Origin: Candidatus Omnitrophota bacterium
GTDB taxonomy: Bacteria; Omnitrophota; Gorgyraeia; Zapsychrales; Zapsychraceae
Length of the DNA stretch: 64,000 nt
NCBI GenBank assembly: GCA_029261055.1
Contig: JAJDCA010000003.1
Coordinates: 3,641-67,640 of the forward strand
Direction of reading: 5' to 3'
Shown: one piece after another, positions 1 to 64,000 of the stretch
How the letters are laid out: each line of letters opens with the position of its first letter
How positions within the stretch are numbered: position 1 is the stretch's first letter
Notes under the pieces: generated by a model
Seen by the model: the letters and a program-made list of their open reading frames with translations, nothing else
Told to the model about the DNA's origin: nothing
Database searches by the model: none
Program-made: the position numbers and the translations under genes

Positions 1-19
1 ATCAAAGGATTATTATACT

Positions 20-568
20 TTGTCTAAGGAGATGATTTGTTTGGACAGGCAAAAAGAGGAAAAAATTGTGACGCCTGAGGTTGTGCGTACTGAGAAGGTT
101 TCAAAGTCTTCTGAGGTAACCAAAATGGCAGAGCTCGAAGAAGCTTTGCGGGTTGTAGAAGAAGAAAGGGTTAAGCAAGAAGAGGTTGTTGCAAATTCAA
201 ATCAAGAGGCTGAAACGATTGCAGTTACAGGGGTTGATTCGAAGGAACCAAATTTTAAATCGTTATCGCCAAAAATGCGGGGGGTTATAAAGGAAGAAAT
301 AAAAGAGTTTATTTCTACCAAGTTCATTATCCAAGCGACCAATGCTAAGACGGTATATGTTACAGGTAGTTTTAATGACTGGTCTTTGGATAATGCTTGC
401 CGTTTGAGGGGGGATAACGGAACGTGGGAGGTTGATATTTCCTTGAAGCCTGGTCTTTACAAATATCAATTTATTGTGGATGGTATATGGATGGAGGACC
501 CCGGTAATGAGCGCAAAGAGCGCAATTCTTTTGGGGACATTAACTCTCTTGTTGAGGTAACGGTTTAG
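20..568 (+). CDS. CBM48 / AMPK-beta glycogen-binding-domain protein with a charged Glu/Lys-rich N-terminal region
   Basis: The C-terminal ~85 aa (VYVTGSFNDWS...LKPGLYKYQFIVDGIWMEDPGN) match the AMPK1_CBM/CBM48 signature. The start may be the internal ATG at 32, which follows AAGGAG. Confidence 0.7.
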   Translation: MSKEMICLDRQKEEKIVTPEVVRTEKVSKSSEVTKMAELEEALRVVEEERVKQEEVVANSNQEAETIAVTGVDSKEPNFKSLSPKMRGVIKEEIKEFISTKFIIQATNAKTVYVTGSFNDWSLDNACRLRGDNGTWEVDISLKPGLYKYQFIVDGIWMEDPGNERKERNSFGDINSLVEVTV

Positions 569-894
569 TGGGTAAGAAATTACCCTGTGAGTCCACGCAG
601 GTTTTGGAGGGGAAAATATTTGCTGTTTTAGCTTACCTTTCAATCTTATGTATCCTTCCGCTTATTTTTAAAAAAAATAATGCTTTTGTTCTCCAGCATG
701 GAAAGCAGGGCTTGGTAATTTTTGTTGGTGAGGTGGCTGTTTTTATTCTCCACATCATGCTTGGTGTGTGGTTTTTACGGTTAGGAATATTTGTTCTTGG
801 GGTACTTTCTTTTATTGGTCTTATGGCTGCCCTCAAAGGCGTTTATATTCGTCTTCCAATAGTTTCTAATATCGCAGATAATATAATTTTATAA
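568..894 (+). CDS. small integral membrane protein (DUF4870-like, 3 TM)
   Basis: Hydrophobic helices are present. The motif YLSILCILPLIF...FVLQHGKQGLVIF resembles the DUF4870 family. It is translationally coupled to the upstream ORF. Confidence 0.45.
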   Translation: MGKKLPCESTQVLEGKIFAVLAYLSILCILPLIFKKNNAFVLQHGKQGLVIFVGEVAVFILHIMLGVWFLRLGIFVLGVLSFIGLMAALKGVYIRLPIVSNIADNIIL

Positions 895-1005
895 GCATTG
901 TGGCTTTGCAGAAGTGGGCTTGTGCAAATGGTCATGAATGTGGTATCCTTAATACAGAGAGGTGGAGGGGCTTAAAATAGCATTTCTCCGGTAGGTATGC
1001 TTTCA

Positions 1006-1512
1006 ATGAAAAATAATTTTAACAATTTAGGGCAAAGTATTATTGAATACATGTTGCTTTTTGCATGTATTGTATTTGTTTTAATATTCTTTCTTGCACC
1101 TAAAGGTCAATTTTCTACGTCTGTCAACAAAGTATTAGATCAATCTATTTCTAGCATTGAGTGCATGGCCCGTTCTGTTTGTTATGAAAAGCTTGATATT
1201 CAATGTCAGCCTGTGTGCGGTAATGGCTGCTGTGAAGCAGGCGAAAAGATGAAAAATACGAGTTTATTTTGTCCAAAGGATTGTAAGGATGAAATTCGTC
1301 GTGAATATTGTGGTAATGGGGTGTGTAGTCGAAGAGAGGGGCGGGGGTTTTGTTTTAATTATTGTACGCTAGATTGTGGCCCGTGTCCTTGGAAGTGTGG
1401 AAATGGAGATATTGAGCCAGGTGAGCAGTGCGATGATGATAACACTATTGTAGGGGATGGGTGTGATGGGCAGTGTCAATGTGAACCTGCTGGGAGTTGT
1501 CCTTCTCCGTAA
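1006..1512 (+). CDS. prepilin-like (class III signal: MKNNFNNLG|QSIIE) protein with Myxococcus-type cysteine-rich repeats
   Basis: The N-terminus has a short basic leader, a Gly cleavage site, Glu at +5 and a hydrophobic helix. It is followed by three CGNGxCExGE...C...DC / GEQCDDDN..GDGCDGQC repeats. Confidence 0.6.
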   Translation: MKNNFNNLGQSIIEYMLLFACIVFVLIFFLAPKGQFSTSVNKVLDQSISSIECMARSVCYEKLDIQCQPVCGNGCCEAGEKMKNTSLFCPKDCKDEIRREYCGNGVCSRREGRGFCFNYCTLDCGPCPWKCGNGDIEPGEQCDDDNTIVGDGCDGQCQCEPAGSCPSP

Positions 1513-1522
1513 TGTAAGGAAA

Positions 1523-1822
1523 TTATCGCCTTTTGAGGTCTCGTAATTTTTGTTTTTGGCTATCCCGCATGTCACGGATACGCTGTTTTTGAGTCCGCAT
1601 CATTTCTTTTTGACGCGCTTTTATTTGTCGAATATTATCTTTCAAGTCATTATGGCGTTTTGAGGAGTCAACTGCATTGAATCTCGGAGATGTTCCTTTA
1701 TATACTTTTTTAATGGCATTGACAAAGCCTAAAAAAAGGGCGAAGGACACGGCAACTCCAAAAATTAGTAATATAACGCCGTCAAAATCTTTCATGATGT
1801 TATAAGTATAAGGTGAAATCAT
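1523..1822 (-). CDS. hypothetical membrane-anchored protein with a highly basic coiled tail
   Basis: One TM helix (ILLIFGVAVSFALFLGFV) is followed by a Lys/Arg/Gln-rich tail. I recognise no family. Confidence 0.35.
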   Translation of the reverse strand: MISPYTYNIMKDFDGVILLIFGVAVSFALFLGFVNAIKKVYKGTSPRFNAVDSSKRHNDLKDNIRQIKARQKEMMRTQKQRIRDMRDSQKQKLRDLKRR

Positions 1823-1905
1823 GTTTTTATCAATTTTATATTAAAGAATTCGAACGCGAGGTGTTATAAGTATTTATTCTAATAATTAGAAAAAAGGGGA
1901 GAAGC

Positions 1906-2226
1906 ATGGATAATCAATATGACTTTAAAAGCGAATGGGAAAAAACTAAAAAGCAGCTAATTAAATTTAGTAAAGAAGCTGTAGAAACGGTTAAGAAAGG
2001 CGAAAAGGAGCTTATTAAGTTTTCGCAAAAAAGTAAAGTTCATATAGACGCTACAGCGGTTAGTTTAAAGAAGGAAAAGTTGTTTTATCTTATCGGAAAA
2101 GAATGTGTGAAAATAAAAATGCCCGAAAAGTTGACCCCGAAACTTCAGAAGCTTTTAGAAGAGTACAAGAAAATCGACAAGCAGCAAAAGGCTTTGCAAG
2201 GAAAAATTAAATCCGCAAAAAAGTAG
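1906..2226 (+). CDS. hypothetical Lys/Glu-rich protein
   Basis: A GGGGAG ribosome-binding site sits 6 nt upstream of the ATG. I recognise no family. Confidence 0.4.
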   Translation: MDNQYDFKSEWEKTKKQLIKFSKEAVETVKKGEKELIKFSQKSKVHIDATAVSLKKEKLFYLIGKECVKIKMPEKLTPKLQKLLEEYKKIDKQQKALQGKIKSAKK

Positions 2227-2352
2227 TTCTTATGCTCAAGTACAAATTATGCAGAAATCTGTGTAAAGATCTCAGGTTTGTTTTGTTTGAGTGTGTTCCT
2301 GTATTAAAATTTCAAAAATAGTTAATATTTCTATGGATAATGTGGTAATTTG

Positions 2353-2419
2353 CAGTTAATATGAGCACACGCTCAAAAGAACATTACAGTTAATATGAGC
2401 ATATGCTCATATTAACTGT
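2353..2419. promoter_or_regulatory. operator: perfect 34-bp palindrome ACAGTTAATATGAGCAT|ATGCTCATATTAACTGT (2386-2419) plus a third half-site copy (2353-2367)
   Basis: Read directly from the sequence. It ends 20 bp upstream of the ATG of the DUF134 regulator gene. Confidence 0.55.
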
Positions 2420-2439
2420 GGTGATTGAGGGAGGGAAAA

Positions 2440-2829
2440 ATGAAAAAAGGTCGACGAAAAAAGGTTCGATATGTTCAGCATATGCCTAAAGTTGATCAAT
2501 TTAGTCCTCGTGGACGGCCTGGCCGGCCGGATGAAGTTGAATTAAGGGTTGATCGTTATGAGGCTATAAAGTTGGCAGATTTTCAAGGGTATAGTCAGTC
2601 CGAAGGTGCTACCTTAATGGGGTTGTCCCGACCAACTTTTGGTAGAATTTTACGTGAAGGGCGTAAAATATTGGCCGATGCATTGGTTAATGGTAAGACT
2701 ATCTATATTCGCAATGGCAGTATTCAAATAGGAGTTTTAAAGAAGACGTTTCCGCATAAAAAAGACCTTGTTAATGCTCAGCGGGCGGAAAGTTTTGTTC
2801 GCCGCAAAATCATTGCAAATCAAGTGTGA
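2440..2829 (+). CDS. DUF134/UPF0251 family putative DNA-binding protein (sigma-70 region-4-like HTH)
   Basis: SPRGRPGRP...EAIKLADFQGYSQSEGATLMGLSRPTFGRIL...ALVNGKTIYIRNG matches the DUF134 consensus. The ATG at 2440 follows GAGGGAGGG. The track ORF at 2425 uses an upstream TTG. Confidence 0.75.
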   Translation: MKKGRRKKVRYVQHMPKVDQFSPRGRPGRPDEVELRVDRYEAIKLADFQGYSQSEGATLMGLSRPTFGRILREGRKILADALVNGKTIYIRNGSIQIGVLKKTFPHKKDLVNAQRAESFVRRKIIANQV

Positions 2830-2978
2830 ATTTTTCAACAAAAGAGATGTCAGTAGGATAGAATATGGGTAAATATTTATGTGTTTTGTGGGGTTTTATT
2901 GCGCATTATTAACTTCCTATAATATATATTATGTTAAGTACGTGAATATAATTTTTCATGAAACGCCATTTTTATAAA

Positions 2979-3359
2979 CTACAGCAAGTTCTTTATTTTC
3001 TTTAATAAATTTACTGTTTTAAATGGTTTGATAATGAAGTCATCAGCCCCAAAGTCTTTGTACGCATCTTCAATATAGGATTTTTCATAGGAATTTGAAG
3101 TAAAGGTTATGACTGGGATTTTGTTAGAAAAAGTAGTTTTAATCTCTTCACACAAGGTGTATCCATCCTTGTAAGGCATTAATATGTCTAATAAAATTAA
3201 ATCAGGCGTATCTGTTTTAATAATTTTTAAAGCATTTTTCGGGAAATTTAATGTTGTTACAGAAAATCCATTTTTTGTTAGAATCGATTCAAGCATGTGG
3301 AGCGTTCCAGAATCATCATCAATTACCATAATTTTTTTATCTATATTTTTTTCTTTCAT
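2979..3359 (-). CDS. single-domain response regulator (CheY-like receiver)
   Basis: MVIDDD...DLILLDILMP...KPF receiver signature. The start was moved to an internal Met to remove a 17-nt overlap. Confidence 0.8.
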   Translation of the reverse strand: MKEKNIDKKIMVIDDDSGTLHMLESILTKNGFSVTTLNFPKNALKIIKTDTPDLILLDILMPYKDGYTLCEEIKTTFSNKIPVITFTSNSYEKSYIEDAYKDFGADDFIIKPFKTVNLLKKIKNLL

Positions 3360-3378
3360 AAATATTTCCTTTTTATTC

Positions 3379-3732
3379 TTAGATGGTCCGTTCAATTTGA
3401 GATAAAAGATCTTTTGAATTAAAGGGTTTTGTCATAAAAGAACTAATACCTTCCAATTCAAATAATTCTTCTGTGTGCGTTTTAGCCGTTAAAATCAAAA
3501 TTGGGATAGTTTTGAGGTCATCATGCCATTTTAACTCTTTGACGAGCGAGTATCCATCCATTGCAGGCATGGAAACATCTAGAACAATTAAATCAGGGTG
3601 GATTCTCTTTGCTTCTGCAAAACCGTGAACCCCATCAGATGCAGTAATTACTTCATAACCGTTGGATTCTAGTCGAATTTGGAGGAGTTCTCGTAATGTT
3701 GGATCATCATCAACCACAAGTATTTTTTTCAT
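3379..3732 (-). CDS. single-domain response regulator (CheY-like receiver)
   Basis: MKKILVVDDDPTLRELL...DLIVLDVSMPAMDGY...TAKT...KPF. Confidence 0.85.
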   Translation of the reverse strand: MKKILVVDDDPTLRELLQIRLESNGYEVITASDGVHGFAEAKRIHPDLIVLDVSMPAMDGYSLVKELKWHDDLKTIPILILTAKTHTEELFELEGISSFMTKPFNSKDLLSQIERTI

Positions 3733-3810
3733 TTCGCCTCCCTATTTTAAGTAAATCTTTCAATGCTTTAAAAATGTTGAGCAATCGAATGCGTAGTGAG
3801 CGCATTAAAC

Positions 3811-3847
3811 CAAAAAAACCTATTCCTGATAATTTAGGAATAGGCCT
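3811..3847 (-). terminator. rho-independent terminator (minus strand): CCTATTCCTaaattatcAGGAATAGG + T7
   Basis: A 9-bp perfect stem followed by a T-run on the minus strand, downstream of the receiver gene at 4073. Confidence 0.5.
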
Positions 3848-3859
3848 TGGTTTGATGTT

Positions 3860-4000
3860 CTTTTTTCGGTAACCAGGCTATCCTTTTTCAGGACCCTTAG
3901 CTTTGCCCCTGCTTCGCTCAATTACTTTTGTGTTGATGCGTTTCGCAGGGCTCCGTCCGTTTTTTTAACGGCCAGAGGCCCCCAGGTTACCCCAGGTTTG
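3860..4000 (-). ncRNA. candidate structured small RNA (unclassified)
   Basis: A GC-rich island sits in a 340-bp non-coding gap of an AT-rich genome. GGTAACCAGG (3870) pairs with CCAGGTTACC (3982) to close a ~120-nt element. A terminator lies immediately 3' on the minus strand. No ORF is present. Confidence 0.2.
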
Positions 4001-4072
4001 CCTTTTCGTTTTACTTATTTTTTTTGACACCTTAAGTATAAAACATTTTTCTTGAGATTGCCAATTTTTAGC

Positions 4073-4450
4073 TTAATTTAAAGTTTTATTTATTTCGTCA
4101 ATCAATTCATCAGCTTCAAAGGGTTTGGCAATAGATTTGTAATATGTACCACCAACGTTGATACCGCGCTCTTCATTCCCCTCTCCTTTTTTACCATATA
4201 CTCCTGTGAGAAAAATAACGGGAATATTCTTTGTTTTTTCATCTATTTTAAGAGATTTAACAGCATCTCCTCCCGACATGTTTGGCATCATGATATCCAT
4301 TAAAATGAGGTCAGGAGCTTCTTGCTGTGCGGCAGCAACGCCTTCTTTGCCATCTGACGCGGTAACAACTTCGAAGCTATTTGCTTCTAATCGTTTTTTG
4401 ACAAAAGCAATAATGGTTGGTTCATCATCGACAATAAGTATTTTTTTCAT
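4073..4450 (-). CDS. single-domain response regulator (receiver with Gly-rich insertion)
   Basis: MKKILIVDDEPT...DLILMDIMMPNMSGG...KPF. It has a 4-nt ATGA overlap with upstream xdhC. Confidence 0.8.
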   Translation of the reverse strand: MKKILIVDDEPTIIAFVKKRLEANSFEVVTASDGKEGVAAAQQEAPDLILMDIMMPNMSGGDAVKSLKIDEKTKNIPVIFLTGVYGKKGEGNEERGINVGGTYYKSIAKPFEADELIDEINKTLN

Positions 4451-5253
4451 TTTTTACCTTTTGTAAATTTTTCTGTCCTTGTAAATTTTTTATTTGTTTG
4501 TTTGATTAATTCAGCACTAATTGATAAAGCGATTTCTTCCGGGGTTTGGGCTCCAATATCTAGGCCGGCTGGAATGTTGATTTTATTAAGATATTTTGAC
4601 GAGATACCTGATTTTCTTAGTTGATCAAGAAATTTAATGCGTTTTGTTTTGCTGGAAATAACACCAATGTAACTTGCTTTAGATGTAACAACAGTTTTTA
4701 GGCAAGCAAAATCATATTCATTCCCCTGCGTGACAATCATAATATACGTGTTTTGTGTTAGAGGTAACTTTGCTAATTTTTGGGCGTAATTTCCACAAAG
4801 AATTTTGTCAACATGCGGAAATCTATTTTTATTTGCAAAATTACGACGATTATCAAGAACTGTCACGTGATAATTAAGCATTTTACCAATGATTGATAAA
4901 GGTAACGCTATATGGCCGGCTCCACATATAATAAAGTTTTTTTGTCCGGTAAAAGGTTCAATAAAAACTTTTATTTGTCCGCCACAAATGGATTGACCTT
5001 TGTGGCCAAAATAGTCATAAACGACCGTTTTGGGTTTTCCGGATTTAATGGCTTTACGGCATTCTTTTTGTGCGGCAAATTCGTTCCTCCCCCCTCCGAT
5101 TGATCCAAAGAGTGAGCCATCTTCCAAAACAAGCATTTTTGCCCCGGATTTACGTGGTGTGCCTTTAATGGTGGCCTCTATAATGGTTGCTAAGGCATAG
5201 TTTTGTCCTTTTTTACCAGCTTCCAGTGCTTTGGTAAGGAAATCGTAATTCAT
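4447..5253 (-). CDS. xdhC: XdhC/CoxI-family molybdoenzyme maturation (sulfurase/chaperone) protein
   Basis: XdhC N-terminal domain followed by a Rossmann-like domain (FIICGAGHIALPL, GGGRNEF). Confidence 0.75.
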   Translation of the reverse strand: MNYDFLTKALEAGKKGQNYALATIIEATIKGTPRKSGAKMLVLEDGSLFGSIGGGRNEFAAQKECRKAIKSGKPKTVVYDYFGHKGQSICGGQIKVFIEPFTGQKNFIICGAGHIALPLSIIGKMLNYHVTVLDNRRNFANKNRFPHVDKILCGNYAQKLAKLPLTQNTYIMIVTQGNEYDFACLKTVVTSKASYIGVISSKTKRIKFLDQLRKSGISSKYLNKINIPAGLDIGAQTPEEIALSISAELIKQTNKKFTRTEKFTKGKK

Positions 5254-5319
5254 TTCTGCTCCGATACGGGGGCTAATTTTCGCAGGAATGAAGCCTTACC
5301 TGGATGAGTTTGGAATGCT

Positions 5320-5910
5320 TCATTTGACATACGCTTTAATAATTTTTTGTTCCTCTATAGGGCGGTCACCTGGGGCTGTTTGGGTATTTTCAATTTTTTC
5401 TACAACATCGTAACCGGAAACAACTTCACCGAAAATAGTATGCTTCATATGGAGCCATGTCGTCGGCGCGGTTGTAATAAAAAATTGGCTGCCGTTGGTA
5501 TTGGGACCGGCATTCGCCATCGCTAAAAGGCCTTTTCGGTCAAATTTTATATTTTGATCAAATTCATCTTCAAATTTTCCACCCCAAAGGCTTTCCCCTC
5601 CGCGGCCGGTACCAGTTGGATCTCCTCCTTGGACCATAAAATTCTTAATTACACGGTGGAAAATAATACCGTCGTAATATCCTTTTTTAATTAGACCGAG
5701 TATATTTTCGCAGGTTTTTGGGGCACTATCCGGGAATAAGTTGATTTCTATCTTGCCTTGATTTGTTTCAAAAATAATAACTGTTTTTTGGTTTGAAGTT
5801 TGGGTATCATCTTTTTGAGATTCTTCAGGGATTGAAGAAGTTGAAGAAGCGTTTGAGTTTAATGTAAAAAGTAACATGAGTATGCTTAATCCAAGTATTT
5901 TTGTTGTCAT
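5320..5910 (-). CDS. ppiB: secreted cyclophilin-type peptidyl-prolyl cis-trans isomerase
   Basis: Signal peptide. [36 protein letters not shown] and HTIFGEVV match the cyclophilin fold. Confidence 0.9.
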
Positions 5911-5913
5911 TGT

Positions 5914-7131
5914 TTATTCCTTATTTTTGTCTGGTTCTTGGGTATTGTCCTGATTTGGTTGTTCTTCTGAAAGTGGAGGGTTTGGATCTACAGGTGGCTC
6001 TTCAGGAGGTAGTGATGCTTCTTTTGGTTTTTCAGAGAGATCTTGTTGTTCCATCTCTTCTTTCTTTTCTTTTTCTACTTCTTTGGCAGGAGGTTGTTCT
6101 TCTGTTTTTTGTGGTTCAGGCGGTGGTGCAGTTTCCGGTATAGGCGGTTGAGCTTGAACAGGTTTTTGTAATAGCTTAATTTCTTTGTTTTTTTCTTCAA
6201 TAGTTTTTTCAAAAATGGTTATTTTTTCTTCTAATTGATTAATCCGTTTTTGAGAATTTTCCTTATCAGATTTTTCTGTATTTAACTCAGCATGAACGTC
6301 TTTAGTTTTGTCTTTAGCTTCTTTAATTTCTTTTTCTAACAAATCTTTGATTTTATTGAACTCTTTTCTATTTTTTAATTCATTTTCGAGGTTCGTTTTT
6401 GTTTTTTCTAATTCAAGGCTTTTTTCTTGAAATAAGCTATCAAGTCGAGTATGTTTTTCTTTAAGTTCGTCTAGCTGGGATGTTAAGTTGATTTCATTCT
6501 CAATCTCTTTTTCTTCCTCTTCAGATAGAGGTTTCCCGATAGGAATTTCTTCTCCAATAGGGGCTGGAGTATCAGTTTGAGACGGAATGATCGTTTCTGT
6601 TAAAGGGGATAGTATGGATGTTTCTTCAGCAGAAGGTTGTTCAACATGTTCAGTTTCTGGGATTGTTTCCTTCGCTAAAAAATCTTTTAGGTTGGGTAGA
6701 GGCTTGGATTCTGGCAGGTCGCTCAATGGATCTGCTGAATCAAGTTTATTTTTTTTAAATTTATCAAAAATATTTGTGAGTTTTTCAGGGAGTTTAAACT
6801 TATTTTTTATTTTAGGGGGTGACTCTTCTTGAAGAAAATTAATTTCATCTTCAATAGGTTTCTTTTTACCAAATTGAAATTTTGCAAAAAAATTCTTTTT
6901 AGGTTTTTCTATGAGTGGTTCCATGTCGGATGTATCTTGGGACTCGGGCTCTGCGTTCTTGAAGGCATCTTGTTTGTCAGCATTTAAAATATTGCCTCGA
7001 AGGATTTGGCCGGGGGTTAGTTCTTCCGCGGGGGCGTCTTCGGAAGAAGAGGTTTTGTCCTTAATGAGGATCCAAGCAACAACGCCTAAACCAATGATGG
7101 ATAGAATTACAATTGTAAGAAAAATAGCCAA
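5914..7131 (-). CDS. membrane-anchored Glu/Lys/Pro-rich coiled-coil protein
   Basis: An N-terminal TM helix is followed by a long low-complexity coiled-coil region. I recognise no family. Confidence 0.45.
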   Translation of the reverse strand: MAIFLTIVILSIIGLGVVAWILIKDKTSSSEDAPAEELTPGQILRGNILNADKQDAFKNAEPESQDTSDMEPLIEKPKKNFFAKFQFGKKKPIEDEINFLQEESPPKIKNKFKLPEKLTNIFDKFKKNKLDSADPLSDLPESKPLPNLKDFLAKETIPETEHVEQPSAEETSILSPLTETIIPSQTDTPAPIGEEIPIGKPLSEEEEKEIENEINLTSQLDELKEKHTRLDSLFQEKSLELEKTKTNLENELKNRKEFNKIKDLLEKEIKEAKDKTKDVHAELNTEKSDKENSQKRINQLEEKITIFEKTIEEKNKEIKLLQKPVQAQPPIPETAPPPEPQKTEEQPPAKEVEKEKKEEMEQQDLSEKPKEASLPPEEPPVDPNPPLSEEQPNQDNTQEPDKNKE

Positions 7132-7160
7132 GAGAATACTCCTTTGATATAATCAATTAT

Positions 7161-7775
7161 ATGATTACATGTATTATTTTATCAGCTGGTAAAAGTAGCC
7201 GTTTTGGATCACCAAAGGCTTTAGCTAAACTCAGTCAATGTACTGTTCTCGAACATTTACAGAAGCAATTGATTCATTGTGCACAGGTGACTGAAATTAT
7301 TATTGTTGTTGGAGCCAAAGCTGACCAAATCAAATCTTTTATATTAAACCATAACAAAGTCAAAGTTGTCTACAATAAAGATTATAATTTTGGGCAGACA
7401 TCTTCCTTTAAAGCTGGTTTAAAATATGCAGCACCAGATACTCAAGGTTTTATGTTGTGGCCTGTAGATTATCCGATCATAAAAAATGAAACAATTGATC
7501 AATTAATTAATGCTTTTTTAGAAAATAAATCGAGTATTCTTATCCCTTCTTTTGATGGTCAAAAAGGCCACCCTCCTATTTTTTCTGCATCATTAAAGAA
7601 TGAATTTTTACGTTTAGATAATGCCGTTGGGCTCAACATGGTGGCACGGTCTTATCCAGAATATATAAGTATTCTTCCTGTCGATGATATGGGTGTAATT
7701 ATGAGTTTTAATTCGGAAGAGGAATTCGAAAAAATAAAGGAAAGAAAATTATTGAAAGACGATGACAGCGGCTGA
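7161..7775 (+). CDS. mocA: MobA/MocA-like molybdenum cofactor nucleotidyltransferase
   Basis: ILSAGKSSRFGSPKAL...GHP matches the MobA-like NTP-transferase N-terminal motif. It lies next to the xanthine-dehydrogenase-family genes. Confidence 0.7.
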   Translation: MITCIILSAGKSSRFGSPKALAKLSQCTVLEHLQKQLIHCAQVTEIIIVVGAKADQIKSFILNHNKVKVVYNKDYNFGQTSSFKAGLKYAAPDTQGFMLWPVDYPIIKNETIDQLINAFLENKSSILIPSFDGQKGHPPIFSASLKNEFLRLDNAVGLNMVARSYPEYISILPVDDMGVIMSFNSEEEFEKIKERKLLKDDDSG

Positions 7776-8129
7776 AAAGTTTGCACGGACGTAGGCATTG
7801 CCGATTACGTTTTGAACAGGAAGGCTTTTCCAAGTTCCAGAGGCATCTGTTTTGATAGCTGTTATGGCGTCGCCACCTAGGATGGCTGATTCACGTTTCA
7901 TTTTGTCGAGAACCTCACTCATATATTGTCGTCGTTCAGCATTAATTGTAATGTAGGCAATTACTGTGTGAGGTTTTTCAATATTTTCAACATAAATTAT
8001 TTCATTAGCAGATTTTTTAGACGGATAATAATCTGTTGTGATATCTTTTGAAGTCACACGATAAACGCTGCAGGCCGACGTCAGCGTTAAGAAAATAATT
8101 AGGAAAGAAAGTTTTTTAATAGCATTCAT
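7749..8129 (-). CDS. putative lipoprotein
   Basis: Signal peptide with lipobox (LTLTSAC). I recognise no family. Confidence 0.45.
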   Translation of the reverse strand: MNAIKKLSFLIIFLTLTSACSVYRVTSKDITTDYYPSKKSANEIIYVENIEKPHTVIAYITINAERRQYMSEVLDKMKRESAILGGDAITAIKTDASGTWKSLPVQNVIGNAYVRANFSAAVIVFQ

Positions 8130-8168
8130 AATGGTTAAACCATATCAGAAATTTCTGAAAATTTCTAT

Positions 8169-10484
8169 TTATTTTTTATTTATTGAGTGGAGTGCTTTTA
8201 ATACTTTATCCGGTGTAAAGGGGAGTTCTTTTAATCGAATCCCAACAGCGTCTTCAATAGCATTCGCAATGGCCGCTGAAGTTGGTAAAAGTGAAGCCTC
8301 CCCCATGCCCTTGGCTCCAAATGGTCCATGAGGATCATTGGTCTCAATCAAAATACTTTCCATGGGAGGTATTCCGATAGATCGAGGTAATCGGTAATGG
8401 GCAAAATTGGCATTCGCCACATGGCCTTGTTTAAATTGCAAATTTTCCATAAAGGTGTAGCCGATACCCATAGCCAGAGAACCTTCGATTTGTCCTTCCA
8501 CGGATTGGGGATTAATGGCTTTACCAATATCATGAGCATCATATAATTTAAGAATTTTGACTTCACCGGTTTCTTTATTAACTTCTACTTCAGCAATTTG
8601 TGCTTCAAATCCATAACTGCCTGAAACATTCCCCTCCCCTGTTCTGAAATCAATCGGTGTTGTGTTGGGATTATAACTTCCCCGCCCCATGATTTGTTTT
8701 CCATAATTGAAGGAAAAGCATAATTCAACAGCTTTTTCAAAATTCATTAATGTTGTATTATTTTTTGTATTAATTACTTCTTCAGCTTTGATATCCAGGT
8801 CGTCTCGGTTGAGGTTGTGTTCTTTGGCGACAATTTCAAGAATTTGATTTTTGGCATCTCGAGCGGCAAGGATTGTGGCATTGCCTGAAATAAAGGTTAC
8901 GCGGCTCGCAAAGCTTCCGGTATCAAAAGGGGTTGTTTCCGTATCTCCCGATGTGCATTTTATACGATCGTAACTTACACCTAATTCTTGAGCGGCAATT
9001 TGGGAAAGGGCTGTGTTGGAACCCTGCCCTGTGTCTGCGGCTCCGGTAAAGAAATATACGGAGCAATCTTCTTCGACTTTAACAATAGAGCCTGCAGATT
9101 CATGCGATTTATACATCTTAGACCCCATGACATCCGCCGCAATGCCGATACCGATTCCACGACAGAGACTTTTTTGTTGGCCTCTCTTTTTATTCCATTC
9201 AGCTGCAGCCGTAGCTTTTTCAATACATTCACGTAAACCGTTTGAAGAAATTTTCATTTGATTAATAGTTGTCATGTTCGGGGTGGTGATATTTTTGAGG
9301 CGAAATTCTACGGGGTCCATATTAATACCTTTGGCCAGAAGATCCATGTGTGATTCAATCGCAAAACCTGCCTGCACCCCACCGAAGCCGCGCATAGCAC
9401 CGCTTATAGGCGTATTTGTGTATACCCTATACCCTGTGATACGGAAATGTTTGATTTGATAAACCATAAAAATTCGCATAATCGCAGCGGCTAAAACGGT
9501 TGGGCCATAACTGCAGTAGGCGCCCCCGTCAGCAATAACTTCACCAGTTATGGCTACAAGCGTACCGTCTTTTTTAACGCCGGACTTAATTTTGTATATA
9601 ATGCCATGCTTTCGTCGGGAGGCAATAAATTCTTCTTCGCGGCTGTACGTGATTTTGACCGGTAATCCTCCGGATTTTTTGGACAATAGACAGGCAGAAA
9701 AATCCATTGGTAACATTTCTAATTTGCTGCCAAATCCACCGCCGACAGACATTTTAATAACACGAATGTTATTGAGGTCCATTTTAAATGTTTTTGCCAG
9801 TGCTTCTCTGCATTTAAAAGGCGCTTGGCTGGAGGCCCATAAAGTGACCTTATTGGAAAATAATTCCCACTGTCCAACACACACATGCGGCTCCATGCAA
9901 GCATGATGAGCGGCTGGGGTGTAAAATGTATCTTCGCGGACGTAATCAGCTTCTTTTAAAGTTCGGTCAGGGTTTCCAAAATTAACCGGAAGAATAACGG
10001 CAATGTTGTTAAGGGATTCATGAATCTGTGGGGCATTTGGTTTCATGGCCTCTTGAACATCAAAAACAGCCGGTAAAATTTTATATTTAATATCAATTAA
10101 TTTAAGAGCCTCAAGGGCTGTTTCTTCATCAACGGCCGCTACGGCTCCAATTTCATCTCCAATGTAACGAACCTTTTCTGACTCCAAGGCCATTTGATCT
10201 ATGGTATGAGGAAAAAAGTGTTCGTTAGATCCAAATTTAATTTTGTCGGTGTCTTTGGCCGTAATAACCGCACGAACACCCGGTAAGGCCTCGGCTTTGG
10301 ATGTATCAATGCTTAGGATTTTGGCATGAGGATGCGGTGAGCGGATCATTTTGCCAACCAGCATATTGGCAAATCCAATATCGTAAACGTATTTTGCTTG
10401 GCCGGTAACCATTCCCTTTCCATCAATTCTAGGAACGCTTTTTCCAACAGGATCAGTATATTTTTTATCAATAGACTTCGGCAT
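8169..10484 (-). CDS. xanthine dehydrogenase/aldehyde oxidoreductase family molybdopterin-binding large subunit
   Basis: 771 aa, with a/b hammerhead and MoCo-binding domains (GGGFGSK, GQIEGS motifs). The CO-dehydrogenase AYRCSFR motif is absent. Confidence 0.9.
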   Translation of the reverse strand: MPKSIDKKYTDPVGKSVPRIDGKGMVTGQAKYVYDIGFANMLVGKMIRSPHPHAKILSIDTSKAEALPGVRAVITAKDTDKIKFGSNEHFFPHTIDQMALESEKVRYIGDEIGAVAAVDEETALEALKLIDIKYKILPAVFDVQEAMKPNAPQIHESLNNIAVILPVNFGNPDRTLKEADYVREDTFYTPAAHHACMEPHVCVGQWELFSNKVTLWASSQAPFKCREALAKTFKMDLNNIRVIKMSVGGGFGSKLEMLPMDFSACLLSKKSGGLPVKITYSREEEFIASRRKHGIIYKIKSGVKKDGTLVAITGEVIADGGAYCSYGPTVLAAAIMRIFMVYQIKHFRITGYRVYTNTPISGAMRGFGGVQAGFAIESHMDLLAKGINMDPVEFRLKNITTPNMTTINQMKISSNGLRECIEKATAAAEWNKKRGQQKSLCRGIGIGIAADVMGSKMYKSHESAGSIVKVEEDCSVYFFTGAADTGQGSNTALSQIAAQELGVSYDRIKCTSGDTETTPFDTGSFASRVTFISGNATILAARDAKNQILEIVAKEHNLNRDDLDIKAEEVINTKNNTTLMNFEKAVELCFSFNYGKQIMGRGSYNPNTTPIDFRTGEGNVSGSYGFEAQIAEVEVNKETGEVKILKLYDAHDIGKAINPQSVEGQIEGSLAMGIGYTFMENLQFKQGHVANANFAHYRLPRSIGIPPMESILIETNDPHGPFGAKGMGEASLLPTSAAIANAIEDAVGIRLKELPFTPDKVLKALHSINKK

Positions 10485-10963
10485 TAGTTAATTTTTTTGT
10501 TTTTTTCCTTCATTATTTTTCCTGCTTCTTGAATAGCTTCAAAAATTTTTGGATAACCAGCACATCGACAGAGATTGCCGTCTAAGGCATATTCAATTTC
10601 TTTTTGAGTCGGTTCAGGGTTTTGATCCAATAAAGCTTTAGAAGACATGATCATGCCTGGCATACAGAACCCACATTGAACAGCTCCTTGATCTAAATAA
10701 GCTTGTTGAATCGGATGAAGCTGATTTCCGTCAGCCAAACCTTCAATTGTCGTCACTTCTCCCCCATCTAATGAAGCCGCCAGTGTAATACATGCAAGGA
10801 TGGCTTTACCTTTAACCGTAACGGTACAGGCCCCGCACTCTGCTTCTTCGCACGCGGTTTTTGTCCCGGTCAGGCCTAAGTGATCTCTCAAGACTTCCAA
10901 GAGAGTTTCATGGCCTTTGAGGTCCAATTGATATTTTTGTGTATTGATGGTTAATGTAATCAT
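10484..10963 (-). CDS. [2Fe-2S]-binding small subunit of the xanthine-dehydrogenase-family enzyme
   Basis: CGACTV...C and QCGFCMPG...CRCAGY ferredoxin motifs. Confidence 0.9.
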   Translation of the reverse strand: MITLTINTQKYQLDLKGHETLLEVLRDHLGLTGTKTACEEAECGACTVTVKGKAILACITLAASLDGGEVTTIEGLADGNQLHPIQQAYLDQGAVQCGFCMPGMIMSSKALLDQNPEPTQKEIEYALDGNLCRCAGYPKIFEAIQEAGKIMKEKNKKIN

Positions 10964-11808
10964 TTTTTTTCTATAATTTTTTCAATGGCTTTTCGGATAC
11001 TTACCCGAAACATATGCTGTTTATATTCATCGCTGCGCGTATCATAAATGTCATCGGTGATATGGTCAAGAGCCGATTGGGGTGTTTCCTTTGAAGCCGT
11101 AGTGTTATTTAAGAAGTTTTCTAAAATATGATCGCGTTGAGCAAAGCCTATGCCATTATTTACCGCAACAATAGTATTATTAAATTGCCCACTATTAAAT
11201 TGTGTTTTTAAACATACGGTCAATAAAGGAATATCTACATGAATAGTTTTTTTAACGCGTTGATAAGATAAAGAAATGTTTTTGTCATGGGGGATAGAGA
11301 TTTGAAAAAGAATTTTACGTGTTTTTGCCCCTTTTTGAAAAAAATCTTCGGCGGGTATAATTTCTTCTTTGCCATCTTCTCCCATAAAATGAAGTTTAGC
11401 CTCTAGAGCCGTCATAATAGCCGGCATTTCGGTCCATGTATAACGACACGTTAAATTTCCTCCGATGGTGGCCATATTACGAATAGGTGTTGTCGAAATA
11501 TCTTGGGCCGCTATTTTGAGAATGGCTAGATTATCTGTTAGGTCTGGTGAATTTAAAAGTTCTGCGATCGTGGTCATGGATTTGATGACACATTGATTCT
11601 TATCTATATGGATTCCTTTTAAATTATCAATTTTGTTAAGGTTGATGATATGGCGAGGTGTTTTGTTACCTTTGCGTTTTAAAAGTTTGAGCGTATTAAA
11701 TAAAAATGTCCCTCCAGCCTGCAGCTTAACATGGTCAAGCTCTGCATAAAATTTGGCAGCCTCTGTGAGGGTTTTTGGTGAATGGAGTGTAAATGGATTT
11801 AAAAGCAT
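10960..11808 (-). CDS. FAD-binding medium subunit of the xanthine-dehydrogenase-family enzyme
   Basis: FAD-binding-5 domain (LQAGGTFLF, ATIGGNL). Confidence 0.85.
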   Translation of the reverse strand: MLLNPFTLHSPKTLTEAAKFYAELDHVKLQAGGTFLFNTLKLLKRKGNKTPRHIINLNKIDNLKGIHIDKNQCVIKSMTTIAELLNSPDLTDNLAILKIAAQDISTTPIRNMATIGGNLTCRYTWTEMPAIMTALEAKLHFMGEDGKEEIIPAEDFFQKGAKTRKILFQISIPHDKNISLSYQRVKKTIHVDIPLLTVCLKTQFNSGQFNNTIVAVNNGIGFAQRDHILENFLNNTTASKETPQSALDHITDDIYDTRSDEYKQHMFRVSIRKAIEKIIEKK

Positions 11809-11809
11809 T

Positions 11810-12490
11810 TTATAATAAGTTAATCACTTCTTTTGGTAATCGTTTTAATTCTTGATTGCCTAAAACTTTAATTGACCAGCGTAGAAGTTTTAATTTTTGT
11901 TTTAATTTTGGTCCTGGCTCGGTGATATTAGCCAGGCGTTTTCGCATTAAAAAAAGGATTTTACGTAAGGTATTAAAAATAATTCTGGCTTCTCGGGGAC
12001 GATTATGGCCATTATCTATGATAGCTTCAAGGTGCGCAAAGGCAATTTCATTAATGGTCTCATTGTAATGGTCGAGTTTTTGGATGAGGGCTGGAACCAT
12101 AGCTTTGAAATAATGGTACCGATCCATATGACATAAAGTATGCATAATTTCGATTTGTACAAATGGTGAATTTGCTCTGTTAAGTCGGCGGAGCAAAATT
12201 TTGATCACTTTCTTTTTTTCTTTTGAGAAAACTTCTTGACCGAACTTATCGTTAAAGACACGCACGGCGGCAGCTCCTTTGTAAGAACTGAGTGTGGTAT
12301 CTTTAATGATGGCTAAAAGGATTTCTTTGGGAAGGTCAGTGTACTTAGCTATGTAACCTTGTAGAAGCATCTTGTCATCGAAAATTGTGTAGGATTGTGG
12401 GTCTTGTGAAAATGCTATACGGGGAGATATAAGGCATAAAAAGATTGTTAATAATAAGGTTAGTTTTATAAAGCCAGGATATTTTTTCAT
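11810..12490 (-). CDS. hypothetical secreted protein
   Basis: Signal peptide. It is translationally coupled to nadC upstream and to the FAD subunit downstream. Confidence 0.4.
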   Translation of the reverse strand: MKKYPGFIKLTLLLTIFLCLISPRIAFSQDPQSYTIFDDKMLLQGYIAKYTDLPKEILLAIIKDTTLSSYKGAAAVRVFNDKFGQEVFSKEKKKVIKILLRRLNRANSPFVQIEIMHTLCHMDRYHYFKAMVPALIQKLDHYNETINEIAFAHLEAIIDNGHNRPREARIIFNTLRKILFLMRKRLANITEPGPKLKQKLKLLRWSIKVLGNQELKRLPKEVINLL

Positions 12491-13335
12491 TGTATAACCA
12501 TGGACACATCCACCGCTTGATGGGAATGTGTTAAGGCTCCGATTGAAATGCGATCAACCCCGGTTTTGGCGGCAGCGCGAACATTTTTAAGCGTAATCCC
12601 ACCTGAGGCTTCCAATAAAGGACGTTGCCCTTTGGGTAATTTTTTTGTGAGAACAACGGCTTGTTTCATTTGATGGCTAGACATATTATCCAGCAGAATA
12701 ATATCTGGATTTGCGTTTAAAGCATCTTTAAATTGTATGAGGTCGTCCACTTCTATTTCAATATATTTTTTTGTTTTTTGTCGAAGGGTATCAATAGCTT
12801 CTTGAATAGATAATTGAGGATAACACACTTGTAGATGGTTATCTTTGATAAGAACCATTTCACTCAGGTTCGTTCTGTGGCTCTTTCCTCCTCCGCATCG
12901 AACGGCATATTTTTCCAGTTCCCGTAGGCCAGGAGTTGTTTTGCGTGTATCCATAATTTTTGTTTTGAGTGGGTGTATTTTTTTAACAAAGGTATGTGTC
13001 TGTGTTGCAACACCGGAAAGGTAACTCAGAAAGTTCAAAGCCGTCCGTTCGGTTGTGAGTAGCGCGCGTGTATTTCCTTTAATTGAAGCAATTTGAGTGT
13101 TTTTTTGTACATAATCGCCATCTTTGGCTAATGCTTGAAATTGGATGTTTTTGTCCAGTTTTTGAAAAATTTTGCGGACAATGTCAGTACCGCAAATCAT
13201 AGCGGCCTGTTGAACAAGGATATAGGCTTCGGAAGTATGATTTTTAGGGACCAAACCGTTCGTTGTAATATCCTGGTCTGTTGCATCTTCTTCCAGTGCT
13301 TGAGAAATAATAAGATCACAATTTTTTAGATTCAT
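12487..13335 (-). CDS. nadC: nicotinate-nucleotide pyrophosphorylase (quinolinate phosphoribosyltransferase)
   Basis: QPRTase signature (TRKTTPGLR, CGGG.SHR, IKDNH). Confidence 0.9.
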   Translation of the reverse strand: MNLKNCDLIISQALEEDATDQDITTNGLVPKNHTSEAYILVQQAAMICGTDIVRKIFQKLDKNIQFQALAKDGDYVQKNTQIASIKGNTRALLTTERTALNFLSYLSGVATQTHTFVKKIHPLKTKIMDTRKTTPGLRELEKYAVRCGGGKSHRTNLSEMVLIKDNHLQVCYPQLSIQEAIDTLRQKTKKYIEIEVDDLIQFKDALNANPDIILLDNMSSHQMKQAVVLTKKLPKGQRPLLEASGGITLKNVRAAAKTGVDRISIGALTHSHQAVDVSMVIQ

Positions 13336-13403
13336 AGGAAGGAGATTATATTATCGCTCGAGGGTTGTTGCAAGGGAATTTTCGTGGATATACGGTTTTA
13401 TTT

Positions 13404-14612
13404 TTATTTGGAAATTATCTGTTTATTTTCAACAGGTGGTTGATTTTTTGGAATTTGAAATCGAAATATAGATCCTCCTTTAGGATTAGGTTCGGCCCAT
13501 ATTGTTCCATGATGATCAAAGATGATATTTTTTGCTATGGAGAGGCCTAATCCTGTGCCACCAGCACCTGTTTTAGATTTGCTACTTTGGACAAAGGCAT
13601 CAAAAATAATTTCATATTCAGTTTCAGGTATTCCTATCCCCTCATCAATTATAGAAACGATAAAATATTGATTATCTTGCGCGATTTCAACAAAGATTTT
13701 CTTTTTATTTTGTGAGAATTTAATAGCATTTGATAATAAGTTTTGCATAACTTGTATAATTTTATCTATGTCAATTGCGGCTGTGTCATTGAAATTTGGT
13801 TCTGTGAATTGAATAATTATTTCTTTTTCTTTGCATAATGATTTTGATTCAGTAATAATTTTCTTTATAGCAAGTGAAAGTTGAGTTTCTTGGAATTTAT
13901 ACACTATTTTTCCTGTCTCTAGTTTTGATAAATCTAATAATTCGTTAAGCAAGTCCAGTAAGTTTTCACCGCAGAGCTTAATTTCAGAAAAATATTTTTT
14001 TAATTTCTTTTTATCTATCCATTCGATACGATCCAAACCAAACTTAGCGAAACTTAAAATGCCGTGCAATGGAGTTCGTAGTTCATGGCTTATATTAGCC
14101 AGGAATTCTGATTTGGCTTGGTTGGCTTTTTCAGCGCGGATTTTTTCTTGCATAACTTGATGTGTGCGCTTTAAAACTTCTTTTTCGAATTGACTTTTGT
14201 ACTCTAGAAGTTCTTTTTTTCGTTCGTTTTCGATTTGTTGAGTTTTTTTATTTAATTCAACATATCGAATTGCTTTTTTAATAGTGTATTCAAGGATAAT
14301 GGGATCAAAGGGTTTAATCACAAAATCCAAAGCGCCTTTTTTTAATGCTTCTATGGCTAATTGTACGGTGCCTTCTGCTGTGATCATAATACATTTAAAA
14401 TCAAGGTTTATTTTATTTATGGCCTCAAGGGTCATTAATCCATCCATCTCTGGCATTCGTTGGTCAAGCAAAATAAGATCTGGAGATAAGTCTTTGAGGA
14501 TTTGAAGCGCTTCCATTCCGCTTTCAGCTTCAGAAACTTCATATTCATCAAGAGTGTATTTTATGAGGTGGCGATTATTTTTATCATCATCGACAATGAG
14601 TATTTTTTTCAT
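13404..14612 (-). CDS. hybrid response regulator-histidine kinase (N-terminal receiver + HisKA + HATPase_c)
   Basis: MKKILIVDDD...DLILLDQRMPEMDG receiver. H-box SHELRTPLHGI. G-box GTGLGLSIAK. Confidence 0.85.
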   Translation of the reverse strand: MKKILIVDDDKNNRHLIKYTLDEYEVSEAESGMEALQILKDLSPDLILLDQRMPEMDGLMTLEAINKINLDFKCIMITAEGTVQLAIEALKKGALDFVIKPFDPIILEYTIKKAIRYVELNKKTQQIENERKKELLEYKSQFEKEVLKRTHQVMQEKIRAEKANQAKSEFLANISHELRTPLHGILSFAKFGLDRIEWIDKKKLKKYFSEIKLCGENLLDLLNELLDLSKLETGKIVYKFQETQLSLAIKKIITESKSLCKEKEIIIQFTEPNFNDTAAIDIDKIIQVMQNLLSNAIKFSQNKKKIFVEIAQDNQYFIVSIIDEGIGIPETEYEIIFDAFVQSSKSKTGAGGTGLGLSIAKNIIFDHHGTIWAEPNPKGGSIFRFQIPKNQPPVENKQIISK

Positions 14613-14663
14613 AAAGATATTTATACGCGATGTTAGAAAATAAGAAATAGGGTGGGGTTGTTT

Positions 14664-15062
14664 TTAGCTATCTTTTTTCTTCTTTGAAGAGATTATTTTT
14701 AGAAGTTTTTCAATGTTTTTTTGTAAGGGTAATAGATTTTTTTCTTTGCGGGCTATAACCGCATTAGCGCCGTTTGTTTTGAATTGTGCAATTGTGTTTT
14801 CATCTGTAAAGAGTCCAATTTGAACTATGACTTTGGTGGAAGGTCTTAAGGAGGTAATTTTTTGACAGATTATTTGACTATCAGTATCAGGAAGCATAGC
14901 GCTGAGAATAACCAAGTCAGGTTTTTCTTGTTGAATCTTTTTTATGGATTCTATACCTGATCGAATTAAAGTAATTTTTTTAAATGTTAAGCCTTTAAGA
15001 AATGCAATCAATTTGTCGGCATAAACCGGATGAGCATCAATGATTAAAATTTTATCTTGCAT
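14664..15062 (-). CDS. degenerate (pseudo-)receiver domain protein lacking the phospho-acceptor Asp
   Basis: The receiver fold is recognisable, but IIDAH replaces the DD pocket and DLVILS replaces DxxxxD. Confidence 0.55.
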   Translation of the reverse strand: MQDKILIIDAHPVYADKLIAFLKGLTFKKITLIRSGIESIKKIQQEKPDLVILSAMLPDTDSQIICQKITSLRPSTKVIVQIGLFTDENTIAQFKTNGANAVIARKEKNLLPLQKNIEKLLKIISSKKKKDS

Positions 15063-15807
15063 TAGTCCTCCTCTTTTTTTTATTTTTGAGGGTTTTTTCC
15101 TTGGCGATATGGTTTCTGTATTCCATCGGGGTCTTTTTTTCTATACGTTTAAAAATACGCATAAAAGATTCGGCATTTTGATAGCCGAGTTGTAGGGATA
15201 TTTCATTAATATTGTATGAAGAATTTTTCAATAATGATTTAGCAATATCCATTTTAATCTTCAGTTTATATTCACGGAAGGTTGACCCATGTTTATCGTT
15301 AAACATACGACTTATATACTTGGGGCTAAGGCATAATTCATTAGCAATGTCTTTCAAAGAGACTTGGGATTGATTTCTTTCAATAAATCGTTTAATACGT
15401 GTTATTTTATTATCTGAATTCACGGGTTCGTTACGAAGATATTGATTATTTTTTAAAATTGTGTGAATTTTATGTTTAAGCTCTTCAAGCTCGAAAGGTT
15501 TCTCTAGAAAATCACTAGCTTGATATCTAAGAGCTTGAACAGCAATGTCCATCGAGCCATAAGCTGTAAGCATGATCACGGCAATATTTTTATTTATTTT
15601 TTTAACTTCATGTAATGCGTTAACACCATTCATTCCCGGCATCATAACATCCATTAGAATTAAATTTATTTCATGCGGCTTTCGGAGATAATTTAAGGCA
15701 TCTTGAGCGTTAGAAAAATCAATAATTTCATATTCTGCAAGGCCGACTTTAATGCTTCGAATGACACGAGAGTCATCATCAACAACCATAATTTTTTCTG
15801 AGAGCAT
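15052..15807 (-). CDS. response regulator with AraC-type HTH output domain
   Basis: Receiver (MVVDDD...LILMDVMMPGMNG) plus an AraC HTH C-terminus. The start was moved to MLSEK to limit overlap with the upstream kinase. Confidence 0.8.
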   Translation of the reverse strand: MLSEKIMVVDDDSRVIRSIKVGLAEYEIIDFSNAQDALNYLRKPHEINLILMDVMMPGMNGVNALHEVKKINKNIAVIMLTAYGSMDIAVQALRYQASDFLEKPFELEELKHKIHTILKNNQYLRNEPVNSDNKITRIKRFIERNQSQVSLKDIANELCLSPKYISRMFNDKHGSTFREYKLKIKMDIAKSLLKNSSYNINEISLQLGYQNAESFMRIFKRIEKKTPMEYRNHIAKEKTLKNKKKRRTNAR

Positions 15808-17587
15808 AAGAAGTCTCCTTTTCAGTAGTTGGAAGTTTTGTGATAAAAGAAATTGTGTTTTTGTTTTGGCAATCCATTCTAATTGTTCCACCGTGTTGTT
15901 TGATGATTTCTTTACATATTGAAAGGCCGAGGCCTAAACCATTTTGTTTTGTAGTGAAAAAAGGTTCAAAGCATTTTTGCAAGGATTCTGGATTAATTTT
16001 CTGAACTGCATTGGTAATTTTGATTTGGATACAGTCAGTTTTTTGTGATTTTGATTTTTGAGTGGTTTTTGCAGATAAATAAATAGACTTACCTTCATCT
16101 GCTGCTTCGATGGCATTAGTTATCAGGTTAATGAGGACTTGTTTTAATTTGCTCATATTACCGTGAATCTCTGGAAGATTATCTTTTATATTTATGTCAA
16201 AATGTAATTTTTTTTGTTTAAACCGTATTTTTGTTAATGAAATAATGTCATTAATTAAAGTATTGACGTTGAGTTTTTCCATAGGAAATTGTTGAGCTTT
16301 TGTATAATCACTTATATTTTGTAACATGGTTTTCCAGGAGTTTAGTTCTTTGGGGATTACTTGGGAAAAATCAGCAATAAATGCTTTTTCTTTATGTCGT
16401 TGCGGAAGCAAATGAATGTAAGTTTTAACAAGTACGAGTGAATTCTTCAGTTCGTGAGCAATAGCTGTGGTTGCTTTTCCAACAATGGATAACCTTTCCA
16501 TTTGTCGAGCTTTACGTAATTCGTCAGCCATTTTATTAAACGTGTTGAGAAATTTTCCAATTTCATCTTTACGTTGAATCGGGAATGTTTGGTTAAATTG
16601 TCCACGGGCTAATCGTTGGGTGCGTTCAATCACTTGATTCATGGGGCGGCTTATAAGGCGTGCTAACATAAGACTCAATATAATAGCAGCGAGGATACTT
16701 AAAAGAATAATGATCCATGATTGAGCCTGCATGATTTTGGAAAAGGCATAAGCTTCTTTAAGTGGTTGAAATATAACTAAACCCCAATTTATTTTTGGAA
16801 TTGGGGCGTAAGCAACCAACCAACGTTTTTTATGGTTATCTTTCATTTCACGACTTCCGGATAATCCACGAGAAAGTTCATCTGTGATGGCTGGATAAGG
16901 AGGTTTTGTATTTGTAAGGATTAGTTTTTTATCAGGATGGGCAATGAGTTGTCCCTTGTGGCCAATTAAATATACGCCGCAAGATTTACCGCAGTTAATA
17001 TTGTCAACAACATCCCACACTCTACGTAAGTTAACATCGGCGATAAGAACTCCCTTAATTTTTCCAAGATTTTTTATTGGTACGCCCAAAGTCATTAGTG
17101 GCGTACGATTTTTTGAAATCCGAACATCGGAAACGTAAATTTTTCCTTGGATTGTGTCTAAAAATTCAGGGTCCTCACTGCGATCTGTCAGAGGTGTACC
17201 TAGCTCGGAGGAGCAGATTTCGTGTCCATTTTGATCAACGGAGGCAATGCGGCCAAAGATAGGATATTTTAACGCAAGTTCTACAATGGTTGTTTCTTGT
17301 CGCCAAGGATCTGCGTGTAATGTTCCAAGAATAGCGGCTATTGTTTCCAATGCTTTACGAGGCGATTCAATAAATTCTTTTAATTCTCCTGTGGCGTGAA
17401 TGGCTATTTCTTTATGATCATTTAATATAGATGTTTTTAATGCTTTTTGACTTGTTTGAATAAGGATAAAACCTAAGGTAATTAAGGGGATAATTACAAG
17501 AAGTAGCAACAGAACAAAAATTTGTTGCCAAATACGTTTGGGGGTAATTTTTTGATGAAAAGATTGAATAAAATATGAAAATGACAT
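15779..17587 (-). CDS. membrane sensor histidine kinase with periplasmic Cache-type domain, HAMP, HisKA and HATPase_c
   Basis: Two TM helices flank a ~250-aa extracytoplasmic domain. H-box AHELKNSL. G-box GLGLGLSICK. Confidence 0.85.
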   Translation of the reverse strand: MSFSYFIQSFHQKITPKRIWQQIFVLLLLLVIIPLITLGFILIQTSQKALKTSILNDHKEIAIHATGELKEFIESPRKALETIAAILGTLHADPWRQETTIVELALKYPIFGRIASVDQNGHEICSSELGTPLTDRSEDPEFLDTIQGKIYVSDVRISKNRTPLMTLGVPIKNLGKIKGVLIADVNLRRVWDVVDNINCGKSCGVYLIGHKGQLIAHPDKKLILTNTKPPYPAITDELSRGLSGSREMKDNHKKRWLVAYAPIPKINWGLVIFQPLKEAYAFSKIMQAQSWIIILLSILAAIILSLMLARLISRPMNQVIERTQRLARGQFNQTFPIQRKDEIGKFLNTFNKMADELRKARQMERLSIVGKATTAIAHELKNSLVLVKTYIHLLPQRHKEKAFIADFSQVIPKELNSWKTMLQNISDYTKAQQFPMEKLNVNTLINDIISLTKIRFKQKKLHFDINIKDNLPEIHGNMSKLKQVLINLITNAIEAADEGKSIYLSAKTTQKSKSQKTDCIQIKITNAVQKINPESLQKCFEPFFTTKQNGLGLGLSICKEIIKQHGGTIRMDCQNKNTISFITKLPTTEKETSYALRKNYGC

Positions 17588-17598
17588 GTAACATTATA

Positions 17599-18948
17599 TC
17601 AAATTTTTGAAGCTATTAAAGTTTGATATTCTTTCTTAATAAATTCAGGTACCATTTTATCAAGATATGGCTTTTTACACCCAGCGGTTTGGAAATTTTT
17701 TTCTTCCAAAAAAGACATCATGCGGCATCCACCGCTACACATTGGGAGATAAGTGCAATCTTGCGGGCATTGTTTCCAGACGTCAAGGTTTATAAATTCA
17801 TGATGTTTTTTATTGAAGTGTTCATCTTGGATGTTGCCAACCGCAAATTCCGGATGCCCTAGCATGGAATTACATTTGTAAATGTGTCCTTTTTGATCAA
17901 TCGTTACCCCCCCCTGTTCACTTGTTAATGGGCAGGCGGTGATGGACATACCATTTTTTGTCGGAAGACCGCGGCTTTCCATAAGGTTTTGGATTTTTTT
18001 ATTATCTTTTAGGAGTTGTTTATTTTCAAAATTACAGTTACAGGCTGTATTTTGAATTTGTTCTGCCTGGCCAACAGGTCCAAGGGTGGCATGAAGTGGT
18101 GAAAATATAAAACGGCCTAATTTGTGTAGAATTTCTATTTCTTCAAAATAATTAAGTAGTCGTTCGATCGGAGCGATATTCCCTTTAGTATAACTGGTAG
18201 AAATACCGATTTTAACCATATCACTACAATTGGTGATATTTTGAATGATTTTATCAAAGCTGCCTCGGCCATTACGTAAAGGGCGGTTACGATCATGATC
18301 TTGGCCAACACCATCTACGGAAATACGTACCTGGTCCAGTCCTAATGTAAGATAATGGGCAATACACTCTGGAGTCATCAAATAACCATTAGTTTGCAAC
18401 ATAAATTTGAATCGTATGCCTTGTTTTTTGCACCAGATTTGCATTTCACTGGCAATTTGTTCAAGAATAAATTTATTTAACAGAGGTTCCCCCCCGTAAA
18501 AAATTAGATAGAGTTGTTTATAATTAAATTTCTTAATTTGTTTTTTTAGCCATGTCATGACATGGTCTGCCGTTTTGGCATCCATTTTAACATTTGCGCG
18601 AGATGTTTCTTCAAAGCAGTAAGTACATTTTAGATTGCAGGCATAGGTTGTGAGGATCGTTACGGCAAAAGAGTCTGTTTTTGATTCATGTTTTAGTTGA
18701 TTTAAAAAAAACTTTAGGTTCTGATGGTCTTCTTTTTCATTTTTTACAATCATCCCCATTTTGTGTAAGGCTGTGAGATCTTTGGAATGGCGTTCGCGTA
18801 ATGTAGGTAAAATTTTTTCAGAATTTTCGATAATTTTACGTAATTCGTGATTAATTTTGACCATCCCTTGTGTACGAATATTATAAATAAGATGATCTTG
18901 ATCGGTTGGATAATTATCGATAATAAGTGTGTTGTTAGAAAATTGCAT
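17599..18948 (-). CDS. radical SAM / SPASM-domain peptide-modifying enzyme with ~100-aa N-terminal extension (possible RRE)
   Basis: CNLKCTYC (CxxxCxxC) occurs at ~aa 104. The C-terminal Cys-rich SPASM region is CPQDCTYLPMCSGGCR. Confidence 0.9.
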   Translation of the reverse strand: MQFSNNTLIIDNYPTDQDHLIYNIRTQGMVKINHELRKIIENSEKILPTLRERHSKDLTALHKMGMIVKNEKEDHQNLKFFLNQLKHESKTDSFAVTILTTYACNLKCTYCFEETSRANVKMDAKTADHVMTWLKKQIKKFNYKQLYLIFYGGEPLLNKFILEQIASEMQIWCKKQGIRFKFMLQTNGYLMTPECIAHYLTLGLDQVRISVDGVGQDHDRNRPLRNGRGSFDKIIQNITNCSDMVKIGISTSYTKGNIAPIERLLNYFEEIEILHKLGRFIFSPLHATLGPVGQAEQIQNTACNCNFENKQLLKDNKKIQNLMESRGLPTKNGMSITACPLTSEQGGVTIDQKGHIYKCNSMLGHPEFAVGNIQDEHFNKKHHEFINLDVWKQCPQDCTYLPMCSGGCRMMSFLEEKNFQTAGCKKPYLDKMVPEFIKKEYQTLIASKI

Positions 18949-19046
18949 AAATTATGACTCAATATGGTTGCTAATTTTATGATGGTAAGTGGTGAATGCT
19001 ATGATAGCAATTACCACTTACCATCGTATAATGTATTTATAACGTT

Positions 19047-19154
19047 TTATTCAACCTCTTCAGGGGTTTGCATTGTTTCTGTCCCTGGTGGCCAACAACA
19101 ACTTAGCGCGGACATTTCTTTGAGGTCAACTGCCCCTTTTTTGATAATTTCCAT
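19047..19154 (-). CDS. 35-aa candidate RiPP precursor peptide MEIIKKGAVDLKEMSALSCCWPPGTETMQTPEEVE (not in supplied ORF track)
   Basis: A perfect ribosome-binding site AAGGAGGTG sits 6 nt before the ATG. The ORF lies 30 bp downstream of the binding-protein gene and 98 bp upstream of the rSAM/SPASM gene on the same strand. Confidence 0.5.
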   Translation of the reverse strand: MEIIKKGAVDLKEMSALSCCWPPGTETMQTPEEVE

Positions 19155-19184
19155 TAATATCACCTCCTTAATGTGTTATGAGTT

Positions 19185-20783
19185 TTATTTATGGAGAATT
19201 TGCCAGTTTTTTAATGAATGTACGGGCATGGACCAACAAAAGAAATCATCTGTATTTTTTAATTTCGCGGATACCGCATGAAAAGTTTGTGGAAAGAAAA
19301 AGAAGCAAGCTGGTTGATCCAAATAGAGTAATTTATGGATTTCTTGGTAAATCTTTGAGCGTTCATTTTTATTTTGGATTATCCTGCCAGATTCAAAAAG
19401 CATATCAATTTTGTTATTTTTATAAGGCCATAATTGTCCAAATTGGCTAGATGAGGAATACCAACTACCTAATGCATCATAAGCATCATGACCTAAACCT
19501 TCAAAAAAACGTAACCATGCTTGTGGTTTATGTGTGGTTAAAAAATTTTTGGTTAAATCCGAGTTATTTTTATAGGGAATGATTTGTACTTTCATTCCAA
19601 TTTCAGCTAATTGTTGACGAATAATAATGGCCGCTTTTTTGTAAAAATCATTACGGATATCTACGAGGAGGCGGAGTTCCAGCTTTTTTCTTCCTTTTTC
19701 AAAGACGCCATCTCCGTCTATATCTTTCCATCCTAAATGCATAAGGTTCATGCGTGCTCGTAAGGGATTGTAAGGCAGTGATCGGACATCAGAATTAAAC
19801 CCCATCGACTTGGGATGAAATGGCCCGGTGCTTTCTAGTCCTTCAACGGAAGTTGCTTGCATGAGTTGTTTTCGGTCTATGCTCATAGCAATCGCGTTAC
19901 GAATATCAGGGTTAAAGAAGGTAGAATCTTGGGTATTGTAGACCATGGCAAAATACATTTCCCAAGGAATGGTATAAGTCTTGAATGTTGGATCTTTGGC
20001 AACAATTTTATAATCTTCATGATTGAGATATAAGACAAGATCAACTTCTTGCTGCATTAAAGCGATCCAGAGTTTTTTGGCATTAGGATATGTTTTTATA
20101 ATAATCTGGTCTAAATAAGGGCGATTTTCAAAATATTTTTGATTGGCTTCAAGGGTTATTTGATTTGTTTTTTTATCCCATTTTTTAAATTTGAATGGGC
20201 CTGTCCCAATGGGAAAGTAGTTGAAGGATGCTGTGGGCAGTGCTTTATCACTCAGGAGATGTTTAGGAGCAATTTCTCTGGTGAGCTTATGCAAAATAGC
20301 CGGAAACGCCTTTTTGAGTTTTATTTTTACTGTGTAATTATCAATGATTTTCCATTGTTCGATCAATTCTGTATTGGTACGTCGAGGTGATTGGTTTTTT
20401 GAATCGGCAATCATGTCATAAGTAAATTTTATATCTTTTGTCGTTAATTCTACACCATCGTGAAATTTGACACCTTCATGCAAATAAAAAATATAAACCA
20501 ATCCGTCTTCGGAGATGTCCCAGGATTTGGCTAACCCAGGTACGACTTTTCCCTGGCTATTAATACGGACAAGAGAATCAAAGATGAGGGCCATTAACGG
20601 TGCTGAAACGCTATGTGAGGTCAGTATGGGATTAATAATGGTCGGAGGATTACTTGTTCCCCACACTAAGGTACCTCCATATTTTTTTTGTCTGATTTGG
20701 GCTAAGTCTGCTAATGCCGTGGAAGGATATGGGGCTAACATATTTGTCATAAAGATAAAGGTGATAAAAATTTTTAAAAACAT
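19185..20783 (-). CDS. ABC-type periplasmic substrate-binding protein, family 5 (oligopeptide/dipeptide/nickel type)
   Basis: SBP_bac_5 signature (KYGGTLVWG...NPIL...LV...GLAKSWDIS.DG..Y.F.L..GVKFHDG) with a signal peptide. No permease or ATPase genes are adjacent. Confidence 0.85.
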   Translation of the reverse strand: MFLKIFITFIFMTNMLAPYPSTALADLAQIRQKKYGGTLVWGTSNPPTIINPILTSHSVSAPLMALIFDSLVRINSQGKVVPGLAKSWDISEDGLVYIFYLHEGVKFHDGVELTTKDIKFTYDMIADSKNQSPRRTNTELIEQWKIIDNYTVKIKLKKAFPAILHKLTREIAPKHLLSDKALPTASFNYFPIGTGPFKFKKWDKKTNQITLEANQKYFENRPYLDQIIIKTYPNAKKLWIALMQQEVDLVLYLNHEDYKIVAKDPTFKTYTIPWEMYFAMVYNTQDSTFFNPDIRNAIAMSIDRKQLMQATSVEGLESTGPFHPKSMGFNSDVRSLPYNPLRARMNLMHLGWKDIDGDGVFEKGRKKLELRLLVDIRNDFYKKAAIIIRQQLAEIGMKVQIIPYKNNSDLTKNFLTTHKPQAWLRFFEGLGHDAYDALGSWYSSSSQFGQLWPYKNNKIDMLFESGRIIQNKNERSKIYQEIHKLLYLDQPACFFFFPQTFHAVSAKLKNTDDFFCWSMPVHSLKNWQILHK

Positions 20784-20882
20784 TGTGAGGTCTTGGCATT
20801 GACCTGAGTGATCAATACCATACATTACGAAGGGAATAAGAAAATAGGTTTATGTGTGTTTTAGCTGACTTTTTTCTACTTT

Positions 20883-22754
20883 TTAAAATTTAAGCGAAAA
20901 TCCCCCTTCAAAATAACGCTCTGGTAGAGGAAATGTTTTGTCAGACCAATATTTACTGTTGGTAATATTGTGGATGTTAACAAAGATTTCACCTTTGATA
21001 TTTTTGTAACGAGGTTGGTAATTCTGGGTTAATTTGGCATCAAAAATTGGTTTACGGTCATTGGGTTCATCGCTGGCATCAGAATCCCAACGATCGTAGT
21101 AACCATAGAGATTAAGTCCAAAGCCTTTTTTATTTTTGTAGTTTGCTCCCCATCGAAAGCTTTGCCGAGCTGTGCCGTTGCCTCTTACGACTTCATCTGT
21201 GGCTTTGTCCACCACATGATTAAATGCACTGCTGGTAAAAAAATGCCACTCTTCAGAGAGGGTATAATCTAAGGTTAAATCTACGCTTTGACGACGAAAT
21301 TTATCAAAGTTTTGACTTTGAAATAAAGAATCTTCATTGAATACAATTTTAATAGCATCTCTTATTTGGGCCAATGAATAATTTAGGTTAAGGTTTAATG
21401 CTGATAACGGGTTTGTCTCCAGGCCAATTTCATACACCATAGCTTTTTCAGCCTTTAACTCTGGATTCGGAGCGACCAAAAAAGATGGATCGTCATTAAA
21501 TAACCATAATAAAGGTGGGGCTTGGAAGGCTCGGGTAGCCTTGAAGCGAATCGAGGTCTCTCTCTCATCTTTAAACTGATAAATGGCGCCAAGGCTTGGG
21601 CTTGTTTGATCTCCAAAACGGTTGTTATTATCATAACGAATGCCTGGAATAATATCTAAATTACCTAAATTTAGTGTATAATTAGCAAATGGGGCTTCCA
21701 TGTGAATATGTTTTGGTTGAGGAATATTACGGCTAGATTTGATTTTTTGCCATTCAAAATCACTACCGACAACAAGTTTGTCTTTTTCTCGAAAAGTAAA
21801 GCGGGCTACGCCACTTAACCCATTGTAGATGTTTGAGTTGTTTGTAAGGAGCCCCCCAACAGTCTCTGTTTTTATATTTTGATTGTTATATTTTCCGGAG
21901 ATATTAAGTTGAAACTTAGGTTTATCAATTTCAAAAGACATTTTTCCGTATCGGGAATAATAAGGTTGTAGTGTGGTTGATCCTGAGGGTTTGACCCCAT
22001 CACGGACTTCAGCTCCACTATATCCGAAAGAAGCCGTTAGTTTGGCTTGGTCTCCAACAGGATAATTGAGTTTGGAAAAATATTTTTGCTCTTCTACATC
22101 GGAAATAGATCGAGTGCCAGAAGTATTCATAAAACTTCCTGAAACAAAATAACCAGCCTTACCTATTCGTCCTGCGAGATCAAGGCTATTTTTGGTTGTG
22201 CCAAATTCAGCAAACGATGAGGTGAAGTTGCCGGTGGGGATAGTATTTTCCCCTACCTCTTTTGTGATTACGTTGATGACCCCCCCTAGACTGGATCCCC
22301 AGGCACTTGAAGAAGCTCCTTTTATAACTTCAATTTGTTTGATGTTCTCTATTGGGATTTTTGTGGGGTTAGCCTGGCCTGAGAGTTGGGTGTTAAATGG
22401 GATTCCATCGACCATCACCAAGACTTGCCGTGATCGAGATCCTTGGATTGTGAGAGATGTGCTTTGACCAAATTTATTACGTACAGCAATATTGACTCCT
22501 GGAATAAGGCTTAAGACTTCCCCTAAATCGCGTCCAGGTAATTTTTCAATATCTTTTTCAGTATAAATAATGACATTTTCTGCAGCACGGTCTGCCTCAC
22601 TTTGTATACGTGTGGCGCTCACGATAATGGGCGATGTCTCTGCAGAGTGTGCGTAAGTCGAAGTAAAAATTAAGAAAGTAGATATACAGATGGTAGGCAA
22701 TAAATGAGAAAAATTAAATTTTATGTAATAGTTTTGGGGATGTTTGGGGAACAT
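20883..22754 (-). CDS. TonB-dependent outer-membrane receptor
   Basis: Signal peptide, plug domain (IVSATR...ENVIIYT..DIEKLPGRDLGEVL), a 22-strand barrel region and the C-terminal aromatic ...GGFSLKF. Confidence 0.85.
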   Translation of the reverse strand: MFPKHPQNYYIKFNFSHLLPTICISTFLIFTSTYAHSAETSPIIVSATRIQSEADRAAENVIIYTEKDIEKLPGRDLGEVLSLIPGVNIAVRNKFGQSTSLTIQGSRSRQVLVMVDGIPFNTQLSGQANPTKIPIENIKQIEVIKGASSSAWGSSLGGVINVITKEVGENTIPTGNFTSSFAEFGTTKNSLDLAGRIGKAGYFVSGSFMNTSGTRSISDVEEQKYFSKLNYPVGDQAKLTASFGYSGAEVRDGVKPSGSTTLQPYYSRYGKMSFEIDKPKFQLNISGKYNNQNIKTETVGGLLTNNSNIYNGLSGVARFTFREKDKLVVGSDFEWQKIKSSRNIPQPKHIHMEAPFANYTLNLGNLDIIPGIRYDNNNRFGDQTSPSLGAIYQFKDERETSIRFKATRAFQAPPLLWLFNDDPSFLVAPNPELKAEKAMVYEIGLETNPLSALNLNLNYSLAQIRDAIKIVFNEDSLFQSQNFDKFRRQSVDLTLDYTLSEEWHFFTSSAFNHVVDKATDEVVRGNGTARQSFRWGANYKNKKGFGLNLYGYYDRWDSDASDEPNDRKPIFDAKLTQNYQPRYKNIKGEIFVNIHNITNSKYWSDKTFPLPERYFEGGFSLKF

Positions 22755-22814
22755 TACGATCGGTACTATATCGTACTTTTTTTGATAGATCAAGGATAAT
22801 ACATAGGTTGTGTA

Positions 22815-22854
22815 TAAAAAAGGGGCCTTGATTGTTGAAAAATTTTAGGCCCCT
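22815..22854 (-). terminator. rho-independent terminator (minus strand) AGGGGCC-loop-GGCCCCT + T6
   Basis: GC stem followed by a T-run on the minus strand, downstream of the 75-aa gene. Confidence 0.5.
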
Positions 22855-22871
22855 CCCGTGGCGGGTAATTT

Positions 22872-23099
22872 TTATAACATATCTTCAATTAATGTTATTT
22901 CGGTTTTAATGGTGGGTTTTTGTCCATGGGGAATATAAGCTTTTACCTCAGCTTTTGATTTAAAAATTTCCAAAGCTTCTTTTCTTCGATTTTCTTTTAA
23001 TAAAGCAATGACTTTTTCTTTGAGACTTTTTTTGTTTAATGTCGCGATAACTCTTAAACTTTGATAATTTTCATTATTTAATACGAGTAATGCGTTCAT
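22872..23099 (-). CDS. hypothetical 75-aa protein
   Basis: An ORF with a terminator downstream. I recognise no family. Confidence 0.35.
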   Translation of the reverse strand: MNALLVLNNENYQSLRVIATLNKKSLKEKVIALLKENRRKEALEIFKSKAEVKAYIPHGQKPTIKTEITLIEDML

Positions 23100-23468
23100 T
23101 TTTAGTTTCTCCTTTGTAATATGGCGTGAAGAATAGTATCTTCAGGTATTTTGCTTCTTGCTGCGCGCATGTAATTTTTAGTTAATTAAAGCATAACATA
23201 TGGTGTGTCATAAATCAAGTGTATCTAAGTTATTTTGACATATTTTGTATTACTTATAACATTATGTAATTAAATAGTTTATGATAATTATGAAAGTAAA
23301 TAGTTATTATATTTTAAAATAATGTCATAATTATATGATTATATCATTGTTATGACATATTATGACGGTGTTATCAACTACAGAGATAATACTTAAAAAT
23401 GTAAGGACTCCTCTAAAAAATTATATTTTCTATATGTCAAAATATTAGTTTTTTTTTGTTTTTATGGC

Positions 23469-23503
23469 TTGACATGTATTCTTAGCTAGTATATAAATTA
23501 ATT
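23469..23503 (+). promoter_or_regulatory. sigma70-like promoter TTGACA-N17-TATAAA for the XRE/cupin regulator
   Basis: Consensus -35 and near-consensus -10 sit about 40 bp upstream of the 23542 start. Confidence 0.4.
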
Positions 23504-23541
23504 CTCTATATGTAATATATTAATTAAATGAGGAGAATTCC

Positions 23542-24111
23542 GTGAATCATTATGAAAAAATAAAAAAAATTCGTAAAGAGCAAAAAATGACGATAAAAGA
23601 GGTTTATCAGCGTGGTAAGTCTATTTGGGGGCAACAAAATGCACTCTCGATTAGTACGATTAATCGAATTGAAGCGGGTAAACGGCATAAATTTTCTTCT
23701 TTACACAAGCTTTGTTTTATTTTAGGTGTTGAGCTTAAGGAATTATTTAAAGATACTGAAGTTTCAGAATATTTAGTCATACCCAGAAAAGAAAGAACAT
23801 TAGGATACTCTTATAATGAAAAAGCTTTTTCTAATATTGTGAATAATCCGAATCAGAGTTTTTTGGCTCAAGAATTTACTTTAGCGCCTTCCGGTAGGAC
23901 ATCTTCTGATAATGCGACTTTAGCTGGAGAGAAATCTGAAAAATGGGTTTATGTTGTTAGAGGTGAGCTAGTGTGTGTTATTGAAGCAGAGAAGTTTTTA
24001 TTAAAAGGCCGGGATACTTTGTCATTTGATAGCACTAAGGTTCATTATTTCAAAAATGCGTCTAATAAAAAATGTATCTTTATTGTTGTTGAGAATCCGG
24101 GGCGTTATTGA
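23542..24111 (+). CDS. XRE-family HTH + cupin domain transcriptional regulator
   Basis: N-terminal HTH_3 (IKKIRKEQKMTIKEV...STINRIEAG). C-terminal cupin beta-barrel. Confidence 0.75.
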   Translation: MNHYEKIKKIRKEQKMTIKEVYQRGKSIWGQQNALSISTINRIEAGKRHKFSSLHKLCFILGVELKELFKDTEVSEYLVIPRKERTLGYSYNEKAFSNIVNNPNQSFLAQEFTLAPSGRTSSDNATLAGEKSEKWVYVVRGELVCVIEAEKFLLKGRDTLSFDSTKVHYFKNASNKKCIFIVVENPGRY

Positions 24112-24122
24112 GGTTTAAAAAA

Positions 24123-24494
24123 TCATTGTTCAGAAATTTCTTTGATTTTTTGTGTAGCCACGATGCGTAGATCATCAAAACTAAACGGTTTTGTCATGTA
24201 GTCATCAGCCCCTAATGCCGTCGCTTTCTGGCGCATCGCTTCATCCCCTTTGGCTGTTACCATAATCACCATAACTTTAGGATCAAGTTCTTTAAACTCT
24301 TTCAGAAGGTCCAAACCATCAACATCAGGCATAAGAATATCCAGAAAAATTATTTTTGGTTTTTCTTTTTTGAATACACTCAACGCCTTTTTCCCTGTCG
24401 TTGCCGTAAATACAGTAAAACCTATATACGAAAATGTTTGACTAATACTTTCACATACCCCGGCTTCATCATCTACAGCTAAAATTTTTATCAT
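24123..24494 (-). CDS. single-domain response regulator (CheY-like receiver)
   Basis: MIKILAVDDE...IIFLDILMPDVDG...TAKG...KPF. Confidence 0.85.
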   Translation of the reverse strand: MIKILAVDDEAGVCESISQTFSYIGFTVFTATTGKKALSVFKKEKPKIIFLDILMPDVDGLDLLKEFKELDPKVMVIMVTAKGDEAMRQKATALGADDYMTKPFSFDDLRIVATQKIKEISEQ

Positions 24495-24865
24495 GATTGT
24501 TCCTTTCGATTACCAGTACCCCGTGTAATAAGTTTGGTATTGACTTCTTTAGCAGAAAAAGTTTCTTTTAAGGCCTCAATCGCGCGTTCGGGGTACATTT
24601 GACCGCAGGTGAGAATGTCAAAGGCGGCGAATCCGTCTTCCGGCCAGGTGTGGATGGCAAAATGGGATTCGGCAATGAGGATGATGCCTGTAACACCAAT
24701 GGGGTCAAACTGATAGAAATAATGTTCTAGAATGGTGGCTTCACTTTTGACAGCTGCTTCTAAAAAGGCTTCTTTGACATCAGCAGCAAATTTAAGTCGT
24801 TCTTTGTCACAGTCAATGAAATCGACCAGATAATGTTTTCCGTGGTTTTTTTGTGGTTGGGTCAT
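24491..24865 (-). CDS. speH: S-adenosylmethionine decarboxylase proenzyme (SpeH-type)
   Basis: GKH...D...AESHFAIHTWPE matches the pyruvoyl-dependent AdoMetDC signature. Confidence 0.85.
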   Translation of the reverse strand: MTQPQKNHGKHYLVDFIDCDKERLKFAADVKEAFLEAAVKSEATILEHYFYQFDPIGVTGIILIAESHFAIHTWPEDGFAAFDILTCGQMYPERAIEALKETFSAKEVNTKLITRGTGNRKEQS

Positions 24866-24867
24866 GG

Positions 24868-25302
24868 TTAGACTTCCTTAACACTAAAGCCGATTTCCGC
24901 TTCAGCAACTTTTTTGTCTTTTACATAAGCCTGGATTTTGAGGAATCCTGCCTTGCTCATGAGTTTTAGGGTTGTTACGTCTATTTTTAGCTGGTCACCG
25001 GGAACCACGGGGGCAAAGAATTTGCTGGATACTTTGGCTAAATAATAAACTAAGTCTTTCCCTTGCATGTTTTTGCTGTAATAAAAATAAATACAACCGG
25101 CCTGGGCCATCGCTTCCACTATTAAAACACCAGGCATAATTTTCTCATTTGGAAAATGTCCTGTAAAAAAAGGTTCATTTACAGAAACATTTTTGATGGC
25201 CGTAAGTTTTTCATTAGGTTGTAAATCAATAACCCTATCAATGAGTAAAAATGGATAACGATGAGGAATAATTTTCTGGATTTCTTGAATATCTAATTGC
25301 AT
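24868..25302 (-). CDS. fabZ: 3-hydroxyacyl-ACP dehydratase
   Basis: IPHRYPFLLIDRV...FFTGHFP..IMPGVLIVEAMAQ hotdog motif. Confidence 0.9.
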   Translation of the reverse strand: MQLDIQEIQKIIPHRYPFLLIDRVIDLQPNEKLTAIKNVSVNEPFFTGHFPNEKIMPGVLIVEAMAQAGCIYFYYSKNMQGKDLVYYLAKVSSKFFAPVVPGDQLKIDVTTLKLMSKAGFLKIQAYVKDKKVAEAEIGFSVKEV

Positions 25303-25305
25303 GAT

Positions 25306-25902
25306 TTATCCTTTTTTATCGGTAACACTATTTAATATATATTTTCCAAGGATGTCAGTTTCAATATTGACCTGATCCCCTTCTTTTATTGTTCCGAGAG
25401 TAGTGACCTTGAGGGTAAATGGGATTAAATAGACGGAGAAATAACTTTTTTTGACTTCCCCCACTGTTAGGCTTATGCCGTCAACACATACAGAACCTTT
25501 GGGGACAAAGTAAGGAGCTGTTTTTTTATTAAGACTAAATCTTAGTTCAGTATAATTCTCAAGAGTAATTTTCTTTTTTAGGGTGGCCATGTGATCTACA
25601 TGGCCGGTGACAAAATGCCCATCAATACGGCCGTTGGCTTTAAGGGCACGTTCTAAATTAACTTTGTTTCCTAGTTTGAGTGCGCCTAAGGTTGTTTTGG
25701 TAAGGGTTTCTTTCATGATATCAAAACTTAGGATATTCTTTTTGATCTGTGTCACCGTGAGGCACACGCCGTTAATCGCAATGCTGTCACCCTTTTTTAT
25801 CCCAGCGGGGCCCGACCAGGCTAATGTATCCAAAATAGCAAGATTTTTTGTCGTCGTGAGTTTTTTAACTGTCCCTGTTTTTTCTATGATACCGGTGAAC
25901 AT
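25306..25902 (-). CDS. ribE: riboflavin synthase alpha subunit
   Basis: MFTGIIE...G at the N-terminus, followed by duplicated lumazine-binding repeats. Confidence 0.9.
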   Translation of the reverse strand: MFTGIIEKTGTVKKLTTTKNLAILDTLAWSGPAGIKKGDSIAINGVCLTVTQIKKNILSFDIMKETLTKTTLGALKLGNKVNLERALKANGRIDGHFVTGHVDHMATLKKKITLENYTELRFSLNKKTAPYFVPKGSVCVDGISLTVGEVKKSYFSVYLIPFTLKVTTLGTIKEGDQVNIETDILGKYILNSVTDKKG

Positions 25903-26975
25903 GTGATAAATATTTCCTGGTTGAGTTTTTGAATTTCGAAGTTTTTTAATTCAATCGCTTTATTAATATTAAGGGTATTCAGCCCTACTACGGAACTTAA
26001 GGCCTTTTGATCGCCAATAATTTTTGGGGCGATATAAATATGCATTTTGTCAATTAAGCGTTCTTTTAAAGCGTTGCCGATCGTGCGAGCGCCACCTTCC
26101 AATAGGATACTGGTAATTTTTTGTTTGGCAAGTTCTTTGAAGAGCTCTTTTAAGGGAATGCCTTCTCTTTTTTTGGGATAAACAATAACATGGATCCCTT
26201 TATTCTTAAGGAGTTGAATTTTTTTGGGAGAAGCTTTAGTTGTCGTGGCTACAATACAGTCAGAAAAATTGACATCCTGAAAAAGTTTGGCGTTGGGGGA
26301 AATTTGTAGTGATGAATCCAGGATGATTTTTTTTAAGTGTTTTGTTTTTTTAGCGGCATTTAATCTGGGGTTATCTTTGAGTACGGTGTTGATGCCAACA
26401 CAAATAGCATCAAACTCATTACGTAGTGCACGAGCAAATTGACGTGTTTTATGTGAGGTAATCCATTGGGAATGACCCGTGGCTGTGGCAATTTTGCCAT
26501 CTAAGGTTTGGGCACATTTTGCTGTTACAAAGGGACGCTGATATTTTATGTATTTGATGAATGCTTCATTGAGTTGTTCAGATTCTTTTTGAAGCACGCC
26601 GATTTGTGTAAGGATGCCTGCGCGACGTAATTTGGCAATAGATTTTCCATTGGTCAAAGGATTGGGGTCCTTCATTCCAATGACTACTTTTTTAATTTTA
26701 CTTTTGATAACAGCATCGACACACGGTGGGGTTTTACCCGTATGACAACATGGTTCTAAGTTTACGTAGAGGGTTGCTCCCTGAGCCTTGAGACCTGCCT
26801 CTTTAAGAGCAATGACTTCAGCATGATTGCCTCCACAACGCCGGTGCCAACCTTGGGAAATGATTTTGTTGTTTTTTACAATAACAGCGCCAACCATGGG
26901 GTTTGGGGAAGTTAGTCCTTTCCCTTTACGCGCAAGGTTGAGAACGCTTGTCATGTAGTCGATGTGTTGTAACAT
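25884..26975 (-). CDS. ribD: bifunctional riboflavin biosynthesis deaminase/reductase
   Basis: CMP/dCMP deaminase zinc motif (HAE...PCCHTGKTPPC) plus a C-terminal reductase domain. Confidence 0.9.
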   Translation of the reverse strand: MLQHIDYMTSVLNLARKGKGLTSPNPMVGAVIVKNNKIISQGWHRRCGGNHAEVIALKEAGLKAQGATLYVNLEPCCHTGKTPPCVDAVIKSKIKKVVIGMKDPNPLTNGKSIAKLRRAGILTQIGVLQKESEQLNEAFIKYIKYQRPFVTAKCAQTLDGKIATATGHSQWITSHKTRQFARALRNEFDAICVGINTVLKDNPRLNAAKKTKHLKKIILDSSLQISPNAKLFQDVNFSDCIVATTTKASPKKIQLLKNKGIHVIVYPKKREGIPLKELFKELAKQKITSILLEGGARTIGNALKERLIDKMHIYIAPKIIGDQKALSSVVGLNTLNINKAIELKNFEIQKLNQEIFITCSPVS

Positions 26976-27781
26976 TTTAATTTTTCGACTAAGTCATAAG
27001 GGATTTTAATTTTTCCAACGTAGGTGTGTTTTTTTGCCGAGCCATGGGCGTCAGATCCACCTGTGATAGTGATGTTGTGTTTTTTAGCCAGACCGGCATA
27101 AAAATCAATAACATTAGGTGAAGTATTAGGATAAAGTACTTCAATTCCTCCAAGACCGGCGGCAACAAAACTGGGAATCAATTCATCTACACACGTTAGC
27201 ATGGGATGTGCAAGGACAGCTACACCACCCGCCTCTTTGATTAATTGGATGGCTTCTTGCGGTGTTTGTTTAAATTTAGGTGCAAAGGCAGGGGCATCAT
27301 CTGCTAGGTATTTGTTAAAGGCTTCTTTGAAATTAGATATCCATCCTTTTTTAAGGAGAATGGCGGCAAGATGTGGACGACCAACAGCGTCAGATTTAGC
27401 TAAGGCACAAACTTCCTCAATATTGATATTATCAACCCCAAGTGTTTTTAGTTTTGCGATCATTTCTTTCATGCGCTCAAAACGCGTACTTTGCATCTGG
27501 GTCAGTTGTTTAAGCAAAAATGGGCTTTTATAATCAAATAAATAACCAAGGATATGGACATCTTTTCCGTTAATTTCTGACGAAAGTTCAATGGCAGGAA
27601 TCACTTCAATGTCATATTTCTTTGCCGCTTCAATCGTTGGTTGGATGCCGTCTACCGTATCATGATCGGCAATAGCGATGCAATTAAGGTCGTTTTTGTA
27701 GGCATCTTCAATAACTTCTTGTGGAGACGATGTGCTATCAGAAAAATGGGTGTGAATGTGAAGATCAGCTGTTTTATTCAT
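26951..27781 (-). CDS. PHP-domain phosphoesterase
   Basis: DLHIHTHFSD...HDT..G matches the PHP metal-binding motifs. Confidence 0.8.
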   Translation of the reverse strand: MNKTADLHIHTHFSDSTSSPQEVIEDAYKNDLNCIAIADHDTVDGIQPTIEAAKKYDIEVIPAIELSSEINGKDVHILGYLFDYKSPFLLKQLTQMQSTRFERMKEMIAKLKTLGVDNINIEEVCALAKSDAVGRPHLAAILLKKGWISNFKEAFNKYLADDAPAFAPKFKQTPQEAIQLIKEAGGVAVLAHPMLTCVDELIPSFVAAGLGGIEVLYPNTSPNVIDFYAGLAKKHNITITGGSDAHGSAKKHTYVGKIKIPYDLVEKLKCYNTSTT

Positions 27782-28214
27782 CTTTATTTTCTGTCTTATT
27801 TGTTGATGTTAATTCAGATTTATGGATTTTATCTAAAACGCCATTAATAAATTTTCCGGAATCAACATCTCCATATTTTTTAGCTAAATCGACAGCTTCA
27901 TTAATGGTGACTTTTGGTGGAATATCAGAGGCATGTAGCAATTCAAAGACACCAATTCTTAGAACATTGCGGTCAATGACGGCCATGCGTTTGATTTGCC
28001 AGTTGGTGGCGTATTGGACGAGTTTTTCATCAATATTTGTGAGGTTTTTTTCAATGCCGGAAGTTAAACGTAGGGTAAATTCATGGACATTTTTGTCAAT
28101 AGAATCTTGCTCTTCCCAATAGGTTTTAGCCGCGGTATGAATTTCCCGGCGGGTTATTTCTGATTGGTAAAGAATTTTCAAAGCACATTCACGGCCAAGC
28201 GTTCGTTTTCTCAT
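27774..28214 (-). CDS. nusB: transcription antitermination factor NusB
   Basis: NusB fold motifs (REC.L..LYQ, DR..L..A..EL). Confidence 0.85.
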   Translation of the reverse strand: MRKRTLGRECALKILYQSEITRREIHTAAKTYWEEQDSIDKNVHEFTLRLTSGIEKNLTNIDEKLVQYATNWQIKRMAVIDRNVLRIGVFELLHASDIPPKVTINEAVDLAKKYGDVDSGKFINGVLDKIHKSELTSTNKTENKDE

Positions 28215-28675
28215 GATGAAATATTGTTGATCAAATTGATCATATCAATGGCTGCTGTTGCGGCATCTCTTCCCTTATTGTCCCCTTTTTCCTCTGAGCG
28301 GGCATAGGCTTGATTAACGGTTTCTGTTGATAACACGCCCAGGATAATGGGTTTCTTAGTCATAAGGGATACTTGCGCAATACCGCGGGCTGATTCTTGG
28401 GCAACTAACTCAAAGTGAAAAGTTTCTCCACGAATCACACAGCCTAAGCATATGACAGCATCGATATTACGTTTCTTGGCTAAGTGAAGAGCTGCGACTG
28501 GGATTTCAAAAGCTCCTGGTACCCAAACGGTGGTAATATTTTTACCTTTGATTCCTAAAGAATTTAATTCATCCAAACATCCTTCTAAAAGCCGCTCTGT
28601 AATAAATTCATTAAATTTGGATGCAACAATAGCGATTTTCTTAATTTTGGACTTCTTTTTGGTAGGGGTTGCCAT
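28211..28675 (-). CDS. ribH: 6,7-dimethyl-8-ribityllumazine synthase
   Basis: IAIVASKFN..I...L..G....L...G.....ITTVWVPGAFE.P. Confidence 0.9.
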   Translation of the reverse strand: MATPTKKKSKIKKIAIVASKFNEFITERLLEGCLDELNSLGIKGKNITTVWVPGAFEIPVAALHLAKKRNIDAVICLGCVIRGETFHFELVAQESARGIAQVSLMTKKPIILGVLSTETVNQAYARSEEKGDNKGRDAATAAIDMINLINNISS

Positions 28676-29875
28676 TTAAAGAATATGCCCTAACTTATCC
28701 TTTTTTGTTTTTAGATAATCCTTATTGACGGAGTTATGTGGAATTTTTAGAGGGACACGTTCACTAACCGTTAATCCATATCCTTCGAGGCCAACAATTT
28801 TTCTGGGATTATTGGTTAAAAGTTTGATATTTTTAACGCCTGTTTCTACAAGAATTTGGGCCCCTAAGCCATAATGGCGTAGATCCGGTGAAAACCCTAA
28901 AGCTTTGTTAGCTTCGACAGTATCCAGTCCTTCATCTTGGAGGTTATAAGCTTTGAGCTTATTGATAAGCCCAATTCCCCGGCCTTCTTGACGCATGTAG
29001 ACGAGAACACCACTTTCGCTTTTACCAATAGCTTTTAATGAGTTTTCCAATTGAGCATTGCAGTCACATCTTTGCGAATGAAAAACATCCCCAGTGAGAC
29101 ATTCCGATTGAACGCGAACTAGAGTTGGTTGTTCAGGATCAATTTTTCCTTTGACGAGGACAATATGCTCGAGATTATCAATAAGTGAACGATAGGCAAT
29201 CATGTTAAATTCACCATACTCAGTTGGCAAACGTGTCTCGACAACTCGTTCAATCAATTTTTCGTAAGTGCGTTTATATTCAATAAGACTATCAATTGTA
29301 CAAATTTTTAGATTTTGTTTTTTTGCGAAGATTTTTAAATCATCTGTTCTAGCCATGGTCCCGTCTTCGTTCATAATTTCACAAATAACACCGGCAGGAA
29401 AAAGTCCTGCGAGTCTAGTGAGATCTACAGAAGCTTCTGTGTGACCAGCGCGAACAAGAACACCACCCTTCATAGCGCGAAGAGGAAATAAATGTCCAGG
29501 GGTTATAAGGTCAGCTAGTTTGGCTTTAGGATCAATAAGAGTTTTAACGGTTTGGGAGCGGTCGGACGCAGAAATTCCAGTGGTAACGCCTTTTGCCGCA
29601 TCAACAGAAATGGCCCATCCGGTATCACATTTTTGATGTTTGCTGGGAAAATTAACTTTCATTGGGTGAAGATCCAGGGCATCAAGTCTGCCTTCTTCCA
29701 TTGGGACGCAGATCAAACCACGAGCTTCTTTGGCCATAAAATTTATTATTTCCGGGGTAATAAATTCGGCTGCACATAATAAATCACCTTCATTTTCGCG
29801 ACCTTCATCATCCATAACAATGACCATTTTTCCCTGCTTTAAATCTTCTAAAATTTCTTCAATTTTGTTAAACAT
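28676..29875 (-). CDS. ribBA: bifunctional DHBP synthase / GTP cyclohydrolase II
   Basis: RENEGDL (RibB) and the C(x)2C...C zinc motif of RibA ([14 protein letters not shown]). Confidence 0.9.
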
Positions 29876-29970
29876 AAAATACCTTTTTTTGATGATAAGT
29901 TATTGTTTTTTAAATAATTTCCGGTTAATATATGCAAAAAGTAATGGATTGTCAAGGAGGGATTATATTG

Positions 29971-30438
29971 ATGAAAATTGAAGAAAAAATTGCACAAGCT
30001 TTGGTTGTTCAGAAAAAAACACTTGGGGTTGCAGAGTCATGCACAGGAGGACTTCTCTCCCATCGGCTTACCAATATTCCTGGGTGTTCAGACTTTCTTA
30101 AATTAGGGGTGGTGGCGTATAGCAACGAAGCCAAAATTAAATGCCTTAAAGTTTCGCAAGAGGATCTTAAAAAACATGGATCCGTTAGTGAGGAAGTTGC
30201 CATGGCTATGGCCAGTGGTGTACGGCAATTAGCCAAAACTGGGTTTGGTATTGGAATTACTGGTATCGCCGGCCCTACAGGCGGGACTAAAAAAAAGTCA
30301 GTGGGATTAGTCTACATTGCCGTAAATACTAAGGATGAGACTCTTTGTCTAAAATGTCAATTTGAAGGCACGCGATCTAGTATTAAATCGCAATCCAGCA
30401 CGCAGGCATTATATTTACTTTTAGAATTTTTATTATAA
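29971..30438 (+). CDS. CinA C-terminal domain / nicotinamide-nucleotide amidohydrolase PncC-like
   Basis: LGVAESCTGGLLS...ITGIAGP CinA signature. The ATG at 29971 follows AAGGAGGG. Confidence 0.8.
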   Translation: MKIEEKIAQALVVQKKTLGVAESCTGGLLSHRLTNIPGCSDFLKLGVVAYSNEAKIKCLKVSQEDLKKHGSVSEEVAMAMASGVRQLAKTGFGIGITGIAGPTGGTKKKSVGLVYIAVNTKDETLCLKCQFEGTRSSIKSQSSTQALYLLLEFLL

Positions 30439-30449
30439 TTTAAAAAATT

Positions 30450-31208
30450 ATGTCCAAACATCCCGTATCTTTTCAAAATCATGAAATCAATTTTAAAATT
30501 ATTGCCTTTGCAATGGTTTGTTTTGTTTTATGTTTAACGATATTTTTATTTTTACAGGGATATATTTTTCATTTTTCAATTGCAACCTTTATACTTAAAT
30601 TCAAACAAAGTTTATATTATCCTCATTACAATCAAATTCCGTTTGGGACGGTTAACGATGTAAATATTCAATATGTATTTATGTGTTTTGTATTTTCAAC
30701 AATTCTTATTTCAGGCATTATTTTAAAAGTTTTTAGCCATTTCAAACCAAGAAAATTTAACATTTCCTTTGCGCCTATTATGGCAAGCATCGGGATTATA
30801 AGTCTTGTCTTCCTTGCCGGTGTTCAGCAAATAAGACGAACAGAACATCTTACGTATAAAAAGAAAATGTTTGATGATAAAACAGATGCTGAAAAAAATA
30901 AGATGATTTTTGGTTCAAAATATGAATTTGCGAGGATTTCACAAAAATTCTTTTTACGATCACATCAGGGGAAATTACTAACCGATCTTGATGTTGGAAA
31001 GAGTCCGAGCATGTTTTACCATAGGGTATTGTCGTATTATTTATATCCTAAAGTTTCTGTACGCATTAAGAATAACTATCCGGAAGATGTCCTTATTCTA
31101 TTTTTTAAGAAAAATGCATTAGAAAGTATTCCCGACAATTATCAGATTTTATTTAAGAGTGAAAATAATAATTATATTTTAGCGGCTAAGAACTCAATCC
31201 AGAGATAA
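30450..31208 (+). CDS. hypothetical membrane protein (4 TM + soluble C-terminal domain)
   Basis: Hydrophobic helices. It is coupled to the downstream polytopic membrane protein. Confidence 0.4.
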   Translation: MSKHPVSFQNHEINFKIIAFAMVCFVLCLTIFLFLQGYIFHFSIATFILKFKQSLYYPHYNQIPFGTVNDVNIQYVFMCFVFSTILISGIILKVFSHFKPRKFNISFAPIMASIGIISLVFLAGVQQIRRTEHLTYKKKMFDDKTDAEKNKMIFGSKYEFARISQKFFLRSHQGKLLTDLDVGKSPSMFYHRVLSYYLYPKVSVRIKNNYPEDVLILFFKKNALESIPDNYQILFKSENNNYILAAKNSIQR

Positions 31209-31222
31209 GCAATTGTCCTAAC

Positions 31223-32629
31223 ATGTTAGAATTTAAATTAATCACAAGTTTACTTATTCCGTTGGCCATTGGATATGCGGTTATTTTATTCATATCGCGA
31301 AATCAAATAATGCCGATATTCTTACGACTAGCCCTTTCTTATGGCATGGGGATGGGGATATTAGCTTTTTGGATGATGCTATTAGGGATGTTTGGGCAAA
31401 CTTTTAATCTATGGACCGTAGGAGGCCCTCTTTTAGGAATAGCACTGATTTTAGTTTTATTTTTATTTATTTCTCAAAAAAATGAAATGAAATATGATGA
31501 CGATATAACGTATTTAAATGAAATATCTTCATCAAGGAATGAATCTTTAATGTCTAAAGGTTTGAAATGGTTATTTTTATTTGTCATGATTATGTATATT
31601 TTTCACAATATTTTTTATGTTTTTTGGCATGCAATGAATGTTCCCATATCGACCTGGGATGCCATAGCAACGGTTGCCTTCAAAGCTAAAATTTTTTATT
31701 ATGAAAAATCTTTGCCTCCACTTAATTTTCTACCCCATAAAACCTACCCTCTTCTTGTTCCGTTACTCCAAACATGGGTTACTCTAAATTTAGAACAATG
31801 GAGTGATCAGTTGATTAAAATTATATTTCCGTGTGCATTTTTATCGTACCTATGTATTCAATATTATTTTTTGCGATTTTTCACCAATAAAGTGTGGGCT
31901 ATTTTAGGCTGCACGATTCTTCTCTCTTCTAATTTTTTTATTTATCATGCGACGATTTCATACCGAGACTTTTTTTTAATGTATTATAATTGCAGCACAA
32001 TTATGTTTTTACTTCTTTGGAGCGCCCATAAAGAAAAGAGTTTTTATTTGCTGATGGCTTCCTTCTTTGCTGGTTTTGCATCAATAACGAAATTAGAAGG
32101 AACAGCCTTTATGATGATTTATTTTTTTCTATTTTTACTTATTAATTTTTATTTTAAGGGTTCTTATGTCAAAAATAGATGGATAAATATGATAAGATTT
32201 ATTGTTCCTGTCATTACGATTTGGATTCCCTTCCATATATTTAAACTAGTCACGGGAGTTGTGAATAGTGATAAAACACAATTAGAGTTTTCTGTAGAAA
32301 AAATTTTATTGATTCCGCAAATTATATTAGGCTTTGCAAATAATTTATTTCTTTCAGGTAATTGGAATATTGTGTGGTGGGTAATGCTGATCAGTTTAAT
32401 TCATTGGGGACGGAAAAGAAAAAATATTGAAGTAAAATTAATTTCTTTGAGTATTATATTATTTTTTGCACTTTATGCCGCTGTCGCCTTGATGACGGCA
32501 AACTATACATGGATTGCCGGTGAAAATCGGATAACAGGTTTGTCTCGTCTTATTCTACATTTTTATCCTCTCTCTGTTCTTTTGATTGTTTTATTAAATT
32601 ATCCAGAACGCCCTAAATCAGTTGATTAA
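31223..32629 (+). CDS. polytopic membrane protein, possibly GT-C-fold (ArnT/PMT-like) glycosyltransferase
   Basis: About 11 predicted TM helices. It sits next to a Dpm1/ArnC-like GT2. The assignment rests only on architecture and context. Confidence 0.35.
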   Translation: MLEFKLITSLLIPLAIGYAVILFISRNQIMPIFLRLALSYGMGMGILAFWMMLLGMFGQTFNLWTVGGPLLGIALILVLFLFISQKNEMKYDDDITYLNEISSSRNESLMSKGLKWLFLFVMIMYIFHNIFYVFWHAMNVPISTWDAIATVAFKAKIFYYEKSLPPLNFLPHKTYPLLVPLLQTWVTLNLEQWSDQLIKIIFPCAFLSYLCIQYYFLRFFTNKVWAILGCTILLSSNFFIYHATISYRDFFLMYYNCSTIMFLLLWSAHKEKSFYLLMASFFAGFASITKLEGTAFMMIYFFLFLLINFYFKGSYVKNRWINMIRFIVPVITIWIPFHIFKLVTGVVNSDKTQLEFSVEKILLIPQIILGFANNLFLSGNWNIVWWVMLISLIHWGRKRKNIEVKLISLSIILFFALYAAVALMTANYTWIAGENRITGLSRLILHFYPLSVLLIVLLNYPERPKSVD

Positions 32630-33405
32630 ATTTTTTGTATTTCAATGGTGAAGAACATACCAAGCCATCGATGAAACGGGGATAATATAAGCTCGATGGC
32701 TTTGATTAAGGGGTAGGAAAATGACGGCACTAATTGTTTCATTGAGACCCCACCACTTAATAGATAACGAAATGGGGTGTGGTATTTGATTTTTGAGATT
32801 TTGAGAGATTCAAATTGGGCCTCAAGTTTTTCTTTGTCTCGACAAAAAATAATCCAGGGTAATGCTCCATTGGCTGATGAAAGTGGTCCATCCCCTTTTA
32901 TTTCCCATCCACCGGATGGATCAAAGTTTTCATGATGAAAGTTTTGGTAAATGAACCTTCCCCAGAGCGTATTGGCTGGTTCGAGCATTACAATTTTTCC
33001 ACCAGGTTTTAGACATCTAGATATTTCTTTTAAGATGGGAACGGGGTGTTTAAAGTGATGAAAAACATCCAGCATGAAAAAGGCATCAATAGAGCTATCC
33101 TTAAAAGGGATATGTTCTGCTGAAAAACATAAATCTGTATTGTGAAGAGGAAGTATGTCGGATGTCATTATTTGAGGGATAACTTTCTTTACAAACCCTC
33201 CCCCACTTCCCAACTCAACAAAAGTACCTTGAGGGTTTAAATAGAAGGATTTTTTAAATTGATTATAAAAATCAAGGTATAGTTTTTTTAGAAAAGGTTT
33301 TTGTTCAATTATTTTTTTGTGTAACTCTGTTGTGGAAGGATGATCGAGGTTTTCAATATTTTTTGTTTCAGGCAGTTTTAACCATTCTAAGATTTTTTGA
33401 AGCAT
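32626..33405 (-). CDS. class I SAM-dependent methyltransferase
   Basis: VELGSGGG motif I and a DAFFMLDVFHH.. post-I acidic motif. Confidence 0.8.
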   Translation of the reverse strand: MLQKILEWLKLPETKNIENLDHPSTTELHKKIIEQKPFLKKLYLDFYNQFKKSFYLNPQGTFVELGSGGGFVKKVIPQIMTSDILPLHNTDLCFSAEHIPFKDSSIDAFFMLDVFHHFKHPVPILKEISRCLKPGGKIVMLEPANTLWGRFIYQNFHHENFDPSGGWEIKGDGPLSSANGALPWIIFCRDKEKLEAQFESLKISKIKYHTPFRYLLSGGVSMKQLVPSFSYPLIKAIELILSPFHRWLGMFFTIEIQKI

Positions 33406-33424
33406 ATTTTTAGGAAGGATAATT

Positions 33425-34837
33425 TTAAATAAACTTTATTTTTCGCATAGCAAATACGGTCATTTTTAATAAAAGCCAGCCGTGGCGAAAGCGGCTGATT
33501 TGAGTAGACCCGTATGTTCTTGCGAGATAATGGACTGGAATTTCGACAATCTTGAGGTTGAGTTTAGCAGCGCCAAATAACAAGTCAAAATCTCCAAAAG
33601 GATCAAAATCTCCAAAATATTTACGCCCTTCGGTAATTTTTGTATAATCTTCACGCCATAAAACTTTTGTTCCACAAAGAGTATCTTTTAAATATTGTCC
33701 AAGAAGATACGTCAGAATGATGCTAAAGGTTTTGTTTGCCACGGTATTAAGAAATCGCATAGCCTGTTTTTCCATGTTGTAAACCAGACGGCTACCGTTG
33801 ATAAACTCTCCTTTTCCGGAAACAATGGCATTAAAGAAATCAGGTAAGCTTTCTGGTGGAACGGTGAGATCCGCATCCAATATCATAAGGACATCACCTC
33901 GTGCGGCAGAAAATCCTTCTCGTACGGCATCTCCTTTACCCTTTCCTTTTTGAACAAAGACATGGATATTTTTATCAGGATACGCATTTTTGACACGTTC
34001 ACATTCTTCACGAGTGCCGTCTTTTGAATGCCCTTCCACGAAGATAATCTCTGTATTTGTGCCCATTTTAGGCGTACGGAGAACGGCTTGTTCAATGTTA
34101 CCTTTTTCATTACGGCAAGGAACAATGACAGAACAGCTCACGTGTTCAGGGTTTTTTCTTTGTGTTGAAGGCTGGAATAGAAGAATATGGTGAAGAGCAA
34201 ATTTTCGAAAAAATGGCAAATAAACGATATATTTATTAAAAAAAGTAGAAAGCACCGGGATATTCAAGGGTAAAAGGATTTGTTGTTTTTGTGCAATAAT
34301 ATTGAATCCGGATACATATAAAAGATTTTTAAGATCGTTTGTGGAAAGCCAATGCTGTTTAGGCCATTTCATGCGTAGTTTCAGGAGTTCTGCGAGTTTG
34401 AGAATGGGTCTCCAGAGATATGTATGGTAAATGAGGATGATTTTTGTGTCTGGTCGGCATACTTTTTTTAATTCTGTAAACGCCTTTTGAAGATTATCAC
34501 AGTATCCAATCACATCGTGAATAATGACATAGTCAAAGGTTTCAAAAATGTTTAAGTTTTCTAAATCTCCAATTTGAAATTTGATATCCGGAGAGGTTTT
34601 TTGTGCTACCTCAATCATGTTTGGGCTAGAATCGATCCCAAGCCCATAACGGGGTTTTAAAGAGGTTATCAGTTCTCCTGTAAGGCACCCAATTTCCAGG
34701 ACAGAAGAATTATCAGGGATATGAAATTTGATATATTTTTCGGTTGTCCGATGATAATAGGAGGCTTTTTTTCGCCATTTTAATCTGAGGCTGGCAATAG
34801 AATCTGCAAAATTTTTTCTATTCTCTTTTGGTTGCAT
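33425..34837 (-). CDS. fusion protein: N-terminal SAM methyltransferase domain + C-terminal GT2 (Dpm1/ArnC-like polyprenyl-phosphate glycosyltransferase)
   Basis: LEIGCLTGE methyltransferase motif. The C-terminal half carries the GT2 motifs VIVPCRNE...DGT...ILDADL. Confidence 0.8.
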   Translation of the reverse strand: MQPKENRKNFADSIASLRLKWRKKASYYHRTTEKYIKFHIPDNSSVLEIGCLTGELITSLKPRYGLGIDSSPNMIEVAQKTSPDIKFQIGDLENLNIFETFDYVIIHDVIGYCDNLQKAFTELKKVCRPDTKIILIYHTYLWRPILKLAELLKLRMKWPKQHWLSTNDLKNLLYVSGFNIIAQKQQILLPLNIPVLSTFFNKYIVYLPFFRKFALHHILLFQPSTQRKNPEHVSCSVIVPCRNEKGNIEQAVLRTPKMGTNTEIIFVEGHSKDGTREECERVKNAYPDKNIHVFVQKGKGKGDAVREGFSAARGDVLMILDADLTVPPESLPDFFNAIVSGKGEFINGSRLVYNMEKQAMRFLNTVANKTFSIILTYLLGQYLKDTLCGTKVLWREDYTKITEGRKYFGDFDPFGDFDLLFGAAKLNLKIVEIPVHYLARTYGSTQISRFRHGWLLLKMTVFAMRKIKFI

Positions 34838-34848
34838 TAGAAATTTCT

Positions 34849-35631
34849 TTAGCGTCGACTATTCAGTTTGGCTAATAATCGAAGGATTTCAATGTAAAGC
34901 CAGACAAGTGTGACCATAAGGCCGAAGGCCGCATACCATTCCATATATTTGGGGAGTCCCATTTCAGATCCGTGCTCAATAAAGTCAAAGTCTAAAACAA
35001 GATTTAAGGCTGCAATAGTTACGACCACCAGACTAAAGCCGATACCGATCGGTCCGCTTGAGTGAATCATGGGGATGGATGCGCCAAAGAATCCCATGAT
35101 CATACTGACAAAATAAATTACACAAATAGCGCCTGTTGCAGCCACAACGCCCAGCTTAAAATTTTCCGTCGCTTTAATCAGTCCGGACTTGTAGGCAGCG
35201 AGAAGGCAAAATAATGTGCCGAATGTTAGAGATACAGCTTGGATAACGATGCCTGGAAATTTAATTTCAAAGATTGCAGATATGCCACCGATAAAGCATC
35301 CTTCACAAAGAGCGTAAATCGGAGCGGTTATCGGAGCCCATTCTTTTTTAAAGATAGTGATCAGAGCCATGATAGCCCCTGCAATGACGCCAAACCATAA
35401 AAATGGCATAACAGCTCCAGCAGATCTTGAAACTGTGCCGGGGAATCCTTCTAATGTTGTCATGGGTTGCATAACTTTGCTCCACACCCAGGAGGCTGTA
35501 ATCAATAAAAGAAAGAGCAAAATAAAAGATTTGTTCACGGTTCCCTGGAGCGACATGCTCCCCCCTACTCCGCAACTACGGGCTTGTTCAAATGCTTTGG
35601 CATTTAAGGCCGGGTTAGCTGTTCTCATCAT
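34849..35631 (-). CDS. 7-TM membrane protein, Bax-inhibitor-1/YccA-like
   Basis: Seven hydrophobic helices with a charged C-terminus (LAKLNSRR). The family assignment is tentative. Confidence 0.45.
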   Translation of the reverse strand: MMRTANPALNAKAFEQARSCGVGGSMSLQGTVNKSFILLFLLLITASWVWSKVMQPMTTLEGFPGTVSRSAGAVMPFLWFGVIAGAIMALITIFKKEWAPITAPIYALCEGCFIGGISAIFEIKFPGIVIQAVSLTFGTLFCLLAAYKSGLIKATENFKLGVVAATGAICVIYFVSMIMGFFGASIPMIHSSGPIGIGFSLVVVTIAALNLVLDFDFIEHGSEMGLPKYMEWYAAFGLMVTLVWLYIEILRLLAKLNSRR

Positions 35632-35647
35632 AATTTTTTCTCCTATT

Positions 35648-36115
35648 TTAAATTATTCCTGCCCAACGAATAGCAATGTGCATAACGATATTGGTGTATA
35701 AACCGGCGACGAGGTCATCGGCCATAATACCCATAGCACCACCCTGGGCTTCCAGTTTATTGGCTGGATAAATTTTAAACATATCAAAGGCTCGCCATAA
35801 AAAGAATGTTGTGACAACAACAGCCGGCGTAATCGGTAAGGCCCAGAAGGCAATACAAACACCGGCCACTTCGTCAATGGTGACACATCCAGGATCTTTT
35901 TTCTTTTCAATTTCTTCCATTCTCCCACACACCATAAATCCGATAGCGGTTGTAACAATAAAAAATAAGATATACAAAATAGGATGATCACGCAAGCCCA
36001 GACAAATAAGCGCTGCTACGATACTCGTTGTGGTTCCAGGGGCTATAGGGAAATAGCCATTGTAGAAAAATGTAGAAAGCAATTTAACGTGTTTGTCGGA
36101 AAGTGTTCCAGACAT
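35648..36115 (-). CDS. pgpA: phosphatidylglycerophosphatase A
   Basis: DPGCVTIDEVAG and FDMFKIYP...GG.GIM.DD..AG match the PgpA motifs. Confidence 0.8.
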   Translation of the reverse strand: MSGTLSDKHVKLLSTFFYNGYFPIAPGTTTSIVAALICLGLRDHPILYILFFIVTTAIGFMVCGRMEEIEKKKDPGCVTIDEVAGVCIAFWALPITPAVVVTTFFLWRAFDMFKIYPANKLEAQGGAMGIMADDLVAGLYTNIVMHIAIRWAGII

Positions 36116-36653
36116 AAGTTCCTCCTGAAATGAGTGTTAATCCAACGGCGAAGAGCATGATTGTATAAATGCCGTAGGATAACCCGCCCATAAGTTTGGC
36201 AAGCCAATGACCGGGCAGTTGAGATTCGCTTAAAATAATGTAAGTAAGAATTATGCCGATGGCTGCAATTTGGAGTACAGTTTTATATTTGCCAAGCTTT
36301 TCCGCCGCTAATACACTCCCTTTTTTCATCGCGATGAATCGCCAGATGGTAATGCCTACCTCTCTGATAAAAATAATCCAAAACATCCATGCTGCAATAA
36401 TATGCATTTGCATAAAAAGAAAAAAAGCAGACAACATTAAAAATTTATCAGCAATTGGATCCATGATTTTTCCAAAACATGTAATTAAGTTATGTTTTCT
36501 GGCGTAGTAGCCATCATAAAAATCTGTTAATGAAGCGAGAACAAAAATTAAGCTTGCATAAGCTTTAGCCCCTATGCCTTCTTGTCCCATCAAATAGATG
36601 AAGAGGAATGTCAAAAAAATACGTATCACTGTTAGGGTATTTGGCAGGTTCAT
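36084..36653 (-). CDS. pgsA: CDP-diacylglycerol--glycerol-3-phosphate 3-phosphatidyltransferase
   Basis: CDP-alcohol phosphatidyltransferase motif DFYDGYYARK...G...DPIADK. Confidence 0.85.
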   Translation of the reverse strand: MNLPNTLTVIRIFLTFLFIYLMGQEGIGAKAYASLIFVLASLTDFYDGYYARKHNLITCFGKIMDPIADKFLMLSAFFLFMQMHIIAAWMFWIIFIREVGITIWRFIAMKKGSVLAAEKLGKYKTVLQIAAIGIILTYIILSESQLPGHWLAKLMGGLSYGIYTIMLFAVGLTLISGGTYVWNTFRQTR

Positions 36654-37960
36654 ATTGTTCCAATTAAATCATATTCTAAGGTGTCTTTAATCGTCACTGT
36701 TGCAAAATCACCAATGGTTAAAGGTTTGGGTGTGGTAATAAATACCGTACCATCAACGTCAGGAGCATCAAATTCTGTTCGACCCAAGTACCTATTCTCT
36801 TCATTTTTATCTTTTTCGTCAATTAAAACTTTTAGAGTTTGGCCGATATAGCGTTCCTGGATGGATTGTGAAATGGATTGTTGAATTTGCATTAATTGAT
36901 GGTACCGCTCTTGTTTAATTTCTTCAGGAACTTGGTCAGGCATATCAAAAGCCGAAGTTCCTTCTTCCGGTGAATAGGTGAATACGCCTAACTTTTCAAA
37001 TCGCATGTTTTGGACAAATTGGCAAAGTTCATCAAAATGTTTATCTGTTTCACCGGGTAATCCTACAATAAAGGTCGTGCGGATGCTTGCGTTTCGGACT
37101 TTTTGACGTATTTTTTGAATGAGTTCAATCGTTTGTTGTGTGGTGATACCACGGTTCATATTTTTTAATATGGGATCGCTGATGTGTTGTAAAGGCACAT
37201 CAATGTATTTACAAAGCTTTTCTTCTTTGGCGATGACATCAATAAGTTTATCGGTGATATGTGCCGGATAGGCGTATAACAAACGAATCCATTGGATGTT
37301 TTTTGTAATCTTCACCATTTCTTGGAGTAATTTGGCAAGATGCTTTTCGTGGAAAAGGTCCATACCGTAGGCGGTGATATCCTGCCCGACAATATTGACT
37401 TCTTTTACACCACGGGCATCACATTGGCGAATTTCTTCTAAAACAGACGCAACCGTACGGGAAATAAATTTACCTTTAATTTGTGGAATAATACAGAAGT
37501 TGCATCGATTGTAGCAGCTTTCACAAATTTTGACATACGCCATATGTGTTGGTGTTAAAGCAACTTGTGCCGGTATCTTTTCTTGCTCAAGATGTTCAAT
37601 CCCTCCAAGGGCATCAATTTCGGGGAATTCTTCAGCCAAAGTTTTGCTGTAACGTTGGGCAAGGCACCCGGCAACGACAATTTTTTTTATCTTCCCCTCT
37701 TTTTTAAGTTTGATCAGGTCTAAAATAGTATCAATCGATTCTTGCTTAGCCTCCTCAATAAATCCGCATGTATTGACCACCGCAATGTCCGCCTCATCCG
37801 CATTAACTATTTTGACACCCTTTCCCTTCAGCCGTCCCAAAATAACTTGTGAATCCACCAAATTTCGGGCACACCCAAGATTAATAATGCCAACAGTTTT
37901 TTCTTGAGATATGCGTTCTTTATAAAATTGTTTGAGGGATTTCGGGGAAGGCATAGACAT
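36650..37960 (-). CDS. rimO: ribosomal protein S12 methylthiotransferase (MTTase with TRAM domain)
   Basis: INLGCARNLVDSQ...VVNTCGFI (UPF0004), a radical SAM CxxxCxxC and a C-terminal TRAM domain. Confidence 0.8.
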   Translation of the reverse strand: MSMPSPKSLKQFYKERISQEKTVGIINLGCARNLVDSQVILGRLKGKGVKIVNADEADIAVVNTCGFIEEAKQESIDTILDLIKLKKEGKIKKIVVAGCLAQRYSKTLAEEFPEIDALGGIEHLEQEKIPAQVALTPTHMAYVKICESCYNRCNFCIIPQIKGKFISRTVASVLEEIRQCDARGVKEVNIVGQDITAYGMDLFHEKHLAKLLQEMVKITKNIQWIRLLYAYPAHITDKLIDVIAKEEKLCKYIDVPLQHISDPILKNMNRGITTQQTIELIQKIRQKVRNASIRTTFIVGLPGETDKHFDELCQFVQNMRFEKLGVFTYSPEEGTSAFDMPDQVPEEIKQERYHQLMQIQQSISQSIQERYIGQTLKVLIDEKDKNEENRYLGRTEFDAPDVDGTVFITTPKPLTIGDFATVTIKDTLEYDLIGTI

Positions 37961-39061
37961 TTATTTCGAAACCGTTAATCCGTCTTTGGTAATGACGACA
38001 CGTTTGGCGCGGCGGTCGCGGCGGCCTAGGGAACCGATGAGTTTGCCGTTGAGTTCGAATTCTAGCTGGTTGATGTTTTTACCGGAGATTTCAATTTTTT
38101 CATTAGCCATCCAGGTTTCGACAGTGCCGAGACGTAGAGTCGATTGGAATACGGTTTGACCATCGGTTTTGACGCGTAACCAGCTGTTTTTCTTGGCGCG
38201 GACTGTTAAGGTTACATTTTTCGCCACCTTAGGTGTCTCGGGTGTAATACTGGTCGCCTGTTGGGCTGGTTTAGTTACTGCTGGCGTTGACGTTCGTGTA
38301 ACAGGCTTTACTGGAGATATTTTTTGTGGAATGACTTTTGGTTTGGGGGGGAGTTTTTTTTGTGTTTTTTGTACGGGCGTAGTTTTTTTAACTTTTACAG
38401 CGGGTACTTTTTTTTGTGTTTTTGATATAGGTTTAATTTTATTAGAAATAGATTTCTTGGTTTTTGAAATGGGGGATCGTGTTACTGGTGTACGACTGGA
38501 GGTATTAATTTTAGTTTGTTTGATTCTTTGGTTATCCTCTGAGCGATTAGGTATTAAAAAGGCAATAATTTTAATGCTTAAGAATAAGATGATGATTGCG
38601 CTAATCGCAATAACGGCGCGTTGTTTGTTGCGCCGGGTTAATAGTGGTGAAAGGAAGTCAGAAATACGATTTGTTAATTCCAGTTCTTCAAAGGTTTTAC
38701 TTGTTTCAGTGTCAGTTTTAGGCAGAGTTTCTTGTTTTTCAGTATCAACGACTTCAGAGATATCAATATTTAAATAAGTGGCGTAAATTTTAAGAAAGCC
38801 TTTGTAATAGAATGGTGACATGGTTCGGATGGTGTATCCTTCTTCAATGGCACGCAGGGCATCCATCGGAATTTTTGTAATTTCGTGGACGAGTTCCAAG
38901 GATAGACCTTGGCTTTCTCTTGCTTTTTTTAAAATGGAACCTTTGGATGTGCCTGGTGGCTCATTAGGTTTGGATGTTGGTGTATTAGGCATGGCATGAG
39001 AAGCATCAGCTTGCGGTGCTTCGGTAATGTTTTGAGGTTCAAATAAATTAGGTTCGTTCAT
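37961..39061 (-). CDS. rodZ: RodZ-like cytoskeleton protein (XRE HTH + TM + Pro/Thr/Lys-rich linker + DUF4115-like C-terminus)
   Basis: N-terminal HTH (GSILKKARESQGLSLELVHEITKIP), a single TM helix and a low-complexity linker. Confidence 0.7.
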   Translation of the reverse strand: MNEPNLFEPQNITEAPQADASHAMPNTPTSKPNEPPGTSKGSILKKARESQGLSLELVHEITKIPMDALRAIEEGYTIRTMSPFYYKGFLKIYATYLNIDISEVVDTEKQETLPKTDTETSKTFEELELTNRISDFLSPLLTRRNKQRAVIAISAIIILFLSIKIIAFLIPNRSEDNQRIKQTKINTSSRTPVTRSPISKTKKSISNKIKPISKTQKKVPAVKVKKTTPVQKTQKKLPPKPKVIPQKISPVKPVTRTSTPAVTKPAQQATSITPETPKVAKNVTLTVRAKKNSWLRVKTDGQTVFQSTLRLGTVETWMANEKIEISGKNINQLEFELNGKLIGSLGRRDRRAKRVVITKDGLTVSK

Positions 39062-41312
39062 CTTCTTCCTGCATATTATCTAATAACCATTGCTCGCGGT
39101 CAACGAGAATTTCTCGTGGCTTGCTTCCTGCGTAAGGTCCGACAATTCCAGTCTGTTCCATCATATCAATGAGGCGTGCGGCACGCGTGTACCCTAGCCG
39201 CATACGGCGTTGTAAAATAGATACAGACGCCTGGTTTGTTTCAATGACGAGACGTACAGCTTCATCATAATATTCATCTTGTTGGTCGGAACCTTTACCT
39301 CTTCCTCCGGTTTGATGTTTGACGATCGTGTCGTCATAAGAAGGGGCTTGTTGGTCTTTGATAAATTGAATGACTTTATTGATTTCGTCATCTTTTACAA
39401 AATTACCTTGGCCTCGAGAAGGTTTTGCGTCGCCCGGTTGGATAAATAACATATCCCCTCTTCCCAAGAGGTTTTCAGCGCCATTGCAATCCAAGACAGT
39501 ACGCGAATCTGTTTTTGAGGCGACTTTAAATGAAATACGCGCAGGAAAATTCGCTTTGATGACACCCGTAATAACATCTACGGAAGGTCTTTGGGTTGCC
39601 AAAATAAGGTGAATACCTACAGCCCGCGACAATTGGGCAAGGCGGCAGATTGAACCCTCAACGGCTTTAGCTGAAACTTGCATCAAATCTGCTAACTCAT
39701 CAATGATGACGACAATGTATGGCATCTTGTTGTCATCTTTTTCATTGTAGCCTTGAATATTTCTTACGCCGGCTTTAGCTAATTTTTTGTACCGCGCCTC
39801 CATTTCTCCGACAACCCAGTTAAGAGCGGCGGCTGCTTTTTTGGGATCAGTGATGGTGGGAGACAATAAATGGGGAATATCATTATATTGGGCCAGTTCA
39901 ACCATTTTTGGATCGACCATAACAAACTTAACCTCATCTGGGGAGGCATTTAAAAGTATGGACATGATAATCCCATTAACACAAACAGTTTTGCCTGAAC
40001 CTGTTGTTCCTGCAATTAAGAGATGTGGCATACCAGCCAAATCGGCGACCATAGCTTTTCCGGAAATATCTTTTCCAAGAGATAACGTCAGCTTTGATTT
40101 GGCAGTACGAAATTCATCACTTATCAGAACGTCCTTAAGATAAACGGAAGCGGTGCTAGCATTAGGTACTTCGATACCAATTCTATTTTTTCCAGGGATG
40201 GGGGCAACAATCCTGATGGATGTCGCTTTCATAGCCAGGGCAATGTCGTCAGACAATGTAGTAAATTTTTGAACCTTAACTCCAGGAGCGGGCTCTAATT
40301 CGTAGCGTGTAATAGCCGGCCCACGTTCAATATCAACGACACGTGCGTTGACTGTAAAATTTGCCAAAGTTTCTTCTAATATTTTTGCGCCACTTACAAG
40401 GGAGCTCTCAATTTTACTTTTTGGAATTTCTGGGGGTGATTCTAATAAGTCCAAAGACGGAATCGTATACTCGCCAACAATTTCAGGTGTAGAATCAGAG
40501 GTTGATGATTTTTTTCCTTTTGGTGTTTGGGCTATATGTATTTTAGGTTTTGTAGGTTTTCTGGTTTTTGATCGTGGCTCTTCTTCCTCTTCCTCCTCTT
40601 CTTCATATTCGTATTCTTCCTCTTCTTCATATTCTTCTTCGTCTTCTTCGGATGTTTTTTTCTTTTTTAGCCAATCAAAAAGTTTAGCCTTATTTTTAGC
40701 TTTTTGGGTAATGGGTTTTTTAGGTGGCGTTTTTTGAGGTTTTTTGTTTGGCGTTTGGAACTTTTCTTTAAATATTTCAGGAAGGGATTGAATTGATTCT
40801 ATGAATTTTAAAAAGAAAGGGCTTAGGAGAACTTCGCCTGTGAGAATCAAAGCAAGGATACCCAATGTTGACAGAATAATGTAAGAACCTAGCGGTCCGA
40901 TGTTTTTGACGAGATAGTCACTTGTGATAATGCCAATGATACCTGCTCTTTGGAAACGTACGACAGTTTCTTGAGGGCCAGTCATGCTTAATAAAGAACT
41001 GATGACACAAAATAAAACCAGGGCACTGATACATTTTGGTATAGAAAAATGTAATTCATGTGAGGTGAATTTTTTCCAGCTCCAAAAGAAAAGAAAAAAC
41101 ACAATAGCGTATGCACTATAACCGATCATAAAAAATAAAGAACCAGATAGGTAAGCGCCGGTTATACGAATCAAATTTTGAGCAGGAATGTTGGGTTGTG
41201 AGGTGTACCAGGGTAAGTCGTTGGGTGTAAATGAAATGAGGCTGGCCAACAGAATCATGCCGAAGGCCATGATAATTACAGCTTTAATTTCATTGAGGTG
41301 TTCTTCTGTCAT
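39048..41312 (-). CDS. ftsK: DNA translocase FtsK
   Basis: Four N-terminal TM helices, an acidic linker, a Walker A site (GTTGSGKT) and a gamma domain (SVSILQRRMRLGYTRAARLID). Confidence 0.9.
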   Translation of the reverse strand: MTEEHLNEIKAVIIMAFGMILLASLISFTPNDLPWYTSQPNIPAQNLIRITGAYLSGSLFFMIGYSAYAIVFFLFFWSWKKFTSHELHFSIPKCISALVLFCVISSLLSMTGPQETVVRFQRAGIIGIITSDYLVKNIGPLGSYIILSTLGILALILTGEVLLSPFFLKFIESIQSLPEIFKEKFQTPNKKPQKTPPKKPITQKAKNKAKLFDWLKKKKTSEEDEEEYEEEEEYEYEEEEEEEEEPRSKTRKPTKPKIHIAQTPKGKKSSTSDSTPEIVGEYTIPSLDLLESPPEIPKSKIESSLVSGAKILEETLANFTVNARVVDIERGPAITRYELEPAPGVKVQKFTTLSDDIALAMKATSIRIVAPIPGKNRIGIEVPNASTASVYLKDVLISDEFRTAKSKLTLSLGKDISGKAMVADLAGMPHLLIAGTTGSGKTVCVNGIIMSILLNASPDEVKFVMVDPKMVELAQYNDIPHLLSPTITDPKKAAAALNWVVGEMEARYKKLAKAGVRNIQGYNEKDDNKMPYIVVIIDELADLMQVSAKAVEGSICRLAQLSRAVGIHLILATQRPSVDVITGVIKANFPARISFKVASKTDSRTVLDCNGAENLLGRGDMLFIQPGDAKPSRGQGNFVKDDEINKVIQFIKDQQAPSYDDTIVKHQTGGRGKGSDQQDEYYDEAVRLVIETNQASVSILQRRMRLGYTRAARLIDMMEQTGIVGPYAGSKPREILVDREQWLLDNMQEEDERT

Positions 41313-41320
41313 TATTTTCA

Positions 41321-41389
41321 GCCTTCAGTCGTCAGACATCAGTCATCAGAATTCTTGGTGCTGACGACTGAAGGCTGATGTCTGACGAC
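41321..41389. repeat. overlapping inverted repeats (GCCTTCAGTCGTCAG / CTGACGACTGAAGGC and GTCGTCAGACATCAG / CTGATGTCTGACGAC) able to form mutually exclusive hairpins
   Basis: Read directly in the 81-bp gap between the pnp stop and the ftsK start. Confidence 0.5.
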
Positions 41390-41393
41390 TAAT

Positions 41394-43514
41394 TTATTTT
41401 TCAGCTAATTCTGCTTCAGCTTTTTTCTTGCTGAGATTCATTCGGTTCATTTTATCAATTTCAACCAACTTAACTTTGAATTTGTCCCCAGGGTTACAAA
41501 TTGTTGTTGGGTCTTTGACATATTCATCGGATAATTCTGACACGTGAACCAATCCCTGTTTGCCAGGTAAGAATTCACAAAAAGCACCAAAATTCATGAC
41601 TTTGACAACCGTGGCATCATATATTTTGCCAATTTCCGGAGCTTGTGAAAATCCATTGATATAATCTAATGCTTTTTGGCTGGCTTCTCTACTCATTGAA
41701 GCAATAAGAACTGTGCCTTCATCATTAACATCAATAGATTCAACACCTGTCTCTTCAATGATTTTTTTAATCATTTTACCGCCAGGCCCAATAAGTTCAC
41801 CAATTTTTTCTGGTGGTATACTGGTAGAAGCGATGCGTGGTGCGAATTCAGAGGTATCAGCTTTTGGTTTATCAATACAAGATTCCATATTTTCTAAAAT
41901 GACATCTCTAGCTTCTTTTGCTTGGGTAATACCTTTTTCTAGGATATCAAGCGAAGCACCTTTGATTTTAAGATCTAATTGAATCGCGGTTAAACCATTT
42001 TTGGTTCCGGCAATTTTATAGTCCATATCACCAAAATGATCTTCTAATCCCATGATGTCAGTTAAGAGTCTGTAGTCACCATCTTCTTTGGTAACGAGCC
42101 CAATAGAAATTCCGGCCACAGGATTTTTAATCGGTACACCAGCATCCATTAAACTGAGACTTCCGGCACAAACACTAGCCATACTGGAGGATCCATTAGA
42201 TTCTAGAATTTCGGAAACAATACGAACTGTATAAGGAAAGTCATCTTTTTCCGGTAAAACTGCTTTAAGGGCCTTGGCAGCTAATGCACCGTGACCAATT
42301 TCACGTCGACCTGGTCCACGACTTCCGCGGGCTTCACCAACACTAAAAGCGGGGAAATTATAATGTAACATAAAGTTGTTATAGGCAAGACCTTCTAAGG
42401 ATTCGATCATCTGTTCATCACGTTTTGTTCCCAAGGTTATTGTTGCCAAACTTTGGGTTTGTCCACGTGTAAAAATGCTTGAACCGTGGGTGCGCGGGAG
42501 GATATTGATTTCAGAAGCAAGCGCGCGAAGTTCTTTAGCCCCACGTCCATCTGCTCGCTTGTCATCATTAAAAATGGAGTTGCGAACGATTTCATATTGG
42601 AGCTCTTCTAGTATCGCGTTAATATCACCTTTGGAAACTTCACGATTGTCGACTTTTAATGCATCGAAAACAGACATATCTGAAAAGATTTTTGTGTGAA
42701 GTGCACTGAGGGCATTTTCACGTTCCGCTTTGTCTGCGATTTTATAGGCATCTGCCATGCCAGTACCAACGAGTTCTGTTACTTTAGATTTTAAATCAGG
42801 GTGAGCATTAATAAGAGCAACTTCAATTTTTTCTTTACCAATTTGTTTTTGAAGTTCTAATTGAACTTCACGACTTGGCTGAAGTTGTTCGGTTGCAAAT
42901 TTTAAAGCGGCAACCATTTTCTCTTCTGGAACTTCATTCGACTCGCCTTCAATCATAACAATACCATCTTCAAGTCCGACGACCATCAAGTCCATAGCGC
43001 TTTGTTCTCGTTGTTCATAGGTTGGGTTAATGACAAATTCATCATCAATCATGCCCACACGCACAGCCCCGCAGGGTCCTTCAAAAGGAATGTCAGAAAT
43101 TGTTAAAGCCGCTGAAGCGCCGATGAGCGCCAGAATATCCGGGTCATTTTCGCCATCACTACTTAAAACAGTACATGTCACTACGACATCGTTATACATA
43201 CCTTTAGGAAAAAGCGGTCTGATAGGACGGTCAATCAGGCGGCACGTCAAGATTTCTTTTTGGGTAGGACGTCCTTCACGTTTAAAAAATCCTCCGGGAA
43301 TGCGACCGGCCGCATATGTTTTTTCTTGATATTCCACCATCAATGGAAAGAAATCAATGCCTTCTCTGGCTTTCTTTGACATACAAGCAGCAACCAAAAT
43401 GACGGTTCCACCATAAGTGATCATAACCGAGGCATTCGCCTGTTTAGCTATTTTGCCACTTTCAATAATAATATTTTTGTTACCAAATGGTATTTCAACA
43501 CGACCTAAACTCAT
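41394..43514 (-). CDS. pnp: polynucleotide phosphorylase
   Basis: Two RNase PH domains, plus KH and S1. The N-terminus is conserved. Confidence 0.95.
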   Translation of the reverse strand: MSLGRVEIPFGNKNIIIESGKIAKQANASVMITYGGTVILVAACMSKKAREGIDFFPLMVEYQEKTYAAGRIPGGFFKREGRPTQKEILTCRLIDRPIRPLFPKGMYNDVVVTCTVLSSDGENDPDILALIGASAALTISDIPFEGPCGAVRVGMIDDEFVINPTYEQREQSAMDLMVVGLEDGIVMIEGESNEVPEEKMVAALKFATEQLQPSREVQLELQKQIGKEKIEVALINAHPDLKSKVTELVGTGMADAYKIADKAERENALSALHTKIFSDMSVFDALKVDNREVSKGDINAILEELQYEIVRNSIFNDDKRADGRGAKELRALASEINILPRTHGSSIFTRGQTQSLATITLGTKRDEQMIESLEGLAYNNFMLHYNFPAFSVGEARGSRGPGRREIGHGALAAKALKAVLPEKDDFPYTVRIVSEILESNGSSSMASVCAGSLSLMDAGVPIKNPVAGISIGLVTKEDGDYRLLTDIMGLEDHFGDMDYKIAGTKNGLTAIQLDLKIKGASLDILEKGITQAKEARDVILENMESCIDKPKADTSEFAPRIASTSIPPEKIGELIGPGGKMIKKIIEETGVESIDVNDEGTVLIASMSREASQKALDYINGFSQAPEIGKIYDATVVKVMNFGAFCEFLPGKQGLVHVSELSDEYVKDPTTICNPGDKFKVKLVEIDKMNRMNLSKKKAEAELAEK

Positions 43515-43560
43515 AATTTTTCTCCAATTATTAATTAATGACTAACACATATTAGGGTAA

Positions 43561-43622
43561 GGAAACCTTGTATCAGTTTGAGATACTAGCACATACAGAT
43601 ACGCAATGGCCCTCTTTGTTTC
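43561..43622 (-). promoter_or_regulatory. rpsO terminator / pnp leader hairpin (GGAAAC...GTTTCC with inner GTATC/GATAC stems)
   Basis: A long stem-loop between rpsO and pnp. In established rpsO-pnp biology this site is processed by RNase III. Confidence 0.5.
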
Positions 43623-43643
43623 CTTAACCATCAATCGAAAAGA

Positions 43644-43913
43644 TTACTTACGTAATCCTAATTTCGAAATTGTTTCTTGATATTTTTGAGGGTCTTGCTT
43701 TTTGAGATAAGCTAAAAGACGGCGTCTTTTTCCAATCATCATCAAAAGACCTCGTCTTGAATGAAAATCTTTTTTGTGGGACTTGAAATGATCGTTGAGA
43801 TAATTGATCTTTTCCGACAGAAGTGCAATTTGTACTGTGGGGGATCCTGTATCTTTGGCATGAACCTTAAAATCGTCAATAATCGCTGTTTTTTTTTCTT
43901 TAATTAAAACCAA
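43644..43913 (-). CDS. rpsO: 30S ribosomal protein S15
   Basis: 89 aa with the conserved ...[16 protein letters not shown] signature. Confidence 0.95.
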
Positions 43914-43962
43914 TGTTTTTTCCTCCGTTTCGAGTTTATTTATTTTCTTCTCTATTTTAGTG

Positions 43963-43995
43963 GGCTATTCTACTATCCACATGAGGATTAGTCAA
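43963..43995 (-). promoter_or_regulatory. sigma70-like promoter for rpsO (TTGACT-N17-TAGAAT on minus strand)
   Basis: Consensus-like hexamers with the right spacing upstream of rpsO. Confidence 0.4.
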
Positions 43996-44040
43996 AGGGT
44001 TTTCTGGGTAAAGAATTTTTTGGAAATATAAACAATTTGT

Positions 44041-47000
44041 CTATCCAATATGGGGTGACGCATCAATCTCTTTGCGACAAAATTTCTGTCGATAGCGATC
44101 CAACCAGCTTACATCACCTTGCGTCGGTGACCCAAAAAGTCCGGGCGCCGTACGGCTAAAATCACTATCCATATCAGACTCCGACAGGCCCAAAAGCGGG
44201 AGCATACTGGGGATGCGGATCACGTTAAGAATCACCGGTACCACCCCATCAACGCGCATAGCCGCATCCGGCTGCTGCGCAAACGGCAGAACAATTCCAT
44301 TACCATCACGCTTCACCTCAAACTTCAACATCGCCGGATCCAGGTTAATACCCCCTGTTTTATTGGGCTGGGATACCTTAACCCTATTTTCCAGCATAGC
44401 ATTATCAGCGAGGTTTTGGAGGAGACTAATAATGTTTGATTCTTTTAGCAATGGTGAATCCTTAGAATACGTTATTTGTTGTTCATTCAAGATATTTTTT
44501 AATTTTTGATTTTGATTATTAAAATCAAAATTTAAATTAAGGTCTTTCTGAGCTTGATCAAGAATTTTTTGTCCGTAGGCCTTTTTTGCCAGGCGTACAC
44601 TCCTTTGAACAGATTTTATCATGTCTACAATATCGCCTTTATTAGCTTCCGCATTTTTTATAACGAGGTCCATAAACATCTGTTTGGATGCAAAAATCTC
44701 CAAACGTTCTTCACTAAATTTATTTTTATGTAATTCAATAAAAATATTAAGATATGATTTGAGATTGGGAAGTTCTTTCTTTAGTTCTATAAGATTATTG
44801 GTTTCAGATACCTCCACTTGTTCAATGTTTTTAAATGTTAGAAGAAATCCATCTTCCGGTATCTTTTTGTTCATTGCATCAACGATCGATGAAACGTGGT
44901 TTGTAATGTCGCTAGACATGGAATTGTCTACGCCCTTCATTATAATTTGATTATTAAATACATCTGCCGCTTCCCTTACATCCGTATGCTTCGCAATTCT
45001 ATTAATATCGTTATTAATGATAGGAATTTGGAAAAGTATTTCTCTTTTAAACGCATCTTCATTTTTTCGAAAGTCCCCTTTATAAGTACCCTTCCGTAGT
45101 TCATCTTGCTTAATTTTGTTTTCAGGGCCAATTACAGTTTCCTCCACAATCTTAAAATGGGTATGTCCTTCCTCTGGAAAAAACTGGGCGGATACTCTAA
45201 AGTACAAATCTTTTGTTTTTTGATTTTCTGGATTCTTTCTTGAATATATTATCATAAGTTCTTTCTCTACATCATTAGACTGAAAATTTGTATCCGACTC
45301 CTGCGTTATTATGACCTTAGTCAACGTTGCTACACCAGGAAGGGCGTTGCTGCCGCCTTCTAATAATTTCAGAAAAGAACCTCCACCTGTTGAAATAAAT
45401 TTTATTCCTTTAATTTCAAACTGGTTAATCGCTGTAACAGAGTCACCTCCCCCGGTTACGGTTAGGTTGTCCGCTAAGGCAAGGCTCTTTCCTACATCCT
45501 TTGTCCCGTTTTGAGCGAATGAAAGGACATCAAATGCACCCATAGGGCCATTCCAAAAAATAGATTGTTCTGGATTTTCTTCCGATATTTTTTGAATTTC
45601 AGATGTAAATAATTGAACCGTTTTCGGGCCGATATCCACCATCATCCAACCATCCTCAACCCCTTCTCTTATATCTGTTATAATTCTATTATTTGCTCCT
45701 TCCTCAAATTTATCTGCCACAACCCCATCTATCGGTAAAATAATTTTATCGGAGTATTTTCTAAATAATTCTTTAGCTAATTCAACATCTTTATCTTGTG
45801 CCAGCGAAGCGCCCATGTCAATTTTTTGGGCCTTTAAAAACGCATTAGCCATAGCGCCGCCTATTAAAAGTTTTTTTAAATTAGGGTTTTTTAATAATGT
45901 TTCTAGCATGATGATTTTATCTGAAACTTTACTACCCCCCACCACAGCCAGACCAGTGTTCGTTCGGACTTTTTCAGCCATTTTTAATTCTTTATCTAAA
46001 AGAAGTCCGGATACTCTGATGGGCACAATACCTTCAGCACCTGTTACCGAGGCATGATTACGATGCGCGGCCCCAAACGCATCGTTAATAAACACATCGA
46101 CACCTTTGTATAATTTTTGTGAAAATTGACTGTGTGTTTCACGGGCTTTTTCAACATTTTCTTTCGCTATCTGGATCACATGGGGGTCACTACTTTTTTT
46201 TGCAGCTTTAAGGACATCTTCAGCCTCGGATAAAATTGTCTCCGCTTTATTAAAACGAACATTTTCAAGGACAATGATAGAGTTTTTGAACGCTTTTTCA
46301 TCAACGCCCGGTCTTTGCATATAAGCTTCAACATCCGCCATTGTTTTAAAGATAGGGTTATAATAAATACGGCCCAAGCCATCGTCCCATAATTTTTCAG
46401 CTATATTTTTAACGACTTTTTTAAGAGAAAGGGTCGGGTCTTCCTGTCCTTCCGGCCGACCCATATGAGCCGTAATAATTATCATCTCCGGGGACTTATC
46501 CATGAGATATTTAATTGTTGGAATGGATTCTGCAATACGCGTATCATCCGTTATTTCCCCCGTTTTTTCATCAATTGGAACATTCAACTCCAACCGCATG
46601 GCCACCCGTTTGTCCTTTAACTCTTCGTCAGATAAATCTTTGAGGTTTTTTGTCGAAGCCATAGCATTATCCCTTAGGTTTACTGTGTCACCAGCTAATA
46701 ATCGTCGCACATCATCGGCAACGGCTCTGTTGTCTGATGCCGCATCTCCTCCTCTGATATGTTGCAACAAATAGTATTCAACGCCTTTATTTTTGGAGGT
46801 ACCCAAGGAATATGTTATGAGTCCCTCATGGGTGGTTACTTGTTTGGCATTTTCAGGAATATTGTTAAATAATTCTTTATCATTTTTAGCTAAGTCAAGG
46901 TTAACAAATGGTTCAAAAATATGGTTTAACACTAATTTGGAGGTTTTGACAATGGATGGATTTGATTTATTTGATTCGATTGTTGTCAAAAGATCGTGCA

Positions 47001-49269
47001 GTTCATCTGCGTTGATGTCAATATTATTTATACTTGACGTAATTTTATTATTTATTTTTATTAAAGTTGTTGTTTTGATATTTTTTTCAATTTCAGAAGT
47101 ATTTTGTACAGAATTCGTATTTGTATAAATTGCATCAATTTGGTTTTTTTGATGACTTTCCAATCCATCAATCTGCTGCGCTAATTCTTCAAGCGGCTTC
47201 TGGACTTCTTCAATCATCATAGAATGATCCACTATCCATTGAAATTTATCTGAAGGTATCTTTCCCTCAAATTTTTCAACAAACTGATTAACAAGATCTA
47301 TGTTATTTGATATTTCTTGAGTAACGTCTTCTGATTCAAGCATTTGCTCTATTTTTTTGGTTAATGGGTTTGTTTCATACAATTCTTTAAAATCATTTTG
47401 AAGGTTAGTTACCATATTTCGTACTATTCCTTCTGTGAATTTGTTTTGTTTTTCTGCAACTATATCTGTTAATGACTTTATATCTTCCGGTCGTTCTTGC
47501 TTTGCGTTAGCTACCGCCGTAATGAAATTTTGAACGAGAGTTACTTCTTCATTTTTCGCAGAAATGAAGCCATGCTCTTCGGGATTGTTAAAAAAAGTGT
47601 TTTTTCTTTTTTTTACGATCGCAGCATACGAGGGTATTTTTTGTAGAAAATTATTATTATATTGAGATTCAATATCCTGCACAATATTTTTTAATGCCTG
47701 TAGAGAAGGGGATCTTGTGTATCTGATATGCTTTACATCCATCACTTTTTCAATAAAAATTTTAACAGCATTTAATTCTTTAGGTTCAACAAAGATTTGT
47801 TCCTTCATTTTTTGATGATAACTATCATCTCCGGAAGAGTTAATATATTTATTGCGTAGCTCTTTTATTCCTTTGTAAGCAGTAAAAATATTGTAGCCGG
47901 TATACTTCTTGTCTAATGTATTTAAAATAGTTTCTAATTCTTTAATGGAAAGGGTAGTGCCTTGTATTATCAACCTCGCACGCATTGTTTCCAAATCTTC
48001 GGGCAATTGAGAATTATCAACCTGTTGTAGAAAGGTTGCTTTTGATATTTCCGTTATCGCCGCATTATTAACAATCCCTAGCGTATTGGTCGCCACTTGC
48101 CAGTTTATTCCGGTTTGAAGTTCTTCAACCTCTAGTTTTGTAACGGTCATAGAACTGTCAAGGATCATTGCGACATCTGTAATTTTTGTTCCACCGGAGA
48201 AATATTTGCGGGGGATGATTTCTTGGGTGGCCGGGTCATAGTCTTCTTTAATCAGGTCGTAAACGCCTTTTTTAAAGGATTCCACGTATTGGTCGTAAAT
48301 TTTTTGATTAATCTGTTTATCTTGTGTGTCTACACCCAAAGTTTTATTTTGATCCACAATCATATGACCCAATAAACTTTCTTTGAGGTTTTTTTTGTAC
48401 CAGGTAGCCAGAATCACTGAATTGTAGACTTGACGCAATTGAGAAAACGTGGTGCCTTGGTTGACTTCCTTTTCAATGGCCGGGATCAGGACCTCTCGAA
48501 CGACATCAGAGGAAACTCCACTGACAATTTTAGCTTCATCCGTCACAAGGCTGTCTAGACCGAATGATTCTTTATCCATATTTTCTTGTAGGGCCACATA
48601 ATCTTCTTCCAGCATTACTTTAAGGTAACTGTCTGTCACAAACACGCTGGATTCCCGCTCATAAACTGAGGCTTTTTCAGGCACAATCCATATTTTATTA
48701 AAGGTATTCATCGGAATATCCGTGGTGCCAAACCGGGCATAGGCTTGTTCATGCACTTTATTCCAAAAATCAGCGCCTAATTCCTCTTCAGGGTACATTA
48801 AGGAGGCGGTTACCTGTTTGAGCATGTAGTCTTGAGCCAAAAGGTCGCGGCCCATTTGGGTATCGCCAAAATTTTCCGGAATAATACGGTCAGATTCATA
48901 CGGGGAAAGGTTTACCCACATATCTTCATGGGGAATAGTTAATGAAGCTAGAAAATATTTGATTAAACGGGTGGATTCGGCCTTTAATTCATCGCCTTCA
49001 ATGTCTGTATCCCCTGTATTGATCATAAAATTGATACGCAGTGGATCATTCGCATGAAAGGTAAGCCCATTCATCAAGGGTGGCGTAAAAACGTCGCTTA
49101 AGGGGATCATCGTTCCGGGAATCGGCAAATTTAGTACATTTTGTGGCGCGGTCTGCGCTCGGACCACGGAAGGTGGCATAATGGTTGTAGCGCTGAAAGT
49201 TATAGCCATTAAAAGAGATATGACTCTGTAGGGTAATCGTATGCATCGTTTTTGCATGGACAAGTTCAT
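44041..49269 (-). CDS. 1742-aa secreted/membrane-anchored giant protein containing an intact phosphoglycerate kinase domain (approx. 45300-46620) flanked by uncharacterised regions
   Basis: N-terminal signal/anchor. The PGK motifs are all present: KRVAMRLELNVP, HMGRP, VLENVRFNKAE, NDAFGAAHRNHAS, VVGGSKVSDKI, FWNGPMGAFD and TGGGDSVTA. Confidence 0.8.
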   Translation of the reverse strand: MNLSMQKRCIRLPYRVISLLMAITFSATTIMPPSVVRAQTAPQNVLNLPIPGTMIPLSDVFTPPLMNGLTFHANDPLRINFMINTGDTDIEGDELKAESTRLIKYFLASLTIPHEDMWVNLSPYESDRIIPENFGDTQMGRDLLAQDYMLKQVTASLMYPEEELGADFWNKVHEQAYARFGTTDIPMNTFNKIWIVPEKASVYERESSVFVTDSYLKVMLEEDYVALQENMDKESFGLDSLVTDEAKIVSGVSSDVVREVLIPAIEKEVNQGTTFSQLRQVYNSVILATWYKKNLKESLLGHMIVDQNKTLGVDTQDKQINQKIYDQYVESFKKGVYDLIKEDYDPATQEIIPRKYFSGGTKITDVAMILDSSMTVTKLEVEELQTGINWQVATNTLGIVNNAAITEISKATFLQQVDNSQLPEDLETMRARLIIQGTTLSIKELETILNTLDKKYTGYNIFTAYKGIKELRNKYINSSGDDSYHQKMKEQIFVEPKELNAVKIFIEKVMDVKHIRYTRSPSLQALKNIVQDIESQYNNNFLQKIPSYAAIVKKRKNTFFNNPEEHGFISAKNEEVTLVQNFITAVANAKQERPEDIKSLTDIVAEKQNKFTEGIVRNMVTNLQNDFKELYETNPLTKKIEQMLESEDVTQEISNNIDLVNQFVEKFEGKIPSDKFQWIVDHSMMIEEVQKPLEELAQQIDGLESHQKNQIDAIYTNTNSVQNTSEIEKNIKTTTLIKINNKITSSINNIDINADELHDLLTTIESNKSNPSIVKTSKLVLNHIFEPFVNLDLAKNDKELFNNIPENAKQVTTHEGLITYSLGTSKNKGVEYYLLQHIRGGDAASDNRAVADDVRRLLAGDTVNLRDNAMASTKNLKDLSDEELKDKRVAMRLELNVPIDEKTGEITDDTRIAESIPTIKYLMDKSPEMIIITAHMGRPEGQEDPTLSLKKVVKNIAEKLWDDGLGRIYYNPIFKTMADVEAYMQRPGVDEKAFKNSIIVLENVRFNKAETILSEAEDVLKAAKKSSDPHVIQIAKENVEKARETHSQFSQKLYKGVDVFINDAFGAAHRNHASVTGAEGIVPIRVSGLLLDKELKMAEKVRTNTGLAVVGGSKVSDKIIMLETLLKNPNLKKLLIGGAMANAFLKAQKIDMGASLAQDKDVELAKELFRKYSDKIILPIDGVVADKFEEGANNRIITDIREGVEDGWMMVDIGPKTVQLFTSEIQKISEENPEQSIFWNGPMGAFDVLSFAQNGTKDVGKSLALADNLTVTGGGDSVTAINQFEIKGIKFISTGGGSFLKLLEGGSNALPGVATLTKVIITQESDTNFQSNDVEKELMIIYSRKNPENQKTKDLYFRVSAQFFPEEGHTHFKIVEETVIGPENKIKQDELRKGTYKGDFRKNEDAFKREILFQIPIINNDINRIAKHTDVREAADVFNNQIIMKGVDNSMSSDITNHVSSIVDAMNKKIPEDGFLLTFKNIEQVEVSETNNLIELKKELPNLKSYLNIFIELHKNKFSEERLEIFASKQMFMDLVIKNAEANKGDIVDMIKSVQRSVRLAKKAYGQKILDQAQKDLNLNFDFNNQNQKLKNILNEQQITYSKDSPLLKESNIISLLQNLADNAMLENRVKVSQPNKTGGINLDPAMLKFEVKRDGNGIVLPFAQQPDAAMRVDGVVPVILNVIRIPSMLPLLGLSESDMDSDFSRTAPGLFGSPTQGDVSWLDRYRQKFCRKEIDASPHIG

Positions 49270-49463
49270 CTGAAATATCCTCCGGTTTTAATCTTTATTA
49301 AAAATGGGTAAAAAACGCAAAGAAAGCGTTTTTTATTGACTATATTTGAAGTGTAACATATTTTTGGCATGAAGTGCAAGGTGGGGAGCAAAAAAATTAA
49401 AAAATATTGAATAATTTGTGGAAAAGTAAAAAAATATATTATAATTATTTAAATCAAGCGGTA

Positions 49464-49853
49464 TTAGATAAATCGGTCAGGTGATGTTTCAAAAAATAAG
49501 GCTAATTTTTTTGCCAGCTCTTTGCTAATCGGCCTGCGACCGTTTTCCATGTCAGATATATTCTGTCTGGAAAGAGTGCGGTTTGATATTTCACTTAAGT
49601 GTTTGGCCAAAGCTGGTTGTGTTAGTCCTCGATTTTCGCGATAGTGCCGTAGAGCTTTTTCTGGTGTGATATTCGCTTTTGTTTTTTTATACCAATCAGA
49701 GGTAAAGGGGTCGATGAGTTCATCATCGTTTTGAATAATGGAATAATCCTTGCCAAACTCACTTTGTAAATATCGGACAAGTTTTCTTGGGATACGTCCC
49801 TTCACTTCAAATAAATTTTGTCTAGTATGGGGCTTTTTCACGACTACCTGCAT
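49464..49853 (-). CDS. HigA-like XRE-family HTH antitoxin
   Basis: C-terminal HTH (GLTQPALAKHLSEISNRTLSRQNISDMENGRRPIS). It lies downstream of the RelE-fold toxin and overlaps it. The start was trimmed to an internal Met. Confidence 0.65.
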   Translation of the reverse strand: MQVVVKKPHTRQNLFEVKGRIPRKLVRYLQSEFGKDYSIIQNDDELIDPFTSDWYKKTKANITPEKALRHYRENRGLTQPALAKHLSEISNRTLSRQNISDMENGRRPISKELAKKLALFFETSPDRFI

Positions 49854-50091
49854 AATACACCTCCACAATAATGCTTCCCGTTTCCCATCGCCAGCAAGCG
49901 ACATATTTGTAAGTCAAATGGCAATGATACTTATTCTGTCCAAGTTTACTAAAGTTAGCCCAATTTGGCTGTATTGGGCCGGTATCTTTTAAATCATTTA
50001 ATAAAAGAACAAATTTTTCTTGAATATTTTTTGGTAGTTTCTTAAGATTTTTATCAACAGTTTTCGTTATTTTTATAATAAAATGATTCAT
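49822..50091 (-). CDS. RelE/ParE-superfamily (HigB-like) toxin
   Basis: 89 aa. A conserved C-terminal region (WRWETGSIIVEVYY) is typical of RelE-fold mRNA interferases. The toxin precedes the antitoxin, as in HigBA. Confidence 0.65.
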   Translation of the reverse strand: MNHFIIKITKTVDKNLKKLPKNIQEKFVLLLNDLKDTGPIQPNWANFSKLGQNKYHCHLTYKYVACWRWETGSIIVEVYYAGSREKAPY

Positions 50092-50281
50092 TTAAAGTAT
50101 ACCTAATAATTGGGTACATGTCAATGTGTACATAATTTTTTGTGGGGAAATTAAAAAATGAATTCAGAGGAGTGATTTAAGTGAATCTTGTGGGGATGTG
50201 AACCATATTGTATTGGAGTATTTATTTTTGTCAAATTCTAAAATTTTATACAATTTTTATACAAAAAATCTAAAATAATAG

Positions 50282-51586
50282 TTATTCATGATTTTCCATT
50301 TTCACCGCTTTTTTAAATTTTTTTAACTGCTCGCGATAGAAGTCTACAGAAGGGTGCTTTTCGATGAGATTTTTTTCAATAGCGATAGCTTCGTCAATAC
50401 GGTTGAGTTTGTACAGAATTTCGGCTTTGGTATCTAAGAAGGCTGATTCTTCAGAGGAAATGGTGAGTGCTTGGTTAATGAACTCAAGAGCTTTATCTAA
50501 TTGGACATTTTCTTCGGCATAAAGCCAGGCGAGATCATTGTAAATTTCAGCGCGTTCAGGTTCTTTAGTCAGACTTTCTAATAGAAGTGTTTCTTTAGTG
50601 CTTGCATCAAGCATAGGGTATTGGGATATGTATTGGGCGTAGGCTGGATTGGATAATGTGAGTATGATTATAGGAATAATAATTGAAGAGGCATTATAGA
50701 CATAGTGAAAAACAATTGATGGAATGATAGATCCGCTGGAAGCACGCAGCATTGTTAAAATAAATCCTAATAACATCACGGCACTAATGGCCAGCCAGTC
50801 TCCCCAGTATTGGGCCACATGTGAGAGTCCAAAAAAGAGTGAAATACTGACGACGGCAAATGTTGTGCCTTTCAGGCGCTGCAAGACTTGAAAGAAATAC
50901 CCTCGAAAAATGACTTCTTCAAGAAATGGGGCGGCCAAAATTGCAAGAAGAATAAACATTATAAGGGCCCCTGCAGAAGGTGTGGTGGTTAAGATTTCGC
51001 TTAAGGGGGTGTTTGGGCTTACTTTACGTGTTGTAATCAGGAATGATGCGATTGTTGCAAAGGTCAAACTCAAGAAAGCCGGTCTGAGGACTAAGGTAAA
51101 AAAAGATTTTCCTTTGTGGTCGAGTCCAAGACTTTTCCAAAATCCAATGTTAACTGGCCTTCGCACGGTTTTATAGATAAGAAAAATAGTTAAAAAGGAG
51201 GAAAAAATAGTAATGATTATCAGGTTCCATAATTCAGTTTTGAGTGGCGTAAATATTAATGAAGCTACTTCGAGTACGATTGCAAAAATAGTTATACCCA
51301 GGGTGGATAAAATAATGATGCCCGTGGCATCCAACCCTGTATCTTCTCTAGTAAGATATAGCCCTTCTTCCGAAGCCGCATTATCCTTTTCGATAATATT
51401 GAGAATTTTGTAACGTTTGATAAGATATATTGGTACGGTAATAATTGAAAATAAAAAAGTTAAAACAGCTAACCACACTGGTTTAAACTTGATGTGTTCA
51501 AAGTACAGGTCGGCACCTTTTTTATGTAGAAAATAGGCATCAAGATAAACAACCAAAGAAAAAGCAAAAATATACGTAATCGACAT
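50282..51586 (-). CDS. CPBP-family (CAAX/Abi) intramembrane metalloprotease with C-terminal TPR repeats
   Basis: EEVIFRGYFF...FGLSH...H motifs in the TM region. TPR-like helices lie in the last ~110 aa. Confidence 0.75.
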   Translation of the reverse strand: MSITYIFAFSLVVYLDAYFLHKKGADLYFEHIKFKPVWLAVLTFLFSIITVPIYLIKRYKILNIIEKDNAASEEGLYLTREDTGLDATGIIILSTLGITIFAIVLEVASLIFTPLKTELWNLIIITIFSSFLTIFLIYKTVRRPVNIGFWKSLGLDHKGKSFFTLVLRPAFLSLTFATIASFLITTRKVSPNTPLSEILTTTPSAGALIMFILLAILAAPFLEEVIFRGYFFQVLQRLKGTTFAVVSISLFFGLSHVAQYWGDWLAISAVMLLGFILTMLRASSGSIIPSIVFHYVYNASSIIIPIIILTLSNPAYAQYISQYPMLDASTKETLLLESLTKEPERAEIYNDLAWLYAEENVQLDKALEFINQALTISSEESAFLDTKAEILYKLNRIDEAIAIEKNLIEKHPSVDFYREQLKKFKKAVKMENHE

Positions 51587-51698
51587 ATTGAAAAGTATAC
51601 AATATTTTAGATGGAAAAACTAATAGTCTGTTAATAAAAAATACTTGCGAAGATAATATAAATGTTATACACTTAAGTATAACTAAAGGAGGTTCAAT

Positions 51699-51953
51699 AT
51701 GATTATGAAAGTTTTTAATAAAGGTCAGGTTGTTATTCCAGCACGTATTCGTAAGACTTTAGGGATTGAAATAGGAGATGTGGTGGATGTAGAAATTAAT
51801 CCACAAAAACGTAGTTTAGAGCTTAAGGTAACCGATCAAAAAAAAGCAAAGGCTCTTGCCGGTTGTTTTCGAAAATATAAAAAAAACATACCATTTCCTT
51901 CTCGTAAGAAAATGCATGAAACCTTTACAAAAGGATTGATGAATGAAAAGTAA
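51699..51953 (+). CDS. AbrB/MazE-type (SpoVT_AbrB) antitoxin, VapB-like
   Basis: Swapped-hairpin N-terminus (KGQVVIPARIRKTLGIEIGDVVDVEI). It overlaps the downstream PIN gene by 11 nt. Confidence 0.7.
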   Translation: MIMKVFNKGQVVIPARIRKTLGIEIGDVVDVEINPQKRSLELKVTDQKKAKALAGCFRKYKKNIPFPSRKKMHETFTKGLMNEK

Positions 51954-52359
51954 GTTAATGGATACAAATGTTATTGTGCGTTATTTTGTAGAAGATCCAG
52001 TTAAGGTGCATTCAAAGTTTAAAGGGGTTTTTTCGTTTTTTCCAAAGGTAGAATCAGGTGCTGTGAGTGTGGAACTTCCGGATTTAGTTGTTTTTGAAGT
52101 TTTTTTTGTTTTGACCAACATTTATAAAATTCCACAAGTTGATGCAGCACAAAAACTTAGTGATCTTATTGCGTTTCGAGGGTTTTTGATGCAGAATAAA
52201 CCTCTTATGACCTCTTGTCTTCAAAAATTACAAAAAGAAAAAATCGATTTAGTTGATGCTTATTTGCTTTCTCTTGCGAAACAAAAAGGAATTTTGGCTG
52301 TATATTCTTTTGACAAAGATTTATCCAAACACGGCCTGCAATTGGCTGATGTGAAGTAG
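51943..52359 (+). CDS. PIN-domain toxin (VapC-like)
   Basis: Acidic residues at MDTNVIV, ...DAYL... and SFDKD, with the right spacing for PIN. Confidence 0.75.
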   Translation: MKSKLMDTNVIVRYFVEDPVKVHSKFKGVFSFFPKVESGAVSVELPDLVVFEVFFVLTNIYKIPQVDAAQKLSDLIAFRGFLMQNKPLMTSCLQKLQKEKIDLVDAYLLSLAKQKGILAVYSFDKDLSKHGLQLADVK

Positions 52360-52368
52360 GTTTAAGGA

Positions 52369-53208
52369 ATGGCTTTTAAATCATCACTCCAATTTTCTAT
52401 TATTATTCCCACGCATAATAGGCGGGCTTTTCTTGAAATCGCGGTCTCTTCTGTTTTGAAGCAAAGTGATGCGGATTTTGAGTTGATTGTTGTCGATGAT
52501 GGATCAACCGATGAGACCAAGGATTATATTCAAACCATTCATGATCCACGCTTTGTGTATTGTTATCAAAATAATCAAGGGGTTTCCAAGGCACGTAATG
52601 CGGGGCTGAAGCAGGCTCGAGGTCAATGGATTGCCTTTCTGGATTCGGATGATCAATGGACACCACAGAAGTTAGAAATAACACGGCAATATATCGAAAA
52701 GTTTCCTTCTATTTCAATATTTTACACGGAAGAAGTTTGGTATCGCAATGGTGCAATTTTAAATCAAAAGAAAAAACATAAAAATCCGGATGGGCATGTT
52801 TATATTCAGGCTCTTCCCTTATGTTGTATGAGCATATCGACAGCCGTGATTAATCGTACCGTTTTTGAGGCAATTGGCATATTTGATAAAGATTTCGTTG
52901 CGTGTGAAGACTATGATTTTTGGTTACGGGCCACGCATCGTTATGAAGTCAAATTAATCCCTGAGGCTTTGACTCTTAAAGACGGCGGTCGGCCGGATCA
53001 ACTGTCTTCCAGCATTTGGGGATTGGATCGGTTTCGCATCAAGGCCTTGTCCAAGATGCTTAAAAGTGGGCAGCTTTCCAAAAAAGATTATGCTGCAACC
53101 TATCAAGAAATACTTAAAAAATCGCGTGTGTATATAGCTGGAGCTAAAAAACGAGGGAAAATTGAAGAGGTTCGAAAAATGGTATCAGATCTTAATCGTT
53201 TTAAATAA
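52369..53208 (+). CDS. family 2 glycosyltransferase
   Basis: FSIIIPTHN...VVDDGSTD...NQGVSKARNAGL...DSDD matches the GT2 motifs. Confidence 0.85.
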   Translation: MAFKSSLQFSIIIPTHNRRAFLEIAVSSVLKQSDADFELIVVDDGSTDETKDYIQTIHDPRFVYCYQNNQGVSKARNAGLKQARGQWIAFLDSDDQWTPQKLEITRQYIEKFPSISIFYTEEVWYRNGAILNQKKKHKNPDGHVYIQALPLCCMSISTAVINRTVFEAIGIFDKDFVACEDYDFWLRATHRYEVKLIPEALTLKDGGRPDQLSSSIWGLDRFRIKALSKMLKSGQLSKKDYAATYQEILKKSRVYIAGAKKRGKIEEVRKMVSDLNRFK

Positions 53209-53225
53209 GCAACGATAGGATAATT

Positions 53226-56200
53226 TTAATGCTTTGGGTTTATGGTGATACTTCGCTCTTTTTCTAAAAATATTTCCCCTTCATCAAGAATATCCTCTAC
53301 TTGAAAGAATTTAATTTTGATAGGATAACGCGTTGATTCAGAAGAAAAATTAAAATATTTATGCGAAATTCTAATAGTTTCTGATTGGCCAGGTCTAATG
53401 CGCACTGTTTTTACATCTTCTGCCAGGATATCAAATACGCGATCCTGCCCCCAATCAACCACAGCTTCTACTTTAACTATTGCCGAATCCTGGGAAGATA
53501 TCACGGCTTTAATAACGACATCATCTCCTGACGTAATATCACTGCCACAAGCCACCGTCCCTAAACCATCCGGATTGTCACAAAGAATTTCAAAATTCTT
53601 GATTGTGAGTAATGATTGAGGAATAACCTTAACATCCGGATACGTTTTAGTAATACTCAATCCTTGATCATTTATTAATTTTAATGTTACAGTATAATTT
53701 TCTTCCACACTAACAGGATCATATGGGTGTGAATAAGATAAAGATTTTCTGGATGACACAGTAAAAGATTCAATAGTCTCTACAGTTCCGTCCCCATAAT
53801 CAATAGAACCGTGCAGTGTTTGTGTTGTGTCAAATGCTCTGATAGTCGCCTTTAGATTCGCTAATCCCCATGAACCATCAAGGATATCATTATTAATTTC
53901 CACATTACCATCTTCTATCCAAAAATCAGGATACACCGTTATCGTTTTTGATTGTTCCTGGGTGTAATTATTATCATGGACTTTTACTCTAATAGCATAT
54001 TCTTTGGGATCTGTTAGGGGCAGAGTGTACGTTTTTAATTTATTTATTTGAAAGTTATTTCCCGGGCTGATGGTAAATGGTGCTATATCTTTTGCACCAT
54101 CTCCCCAAGATAATCTCCCCGCTAAATTAACGGTTTTTACTGTGCTAATTTCTGCCTTTATCTCAAATTCTTTTCCAATATTCACGCGCGAGGGGGCTGA
54201 TAAAGATGCTATTGAAAAGGCCGCGTTGCCTGCATGATTCACAGATACTGGCACATCTTTTTTTACAGTTTTGTCATCCCCCGACACCTCTACACTAATA
54301 TTATAATTTTCTGTATACGGAGCTAGCCCCTTTGTAAAATTAGATTGTTTATATTCATGTGTTGTTGCCGTTGCTGTGTATGTTCCGTCAGAACCAATCA
54401 AAAAATTTCTGGGCCCATTATTAAAGGAATCTTCTTCACCATCCCCCCAATAAACCCTTCCGTTAAGATTTGCCCCGGGGGTCCCCGTCACAATAATTGA
54501 AAGCATTACTGTTTCATTTTCAGCCACGAATTCTTTATTCAGCGTGACTGAATCAATATTAAACACATCGAAACAATTTGTTTCTGCACATCCAGGAGGA
54601 GATATTTCTACACATTGCCCTAAATTATTACACTTTTGTCCTGAAGAACAATCATTAACATCGACACATTCCGGAGGATCAATCACCGGACCATCATTAT
54701 CCCTATTATCCAGTCCTTTCGGTAATGCCAACTCTTGGACAATAGTAAACGTACGCTTATGTTCATTTTGCATTTTATTATTCATGACCACCCTAACCCG
54801 TTTATTGGCTGGATTGGAATCGGCATACGTATAAGAACGAAAATTTCCAGGCTGATCTATCAAAAATCCTGACTTAACAAAAGAATCGTTAGGATCAGCA
54901 GGCCCCCAACCTCCTAATGAATCGCCTCTTTCAAAATAAATTTTGGCATCAAACCAGTCACGATTATATAAAGGCATAACATTGACCTTTAGACAGTTTG
55001 TACAGGAATTTTGACCTGCAACAATATTTTTGTCTACAGACCACACAGATGATGCATAAGGCATCATCGGCCATTCAACAGTTTTTGTTATGGCATCTTG
55101 TCCTAAATTATTTTTGACTGTTAAGGTGACTTCGTATGTGGCTGGAGATACGATACGTCCTTTTTCCATAAACGTAAATTCACGATGGTTTGTTGATCCT
55201 TCATCCAAGACTGTTTCCGTGCCTGTTTTCAAATTACGAAATTTCCATACATGACTGCTCATTCCGCCACCGACCGAAGTGCTTTGAAAATAATATTTCT
55301 CTTGAGGGTCAAAACTTCTCTGATAATACTTAAAATCTGCGATGGGGGCTGACTCTGCAGAACTGGAGGCCTGTACAGACATAAACCCTTCCGCTCTCCT
55401 CGTTGAAAGAAACGGGGAATCTTCCACAGTAAAAAAGTCCGATTCAGAAACTAACCTGTTTTGTGGGGTAACTTTAAGGCCTCGGGAAAAATTAACATTT
55501 ATAAAAAAAGTATGTCCGCCGAATTTATTAGATACCGTCAGTTCGACACGATAACTCCCATCATTAAAGGCATGTTCAAATACCGCATTATTACCGCGTT
55601 TAATTACGGTATCATTATCATCAAGCGTATCCCCTTTTGTATCAATTACCTTCCATTCCCGGCCTGTCACCTGTCCTGTTGAGACGTCTTCATAAGTTAC
55701 TGTACGTCCACTCGTGCTTTGTTCTCTGAAAAATGCTGTAGGCACATTCGGGTCAATGATAAACGTGGTTACGCTGCTGCCATCACTTGTATTATCGAAA
55801 GGAAGACTGTTCGGACAGGTTTGCCCATCGGCCGTCACCGCCGTACGAAATTGACTTGGGCTCAAGCTCTGTCGGGTGAACGAACTGTTTTTAACCAATT
55901 TACCATTCTGCCCACGATTCACAAACACCTCTTGAGAAGCCATCACCGTAAGATTTTTGGAAATAACATTGACTGTGTAACGGTCTGCTTCATCGTAAAA
56001 ACGCGTAGCCGTAATCCCGCCGGGTTGTGTAACCCCATCACCAAACTCCCAACGCATAATTTTAGTGGTATCTACATGAGACACTTTAAATGATACCTGT
56101 CCGGGATTATTTTTTTCATCCGGGAATCGATACTCCAAAAGTCCCTGTCCAGTTTTTCCTCCATCAGAAGGAATTAAACCTTTGGGGGCGGGGCAGGCAT

Positions 56201-59200
56201 CAACGACTTCATCCGGAATATCAATTGGTATTATTTCTTCTTTTGACACAACATGCGTTCCCTGTTCATCATCAATTTTTATGCTTAAGTTAACCTTTAT
56301 TTCTACTGTTTCAGGTATTATTGAATATTCAAAATTTTGACCCAAGTCGTCATTCGATACAAACATCGCTATCAAATCACCCTCCGCATTTTCTGCATTA
56401 ATAGACCAAAGCCAATCTATGGCCTCGATGTTATCCACTTCTAAATCCCCGCTAAACTGTATTGTTTCACTATCAAAAAATTCATGGGTAAATAAAACGT
56501 CCTTGCTTGTACGAGTAGGACCGGATACTGCAGTATCTTCATCATCCAGTATCAGGACAATATGAGCCTCTGAATCTTCTGATTCTATTTTTGACGTTAC
56601 TGGATTTACAACATCATGCGACACACGTAAGGTAATATATACAGGCTCGGTAGGATCTTCAATATTTGTCGTTGCAAGTAAGTCGTGTGTTTTATTATCT
56701 ATGGGGGGGAAATATAATTTATCTGGAGTTGTTTTTAATAAAAGTTCTGCTTTTGAGGCAAAAACATTATCGCCTTTAATTAATGCCAACGTAAGTTCCA
56801 TTCCTTGTGGAAAATCATCACTCATTTGAAAATATGGCATTTGAGAATAAATTTCTATTTCATTACCCTCCGTCTTTTCCACAAAAAGCTTTACCTCGAA
56901 ACCTTCATCTAATTTTACCGGAGGTGTTCTTTTTGAAGGATCTACCGTGTCAAAAGTAACAACGTCGCCTCCAGATGAATATTTAAAACCGTTAACATCC
57001 GTTACAATTAGATTTATAAAAAAACGATTATAATCATCAAAGCTCCCAACAGGAAGAGTATAAATTGGATCTATTTCGGTAAGCGTAGTTGTAACTTTTA
57101 CATCATTTAAATCTGTCGATGTTATTCTCCATTCAAGAAGATCAACATCTAGGCCATCAATATCATTAAAAAATTGTACAGTTTGCGAATCTAAAACTTC
57201 ATAAGTAAAATCAATTAAATAATCTTCAGGATGACGGCATCCCTCCCCTCCGTTCAAAGACGTTCTAAATTTTGTTGGTACACTCAAAGTATTGCTTGCC
57301 GTAGAAGCCGGGCAGACATCAAAGGTATTATTTTGTACACCCAGTTCTCGTTTAACAATATCAATAGCCCGTTGATCAAATAAAATATCTCCATGCGGAT
57401 TGTCTGTTATTTGTGGTAAGGACGTAAAATTATCCCCCAACCCTCTTGTATAGTTCTGAACAAATATGTCATCCGACGGAAGGCTTGCCGGAGGAATATG
57501 TTTGTCTCCTTCTATGGCAATTACAAATTGATCCGCCTTTCCATTAAATTGGCTAACAGACTGAGGACTAAAAAGATTTTTCTGAATATCTCCATACGGA
57601 TACATTGCACGTGTTATATCTCCATATTTAGTGAATTTGGTTCCTATGGGAGCAAAACAAGATCTTGCGGTATTTGATCCACCTAATATTGGAGTTAATT
57701 CAATAGCTTTAAGTCCGCTGAATTCTCCTTCCTTTTCAAAACGCATGGCCTCGCGAAGGACAATAGCTCCATAGGAATGATCAATAACCGTAACGGAATC
57801 CCCCACCGGATTCTCTCGTTTAAACAGCCACCAATGATTAGCTAATTGCGATCCAAGAAGCTCAATTTTTTCAAGATAATCATACACAAAATAAACAATA
57901 TTGTATTCCTCCTTCAACTTATCATCGTTCAAGTAAAATGAAAAAATGTCTTTCGGAGAACGAGAATCAGCTCCGGGAATAAATAAAACCGTCGGTTTAC
58001 CGGCATCAAAACTCCCCAAAGAATAAATCCCAGGGGTTTCTGATATAGCCCCCCCTCCAACATCAAAAGGAATTTCACATGCACAACCGTCCCCTTCGTT
58101 CAGAGACGTTCTAAATTTCTCTTGTCCGCCCAAAGCACTGATGGTTGTAGACGCAGGGCAACCATCGCTATCTTCACCCCCATCAAGAAAAACTTCTATA
58201 TCAAACGTATTCGGTTCAACCACACCAAGCATTCTAATAGCGACATTTGTCACAGGATCATGAAAAACATCTCCCTTTTTCCATATAAAATCACCAGAAT
58301 TTCTTTTAGTAATAAGATGTGTGTCCCCTGTTGATATCCTCTCTCCAGCCATATATATGACAACTCCTTGATCTACCCCTGCCATATTATTGAAGGCTGT
58401 AGCTTTATTATATTCTACATAGATAGGCATGTTTGTACCACGGCCCAACTTTAAAATACTTGGTTTATCCTCTTGCATGGCTCTTAAAGGATAAAATGTG
58501 GTTACTCCTGCTCGTACTGCAGAACTATCCTCTTCCATAACAGCTTCTATACTTAAATCAAAAAATCCTGCTTTCTCTCGACGATACCCATTAAAATTAA
58601 GAACAAACCTATTTCCCATTGTGTCCCAAGGGTCAGCATAACTTTCGCTGCACCTGTCGGAATCATCACTAAAATCAACACAATTCCAAGAATTAGCATG
58701 ATCCCATTCAAATGTATGATGCCCCAATTCATGAGATAAAGTAGATGATTCCTCTTTATTATACGCCGTATTTACAATAATCACCTTGCTGTGACTTTTA
58801 ACAATGCTTTTATCGATATATTTTACCGACCCGCCAAGCGTATCAAGTTTTCTCAAACATGATCCATCCAAATGAATAAAAAATACAATAGCTGTATAAT
58901 CTTGAAAAATTATGTTATTGTCAGCCTTTTTAGTTACTTCTTTAACAAAGCTTTCAAAAATCTTAATTTCTTCAGCCCTATCACCACCACATAGTTGATT
59001 TGTAAACCCTGCGGTTATACCAAAACCATCTTCGCTGTAAGAATTATCTTTATTCATTTCGACTGTGTACCACCCAAAAATATCTGCCATCACAGAACTT
59101 ATTTTGCCATTTGAAATGGACGTATATAATTGATTCACATCGGAAACCATTTGATTTATTTCTGTATCTATAATGGGCTTTGACTGATCGTCCTGAAAAT

Positions 59201-62200
59201 TTACTTTAATAGCGGCAATTTTGATGTTTGAGGGAATGGAAGTGGAAGCTGAATTTATGACTTCGATACCGCTGCCTTGCGTGCTTACACGCCCCTTAAA
59301 AGCAATATGATGATCAATCCCAAAACCTCTTAGTTTAATCGTACTCCCTGAAATCACATTTGAGGGAAATCCCTGAGCCGGATAAAGAAAGAAGTGTGTT
59401 TTGTCTTTTGTTAATGAATAGAATACATCAGCCCTGCCTTCATTAAAATAATCTGCAATCGAAATCCCCAATACTCCTTCAACCTCCACTTCCTGTTCCA
59501 CACAACCCCTCACCTCTTCTGGCATTAAATTACGGACAGTCTTGGGAAGGATCAGCTCAAGCGCCTTTTCCGGGTTTTCCCGCATAGTTTTAATCAAAAG
59601 GGCTTTGCGTTTTCGAACAAAATCAAGAAGTCCACGATTGTCTCCCCGGCGTCTGGCATCAAAGATTTTTTGCGTGTTTTCTTCTAATGTGCCATTCGCC
59701 TCTGTCGCGCAGCCAAAACTATCTAGTGAGCCTTCATCCGTTTTTGGGGTGTCATCCACAATAGGTTTATCATCCTTTTCGTCGATACCTACCTTGACGG
59801 ATAGCGTATGGATATCTTTAGTTCCCCTTCGTCTGAGCTCTTGATAAGCGGTTAAAGTAACCGTATATTCTCCCGCTTCGGAAAATGTATGCGTGGGGTT
59901 TTCTTCATAACTTATATTGGTGTTTCCACCTAAAAAACCTCTTAAAATAGGAATGCCATATCCACCTAGACTTGTATTAGTTTGACTCTTGCGATCATCA
60001 CCAAAATTCCATGTAAAAGATTTAGCATTTAGAGATGAATTTTTAAACTTAACTTCAAACACCCCTTCCCGAATTTCGGTTACCTTATAATCAAAATCAG
60101 CTATGACGGCAGCCGGATCGAGGACTTCGATATAATCTGTTTTGATTTCCTGATCTGTATCTAAGGATAACGTGCTTCGTAAAAAAACTGTATATCTACC
60201 TGGTTCCGTATATGTGTGCATGGGGTTTTGTTCGATACTCTCCACCCCATTATTTTGATTCAAATCAAAATCCCATATCCATTGATCAGGATCGCCGATG
60301 GTTGTGTCGGTAAATTGAACCGTTAGAGGCGCGACTCCTTTTTTTATGGAAGAGTCAAAATTTGTAATAAATAGATTTGGTAAGGGGTTCTCATCATCAG
60401 CCGGTATAACGGTTATTGAATTACTGACACTAGGCCTAAAGAAATCCCCCGTAGTAGACTTTCCTCGAACTTCAAAGGTATACGTTTCACCTATTTCTAA
60501 ATTTAGGTTGTTGGCTGTTGCCAAATTAACTAGACCGACAGATGTCCAGCCTTGGATCTCTGTAAGGCCTACTGCTTTAAAATCAATTTTATTTGAAAAA
60601 ATTCGATACTGATATTCAATAATATCTGATTCAGGTTTATAGGGTGTCCAGGTAGCTTGGAGTTGTGTGAGTGAAGTGGTTGTTGGATTTATCGTGGTTA
60701 CCACAGGTATTGAATGGGTAAGAAGAACTAAACGTTCAAATGTTTTTATGACCTTTCCATCTGCTTTATTAATTTCTGCATAAAAAATATTTTCTCCAAT
60801 GCTCACTGTTCTTGTGTCCCAGGATAAAGAATAATTACGGTTTCCAGGAGTATCCGGGGCATTTTTCCCTACAGCATCGGATCCTAATAAAGCAGGATCA
60901 AGTATTTGGGTTCCGTTAAAAGGTTTTCTAAAAAACTTAACTGATGTAATATCTGCATTGTCTTGTACAGAAACTTTGAGGGTTACTTTACCGCTGATGT
61001 TCCTGTCTTCAGTGACTGGCGAAATTATGAGTTGCGCGCTATCCTTAATAGTTACCTCAACCTTCAGGCTTGTATCTGTTGACGGGCCTATTACGATATC
61101 CATACCAGAATCTTGTGTAGAAAAAGGCATATTTTCCAGAAAGTCAGCGTCATAAAAATCTTTTCTCGCATCATCAAAACTGTTGGGAGTCCCATCTAAA
61201 AGATACGTTTCAAACGGAGCTTTATTGTACATAATTAAAGCTCCAAAAGGTGGGTCATGGCTCCATTGGTCAAACTGGTATACATTTTTATCAAGACCTT
61301 TTGGTTGCCGAAATTCAACATAAAAATGTTCCCAGAATTTTGTCGTGTGTATCTTGAGTGCAAGTGATTTCTTTGCTAAATCTTCATAAGGATTTAACGT
61401 ATATTCATTTGATTTTTTCACATTAATTCTGTTTGTATCATCCAACCATCCGACAATATCTTTATTGGCAGCATGTGGATGAACTCTGCGACTCATAACA
61501 TCATAAAGGTTGGGTTCTTTTATGGAACAAGCTAACAAGGTATTTTCCGGAATAAAAACTTGATCGCCGCAGTCTAATCCCTGTGCATGATGAAATCCAA
61601 AATTATGCCCCATTTCATGTTCAGGAGCACCACCGGGTTCGCCTATTTCATTATATAAAAATTGTGTCTGTAGCCATGATATTGTGACATTAATGCTTTC
61701 ACCTGGATTAAGTAGAAGAGATCTCTTTCCAATTGTTCCAAACCCTGCCCAGTCGCAACCCAGATCATTTAACGGTGATATAATAATAATACGTTCATAT
61801 TGCTTAAAATTAATTGTTTCTTTTGATTTTTGCAAGACTGCTTCTAAGATGGTATCAGTATCGCAGGTCGCATTGATCGGCAATTTTTGCCAATCCACTA
61901 CTCTTCCGCTAAAAAATACTTTGCCAAACGAAACGTCCTGATAAAAAGAGTCGATTGAATCATTTTCGCCAAAAATACGGTTGTGCATTTGGTCTTTTGT
62001 AAAAGGTTCCTCTCTTTTGTCTTGAAAATTGGCAGGAATAACAATAGTTTTTTGCTCACCAAATATTTTGAAATCGGGTGTATTTAAAACAGATAACCCC
62101 ATGTTCTTCTCCGGAGTTTCCTGTGAAGGACGATTGAAATTCAATAATAAATGCGTATCAAAAAGAACCCCTGAAGCTTGAACAATGTTTCCTGAATGTA

Positions 62201-64000
62201 GCGGTCGATGAATGGGTGCTGCTGGATGCAATTGAATAGTCTGTTGGGTTGATATATTTAGTTTGTATTCCATCCAACTATTTCTATTATCAAAAGTATC
62301 AAATATTGTTACAGATAGAATCCCTTCCAGAGGGCCACTATCCTTTTCAATCCATTTCTCATTTAAAAATTGTCTAAAATTGATACGTTCTTCTTTTGTA
62401 AGTATTGAGGCTAGAATTTTAGAAATATCAGGGTTATTTTTGTTTAACTCTCCAATAGTTTTATCATCACCGATAAGAAGTTTCATCCGTCGTTCGGCAA
62501 TTTTGTTCATAAAATTCTCTAAAACAGTTTTTTCTCTTCCATTTGTCGTTTTATATTTTTCAAAAAACTTTCTTAAAACACCCGTAGCTTGACTAAAGGA
62601 AGAAAGGTCTGTATCAGGATTAAGTTCTAGAGTCACTATGATGGTGATAGGGTTGCTGCCTCTAATAAGTGTTTGTCTTTCTGGTGAGAATGTGAGACCG
62701 AGATCTAAATGATTTGGAATTTTGTCCAGAGCCACTTCAATAGTGCATCCTAAACAATTTACTCCGGAAGAGCTTCCATCTATTTGATATTCATATGTGT
62801 GTGTTGACAAATTATGCTTTACTTCTGATGAGTTAACCACTTGGCCACGGATATTTTTTAATTCTATGATAAGCCCTGTTAGGTCGACAAGGTCCTTAGT
62901 CAAATCATCACCGTTAAGAATAACATTGCCTTTAATAATGGAAGATGCATCATCTTTTTTTGGTGCATTCACTTTAACGGTTAGTGTATAGGTGTCGGAA
63001 TTGTCCTTACGTCCAAGTTCTTGATAAGCGGTTAAAGTAACCGTATATTCTCCCGCTTTGGAAAATGTATGCGTGGGGTTTTCTTCATAACTTATATTGG
63101 TGTTGCCACCTAAAAAACCTCTTAAAATAGGAATACCATATCCACCTAGACTTGTATTAGTTTGACTTTTGCGATCATCACCAAAATTCCATATGTAAGA
63201 TTTAGCATTTAAAGAAAGGTTATTAAATTTAACTTTGACCTCCCCTTCACGAACTTCAGTGGATGTGTAATCAAAATCAGCTGTTACATTTTCTTTATCA
63301 TCCGGTGTATCCGGATCCTTACCAATTGCGCGAAATGCACGTATGGTTTTTTTAGCTTTTCCCACAGCACTGTTATCATTGGTTACTGTAAGAGTGACAT
63401 CATAATTTCCCTTTTCAAAGGTATGTTCTGGAGAGGTTTTATGGCTGGATGTCCCATCCCCAAAATCCCATGCATAGATAGGATTTTTTAAAGTTGAGGT
63501 CTCGGTTAAATCAATGAAAGCAACTGTAAAAGGAGCTTGTCCACGTACTATTCTTTTTGTGTAATCATTTTCGTCTGTTTCGTCTCCCGGGATAGTGGTA
63601 AATGAAACTTCAGGGGCTTTATCGTTATCATCGCCTTTATCAATTAATATAGGGGACGTACATAAATCATCCTTCCCTCCATTTTGTCCAGAGCAGGTCC
63701 ATTTATATTCGGAGGAAGAGTCCCTAGAGTCAATAAAGGTACCGTTAGAACATCTATTTTTTAGAACACCACATTTACCGTCAACCGGTTTTGAAAGTTT
63801 GCAATCGGCATCTGATCCACTGTGTTTGCCGATGCATTTCCATCTGTCTTCCTTGAGAGAGTCGAGAGCAGGACGAAAGTCTCCTTCAGAGCAAGAATCA
63901 ATATTAGAACCACAGGTACCATTAACAGATATAGGGATTGAGCAGGAATCGGTCTTCCCCCCATTTTGTCCAGAGCAGGTCCATTTATATTCAGAGGAAG
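53226..64000 (-). CDS. >3590-aa giant multidomain protein, N-terminus beyond window edge: Cys-rich tandem modules, several PKD domains, M43-like metzincin motif HEMGHNFGFHH (~61586-61620), second HExxH motif HELGHH (~58699-58735), lipase-like DHSYG (~57761-57790), Ig/PKD-like C-terminal repeats
   Basis: The reading frame stays open from 63365 to 64000 with no stop. The track's MGKAKK start at 63365 is an internal GTG. PKD signatures (WNFGDD...NPTHTF..GEYTVTLTA) occur at least four times. Confidence 0.85.
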   Translation of the reverse strand, partial: SSEYKWTCSGQNGGKTDSCSIPISVNGTCGSNIDSCSEGDFRPALDSLKEDRWKCIGKHSGSDADCKLSKPVDGKCGVLKNRCSNGTFIDSRDSSSEYKWTCSGQNGGKDDLCTSPILIDKGDDNDKAPEVSFTTIPGDETDENDYTKRIVRGQAPFTVAFIDLTETSTLKNPIYAWDFGDGTSSHKTSPEHTFEKGNYDVTLTVTNDNSAVGKAKKTIRAFRAIGKDPDTPDDKENVTADFDYTSTEVREGEVKVKFNNLSLNAKSYIWNFGDDRKSQTNTSLGGYGIPILRGFLGGNTNISYEENPTHTFSKAGEYTVTLTAYQELGRKDNSDTYTLTVKVNAPKKDDASSIIKGNVILNGDDLTKDLVDLTGLIIELKNIRGQVVNSSEVKHNLSTHTYEYQIDGSSSGVNCLGCTIEVALDKIPNHLDLGLTFSPERQTLIRGSNPITIIVTLELNPDTDLSSFSQATGVLRKFFEKYKTTNGREKTVLENFMNKIAERRMKLLIGDDKTIGELNKNNPDISKILASILTKEERINFRQFLNEKWIEKDSGPLEGILSVTIFDTFDNRNSWMEYKLNISTQQTIQLHPAAPIHRPLHSGNIVQASGVLFDTHLLLNFNRPSQETPEKNMGLSVLNTPDFKIFGEQKTIVIPANFQDKREEPFTKDQMHNRIFGENDSIDSFYQDVSFGKVFFSGRVVDWQKLPINATCDTDTILEAVLQKSKETINFKQYERIIIISPLNDLGCDWAGFGTIGKRSLLLNPGESINVTISWLQTQFLYNEIGEPGGAPEHEMGHNFGFHHAQGLDCGDQVFIPENTLLACSIKEPNLYDVMSRRVHPHAANKDIVGWLDDTNRINVKKSNEYTLNPYEDLAKKSLALKIHTTKFWEHFYVEFRQPKGLDKNVYQFDQWSHDPPFGALIMYNKAPFETYLLDGTPNSFDDARKDFYDADFLENMPFSTQDSGMDIVIGPSTDTSLKVEVTIKDSAQLIISPVTEDRNISGKVTLKVSVQDNADITSVKFFRKPFNGTQILDPALLGSDAVGKNAPDTPGNRNYSLSWDTRTVSIGENIFYAEINKADGKVIKTFERLVLLTHSIPVVTTINPTTTSLTQLQATWTPYKPESDIIEYQYRIFSNKIDFKAVGLTEIQGWTSVGLVNLATANNLNLEIGETYTFEVRGKSTTGDFFRPSVSNSITVIPADDENPLPNLFITNFDSSIKKGVAPLTVQFTDTTIGDPDQWIWDFDLNQNNGVESIEQNPMHTYTEPGRYTVFLRSTLSLDTDQEIKTDYIEVLDPAAVIADFDYKVTEIREGVFEVKFKNSSLNAKSFTWNFGDDRKSQTNTSLGGYGIPILRGFLGGNTNISYEENPTHTFSEAGEYTVTLTAYQELRRRGTKDIHTLSVKVGIDEKDDKPIVDDTPKTDEGSLDSFGCATEANGTLEENTQKIFDARRRGDNRGLLDFVRKRKALLIKTMRENPEKALELILPKTVRNLMPEEVRGCVEQEVEVEGVLGISIADYFNEGRADVFYSLTKDKTHFFLYPAQGFPSNVISGSTIKLRGFGIDHHIAFKGRVSTQGSGIEVINSASTSIPSNIKIAAIKVNFQDDQSKPIIDTEINQMVSDVNQLYTSISNGKISSVMADIFGWYTVEMNKDNSYSEDGFGITAGFTNQLCGGDRAEEIKIFESFVKEVTKKADNNIIFQDYTAIVFFIHLDGSCLRKLDTLGGSVKYIDKSIVKSHSKVIIVNTAYNKEESSTLSHELGHHTFEWDHANSWNCVDFSDDSDRCSESYADPWDTMGNRFVLNFNGYRREKAGFFDLSIEAVMEEDSSAVRAGVTTFYPLRAMQEDKPSILKLGRGTNMPIYVEYNKATAFNNMAGVDQGVVIYMAGERISTGDTHLITKRNSGDFIWKKGDVFHDPVTNVAIRMLGVVEPNTFDIEVFLDGGEDSDGCPASTTISALGGQEKFRTSLNEGDGCACEIPFDVGGGAISETPGIYSLGSFDAGKPTVLFIPGADSRSPKDIFSFYLNDDKLKEEYNIVYFVYDYLEKIELLGSQLANHWWLFKRENPVGDSVTVIDHSYGAIVLREAMRFEKEGEFSGLKAIELTPILGGSNTARSCFAPIGTKFTKYGDITRAMYPYGDIQKNLFSPQSVSQFNGKADQFVIAIEGDKHIPPASLPSDDIFVQNYTRGLGDNFTSLPQITDNPHGDILFDQRAIDIVKRELGVQNNTFDVCPASTASNTLSVPTKFRTSLNGGEGCRHPEDYLIDFTYEVLDSQTVQFFNDIDGLDVDLLEWRITSTDLNDVKVTTTLTEIDPIYTLPVGSFDDYNRFFINLIVTDVNGFKYSSGGDVVTFDTVDPSKRTPPVKLDEGFEVKLFVEKTEGNEIEIYSQMPYFQMSDDFPQGMELTLALIKGDNVFASKAELLLKTTPDKLYFPPIDNKTHDLLATTNIEDPTEPVYITLRVSHDVVNPVTSKIESEDSEAHIVLILDDEDTAVSGPTRTSKDVLFTHEFFDSETIQFSGDLEVDNIEAIDWLWSINAENAEGDLIAMFVSNDDLGQNFEYSIIPETVEIKVNLSIKIDDEQGTHVVSKEEIIPIDIPDEVVDACPAPKGLIPSDGGKTGQGLLEYRFPDEKNNPGQVSFKVSHVDTTKIMRWEFGDGVTQPGGITATRFYDEADRYTVNVISKNLTVMASQEVFVNRGQNGKLVKNSSFTRQSLSPSQFRTAVTADGQTCPNSLPFDNTSDGSSVTTFIIDPNVPTAFFREQSTSGRTVTYEDVSTGQVTGREWKVIDTKGDTLDDNDTVIKRGNNAVFEHAFNDGSYRVELTVSNKFGGHTFFINVNFSRGLKVTPQNRLVSESDFFTVEDSPFLSTRRAEGFMSVQASSSAESAPIADFKYYQRSFDPQEKYYFQSTSVGGGMSSHVWKFRNLKTGTETVLDEGSTNHREFTFMEKGRIVSPATYEVTLTVKNNLGQDAITKTVEWPMMPYASSVWSVDKNIVAGQNSCTNCLKVNVMPLYNRDWFDAKIYFERGDSLGGWGPADPNDSFVKSGFLIDQPGNFRSYTYADSNPANKRVRVVMNNKMQNEHKRTFTIVQELALPKGLDNRDNDGPVIDPPECVDVNDCSSGQKCNNLGQCVEISPPGCAETNCFDVFNIDSVTLNKEFVAENETVMLSIIVTGTPGANLNGRVYWGDGEEDSFNNGPRNFLIGSDGTYTATATTHEYKQSNFTKGLAPYTENYNISVEVSGDDKTVKKDVPVSVNHAGNAAFSIASLSAPSRVNIGKEFEIKAEISTVKTVNLAGRLSWGDGAKDIAPFTISPGNNFQINKLKTYTLPLTDPKEYAIRVKVHDNNYTQEQSKTITVYPDFWIEDGNVEINNDILDGSWGLANLKATIRAFDTTQTLHGSIDYGDGTVETIESFTVSSRKSLSYSHPYDPVSVEENYTVTLKLINDQGLSITKTYPDVKVIPQSLLTIKNFEILCDNPDGLGTVACGSDITSGDDVVIKAVISSQDSAIVKVEAVVDWGQDRVFDILAEDVKTVRIRPGQSETIRISHKYFNFSSESTRYPIKIKFFQVEDILDEGEIFLEKERSITINPKH
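59839..60012. repeat. intragenic near-identical (~97%) 174-bp direct repeat, copy 1 (copy 2 at 63019-63192)
   Basis: Direct comparison of the two segments shows about 4 mismatches. Both encode the same PKD module (ADFDY..TE.REG...NPTHTFS.AGEYTVTLTAYQEL). Confidence 0.75.
63019..63192. repeat. intragenic near-identical 174-bp direct repeat, copy 2
   Basis: See copy 1. Weaker similarity extends about 45 bp further. Confidence 0.75.
63676..64000. repeat. ~280-bp tandem coding repeat (CCATTTTGTCCAGAGCAGGTCCATTTATATTC recurs at 63681 and 63961) encoding Cys-rich ~93-aa modules (…EYKWTCSGQNGG…C…C…)
   Basis: The DNA motif recurs exactly 280 bp apart. The translated modules share EYKWTCSGQNGGK.D.C. 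Confidence 0.55.

What the first reader, a model, noticed from the sequence alone, without database searches (positions are those of the whole stretch)
1006..1512. Type-IV-prepilin-like N-terminus fused to Myxococcus-type cysteine-rich repeats
MKNNFNNLG|QSIIEYMLLFACIVFVLIFF is a class III (prepilin peptidase) signal: short leader, Gly at -1, Glu at +5 and a hydrophobic helix. The mature part is not a pilin fold. Instead it carries three CGNG..E.GE.CDDDN...GDGC repeats, with about 30 Cys in 130 aa. A pilin-anchored, disulfide-rich module would be an unusual minor pilin or pseudopilin tip, or a pilus-displayed binding domain.
Basis: partly seen in the sequence, partly recalled or inferred. Interest (0 to 1): 0.55.

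Follow-up and report, generated by a model that had tools for sequence, protein, structure and literature searches.

The report
Flp-type pilin with cysteine-rich tail
This small gene of an uncultured Omnitrophota bacterium encodes what looks like a complete miniature Tad (Flp-type) pilin with a short disulfide-rich repeat tail grafted on, one member of an undescribed family whose tails range from 30 to over 1,100 residues and may be pilus-displayed adhesion modules.

Summary
The ORF is real (1006..1512 +, 168 aa), but the description is only partly right. It has 21 Cys, not about 30. Only the last unit (aa 130-165) is a Myxococcus-type repeat (TIGR02232). The first two CGNG units are a different motif, CG[DN]GxC...CxxDC.

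The N-terminus fits G|QxxxEY plus a hydrophobic helix but matches no Pfam model itself. Its meaning comes from relatives. Every Omnitrophota relative examined has a [GA]QxxxE[YF] gene at the same syntenic slot, 90 to 1,199 aa long. One N-terminus passes Pfam Class_IIIsignal.

A profile of the N-terminal 60 residues matches stand-alone 63-89-aa Flp-like pilins from Omnitrophota Tad loci (hhalign 98%, E 2.5e-13). Those loci encode RcpC, a secretin, a TadZ-TadA fusion and TadB/TadC. They also carry Cys-rich pilin-like genes of 142-1,410 aa next to tadB. One of these has the same CGDGxC...CPxDC units.

Best reading: a stand-alone modular Flp-type pilin or minor pilin. A prepilin peptidase would cut after Gly9, and the tail would be displayed on or at the tip of a Tad pilus.

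Processing and assembly are inferred. No prepilin peptidase or Tad gene lies in the window, and the rest of the genome could not be searched. I rate it a new variant of a known kind (modular pilins), of moderate interest.

The parts
1006..1512 (+). Coding sequence of the 168-aa modular Flp-type pilin-like protein. An alternative start at 997 gives 171 aa.
   Evidence: ORF list and translation. Both forms are on record as P0001 (168 aa) and P0391 (171 aa).
990..995 (+). Possible ribosome-binding site, GGTAGG, 10 nt upstream of the ATG at 1006.
   Evidence: Read directly from the sequence. This is inference only.
1006..1032 (+). Predicted leader peptide MKNNFNNLG (aa 1-9). The predicted prepilin-peptidase cut is after Gly9.
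   Evidence: In the 120 best relatives, -1 is G (99) or A (21) and +1 is Q in all 120. The register matches the mature N-terminus of Caulobacter Tad pilin 8u1k. The leader is atypical: one basic residue and Leu at -2.
1033..1095 (+). Mature N-terminal hydrophobic helix QSIIEYMLLFACIVFVLIFFL (aa 10-30), with Glu at +5 (codon 1045-1047) and Tyr at +6.
   Evidence: AF2 with an alignment gives a helix at 5-30 with pLDDT about 93. Glu is invariant in alignments A2 and A4.
1108..1191 (+). Second helix of the Flp-like module (aa 35-62; GQFSTSVNKVLDQSISSIECMARSVCYE). It follows the break APKG.
   Evidence: AF2 helix at 35-62, pLDDT 77-89. It aligns with the C-terminal half of stand-alone 63-68-aa Flp-like pilins.
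1216..1284 (+). Cys unit 1, CGNGCCEAGEKMKNTSLFCPKDC (aa 71-93). It is of the CG[DN]GxC...CxxDC type and is conserved in the family as CGNGCCEPGE..C..DC.
   Evidence: Alignment A1. The same unit type occurs in L004, L021 and P0021.
1309..1377 (+). Cys unit 2, CGNGVCSRREGRGFCFNYCTLDC (aa 102-124). It is the same type as unit 1, but degenerate.
   Evidence: Pattern match and shuffle control.
1393..1500 (+). Cys unit 3 (aa 130-165), KCGNGDIEPGEQCDDDNTIVGDGCDGQCQCEPAGSC. This is the only true Myxococcus-type cysteine-rich acidic repeat.
   Evidence: TIGR02232 at 35.2 bits against a cut-off of 20.8. All 5,220 phmmer hits outside the protein itself run through this stretch.
20..894 (+). Synteny anchors upstream: the 3' part of a ParA/CbiA-CBM48 ATPase gene (20-568) and a 108-aa MamF/MmsF-like membrane protein (568-894). 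No functional link to the pilin-like gene has been shown.
1523..2226 (.). Synteny anchors downstream: a 99-aa membrane protein on the - strand (1523-1822) and a 106-aa protein on the + strand (1906-2226). Both are conserved after the pilin-like gene in relatives.

Best explanation
The gene encodes a stand-alone modular Flp-type (Tad, type IVc) pilin-like protein of an Omnitrophota bacterium.

Shown:
- Residues 1-62 are homologous, end to end, to the 63-89-aa Flp-like pilins that head the pilin-gene arrays of Omnitrophota Tad loci.
- The remaining ~106 residues are a compact tail with 20 Cys, an even number that would allow 10 disulfides.
- The tail is built from two CG[DN]GxC...CxxDC units and one TIGR02232 repeat.
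- The same slot in related genomes holds homologues whose tails range from one unit (90 aa in total) to about 1,100 residues.

Inferred mechanism:
1. The preprotein inserts into the inner membrane by its hydrophobic helix.
2. A prepilin peptidase (TadV/CpaA-like or PilD) removes MKNNFNNLG after Gly9, on the cytoplasmic side.
3. The tail folds and oxidises in the periplasm.
4. The Flp-like helix, with Glu+5, is taken up by the Tad machinery (TadA/B/C, RcpA). The subunit is used as a low-abundance or tip subunit.
5. The C-terminal Cys-rich module is thereby exposed on the pilus surface.

The extreme length and sequence variation of the tails between close relatives fits a surface-exposed binding or adhesion module in a phylum thought to live by attaching to host cells.
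For: 1. The motif [GA]|Q-x3-E-[YF] plus a hydrophobic helix, with a 6-16-aa leader, is invariant in the 120 best relatives. The window protein conforms.
2. All seven distinct Omnitrophota loci examined carry such a gene in the same slot: the window (L001 is a shorter Logan contig of the same locus), L004, L006, L008, L009-L011, L012/L013 and L014. The window protein's N-terminus is 38% identical and 64% similar to that of L004 over 56 ungapped residues (E 5e-16).
3. PF04021 Class_IIIsignal is the only Pfam hit for 4 of 6 further N-termini (14-20 bits; the window's own gives no hit). The N-terminus of L004 also hits PF04021, at 25.1 bits against a gathering score of 23.7, together with a weak Flp_Fap hit (19.4 bits).
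4. A profile search found 306 relatives, mostly 102-111-aa Omnitrophota proteins. Some are named 'Flp pilus assembly pilin Flp' or 'UPF0333 family' by JGI.
5. Two of these relatives lie inside Tad loci that encode RcpC, a secretin, a CbiA+T2SSE (TadZ-TadA) fusion and two T2SSF genes (TadB/C).
6. hhalign of the family's N-module (A4) against the stand-alone 63-89-aa Flp-like pilins of Tad loci (A5) gives 98% probability, E 2.5e-13, over 54 columns.
7. Against the PDB, the profile's top hits are Caulobacter Tad pilin PilA (8u1k) and an Flp pilin (8u2b). Their Glu5 is in register, but the E-values of 0.09-0.15 are not significant.
8. AF2 with an alignment gives helix 5-30, a break, then helix 35-62, at pLDDT 77-93.
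9. Cys-rich class-III-signal genes of 142, 157, 197 and 1,410 aa sit directly upstream of tadB in Tad loci. The 1,410-aa one carries tandem CGDGxC...CPxDC units, like units 1 and 2 here, plus a Sushi repeat.
10. Tad and type IVa pilus systems are widespread in Omnitrophota (PMC10066038). Stand-alone class III genes outside the main locus are well known in archaea (PMC4858521). Modular pilins with grafted adhesive domains are an established concept (PMC10191384).
Against: - No Tad, type IV pilus or prepilin-peptidase gene is in the 64-kb window. No A24 motif was found in any fetched Tad locus either. The enzyme that would process these proteins is therefore unidentified, and its presence in this genome is untested.
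- The window protein's own N-terminus matches no Pfam or NCBIfam model.
- Its leader is the weakest in the family, with one basic residue and Leu at -2. Lys or Arg occupies -2 in 109 of 120 relatives.
- The gene sits in a housekeeping-looking neighbourhood, not a pilus locus.
- The tail could not be modelled (pLDDT below 50) and has no solved relative.
- Pilus incorporation, tip location and adhesion are all inference.
Confidence: 0.55

Rival explanations
1. It is an uncleaved signal-anchor protein, or is processed through Sec and signal peptidase I. The hydrophobic N-terminus merely tethers a small disulfide-rich domain in the periplasm or exports it there, with no link to pili.
For: The gene is not in a pilus locus. 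No peptidase or Tad gene is in the window. The window protein's N-terminus hits no class III, Flp or N-methyl model. The leader has only one basic residue.
Against: - The [GA]Q...E[YF] motif lies at a fixed distance before the helix and is invariant across the family. It is shared with proteins inside Tad loci. A plain anchor would not need it.
- No conserved AxA-type signal peptidase I site follows the helix. The sequences there are LAPKG|Q, LGPNG|F, SQNG|L and TENG|L (read from alignment A4).
- The 16-21-residue hydrophobic stretch is long for a Sec signal peptide.
Confidence: 0.2
2. It is a Tad minor pilin or pseudopilin (TadE/TadF-like role) that primes or caps assembly. The Cys-rich tail would be a structural cap, not a binding module. 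Alternatively, it is a class-III-signal surface protein that is processed but never polymerised, like the archaeal 'bindosome' proteins.
For: Its size (168 aa) is typical of TadE/TadF. Tad loci of the phylum hold 8-10 different pilin-like genes, most of them presumably minor. Class III signals on non-pilin proteins are known in archaea (PMC4858521).
Against: There is no hit to PF07811 TadE. The N-module resembles the shortest, Flp-like pilins rather than the 105-126-aa minor-pilin-like set. The huge variation in tail length among orthologues (90 to 1,199 aa) is not expected of a conserved assembly factor.
Confidence: 0.2
3. It is a decaying remnant: a truncated leftover of a ~1,000-aa Cys-rich gene that no longer functions.
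For: Orthologues in L004, L008/L009 and L012 are 990 or more to 1,199 aa. This one is 168 aa with a degenerate unit 2 and an atypical leader.
Against: The frame is intact, with an even number (20) of extracytoplasmic Cys. It ends 11 nt before the next, convergent gene, with no Cys-rich remnants downstream. Still shorter intact 90-aa versions exist in two other genomes (P0271, P0272), one of them beside a full-length copy.
Confidence: 0.05

Closest known systems
Flp/Fap pilins of Tad (type IVc) pili, e.g. Caulobacter PilA (PDB 8u1k) and Aggregatibacter Flp1
   Same: Short leader, cleavage-site Gly, the GxxxxEY motif with Glu at +5 and Tyr at +6, a hydrophobic helix followed by a Gly-containing break and a short second helix, and no globular head. 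Homologues lie in loci with RcpC, RcpA, TadZ/TadA and TadB/C.
   Different: Known Flp pilins are about 45-60 residues when mature and end after the second helix. This one carries a 106-residue tail with 20 Cys, and its homologues carry up to about 1,100 residues. The +1 residue is always Gln, and -1 is Ala in a sixth of relatives, which is closer to archaeal class III signals. PF04964 is not reached. The gene lies outside a Tad locus.
Modular type IV pilins, e.g. Streptococcus sanguinis PilB and PilC (reviewed in PMC10191384)
   Same: The architecture: a pilin module with an unrelated, probably adhesive, domain grafted to its C-terminus.
   Different: The known examples belong to type IVa pili and have a globular pilin head. 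Here the carrier is a head-less Flp-type pilin, and the graft is an array of small disulfide-rich repeats of very variable length. No binding has been shown.
Myxococcus cysteine-rich repeat proteins (TIGR02232 / DUF4215)
   Same: Unit 3 (aa 130-165) is a bona fide repeat. In P0021, the CG[DN]GxC...CPxDC unit type of units 1 and 2 alternates with it.
   Different: Typical members are large secreted or lipoprotein-type proteins with 5-45 repeats. None of the 149 best hits has a class III N-terminus. This protein has a single repeat. The function of the repeat is unknown.
Archaeal class III signal peptide proteins (PF04021 / DUF361 / UPF0333; EppA substrates with Gln at +1)
   Same: The [KR]-G-Q...E-[YF] pattern. 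PF04021 is the only Pfam family hit by the relatives. Stand-alone genes outside the main locus are common.
   Different: The organism is a diderm bacterium with bacterial Tad loci that include a secretin and RcpC. The window protein itself does not reach the model.

Membership tests
Type IV pilin superfamily (class III signal peptide proteins) | Short leader ending in Gly (rarely Ala) at -1 | tested here: met
   The leader MKNNFNNLG| is 9 aa long. Relatives have 6-16 aa, with G at -1 in 99 and A in 21. The leader is only weakly basic.
Type IV pilin superfamily (class III signal peptide proteins) | Glu at +5, followed by about 20 hydrophobic residues that form the N-terminal helix | tested here: met
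   Glu14 is at +5. It is followed by YMLLFACIVFVLIFFL. AF2 predicts a helix at 5-30 with pLDDT 93.
Type IV pilin superfamily (class III signal peptide proteins) | Cleavage by an A24 prepilin peptidase encoded in the genome | not testable with these tools
   No G.GD.K motif and no Pfam A24 hit in the window or in loci L001-L023.
Type IV pilin superfamily (class III signal peptide proteins) | Genetic association with a type IV filament assembly machinery | tested here: inconclusive
   Not met for this gene, since no such gene is in the 64-kb window. Met for its homologues P0371 and P0296 and for the Flp-like pilins in L015, L017 and L019, which lie in Tad loci.
Pfam PF04021 Class_IIIsignal | Score at or above the gathering threshold of 23.7 bits | tested here: not met
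   The window protein gives no hit at E up to 10. The syntenic homologue L004 scores 25.1 bits as an N-terminal fragment, and others score 14-20 bits.
Pfam PF04964 Flp_Fap | Score at or above the gathering threshold of 32.2 bits | tested here: not met
   No hit for the window protein. L004's N-terminus scores 19.4 bits. The GxxxxEY spacing is nevertheless present.
Omnitrophota Tad-locus Flp-like pilins (63-89 aa; an operational family defined here) | Full-length homology of the N-module to these pilins | tested here: met
   hhalign of A4 against A5 gives 98% probability, E 2.5e-13, over 54 columns. BLASTP gives 31-37% identity over 49-58 aa.
TadE/TadF pseudopilins (PF07811) | Match to the TadE-like N-terminal model | tested here: not met
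   No PF07811 hit for the window protein or any relative scanned.
TIGR02232 myxo_disulf_rpt / PF13948 DUF4215 | Repeat scoring above the curated cut-off | tested here: met
   TIGR02232 scores 35.2 bits against 20.8 for aa 130-165 only. PF13948 scores 14.8 against 27, which is not met. Units 1 and 2 do not match.
Modular pilins | A pilin module plus a grafted non-pilin domain that is exposed on the filament and binds a ligand | tested here: inconclusive
   The architecture is met. Exposure and binding cannot be tested here.

The most novel reading that the evidence does not exclude
Omnitrophota graft fast-evolving disulfide-rich repeat arrays (from about 30 to about 1,350 residues) directly onto head-less Flp pilins. 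Their Tad pili would then carry built-in, interchangeable host- or prey-recognition modules. The conserved stand-alone slot beside the ParA-CBM48 gene would be one of the places where such variants are kept and swapped. That would make this a new class of modular type IVc pilin and a candidate determinant of host range in these ultra-small, host-dependent bacteria.
Probability: 0.3. Interest if true: 0.75.

Novelty: new variant of a known kind. Interest (0 to 1): 0.55.

Why it matters
Omnitrophota are uncultured, ultra-small bacteria thought to live as predators or parasites that attach to other cells. Tad and type IV pili are their main candidate attachment devices (PMC10066038), but what gives those pili specificity is unknown.

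A family of Flp-type pilins with grafted, highly variable Cys-rich modules offers concrete, testable candidates for the adhesive or recognition end of the pilus.

It would also extend the 'modular pilin' idea from type IVa pili to the minimalist Tad pilins. That raises a mechanical question: how does a subunit with a tail of up to 1,100 residues get assembled and passed through the secretin?

On the practical side, several of these genes are missing from public annotations, where reverse-strand ORFs were called instead.

Tried and rejected
- **Word-indexed homologue search with the whole protein.** It found only the protein itself.
- **Exhaustive phmmer against 1.84 billion representatives.** It gave 5,220 hits, all through the C-terminal TIGR02232 repeat in giant multi-repeat proteins.
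- **Genome-contig scan with aa 1-129.** The only hit was a spurious match to a YidC N-terminus (FFLAPKGQ) in an Endomicrobiellum MAG.
- **Pfam and NCBIfam on the isolated N-terminus.** Nothing was found.
- **AF2.** The single-sequence run had mean pLDDT 49. The run with a 35-sequence alignment reached 58, but only the two N-terminal helices are confident and the tail is not.
- **Structure and PDB searches.** Foldseek against the PDB gave no match. A sequence search of the PDB with the whole protein gave noise only.
- **A24 peptidase motif (G.GD.K) scan.** The window and 23 loci gave nothing.
- **Literature search for PilD or prepilin peptidase in Omnitrophota.** Nothing useful turned up.
- **Look-ups aimed at the source assembly.** They returned only the short Logan contig.
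- **A small home-made HMM of the CGDGxC...CxxDC unit.** It gave weak domain scores (6.8 and 9.2 bits), too short to be a real test, so I rely on the pattern and shuffle control instead.
- **Rejected ideas.** It is not a RiPP or bacteriocin precursor: it has a hydrophobic membrane helix, and the only radical SAM gene is 16 kb away. It is not a classical GFTLIE type IVa or type II secretion pseudopilin, because the motif is wrong.

Full report
**1. What is at 1006-1512**

An intact + strand ORF runs from the ATG at 1006 to the stop at 1510-1512 (168 aa). An upstream in-frame ATG at 997 would add MLS. Both versions are on record, as P0001 and P0391. The leaders of homologues (MKIKSF.., MKLKHL.., MSKINKK..) favour 1006.

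The window has 37% G+C. Its best-conserved neighbour gene is 60-68% identical to proteins of Candidatus Omnitrophota MAGs. The organism is a diderm: the window and the adjoining contig encode a TonB-dependent receptor and an AlgE-type porin.

**2. Checking the observation**

The N-terminus is as described: MKNNFNNLG|QSIIEY, then 16 hydrophobic residues.

The tail is not as described. There are 21 Cys, not about 30: one in the helix and 20 in the last 116 residues. Three CGNG motifs occur at aa 71, 102 and 131. None of 20,000 shuffles reaches three.

Only the third unit has the CGNG..E.GE.CDDDN...GDGC sequence. It scores 35.2 bits on TIGR02232, against a cut-off of 20.8. Pfam DUF4215 stays below threshold.

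Units 1 and 2 follow another pattern, CG[DN]GxC-x(5-14)-CxxDC. This pattern alternates with TIGR02232 repeats in proteins such as P0021. It turns up in 0.045% of shuffles. This is the only Cys-rich ORF in the window.

**3. No direct homologues, but a family found by synteny**

A word-indexed search found only the protein itself. An exhaustive phmmer run gave 5,220 hits, all through the last repeat in giant multi-repeat proteins. None of the top 149 has a pilin-like N-terminus.

I therefore followed the conserved upstream genes into related genomes. These are an AlgE-like porin, a 191-aa membrane protein, a ParA/CbiA ATPase fused to CBM48, and a 105-108-aa MamF/MmsF-like membrane protein.

All seven distinct loci examined carry a [GA]QxxxE[YF] gene in the same slot:

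| Locus | Size | Notes |
|---|---|---|
| window (L001 is a shorter Logan contig of the same locus) | 168 aa | the finding itself |
| L004 | 990 aa or more | 181 Cys, nine TIGR02232 repeats |
| L008, L009-L011 | 1,188-1,199 aa | about 200 Cys, a different 40-aa Cys repeat, Ala at -1 |
| L012/L013 | about 1,040 aa, plus a tandem 90-aa paralogue | the paralogue has a single CGNGCCEPGE..C..DC unit |
| L014, L006 | about 120-130 aa | not Cys-rich |

The window protein and L004 share 38% identity and 64% similarity over the first 56 residues without gaps (E 5e-16). The first Cys unit (CGNGCCE[AP]GE) is conserved across the Cys-rich members.

In several NCBI MAGs the large genes were not called at all. 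Reverse-strand ORFs were annotated instead.

**4. What the N-terminus is**

The window protein's N-terminus hits no Pfam or NCBIfam model. Its relatives do:
- PF04021 Class_IIIsignal is the only Pfam hit for 4 of 6 further N-termini scanned (14-20 bits). Scanned on its own, the N-terminus of L004 scores 25.1 bits on PF04021, above the gathering score of 23.7, with a weaker Flp_Fap hit.
- A profile of the N-terminal 61 columns (A2) found 306 proteins. Nearly all are 102-111-aa Omnitrophota proteins, and JGI names some 'Flp pilus assembly pilin Flp' or 'UPF0333 family'.
- In the best 120, -1 is Gly (99) or Ala (21), +1 is Gln (120/120), +5 is Glu, +6 is Tyr or Phe, and the leader is 6-16 residues long.

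Two of these relatives were traced to their contigs. Both lie in Tad loci. The gene order is RcpC, secretin, a 720-aa CbiA+T2SSE (TadZ-TadA) fusion, DUF192, eight to ten tandem class-III-signal genes, a 1,400-1,500-aa TadG-like protein, and two T2SSF genes (TadB, TadC).

Within those arrays, the 63-89-aa genes are the ones the window protein resembles. BLASTP gives 31-37% identity over 49-58 residues. An hhalign comparison of the Cys-rich family's N-module (A4) with those short pilins (A5) gives 98% probability, E 2.5e-13, over 54 columns.

Against solved structures, the profile's best hits are Caulobacter Tad pilin PilA (8u1k) and an Flp pilin (8u2b). Glu5 is in the same register, but the scores are not significant.

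AF2 with an alignment predicts helix 5-30, a break at APKG, and helix 35-62, at pLDDT 77-93.

So the first ~62 residues are not just a signal peptide. They are a whole Flp-like pilin.

**5. Are Cys-rich tails part of Tad biology in this phylum?**

A metagenome scan with TadB brought in five more loci. Together with L015, they show that the gene directly upstream of tadB is a Cys-rich protein with a class-III-type N-terminus and very variable length:

| Locus | Length | Cys |
|---|---|---|
| L019 | 142 aa | 10 |
| L020 | 157 aa | 12 |
| L015 | 197 aa | 16 |
| L021 | 1,410 aa | 141 |

The L021 protein contains tandem CGDGxC...CPxDC units of the same type as units 1 and 2 here, and a Sushi repeat. 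In this phylum, Cys-rich modules on pilin-like N-termini are therefore a regular component of Tad loci. The window gene is a paralogous, stand-alone case.

**6. Mechanism (inferred)**

1. The preprotein inserts into the inner membrane through the hydrophobic helix.
2. A prepilin peptidase cuts after Gly9.
3. The 20-Cys tail folds oxidatively in the periplasm.
4. The Flp-like helix is recruited by TadA/B/C.
5. The tail is exposed on the pilus, probably as a rare or tip subunit.

From general knowledge of Flp filaments, the C-terminus faces outward, so a C-terminal graft is geometrically reasonable. A bulky tail argues for a tip or sparse position.

The variation in tail length among orthologues (one unit to about 1,100 residues) fits a surface-exposed recognition module. 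The literature supports the setting:
- Tad and type IVa pili are widespread in Omnitrophota and are proposed to mediate host attachment (PMC10066038).
- Modular pilins with grafted adhesive domains are established for type IVa pili (PMC10191384).
- Stand-alone class III genes away from the main locus are common in archaea (PMC4858521).

**7. What weakens this**

- No Tad, type IV pilus or A24 peptidase gene is in the window. No A24 motif is in any fetched Tad locus.
- The window protein's leader is the weakest in the family, with one basic residue and Leu at -2. Lys or Arg occupies -2 in 109 of 120 relatives. Bacterial Flp pilins such as Caulobacter PilA also lack a basic -2 residue (my own knowledge).
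- The tail could not be modelled and has no solved relative.

**8. Rivals**

- **A plain signal anchor or Sec signal.** This is disfavoured because the [GA]Q...E[YF] motif is invariant and shared with Tad-locus pilins, and no AxA site follows the helix.
- **An assembly-only minor pilin, or a processed but non-polymerised surface protein.** This remains possible.
- **A decayed remnant.** This is unlikely. The frame is intact, the Cys count is even, and still shorter intact 90-aa versions exist.

**9. Novelty and verdict**

I found no description of Flp-type pilins with grafted Cys-rich repeat arrays in the searchable literature. The search covers open-access papers only.

The concept of a modular pilin is known, so I rate this as a new variant of a known kind. 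Interest is moderate at 0.55.

I am about 90% confident that the N-module is homologous to Tad-locus Flp-like pilins. I am about 55% confident that the protein is processed and pilus-associated as described.

Noticed in passing
window 44041-49269 (-): A 1,742-aa ORF with a signal-like N-terminus and a complete phosphoglycerate kinase domain at aa 880-1305 (PF00162, 345 bits). It sits next to rpsO and pnp. A giant PGK fusion is odd.
   Followed up: no
window 53226-63365 (-): A 3,379-aa protein with PKD domains, one of the very long ORFs typical of Omnitrophota.
   Followed up: no
window 20-894 (+); L001, L004, L006, L008-L014: A gene block conserved across Omnitrophota: AlgE-like porin, 191-aa membrane protein, ParA/CbiA ATPase fused to a glycogen-binding CBM48/AMPK1_CBM domain, and a 105-108-aa MamF/MmsF-like membrane protein. 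The pilin-like gene always follows, sometimes after a Lys-rich ~185-aa protein. Its function is unknown.
   Followed up: partly
L008:8553-12119; L010:~10555-14154; L012:~10124-13255: In three NCBI MAG records the 1,000-1,200-aa Cys-rich pilin-like gene was not called. Shorter reverse-strand ORFs were annotated in its place.
   Followed up: partly
L015:1363-20324; L017:2691-20333; L019:17-11811: Omnitrophota Tad loci fuse TadZ and TadA into one ~720-aa protein, and a DUF192 gene always follows. They carry 8-10 tandem class-III-signal genes plus a 1,400-1,500-aa TadG-like protein. No A24 prepilin peptidase shows up within 20 kb.
   Followed up: partly
P0271-P0390 (relatives of the N-module): The cleavage-site residue at -1 is Ala in 21 of 120 and +1 is Gln in all 120. 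This pattern is closer to archaeal EppA-type class III signals than to classical bacterial prepilins.
   Followed up: partly
L021:5714-9946: A Tad-locus 1,410-aa pilin-like protein with 141 Cys combines CGDGxC...CPxDC units with a Sushi/SCR repeat (PF00084, 35 bits) and other Cys-rich repeat types.
   Followed up: partly
L013:10124-13555: Two paralogues sit in tandem: a ~1,040-aa Cys-rich pilin-like gene immediately followed by a 90-aa version with the same N-module and a single Cys unit.
   Followed up: no
window 51699-52359 (+): A MazE/AbrB-type antitoxin and PIN-domain toxin pair.
   Followed up: no
L002:7391-8938: The YidC of an Endomicrobiellum MAG shares the string FFLAPKGQ with the window protein just after its first membrane helix. 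This is probably coincidence, but it produced the only genome-contig hit.
   Followed up: yes

Follow-up and report, generated by a model that had tools for sequence, protein, structure and literature searches.

Import of a ligand through a TonB-dependent outer-membrane receptor followed by periplasmic sensing is known from SusC and the hybrid two-component systems of Bacteroides, which have an AraC-type output, as well as from PfeS/PfeR-PfeA of Pseudomonas. Polysaccharide-utilisation loci likewise combine TonB-receptor import, periplasmic sensing and an AraC-type output. Binding proteins act as co-sensors in LuxP-LuxQ and in AibA with TlpB, AibA being a family-5 protein known to bind an autoinducer. 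Sactipeptides are radical-SAM thioether peptides, some of which are antibiotics. The geopeptide system (peptide family TIGR04229 with maturase family TIGR04280) is computationally defined, and no paper on it was found in the literature. In methanobactin operons, genes for a TonB-dependent transporter and for periplasmic binding proteins accompany those of a chelator made from a peptide (PMC3621798). Moreover, the Itf cluster of Bacteroides thetaiotaomicron, with the radical-SAM enzyme ItfD, the YcaO protein ItfB, the ABC/C39 protein ItfE and the TonB-dependent ItfF, is the only published case found in the literature of a radical-SAM peptide cluster that includes a TonB-dependent transporter (PMC11002830).

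The locus described here lies in a Candidatus Omnitrophota bacterium, within a window of 64 kb, i.e., the whole stretch of DNA that was analysed. Judged by its gene content, the cassette may form a self-contained loop for making, exporting, re-importing and sensing a radical-SAM-modified peptide, most likely an auto-inducing cell-cell signal; this reading is preferred tentatively, at somewhat short of an even chance. Eight genes at 13404-22793, which a first-pass annotation had joined into one locus, were all confirmed on the minus strand, and the proposed architecture and gene identities proved correct with regard to Pfam domains, coordinates and strand. The features are, in the direction of transcription:

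22815..22854, minus strand: terminator-like hairpin, from direct reading of the sequence
22765..22793, minus strand: sigma-70-like promoter, from a consensus scan
20883-22793, minus strand: TonB-dependent receptor (open reading frame), plug and barrel, likely ATG at 22754
19185-20825, minus strand: SBP_bac_5 protein (open reading frame), signal peptide beginning at M15 = 20783
19047-19154, minus strand: precursor peptide of 35 aa, MEIIKKGAVDLKEMSALSCCWPPGTETMQTPEEVE, from its sequence and Shine-Dalgarno element
18981..19025, minus strand: hairpin from peptide stop to maturase start, from folding against shuffles
17599-18948, minus strand: radical-SAM/SPASM maturase (Pfam Radical_SAM)
15779-17587, minus strand: dCache_1-HAMP-HisKA-HATPase kinase (Pfam)
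15052-15807, minus strand: REC-AraC regulator (Pfam Response_reg, HTH_18, HTH_AraC)
14664-15062, minus strand: pseudo-receiver with phospho-acceptor Asp replaced by Ser (alignment to CheY)
13404-14612, minus strand: soluble REC-HisKA-HATPase kinase (Pfam)

As had been claimed, the genes are separated by short gaps or overlaps, with spacings from receptor to REC-kinase of +57, +30, +98, +11, overlap, -11 and +51 nt. Co-directionality by itself is weak evidence, since the neighbours on both sides share the minus strand: downstream, nadC, an unknown gene and a xanthine-dehydrogenase-like cluster follow to 8169, and the riboflavin/nusB genes lie upstream. The upstream boundary of the cassette is marked by the terminator-like hairpin (AGGGGCCT, an 18-nt loop and AGGCCCCT, then a T-run), which stands 3' of an unrelated 75-aa open reading frame and was read from the sequence, its loop exceeding the limit of the hairpin scan.

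The stronger evidence for linkage comes from the synteny comparison proposed in the first-pass annotation, which was run on 38 non-redundant maturase relatives, mostly from Omnitrophota; only loci with enough flank were counted. The lineages in which the cassette was found are those of groundwater, sediment and other anoxic habitats. Upstream of the maturase, the binding protein was found in 22 of 23 relatives and the receptor in 21 of 22; downstream, the dCache kinase was present in all 21 and the REC-AraC regulator in 19 of 21. This six-gene core of receptor, binding protein, peptide, maturase, kinase and regulator is thus conserved rather than scattered, and it is kept at 37-60% maturase identity. 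Because it recurs in relatives with different, unrelated flanking genes, the association is far beyond chance. Peptide and maturase genes are always inserted behind the binding-protein gene and ahead of the kinase gene, with very small gaps. In one locus (L089), maturase, exporter and kinase are present, but the upstream part (receptor, binding protein and peptide) is missing. The eight-gene set as originally drawn stands for the six core genes and needs correction for the last two. The pseudo-receiver, found in 6 of 21 relatives, is an optional accessory of the cassette. The final REC-kinase is a lineage-specific add-on and not a conserved member: other loci have weak (26-34%) or displaced matches only, one of which, at 51% in L089, follows the AraC regulator gene at a distance of 2.3 kb, and different receiver proteins occupy its position. 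The combination had been called unfamiliar, and indeed no paper describing this system was found in the literature. Nevertheless, it is not unique to this genome; cassettes of this kind are widespread, and the family they form is related to one that NCBIfam already lists, itself uncharacterised.

The lack of a dedicated exporter or protease, also remarked on before, was confirmed: the window holds no protease, no exporter homologue was found anywhere in its 64 kb, and its sub-lineage is without the ABC exporter. In 21 of 27 relatives, an ABC exporter (ABC_membrane plus ABC_tran) is encoded between maturase and kinase, which supports a secreted product.

The precursor peptide features a conserved N-terminal leader, MEIIxxGxxD, then an invariant CC with an aromatic residue and Pro behind it, and finally a variable acidic tail. 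The CC is present in every one of the orthologous peptides, which come from about 30 loci. The match of the peptide to the geopeptide family TIGR04229 is weak (12.7 bits, cut-off 30), and the maturase reaches 269 bits on TIGR04280 at a cut-off of 400, with the CefB, PapB and SCIFF families next. By sequence, the maturase is thus a below-threshold sister clade of the uncharacterised NCBIfam geopeptide maturase, not a member. Its cysteines C104, C108 and C111 and those of the SPASM domain are invariant. In the AF2 model (pLDDT 90), residues 7-63 form three strands and three helices, and this domain is predicted to be RRE-like and leader-binding. CteB is the best fold match, over the full length (E 4e-22), and also the best PDB sequence match, with SuiB ranking lower among the fold matches. 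In sequence and predicted fold, the enzyme is nearest to Cys-targeting, thioether-forming enzymes (geopeptide, CefB, PapB, CteB), and by homology with CteB-, PapB- and CefB-type enzymes the modified core probably carries thioether cross-links and is compact and bicyclic.

Bona fide geopeptide loci were found in Thermodesulfovibrionales, Nitrospiraceae and Desulfobacteraceae, where the maturases score 535-570 bits on TIGR04280. Besides receptor, CC-peptide and maturase, these loci have an orphan binding protein of PF04392, a kinase with sCache and HAMP domains and a regulator of the sigma-54 or LuxR type. Hence, the functional set is kept between them and the window's cassette, with non-homologous binding protein, kinase and regulator. 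The receptor of the window (20883..22754) has a signal peptide, the TonB box PIIVSATR, which is kept in orthologues, a plug (Pfam Plug, 6.6e-22, plus OMP_b-brl_3) and a BtuB-sized barrel, and it is without an N-terminal signalling domain. All its NCBIfam matches are far under the cut-offs, the top ones being BtuB, heme and siderophore receptors; the nearest solved structures are Cir, BtuB, YncD, PfeA and PqqU. A homologue adjoins the maturase in all four geopeptide-type loci (L014, L015, L016, L018) and in none of 71 loci flanking other radical-SAM/SPASM genes (1.25 Mb in total). The receptor-maturase linkage is accordingly specific to the geopeptide-type clade.

This specificity, which holds even where the other parts are non-homologous, speaks against a reading without a peptide loop, as do the invariable position of peptide and maturase and the exporter of most relatives. 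In this very improbable reading, receptor, binding protein and two-component system would serve to take up and sense a nutrient (an oligopeptide or a cofactor), as Bacteroides SusC does with its hybrid kinase, and the peptide-maturase pair, unrelated to them or acting inside the cell, would just happen to be embedded among them. What this reading can draw on is the shared logic with polysaccharide-utilisation loci, the exporterless variant in the window and two loci (L099, L110) in which a receptor adjoins the maturase with no recognisable peptide gene.

The binding protein (19185..20783) is a periplasmic family-5 protein of the peptide/nickel type (SBP_bac_5, E 4.8e-69) with a Sec signal peptide. 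Among NCBIfam families, it best matches NikA, Opp4A and CntA, a staphylopine binder, all under cut-off; among solved structures, the oligopeptide binder AppA (1xoc, 9e-55) is nearest, and AI-2-binding AibA (6ofq) is matched as well. No permease or ATPase of an ABC importer was found in the window or in six annotated loci. The protein is thus an orphan and more plausibly a co-sensor than a part of a transport system.

The main rival is a peptide metal carrier, which we regard as possible but rather unlikely. Here, the secreted Cys-Cys peptide would bind a thiophilic metal that is in short supply where conditions are anoxic and sulfidic (Ni, Co, Cu, Zn, Mo or W), which would suit the anoxic-habitat lineages that have the cassette, and return loaded via the receptor to the family-5 protein, with kinase and regulator raising production once the loaded carrier is present in the periplasm. 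This is the logic of methanobactin (MbnT, periplasmic binding protein and regulatory loop) or PfeS/PfeR-PfeA, and receptor, family-5 protein, exporter and biosynthesis genes together form a classical metallophore layout (cf. methanobactin, PMC3621798). The closest families of receptor and binding protein fit this reading, and the two adjacent cysteines are the sole invariant residues of the core. However, characterised members of the maturase's clade consume Cys thiols in thioether links, which would weaken metal binding. Inner-membrane importer, reductase and metal-responsive regulator are missing, and no Fur-box-like site occurs in the window. True geopeptide loci use a PF04392 protein beside kinase genes, with no metal-uptake gene accompanying it, and PF04392 is not known as a metallophore-binding family. 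Finally, the flanks of the relatives abound time and again in genes for signalling (REC, PAS kinases, GGDEF, CheB/R) and not in metal-related ones.

An antimicrobial or effector directed at competitors or hosts, auto-induced like nisin with NisRK, with receptor and binding protein serving self-monitoring, appears improbable. No annotated locus has an immunity gene or a second ABC system for self-protection, a high-affinity importer for the own toxin would be hazardous, and the short core is kept from phylum to phylum, whereas bacteriocins evolve fast. Still, radical-SAM thioether peptides include antibiotics, and the layout of exporter, kinase and regulator resembles lantibiotic clusters. In addition, host-dependent or episymbiotic lifestyles have been reported for Omnitrophota (preprint 10.64898/2026.06.07.730766).

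On the sensing side, the kinase (15779..17587) is a membrane sensor with a periplasmic dCache_1 domain between two transmembrane segments, followed by HAMP, HisKA and HATPase. The REC-AraC regulator retains the phospho-acceptor Asp in the alignment to CheY; its mechanical open reading frame extends to a GTG at 15891. In the pseudo-receiver, D57 of CheY is replaced by Ser, D13 by Ala and T87 by Gln, and these substitutions are kept in orthologues of six other distinct loci at 40-57% identity. No anticorrelation in net charge was seen between the peptide tail and receptor, binding protein or dCache domain.

With regard to expression, the consensus scan found TTGATC-17 nt-TATAGT with its 3' end 10 nt ahead of the receptor ATG, and a -10-like hexamer lies 6-10 nt ahead of this codon also in L001, L006, L008, L113 and L118. 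The promoter is putative, as a consensus match, and its position would imply a receptor mRNA that is leaderless or has a very short leader. A common regulator-binding motif ahead of receptor genes was looked for and not found. The peptide gene is preceded by a full Shine-Dalgarno element, AAGGAGGTG. The hairpin at 18981..19025 has a minimum free energy of -31 kcal/mol (z -5.1), and 0 of 200 shuffles fold equally well. Almost every Omnitrophota-type locus has a strong hairpin at this point, without conservation of its sequence; strong Shine-Dalgarno and post-peptide hairpin are both conserved. The hairpin is a probable attenuator or mRNA stabiliser, giving a high ratio of peptide to enzyme.

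Taken together, the signalling loop is favoured because the core linkage recurs, parts are swapped with the set kept, the receptor link is specific and most relatives encode an exporter, and further because of the missing importer, the signalling-rich flanks, the RRE, radical-SAM and SPASM build of the enzyme and the expression design. It is weakened by the absence of exporter and protease from the window, of a shared motif and of charge anticorrelation, by the L089 exception, and by the fact that the same gene set, with a family-5 protein near NikA and CntA, fits a metal-carrier peptide. In the proposed loop, a single promoter ahead of the receptor gene would drive the operon, with the strongest ribosome-binding site on the peptide gene and the following hairpin limiting read-through into the enzyme and regulator genes. 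The RRE-like domain would bind the leader, and the Cys-Cys/aromatic/Pro site would be modified. The peptide would then be secreted by an ABC exporter, encoded in the cassette of most relatives and presumably elsewhere in this genome. As the product would be too large for porins, it could re-enter the periplasm only via the dedicated receptor, to be captured by the orphan family-5 protein and read, free or complexed, by the dCache domain. The kinase would phosphorylate the REC-AraC regulator, activating the operon and other targets, and, in this lineage, pseudo-receiver and extra REC-kinase may tune the phosphorelay or add a branch to it. If this is true, uncultivated Omnitrophota bacteria produce, recover and sense their own modified peptide.

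Among known systems, geopeptide loci are the best-scoring families for both enzyme and peptide, and they share the short peptide with hydrophobic/basic leader and invariant CC, the receptor directly upstream and a nearby orphan binding protein, Cache-type kinase and response regulator. They differ in having PF04392 instead of family 5, sCache_4 instead of dCache_1 and sigma-54 or LuxR instead of AraC output, and an ABC exporter is added in most Omnitrophota-type loci. CteB (SCIFF), PapB (ranthipeptide) and CefB are likewise built of an RRE, a radical-SAM core and a SPASM domain with two auxiliary clusters, and they act on a Cys-containing substrate. However, the window's enzyme scores far under all family cut-offs and its chemistry is predicted; its substrate has two adjacent Cys only, theirs many spaced ones; and their systems, mostly in Firmicutes, are without receptor, binding protein and kinase. 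Methanobactin (MbnA/B/C, MbnM, MbnT, MbnI/R) also features a ribosomal peptide with its own TonB-dependent importer and exporter, a periplasmic binding protein without cognate permease and a regulatory loop set off by the returning product (PMC3621798). Yet MbnB and MbnC are absent from the window's cassette, methanobactin signals via an N-terminal receptor extension and an ECF sigma factor rather than a two-component system, and metal binding here is a proposal from gene content. Itf differs in its chemistry (a Trp-Ile C-C link and an amidine), in its YcaO partner and C39 peptidase exporter, and in that reports of it mention neither a binding protein nor a two-component system. The analogy to streptide (StrA/StrB/StrC under shp/rgg control) suggested in the first-pass annotation is loose: it holds for a SPASM radical-SAM-modified short peptide, which in streptide is tied to a cell-cell signalling circuit, but not for the enzyme, which is nearest to thioether maturases. 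StrB joins Lys and Trp of a KxxxW motif by a C-C link, and this motif is absent from the window's peptide. The regulatory peptide of the streptide system is imported by Opp and sensed in the cytoplasm of a monoderm, by Rgg, whereas periplasmic kinase sensing in a diderm with an outer-membrane receptor is proposed here. In this respect, the cassette resembles SusC, PfeS/PfeR, LuxP-LuxQ and AibA systems, in which a ligand enters via a dedicated outer-membrane receptor and is read by a periplasmic kinase, sometimes via a binding protein, and in SusC- and PfeS/PfeR-type systems the output induces the receptor operon; the AraC-type output domain is shared with the SusC-type systems. The components are not orthologous, and their ligands are glycans, siderophores or AI-2, whereas the ligand of the present cassette would be a self-encoded modified peptide.

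The cassette at 13404-22793 of the window comprises eight genes, all on the minus strand and spaced by gaps of 11-98 nt or small overlaps, so that its description in the first-pass annotation was accurate.

Features of the cassette, from its upstream limit to its last gene
22815-22854: terminator-like hairpin after an unrelated 75-aa ORF, upstream limit of the cassette
20883-22793, minus strand: TonB-dependent receptor, Plug and barrel, likely start ATG at 22754
19185-20825, minus strand: family-5 solute-binding protein, signal peptide start at 20783
19047-19154, minus strand: precursor peptide of 35 codons, MEIIKKGAVDLKEMSALSCCWPPGTETMQTPEEVE, with a perfect Shine-Dalgarno sequence in front
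17599-18948, minus strand: radical-SAM/SPASM enzyme (the maturase)
15779-17587, minus strand: dCache_1-HAMP-HisKA-HATPase kinase
15052-15807, minus strand: REC-AraC regulator
14664-15062, minus strand: receiver without phospho-acceptor Asp
13404-14612, minus strand: REC-HisKA-HATPase protein

The shared strand alone is weak evidence for the grouping of these genes, because housekeeping genes unrelated to them share the strand on either side: downstream nadC and a cluster of xanthine-dehydrogenase type, upstream nusB and the genes for riboflavin synthesis. The downstream cluster encodes a three-subunit xanthine-dehydrogenase-family molybdoenzyme (4447-5253, 7161-7775, 8169-11808) with XdhC and MobA-like accessory genes nearby; it is separated from the cassette by nadC and an unknown secreted 226-aa protein, and it is not conserved beside the other loci.

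At E<1e-20, 542 homologues of the maturase were found, the named ones mostly from Candidatus Omnitrophota genomes, which makes this phylum the probable origin of the window. Surroundings of relatives were gathered by exact-protein look-ups, by a genome scan and by a metagenome scan with a family-specific motif, which skews the sample towards what pattern scans could detect. A single-protein scan of genome contigs gave no match, and an alignment-based genome rescan returned abundant generic SPASM enzymes and at least 8-9 informative loci among the matches listed. For the tallies, the window's proteins were matched by tblastn in 38 non-redundant relatives (maturase identity 37-60%), loci being counted where flanking DNA sufficed.

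Conservation of cassette genes around the maturase among evaluable loci
Family-5 binding protein, directly upstream: 22/23
Receptor, upstream: 21/22
dCache kinase, downstream: 21/21
REC-AraC regulator, downstream: 19/21
ABC_membrane+ABC_tran exporter, directly downstream: 21/27
Pseudo-receiver: 6/21

Gene order is thus kept among relatives, as the first-pass annotation would have it, and genes beyond the core vary. Its grouping of eight genes held for six of them; the pseudo-receiver is optional, and the final REC-kinase has no conserved orthologue at its position, which is occupied in other loci by different receiver-containing signalling proteins. The unit is therefore a six-gene core, joined by the exporter in most lineages and by the pseudo-receiver in some. 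The lack of an exporter at the window locus, already pointed out from the sequence, was borne out, since no homologue of the relatives' ABC exporter occurs anywhere in the 64 kb, yet most relatives carry one; the window cassette belongs to an exporter-less sub-lineage. Three loci depart from the common arrangement: in L089, receptor, binding protein and recognisable precursor gene are all missing upstream of the maturase, their place being taken by an aroA-like gene (8500-10330), and in two short contigs without a recognisable precursor gene the receptor is either inverted beside the maturase (L099, 1340-2120) or abuts it (L110, 1500-1730). The receptor link is specific, as the window receptor has no homologue in the other 71 loci, which flank other SPASM enzymes. 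Chance adjacency of the cassette genes was ruled out by the conservation counts together with this specificity, and it is very improbable that peptide and maturase are embedded in an uptake unit to which they are unrelated.

Between the hairpin at the upstream limit and the receptor gene lies a sigma-70-like promoter, ending 10 nt before the receptor ATG. Receptor genes are devoid of a Shine-Dalgarno sequence, and in several loci (window 22754-22793 and the relatives L001, L006, L008, L113 and L118) a -10-like hexamer precedes the ATG by just 6-10 nt, which suggests conservation of leaderless or near-leaderless receptor mRNAs, in contrast to the perfect Shine-Dalgarno sequence of the peptide gene. 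No Rfam family, such as a cobalamin riboswitch before the BtuB-like receptor, reached threshold anywhere in the window, a relaxed scan of 18800-23700 gave just a chance miRNA match on a hairpin, and no Fur box with up to 3 mismatches was present in the window. Likewise, no convincing shared regulator-binding motif emerged from the 260 bp before 14 receptor genes. The only elements to recur there were -10-like boxes near the ATG and, more loosely, ATGTAT, unconvincing in AT-rich DNA. The 75-aa ORF upstream of the cassette (22872-23099) has its own Shine-Dalgarno sequence and terminator and no Pfam match. It is preceded by an AT-rich 440-bp spacer facing a divergent XRE-HTH/cupin regulator (23542-24111), and this spacer contains, at 23231-23243 and 23432-23444, the two 13-nt arms of a perfect inverted pair, TATTTTGACATAT, possibly an operator, not conserved in other loci. 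Of the many short AT-rich repeats of 22700-23600 this pair is the best; it was rejected as a cassette element, lying beyond the terminator and beside a different regulator.

Elsewhere in the window, residues 880-1305 of a 1742-aa ORF (44041-49269, minus strand) make up a complete phosphoglycerate kinase domain, and the stretches before and after it, about 880 and 440 residues long, have no Pfam match, so a core glycolytic enzyme is embedded in a much larger protein. A 3379-aa ORF (53226-63365, minus strand) has PKD domains and is in keeping with a preprint that reports very long proteins in Omnitrophota (10.64898/2026.06.07.730766). An Rce1-like (CAAX/CPBP) membrane protease is encoded at 50282-51586, 28 kb from the cassette; for some proteases of this family a connection with the processing of bacteriocins or with immunity is known.

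The precursor gene, with its full Shine-Dalgarno sequence, lies 98 nt upstream of the maturase gene. Orthologous peptides, found in about 30 loci, share the N-terminus M-E-[IV]-I-x-x-G-x-x-D and a core with an invariant CC, present in every peptide, and after it an aromatic residue and Pro (CC[WFY]PxG[TS] in many of them). The tail varies: the window's group has an acidic one (...PEE), the other group a short basic one (...GTExxRxR). A full Shine-Dalgarno sequence precedes the gene in every locus and a long perfect hairpin follows the stop codon in nearly every one, conserved in position and strength and not in sequence (18981-19025 in the window, -31 kcal/mol, z -5.1). Such a combination would be expected where a precursor is produced in larger amounts than its enzyme, which we infer to be the case here. 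Tail charge showed no anticorrelation with the charge of binding protein, dCache domain or receptor in 22-24 loci; for the maturase, rho was -0.45 (p 0.014) with kinship ignored. The geopeptide-type precursor of L014, a Thermodesulfovibrionales locus (9600-9900), stands out by its long leader, Lys/Ala-rich and histone-H1-like, which puts about 65 residues in front of ...KIACCRPSGIGYGVK; all other peptides are much shorter (30-40 residues).

The CX3CX2C cysteines of the maturase, C104, C108 and C111, are kept without exception across 20 homologues (Pfam Radical_SAM 3e-19), as are C339, C359, C394, C398, C404 and C408 of the two auxiliary Fe-S clusters, with C303 and C424 nearly so; the Pfam SPASM model itself gave no match at E<0.01. 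Residues 7-63, ahead of the core, fold in the AF2 model (pLDDT 90) into a leader-recognition (RRE/PqqD-like) domain with three strands and three helices. The best structural match over the full length (alignment of 471 columns) and the best PDB sequence match are both CteB, the thioether-forming SCIFF maturase, with further fold matches to anSME, SuiB, TigE and ChlB. Among NCBIfam families, TIGR04280 ranks first with 269.1 bits against a cut-off of 400, followed by the Cys-peptide maturases CefB, TIGR04463, PapB, Clo7bot, CcpM and SCIFF. Thioether cross-linking from the two cysteines is thus the most likely chemistry predicted from these homologies. Cys sulfur-to-carbon thioether links define the sactipeptides and ranthipeptides, and the window system may resemble these through the homology of its enzyme to the CteB, PapB and CefB types. 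The Cys-Cys-aromatic-Pro substrate site may even involve radical-SAM chemistry so far undescribed.

The receptor features the Pfam domains Plug and OMP_b-brl_3 and, after its signal peptide, a TonB-box-like PIIVSATR that is conserved in orthologues. An N-terminal signalling extension of the FecA/MbnT transducer type is absent from its Pfam architecture, and the window and the annotated loci contain neither ECF sigma nor FecR genes. In the relative L006, the receptor gene is immediately preceded by a gene (5825-6007) for a 60-aa protein of the Pfam family QSregVF_b, a putative quorum-sensing-regulated virulence factor. The binding protein carries an SBP_bac_5 domain (Pfam 4.8e-69) and the N-terminal signal sequence MFLKIFITFIFMTNMLAPYPSTALA, and AibA, a family-5 AI-2 binder, is among its structural relatives. 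A cognate Opp/Dpp/Nik permease and ATPase were found neither among the window genes examined nor within 10 kb in six annotated relatives. The kinase has HisKA and HATPase_c domains with an AHELKN H-box and a dCache domain that is periplasmic, between two membrane segments; the REC-AraC regulator retains the phospho-acceptor Asp in alignment to CheY, and in the pseudo-receiver an Asp-to-Ser substitution is conserved. Four stand-alone receiver proteins lie elsewhere in the window (2979-3395, 3379-3732, 4073-4450, 24123-24494) and the cassette adds three receivers, so the density of single-domain response regulators is unusually high.

The nearest known relative is the geopeptide system, computationally defined by the peptide family TIGR04229 and the maturase family TIGR04280. 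No model of NCBIfam release 20 catches the window maturase or peptide above threshold: true geopeptide maturases in the loci L014-L016 reach 535-570 bits, and the window peptide scores 12.7 bits (E 0.085; relatives up to 16.8) on a model of 22 positions with a cut-off of 30. With enzyme and peptide both below the cut-offs, the window system is to be placed as a sister clade of the geopeptide system, not as a member. A CC core and a receptor beside the peptide gene, a feature observed here and not part of a published definition, are shared between the window and L014, L015, L016 and L018.

Geopeptide-type loci
L014, Thermodesulfovibrionales: receptor upstream, CC-peptide, TIGR04280 maturase, orphan PF04392 protein, sCache_4-HAMP-HisKA kinase, sigma-54 regulator
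L015, Nitrospiraceae: receptor upstream, CC-peptide, TIGR04280 maturase, orphan PF04392 protein, kinase, sigma-54 regulator
L016, Desulfobacteraceae: receptor upstream, CC-peptide, TIGR04280 maturase, orphan PF04392 protein, HAMP-HisKA_3 kinase, LuxR-type regulator
L018, gammaproteobacterial fragment: receptor C-terminus, CC-peptide, maturase

In L014-L016, which come from other phyla, the CC-peptide gene sits between the receptor and maturase genes. These loci and those of the window type have the same functional set with non-homologous binding proteins, kinases and regulators, which is hard to explain unless the parts work together with the peptide.

We tentatively read the cassette as a signalling loop, a reading to which slightly less than an even chance is given. 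The modified peptide would be exported and, being too large for porins, would re-enter the periplasm through the dedicated receptor alone, where the orphan binding protein would capture it. The dCache kinase would then read the peptide, either directly or as a complex with the binding protein, and the REC-AraC regulator would activate the operon. The observed basis consists of gene content, order and conservation, the signal peptides, the TonB box, the position of the dCache domain, the phospho-acceptor sites and the lack of an ABC importer; the functional steps are read from sequence and synteny. A signal is further favoured by the flanks of the loci, which are rich in signalling genes, and by the geopeptide loci, where a PF04392 protein beside kinase genes replaces the family-5 protein and adjoining transporter genes are lacking. 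The peptide may also be a metal carrier that is secreted and retrieved. The layout of receptor, binding protein and exporter is the classical one for such carriers, NikA and CntA are the nearest curated families of the binding protein, the two invariant cysteines could bind metal and the carrier organisms live in anoxic habitats. However, the enzyme clade of the maturase uses up thiols, and neither an inner-membrane importer nor a metal regulator is present, which favours a signal. A metal-carrier loop is considered less likely than the signalling loop. An auto-induced antimicrobial, whose production would be switched on by the peptide itself, is improbable.

The use of peptides as autoinducers is seen as a defining trait of bacteria with a single membrane, and the outer membrane of double-membraned bacteria excludes peptides of this size. 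With more reserve than for the signalling loop itself, the cassette can be seen as a possible new kind of peptide cell-cell signalling in double-membraned bacteria, in which an energy-dependent receptor would gate a radical-SAM-modified autoinducer into the periplasm and an orphan binding protein would present it to a Cache-domain kinase. This would be an old modular design of Omnitrophota, Planctomycetota-like bacteria, Nitrospirota, Desulfobacterota and some Gammaproteobacteria, in which receptor, CC-peptide and maturase would be retained and non-homologous proteins would fill the roles of binding protein, kinase and regulator. If true, the cassette would show how peptide signals, or peptide metal-carriers whose synthesis involves no oxygen-dependent chemistry, are open to use by double-membraned bacteria, and would give a function to the uncharacterised geopeptide family. 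It would moreover offer a simple portable module of receptor, binding protein and kinase with a genetically encoded ligand, and, for the Omnitrophota, which are known almost exclusively through metagenomes, a first starting point for studying how they communicate or acquire metals.

Neither the geopeptide family nor this cassette is treated in any paper of the full-text literature searched. The cassette is a radical-SAM/SPASM peptide system related to geopeptide, and its system-level architecture appears to be undescribed. In methanobactin operons, too, the gene for a peptide product is found together with those for a TonB-dependent importer and a periplasmic binding protein, and a feedback loop is present (PMC3621798). 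They differ by their pair of MbnB (DUF692) and MbnC, domains which do not occur in the window cassette. The Itf cluster of Bacteroides thetaiotaomicron, a radical-SAM peptide cluster with a TonB-dependent transporter (PMC11002830), is the only published cluster of this kind found in the literature searched. Its chemistry is different and, unlike the window cassette, it has no sensor. Parts of the proposed sensing logic are known from SusC and hybrid kinases with AraC output, as well as from PfeS/R with PfeA and from the family-5 AI-2 binder AibA, and LuxP-LuxQ exemplifies a binding protein acting as co-sensor.

Follow-up and report, generated by a model that had tools for sequence, protein, structure and literature searches.

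A probable RiPP precursor gene beside a radical-SAM/SPASM maturase gene in a conserved receptor and two-component unit of Omnitrophota

The small gene and the unit around it

The window (the whole 64-kb stretch of Omnitrophota DNA analysed) contains on its minus strand a 35-codon open reading frame (ORF), at 19047..19154, which encodes the 35-aa peptide MEIIKKGAVDLKEMSALSCCWPPGTETMQTPEEVE and closes with a TAA stop ending at 19047. Its ATG (19154-19152) is preceded, at a distance of 6 nt (ATATTA), by the Shine-Dalgarno sequence AAGGAGGTG at 19161..19169 on the same strand. The arrangement AAGGAGGTG-N6-ATG matches once on the two strands of the 64-kb window, against 0.01 matches expected from 100 shuffles. 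Downstream, an intergenic gap of exactly 98 nt separates the peptide ORF from the start (18948) of a gene encoding a 449-aa radical-SAM (rSAM)/SPASM peptide maturase (17599..18948, minus strand). The original prediction, which began from this ribosome-binding site, this ORF and its position upstream of the rSAM/SPASM gene, is confirmed from the sequence on all three. It had also called the ORF unannotated, which holds for the first ORF track, where it is absent, but not for public data, where the exact protein is already present, nameless, in a protein collection (P0251; sources NCBI and Logan).

The pair lies within a gene unit whose order is TonB-dependent receptor, OppA/AppA-like binding protein, peptide, rSAM enzyme, ABC exporter (in some loci), dCache histidine kinase and AraC-type response regulator. 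The first gene (20883..22793, minus strand) codes for an outer-membrane receptor of the TonB-dependent type, with plug and barrel; in 15 loci, the window and L156 among them, it is the direct upstream neighbour of the binding-protein gene. The binding protein (19185..20825, minus strand) is a periplasmic family-5 solute-binding protein of the OppA/AppA/NikA type (SBP_bac_5, 234 bits) with an N-terminal signal-like segment, and its nearest solved structure is that of the Bacillus subtilis oligopeptide binder AppA (1xoc, E 9e-55). Its stop codon falls 30 nt before the peptide start, and in nearly all loci its gene is immediately upstream of the peptide. The unit contains no ABC permease or ATPase partner for it.

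Downstream of the rSAM gene lies the gene for a sensor histidine kinase (15779..17587, minus strand) made up of a transmembrane segment, a periplasmic dCache_1 domain, a second transmembrane segment, and HAMP, HisKA and HATPase domains. In at least 17 loci the kinase gene follows the rSAM gene, with or without an ABC-exporter gene between them. The kinase gene is conservedly followed by the gene for an AraC-type response regulator with Response_reg, HTH_18 and HTH_AraC domains (15052..15891, minus strand); as the listed GTG start would make the regulator overlap the kinase gene, its true start is probably an internal ATG. Next comes a stand-alone receiver-domain protein identified with Pfam (14664..15062, minus strand), which also follows the AraC-type regulator in five other loci (L086, L095, L092, L091 and L101). 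The hybrid REC-HisKA-HATPase kinase encoded beyond it (13404..14612, minus strand) might be a further part of the signalling unit, though with less certainty; similar kinases are found past the unit in L086, L083, L101 and L156.

A 580-aa ABC exporter is encoded between the rSAM and kinase genes in about nine loci, and no homologue of it is present anywhere in the 64-kb window. Nor does the unit encode a leader protease, the sole protease-like gene noticed being an Rce1-like one 31 kb away, outside the conserved unit. In three loci (L113, L115 and L116) the order is receptor, rSAM enzyme, peptide, binding protein and kinase, with the peptide gene thus downstream of the rSAM gene, and the unit persists despite the reordering. 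The strongly conserved receptor, binding protein and two-component system around the pair, which the original prediction had passed over, are more unusual than the pair itself.

Conservation of the peptide and its intergenic hairpin

A homologous small ORF on the same strand adjoins the rSAM gene in 25 of the 29 loci (orthologous or paralogous) that have enough flanking DNA. The loci belong to MAGs of Omnitrophota, Spirochaetota, Auribacterota and Ignavibacteriales. At the other four loci no peptide ORF is present in the available DNA: one is distant (L100), and three are close (L082, L083 and L085), the 4-16 kb available around these close rSAM orthologues showing no trace of a peptide. The pairing of peptide and rSAM enzyme is therefore not obligatory in cis.

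The peptides share the consensus M-E-I-I-x-x-G-T-D-D…CC[WFY]P[PA]G[TS], in which residues 1-18, with the MEIIxxG motif, form a putative leader and the core begins at the invariant C19-C20. Among 16 close sequences compared over 26 codons, pairwise differences at codon positions 1, 2 and 3 are 0.30, 0.21 and 0.55, respectively. Synonymous change predominates in the same set (pS 0.74 against pN 0.25), and CCWPPG is retained despite synonymous codon changes. An AAGGAGG or GGGGGTG site lies 5-9 nt upstream of the peptide start in all 23 aligned loci. A peptide profile searched against 27,131 small ORFs in 156 loci matched ORFs of the peptide family only, with E-values from 1e-20 to 1e-6 (1e-3 for the truncated L007 copy) and the next match at E >0.1. 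The 35-codon ORF is thus a real gene under purifying selection at the protein level. The original prediction had proposed retention of the small ORF alongside the rSAM gene as its test, and both the count of loci and the selection on the peptide bear it out. That the ORF is open by chance, in a spacer between genes, might be suspected from its shortness and from the many ORFs of like length in the window, but the in-frame conservation across phyla, the synonymous pattern, the conserved Shine-Dalgarno site and the specific profile refute that reading, to which we attach a negligible probability.

The family extends well beyond these loci. In a public collection of 5.8 billion proteins, 68 non-redundant family peptides were found, all nameless, which fall into 51 clusters at 50% identity; for 20 of the 68, the longest contig is equal in size to that of rSAM matches. 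More than 650 related maturases are present in public data. The CC pair is invariant in the wider family while the rest of the core is not conserved there; a Thr or Ser at +5 from a Cys is found in the close clade only, and the close-clade peptides have an acidic C-terminal tail. Our literature search returned no paper on the peptide family, and for radical SAM enzymes or RiPPs in Omnitrophota it returned generic surveys of biosynthetic gene clusters.

The 98-nt gap between the two genes holds a stem-loop (18981..19025, minus strand) with a 13-bp outer and a 5-bp inner stem, which starts 21 nt past the peptide stop. Its folding energy is -31 kcal/mol (z = -6.4), and none of 200 shuffles folds equally well. 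A GC hairpin occupies the corresponding position in nearly every locus, with z mostly between -2 and -8 and without conservation of sequence. The window stem-loop has no clear U-tract; U-runs follow the hairpin in some loci (L093 and L005). On our reading the stem-loop sets the precursor apart from the enzyme gene, either by terminating transcription in part or by stabilising the 3' end of the mRNA. The rSAM gene has no good Shine-Dalgarno sequence. From the strong ribosome-binding site of the peptide, the hairpin past its stop and the poor site of the enzyme, we propose that the arrangement yields much precursor and little enzyme. Scans for promoter and terminator consensus sequences gave matches at chance level.

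The hairpin also bears on a quite different explanation, in which the ORF is an attenuation leader peptide whose tandem Cys codons, together with a terminator hairpin, make transcription of the rSAM gene depend on how much Cys-tRNA is available. Such a device would account for the adjacent Cys codon pair as the sole invariant feature across the wide family and for a strong hairpin past the ORF in nearly all loci. Purifying selection acts on the whole peptide, however, beyond the Cys codons; the hairpin stands 21 nt clear of the stop with no evident antiterminator pairing that overlaps the ORF; the peptide gene is downstream of the rSAM gene in the L113/L115/L116 clade; and the enzyme carries a domain with a leader-binding fold. 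We therefore reject an attenuation leader as very improbable. A riboswitch had also been considered, on account of the resemblance of the receptor to BtuB, and was discarded: no Rfam family is present in 12000-25000, where the sole Rfam match is the hairpin itself, through a chance likeness to a miRNA precursor (E 0.12).

The maturase and the proposed modification

The maturase matches Pfam Radical_SAM (PF04055) with 70 bits, the match beginning at residue 99. The CX3CX2C cysteines (C104, C108 and C111; codons within 18616..18639, minus strand) are invariant in 26 of 26 homologues. The original prediction had credited the enzyme with an N-terminal extension of about 100 aa, and the position of this motif at residues 104-111, with the Pfam match starting at 99, establishes that the extension is real. 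The SPASM region (17677..18042, minus strand) contains a full set of eight cysteines, C303, C339(X14)G(X4)C359, C394-X3-C398-X5-C404-X3-C408 and C424, each conserved in 25-26 of the 26 homologues. Tested against the SPASM motif CX9-15GX4C … CX2-3CX5CX3C … C, the maturase conforms, and by this pattern its SPASM cysteines would ligate two auxiliary [4Fe-4S] clusters.

An AlphaFold2 model of the maturase (pLDDT 90.4) is most similar in Foldseek to CteB (E 2e-21; the alignment spans about 460 columns and takes in the N-terminal domain), which is also the best solved structure by sequence (5wgg, E 7.6e-20). Further structural matches are anSME, TigE, SuiB and ChlB, with PqqE far weaker (E 6e-8). 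Its top NCBIfam matches, namely those to geopeptide, CefB, TIGR04463, PapB, SCIFF and QhpD families, are all to maturases acting on Cys-rich substrates.

The N-terminal domain (about residues 1-90; 18679..18948, minus strand) is predicted to fold into three strands followed by three helices. Modelled in isolation (pLDDT 90.2), its best match in the PDB is TbiB1 with bound leader (probability 0.98-1.0, TM 0.56-0.61), and other matches are the N-terminus of CteB, SuiB and McbB, with weak Foldseek E-values (0.012). Pfam PqqD does not match the domain. As far as predicted fold goes, this supports the suggestion in the original prediction that the extension could be a RiPP recognition element (RRE).

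The nearest curated family for both peptide and enzyme is the uncharacterised geopeptide pair TIGR04229/TIGR04280, in which, as in the window, a short peptide gene adjoins an rSAM/SPASM gene. The maturase aligns with TIGR04280 over residues 1-441 (model positions 1-425 of 428) and scores 269.1 bits against a cutoff of 400, and ten further enzymes of the superfamily score 232-334 bits, all under the cutoff. The peptide matches TIGR04229 with 12.7 bits (E 0.085; cutoff 30). Among 36 family peptides, 17 match TIGR04229 weakly (best E 9.3e-5) and match no other NCBIfam model, while ten peptides of a distant clade have no match to it. Because both models are matched below cutoff, the window peptide and maturase are, by model scores, a distant sister family of the geopeptide pair. 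The view that the core falls outside known precursor families thus holds at curated thresholds, with the qualification that the geopeptide pair is a near neighbour below them. The geopeptide system is itself defined computationally, TIGR04280 having the status 'hypoth_equivalog', and our literature search found no experimental paper on it. A genome scan, dominated by generic rSAM patterns, gave 80 loci, of which only 11 were close relatives. A protein search with the L010 enzyme retrieved only nameless or Omnitrophota proteins and no Geobacter member.

Co-conservation, selection and the class of the maturase all support the central proposal of the original prediction, that the peptide is a candidate RiPP precursor for the adjacent rSAM enzyme. 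We regard it as highly probable that the ORF is a translated RiPP precursor gene in a conserved unit that may make its own signal, with a leader bound by the maturase RRE and a core modified at Cys-Cys. The leader, of about 18 residues (M-E-I-I-x-x-G-T-D-D…), would be bound by the RRE-fold domain of the adjacent enzyme, which would then modify the core at the Cys-Cys pair by SAM-derived radical chemistry with the help of its two auxiliary Fe-S clusters. To judge from CteB, PapB, the SCIFF maturase and QhpD, the enzymes nearest to it, the modification would most likely consist of one or two intramolecular thioether cross-links. One such link could, for example, join Cys20 to the Thr/Ser25 five residues downstream. 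In sactipeptides a thioether runs from a Cys sulfur to the C-alpha of the acceptor, in ranthipeptides to its C-beta or C-gamma.

A short peptide and an rSAM/SPASM enzyme could also yield a redox cofactor comparable to PQQ or mycofactocin, which would be scavenged from outside the cell by way of the receptor. PqqE and MftC are rSAM/SPASM enzymes acting on short precursors (PMC10114670), a TonB-dependent importer of PQQ exists, and PqqU is among the matches of the receptor (75.9 bits; 9c4o). PQQ and mycofactocin pathways depend on several more enzymes (peptidase, oxidase, glycosyltransferase), however, none of which is encoded in the unit; the structural match to PqqE is far inferior to that to CteB; and no conserved candidate for a cofactor-dependent dehydrogenase lies nearby. 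We consider a cofactor precursor improbable.

The role of the product and comparison with known systems

The genes that flank the pair suggest what might become of the product. The mature peptide would be exported; the receptor would then bring it back through the outer membrane, the binding protein would take hold of it in the periplasm and the kinase would sense it. Export, re-uptake and a signalling role are what we infer, the last from the gene neighbourhood alone, into which a metallophore would fit as well. We tentatively propose an autoinducer circuit for a double-membrane cell, in which the cross-linked peptide might be secreted, taken up again by the TonB-dependent receptor and captured by the orphan OppA-like protein, with the dCache kinase, alone or with the binder, passing the signal to the AraC-type regulator; this full circuit is a possibility of less than even weight. 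Chen et al. (2020), as cited in PMC13635244, offer a precedent for ranthipeptides in quorum sensing.

The main rival to a signal is a RiPP metallophore or chalkophore, an analogue of methanobactin, in which the two Cys residues, whether free or modified, would chelate a metal, the receptor and the OppA-like protein would recover the loaded peptide and the two-component system would tune production to metal status. The architecture parallels that of methanobactin operons (PMC7558416). The best NCBIfam matches of the binding protein include the nickel binder NikA (168 bits) and the staphylopine-metal binder CntA (147 bits), metal chelates are classical cargo of TonB-dependent receptors, and both the invariance of CC and the acidic C-terminal tail of the close clade would suit a metal ligand. 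Against this, the unit lacks MbnB/MbnC-type enzymes, Fur or ECF-sigma regulation and an inner-membrane importer, the solved structure closest to the binding protein is that of an ordinary oligopeptide binder, and a dCache kinase with an AraC-type regulator would be unusual for metal uptake. Thioether formation, as in the relatives of the maturase, would moreover cost the peptide its best metal ligands. We judge a metallophore unlikely, though a serious contender.

The data define a sizeable, nameless and unstudied family of putative RiPP precursors with the motif M-E-I-I-x-x-G…CC[WFY]P[PA]G[TS]. They also offer a definite candidate substrate for an enzyme clade that is otherwise represented only by a 'hypothetical equivalog' model. 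The conserved coupling of this family to a receptor, a peptide binder and a two-component system suggests that its products function as signals or metallophores. Were they signals, peptide quorum sensing would be extended to diderm bacteria by a new route, as undescribed cell-cell or cell-host signalling that is widespread in the possibly host-dependent Omnitrophota, of which we know no cultured representatives, and present also in Spirochaetota and Auribacterota. Were they metallophores, the system would be a radical-SAM counterpart of methanobactin.

Among characterised enzymes, CteB resembles the window maturase in its domain order (RRE, rSAM core and SPASM domain with two auxiliary clusters) and in its Cys-containing substrate, whereas sequence identity between the two is only about 18%. 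CteB joins Cys32 to Thr37, five residues apart, and C20 and T25 of the window peptide have the same spacing. CteB/SCIFF and PapB are thioether-forming rSAM/SPASM enzymes with an N-terminal RRE. Against the curated ranthipeptide families, the maturase scores 142.1 bits for PapB (NF047865; cutoff 340) and 103.2 bits for the SCIFF maturase (TIGR03974; cutoff 425). The window precursor has two adjacent cysteines, unlike the six cysteines or CX3D repeats of the CteB/PapB type, and the system is found in Gram-negative hosts in a gene context unlike that of CteB or PapB.

Methanobactin operons encode the precursor MbnA, the TonB-dependent receptor MbnT and a lone OppA/AppA-related protein, MbnE, without a known inner-membrane importer (PMC7558416). 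They thus resemble the present unit in that a short Cys-bearing precursor has as its neighbours a TonB-dependent receptor of its own and a lone family-5 binder without a permease. The modifying enzyme differs, being rSAM/SPASM here and MbnBC in methanobactin operons; neither the eight genes of the unit (searched with Pfam and NCBIfam) nor the called genes of L156 gave an MbnB or MbnC family match. Regulation differs too, with a dCache kinase and an AraC-type regulator in the unit and a sigma/anti-sigma pair in methanobactin operons.

As a possible signalling locus, the unit, which encodes precursor, modifying enzyme, exporter (in many of its loci), kinase and regulator together, is comparable to the agr, com and streptococcal rSAM-RiPP loci. 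To our knowledge, known peptide quorum-sensing systems do without a TonB-dependent receptor or a periplasmic binding protein. The hosts of the unit are diderm, and a signal would there need a TonB-dependent receptor and a periplasmic binder. The polysaccharide utilisation loci of Bacteroidetes use hybrid two-component sensors with AraC-type output, and by analogy with them the ligand of the present unit would enter through its TonB-dependent receptor and be sensed in the periplasm.

A conserved small gene linked to the radical-SAM gene

On the minus strand, the Shine-Dalgarno sequence AAGGAGGTG (19169-19161) is followed by ATATTA and an ATG (19154-19152), opening a 35-codon ORF that encodes MEIIKKGAVDLKEMSALSCCWPPGTETMQTPEEVE and closes with a TAA ending at 19047. 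The gene for the 449-aa radical-SAM/SPASM enzyme (rSAM; 17599-18948, minus strand) starts at 18948 on the same strand, 98 nt downstream. The window contains a single instance of the composite SD-N6-ATG pattern, where 0.01 would be expected. The ORF as originally described (SD, N6-ATG, 35 codons, 98 bp to rSAM) is exact on minus-strand reading. Its description as unannotated holds for the reader's ORF track only, as an identical 35-aa protein, P0251, is already present in public protein collections with no name attached.

Loci carrying rSAM relatives were gathered from GTDB species genomes and, with the family-specific SPASM region serving as query, from metagenomes; one 3.36-Mb contig was added. 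Loci were counted (n = 29) where the rSAM scored at least 250 bits against the window enzyme, or equivalent, and flanking DNA was sufficient. A same-strand ORF of 27-42 aa lies between the upstream gene and rSAM in 25 of these, bearing out, with four exceptions, the expectation that the peptide is retained where rSAM is retained. For three exceptions, the close rSAM orthologues L082, L083 and L085, the 4-16 kb of locus DNA covered contains nothing resembling the peptide in any frame; in the fourth, L100, the sole candidate is a questionable CC peptide lying 1.1 kb downstream. L082, L083 (rSAM 7008-8348) and L085 (rSAM 1720-3087), which are among the closest orthologues, also lack the binding-protein gene in the locus DNA examined. 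The receptor gene directly abuts rSAM in L085, while L083 has an aroA-like gene upstream and retains the exporter, kinase and regulator downstream.

Close-clade peptides share the consensus M-E-I-I-x-x-G-T-D-D-x-x-x-M-A-x-L-S-C-C-[WFY]-P-P-G-[TS]-E…, and those of the more distant clades, found in Spirochaetota, Auribacterota and further Omnitrophota, follow M-K-L-x-V-I-x-K-G…C-C…; the two cysteines are the sole invariant columns across the wide alignment. The 156 loci contain 27,131 small ORFs, both strands counted, and from this full set a profile built on 23 peptides retrieved family ORFs only (E 1e-20 to 1e-6) and a truncated copy in L007 (1e-3), the first match outside the family appearing at E >0.1. 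Across 26 ungapped codons of 16 close sequences, mean pairwise differences at codon positions 1, 2 and 3 are 0.30, 0.21 and 0.55, and pS is 0.74 (saturated) against a pN of 0.25. Alternative frames of the same alignment contain 21 and 35 stop codons, and CCWPPG is preserved despite TGT/TGC, CCA/CCG/CCC/CCT and GGG/GGA/GGT codon swaps. Every copy whose upstream sequence was examined has an AAGGAGG-type SD 5-9 nt before its start. Among 5.8 billion proteins, the profile retrieved 68 short family members, all unnamed or 'hypothetical'; for 20 of them the longest contig is equal in length to that of an rSAM match, and we read these as shared contigs. When 1.84 billion cluster representatives were searched exhaustively with HMMER, 51 family clusters emerged. 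The peptide ORF is therefore a real, conserved small gene linked to rSAM. One public 41-aa member, P0240, has a tandemly duplicated N-terminal heptad (MEVINQE-MEVINQG…), hinting that the heptad is a discrete recognition unit.

A stem-loop with 13-bp and 5-bp stems (19025-18981, minus strand; -31 kcal/mol, z = -6.4) starts 21 nt past the peptide stop. Nearly every locus has a GC-rich hairpin at this position, dissimilar in sequence between loci and in some followed by U-runs, and no good SD was found upstream of the rSAM gene. Lantibiotic operons, among other RiPP operons, are described as making surplus precursor mRNA by means of a weak terminator behind the structural gene; the hairpin after the peptide and the poor SD on rSAM follow this pattern. 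These signals favour expression of the precursor. A 105-aa plus-strand ORF (18964-19281), antisense across the hairpin and peptide gene, is almost certainly spurious and could hide the peptide gene from ORF tracks with a minimum length.

The maturase and its family placement

The maturase carries the radical-SAM motif CNLKCTYC (residues 104-111) and matches Pfam Radical_SAM and Fer4_12. Its cysteines C303, C339-X14-G-X4-C359, C394-X3-C398-X5-C404-X3-C408 and C424, each kept in 25-26 of 26 homologues, fit a full SPASM domain. By sequence, CteB (5wgg, E 7.6e-20) is the solved structure that comes closest, with anSME second. An AlphaFold2 model (pLDDT 90.4) likewise finds CteB as best structural match (~460 columns, E 2e-21), then anSME, TigE, SuiB and ChlB.

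Residues 1-90 are predicted to form three strands and then three helices. Modelled alone (pLDDT 90.2), this domain best matches the lasso-peptide RiPP recognition element (RRE) TbiB1 with bound leader (probability 0.98-1.0, TM 0.56-0.61); its other best PDB matches are the CteB N-terminus, SuiB and McbB. A domain of only 95 residues can be expected to give weak structural E-values, as it does here, and the Pfam PqqD model does not match it. For these two reasons the RRE originally suggested in the N-terminal extension is supported at the level of the modelled fold but not proven.

The top NCBIfam match, end to end, is TIGR04280, 'geopeptide radical SAM maturase' (269 bits against a cutoff of 400), which also ranks first for all ten further related enzymes tested. 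CefB, TIGR04463, PapB, Clo7bot, FlmE/OhkG, nif11 maturase, DynA, CcpM, SCIFF maturase and QhpD follow, all far under cutoff; almost all matched maturase families act on Cys-rich peptides. Among 36 family peptides, 17 weakly match TIGR04229 and no other NCBIfam model. Of the curated families, the geopeptide pair TIGR04229/TIGR04280 lies closest to both partners. The claim that the peptide belongs to no known precursor family stands in that neither peptide nor maturase reaches the curated geopeptide cutoff, but is tempered by those 17 weak matches. The geopeptide maturase model is itself a 'hypoth_equivalog', a computational prediction only, and a literature search found no paper on the family.

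A conserved receptor, binder and two-component unit

The peptide/rSAM pair sits within a conserved unit, its order derived by comparing locus neighbours with the window's proteins: TonB-dependent receptor (20883-22793 in the window), family-5 solute-binding protein (19185-20825), peptide, rSAM, in some loci an exporter, dCache-HAMP histidine kinase (15779-17587), REC-AraC regulator (15052-15891) and receiver protein (14664-15062), all on the minus strand. About nine loci place the exporter, a fused TMD-NBD ABC protein of ~580 aa with no C39 peptidase domain, between the rSAM and kinase genes (L084 1862-3604, L095 8414-10150, L091, L092, L083, L097, L003, L004 and L010); rSAM is directly followed by the kinase in the window, L086, L094, L101, L098, L006 and L156, and no exporter homologue occurs in the window's unit or elsewhere in the 64 kb. 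In a distant clade the order is receptor, rSAM, peptide, binding protein, kinase, the peptide (MKIIRKGTRKDDRKTTFCAWAVIH and relatives; L116 5800-5874, L113 2957-3031, L115 8629-8703) following rSAM rather than preceding it. These 24-aa peptides share the MKII+KG start with the family and have one Cys in a C-x-W motif. That the same parts remain together under altered gene order argues that they are functionally coupled rather than merely syntenic.

Among solved structures, the binding protein is closest to AppA, an oligopeptide binder (E 9e-55), and its top NCBIfam matches are NikA, Opp4A and CntA; the receptor is generic by its matches. Neither a permease nor an ATPase that could partner the binding protein is encoded in the unit, and a leader protease is likewise absent. 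A gene for an Rce1-like (CPBP) intramembrane protease, of a kind sometimes tied to bacteriocin maturation or immunity, lies outside the unit, 31 kb from the peptide (50282-51586, minus strand).

Between the receptor gene and a divergent gene for a cupin/XRE-type regulator (23542-24111, plus strand) lies a ~750-nt gap (22794-23541) that presumably houses the unit's promoter and regulator sites, though none was identified there; no Rfam family, riboswitches included, matches the gap or the rest of 12000-25000. The listed GTG start of the AraC-type regulator overlaps the kinase gene end by 113 nt (15779-15891, minus strand), and translation probably begins at the internal ATG that precedes MVVDDD. 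Elsewhere on the minus strand, the only Pfam match in a 1742-aa ORF (44041-49269) is to phosphoglycerate kinase (345 bits), confined to residues 880-1305; at a threshold as loose as E 1, the ~880 N-terminal and ~440 C-terminal residues still match nothing. This protein would be an unusual giant PGK fusion or else a multi-domain protein that has gone unrecognised. A 3379-aa ORF with PKD domains (53226-63365) encodes a giant surface-type protein, most of its length without a Pfam match at E 1e-5.

Proposed function and comparison with known systems

We propose that the leader (approximately residues 1-18) docks on the RRE-fold domain of the maturase, which would then modify the CC motif. A thioether link, as made by the nearest relatives of the enzyme, is the most likely modification, and we give it roughly an even chance. 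Close-clade peptides have a Thr/Ser five residues past C20, which parallels the Cys32-Thr37 spacing of CteA. The modified product would be exported and, with somewhat less than an even chance, would return via the receptor, be captured by the binding protein and act as the ligand that the dCache kinase senses. The main alternative is that the product is a metallophore: receptor plus lone OppA-like binder is the layout of methanobactin operons (PMC7558416), and the invariant Cys-Cys is plausible as a metal site. Much less likely are the readings of the ORF as a cofactor precursor, as an attenuation leader or as a chance frame.

The original reading of a RiPP precursor beside its rSAM enzyme is a real finding, its interpretation supported by co-conservation and by an RRE-fold, peptide-maturase-type enzyme. 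We class the family as putative rSAM/SPASM-modified Cys-containing RiPPs, a large unnamed sister family of the geopeptides centred on Omnitrophota. Genome mining yields many new rSAM-RiPP families; the conserved unit, an unusual uptake-and-sensing context, lifts this one above a routine precursor family. In its working the enzyme resembles CteB and PapB, whereas by membership it lies outside SCIFF, PapB and every other curated maturase family.
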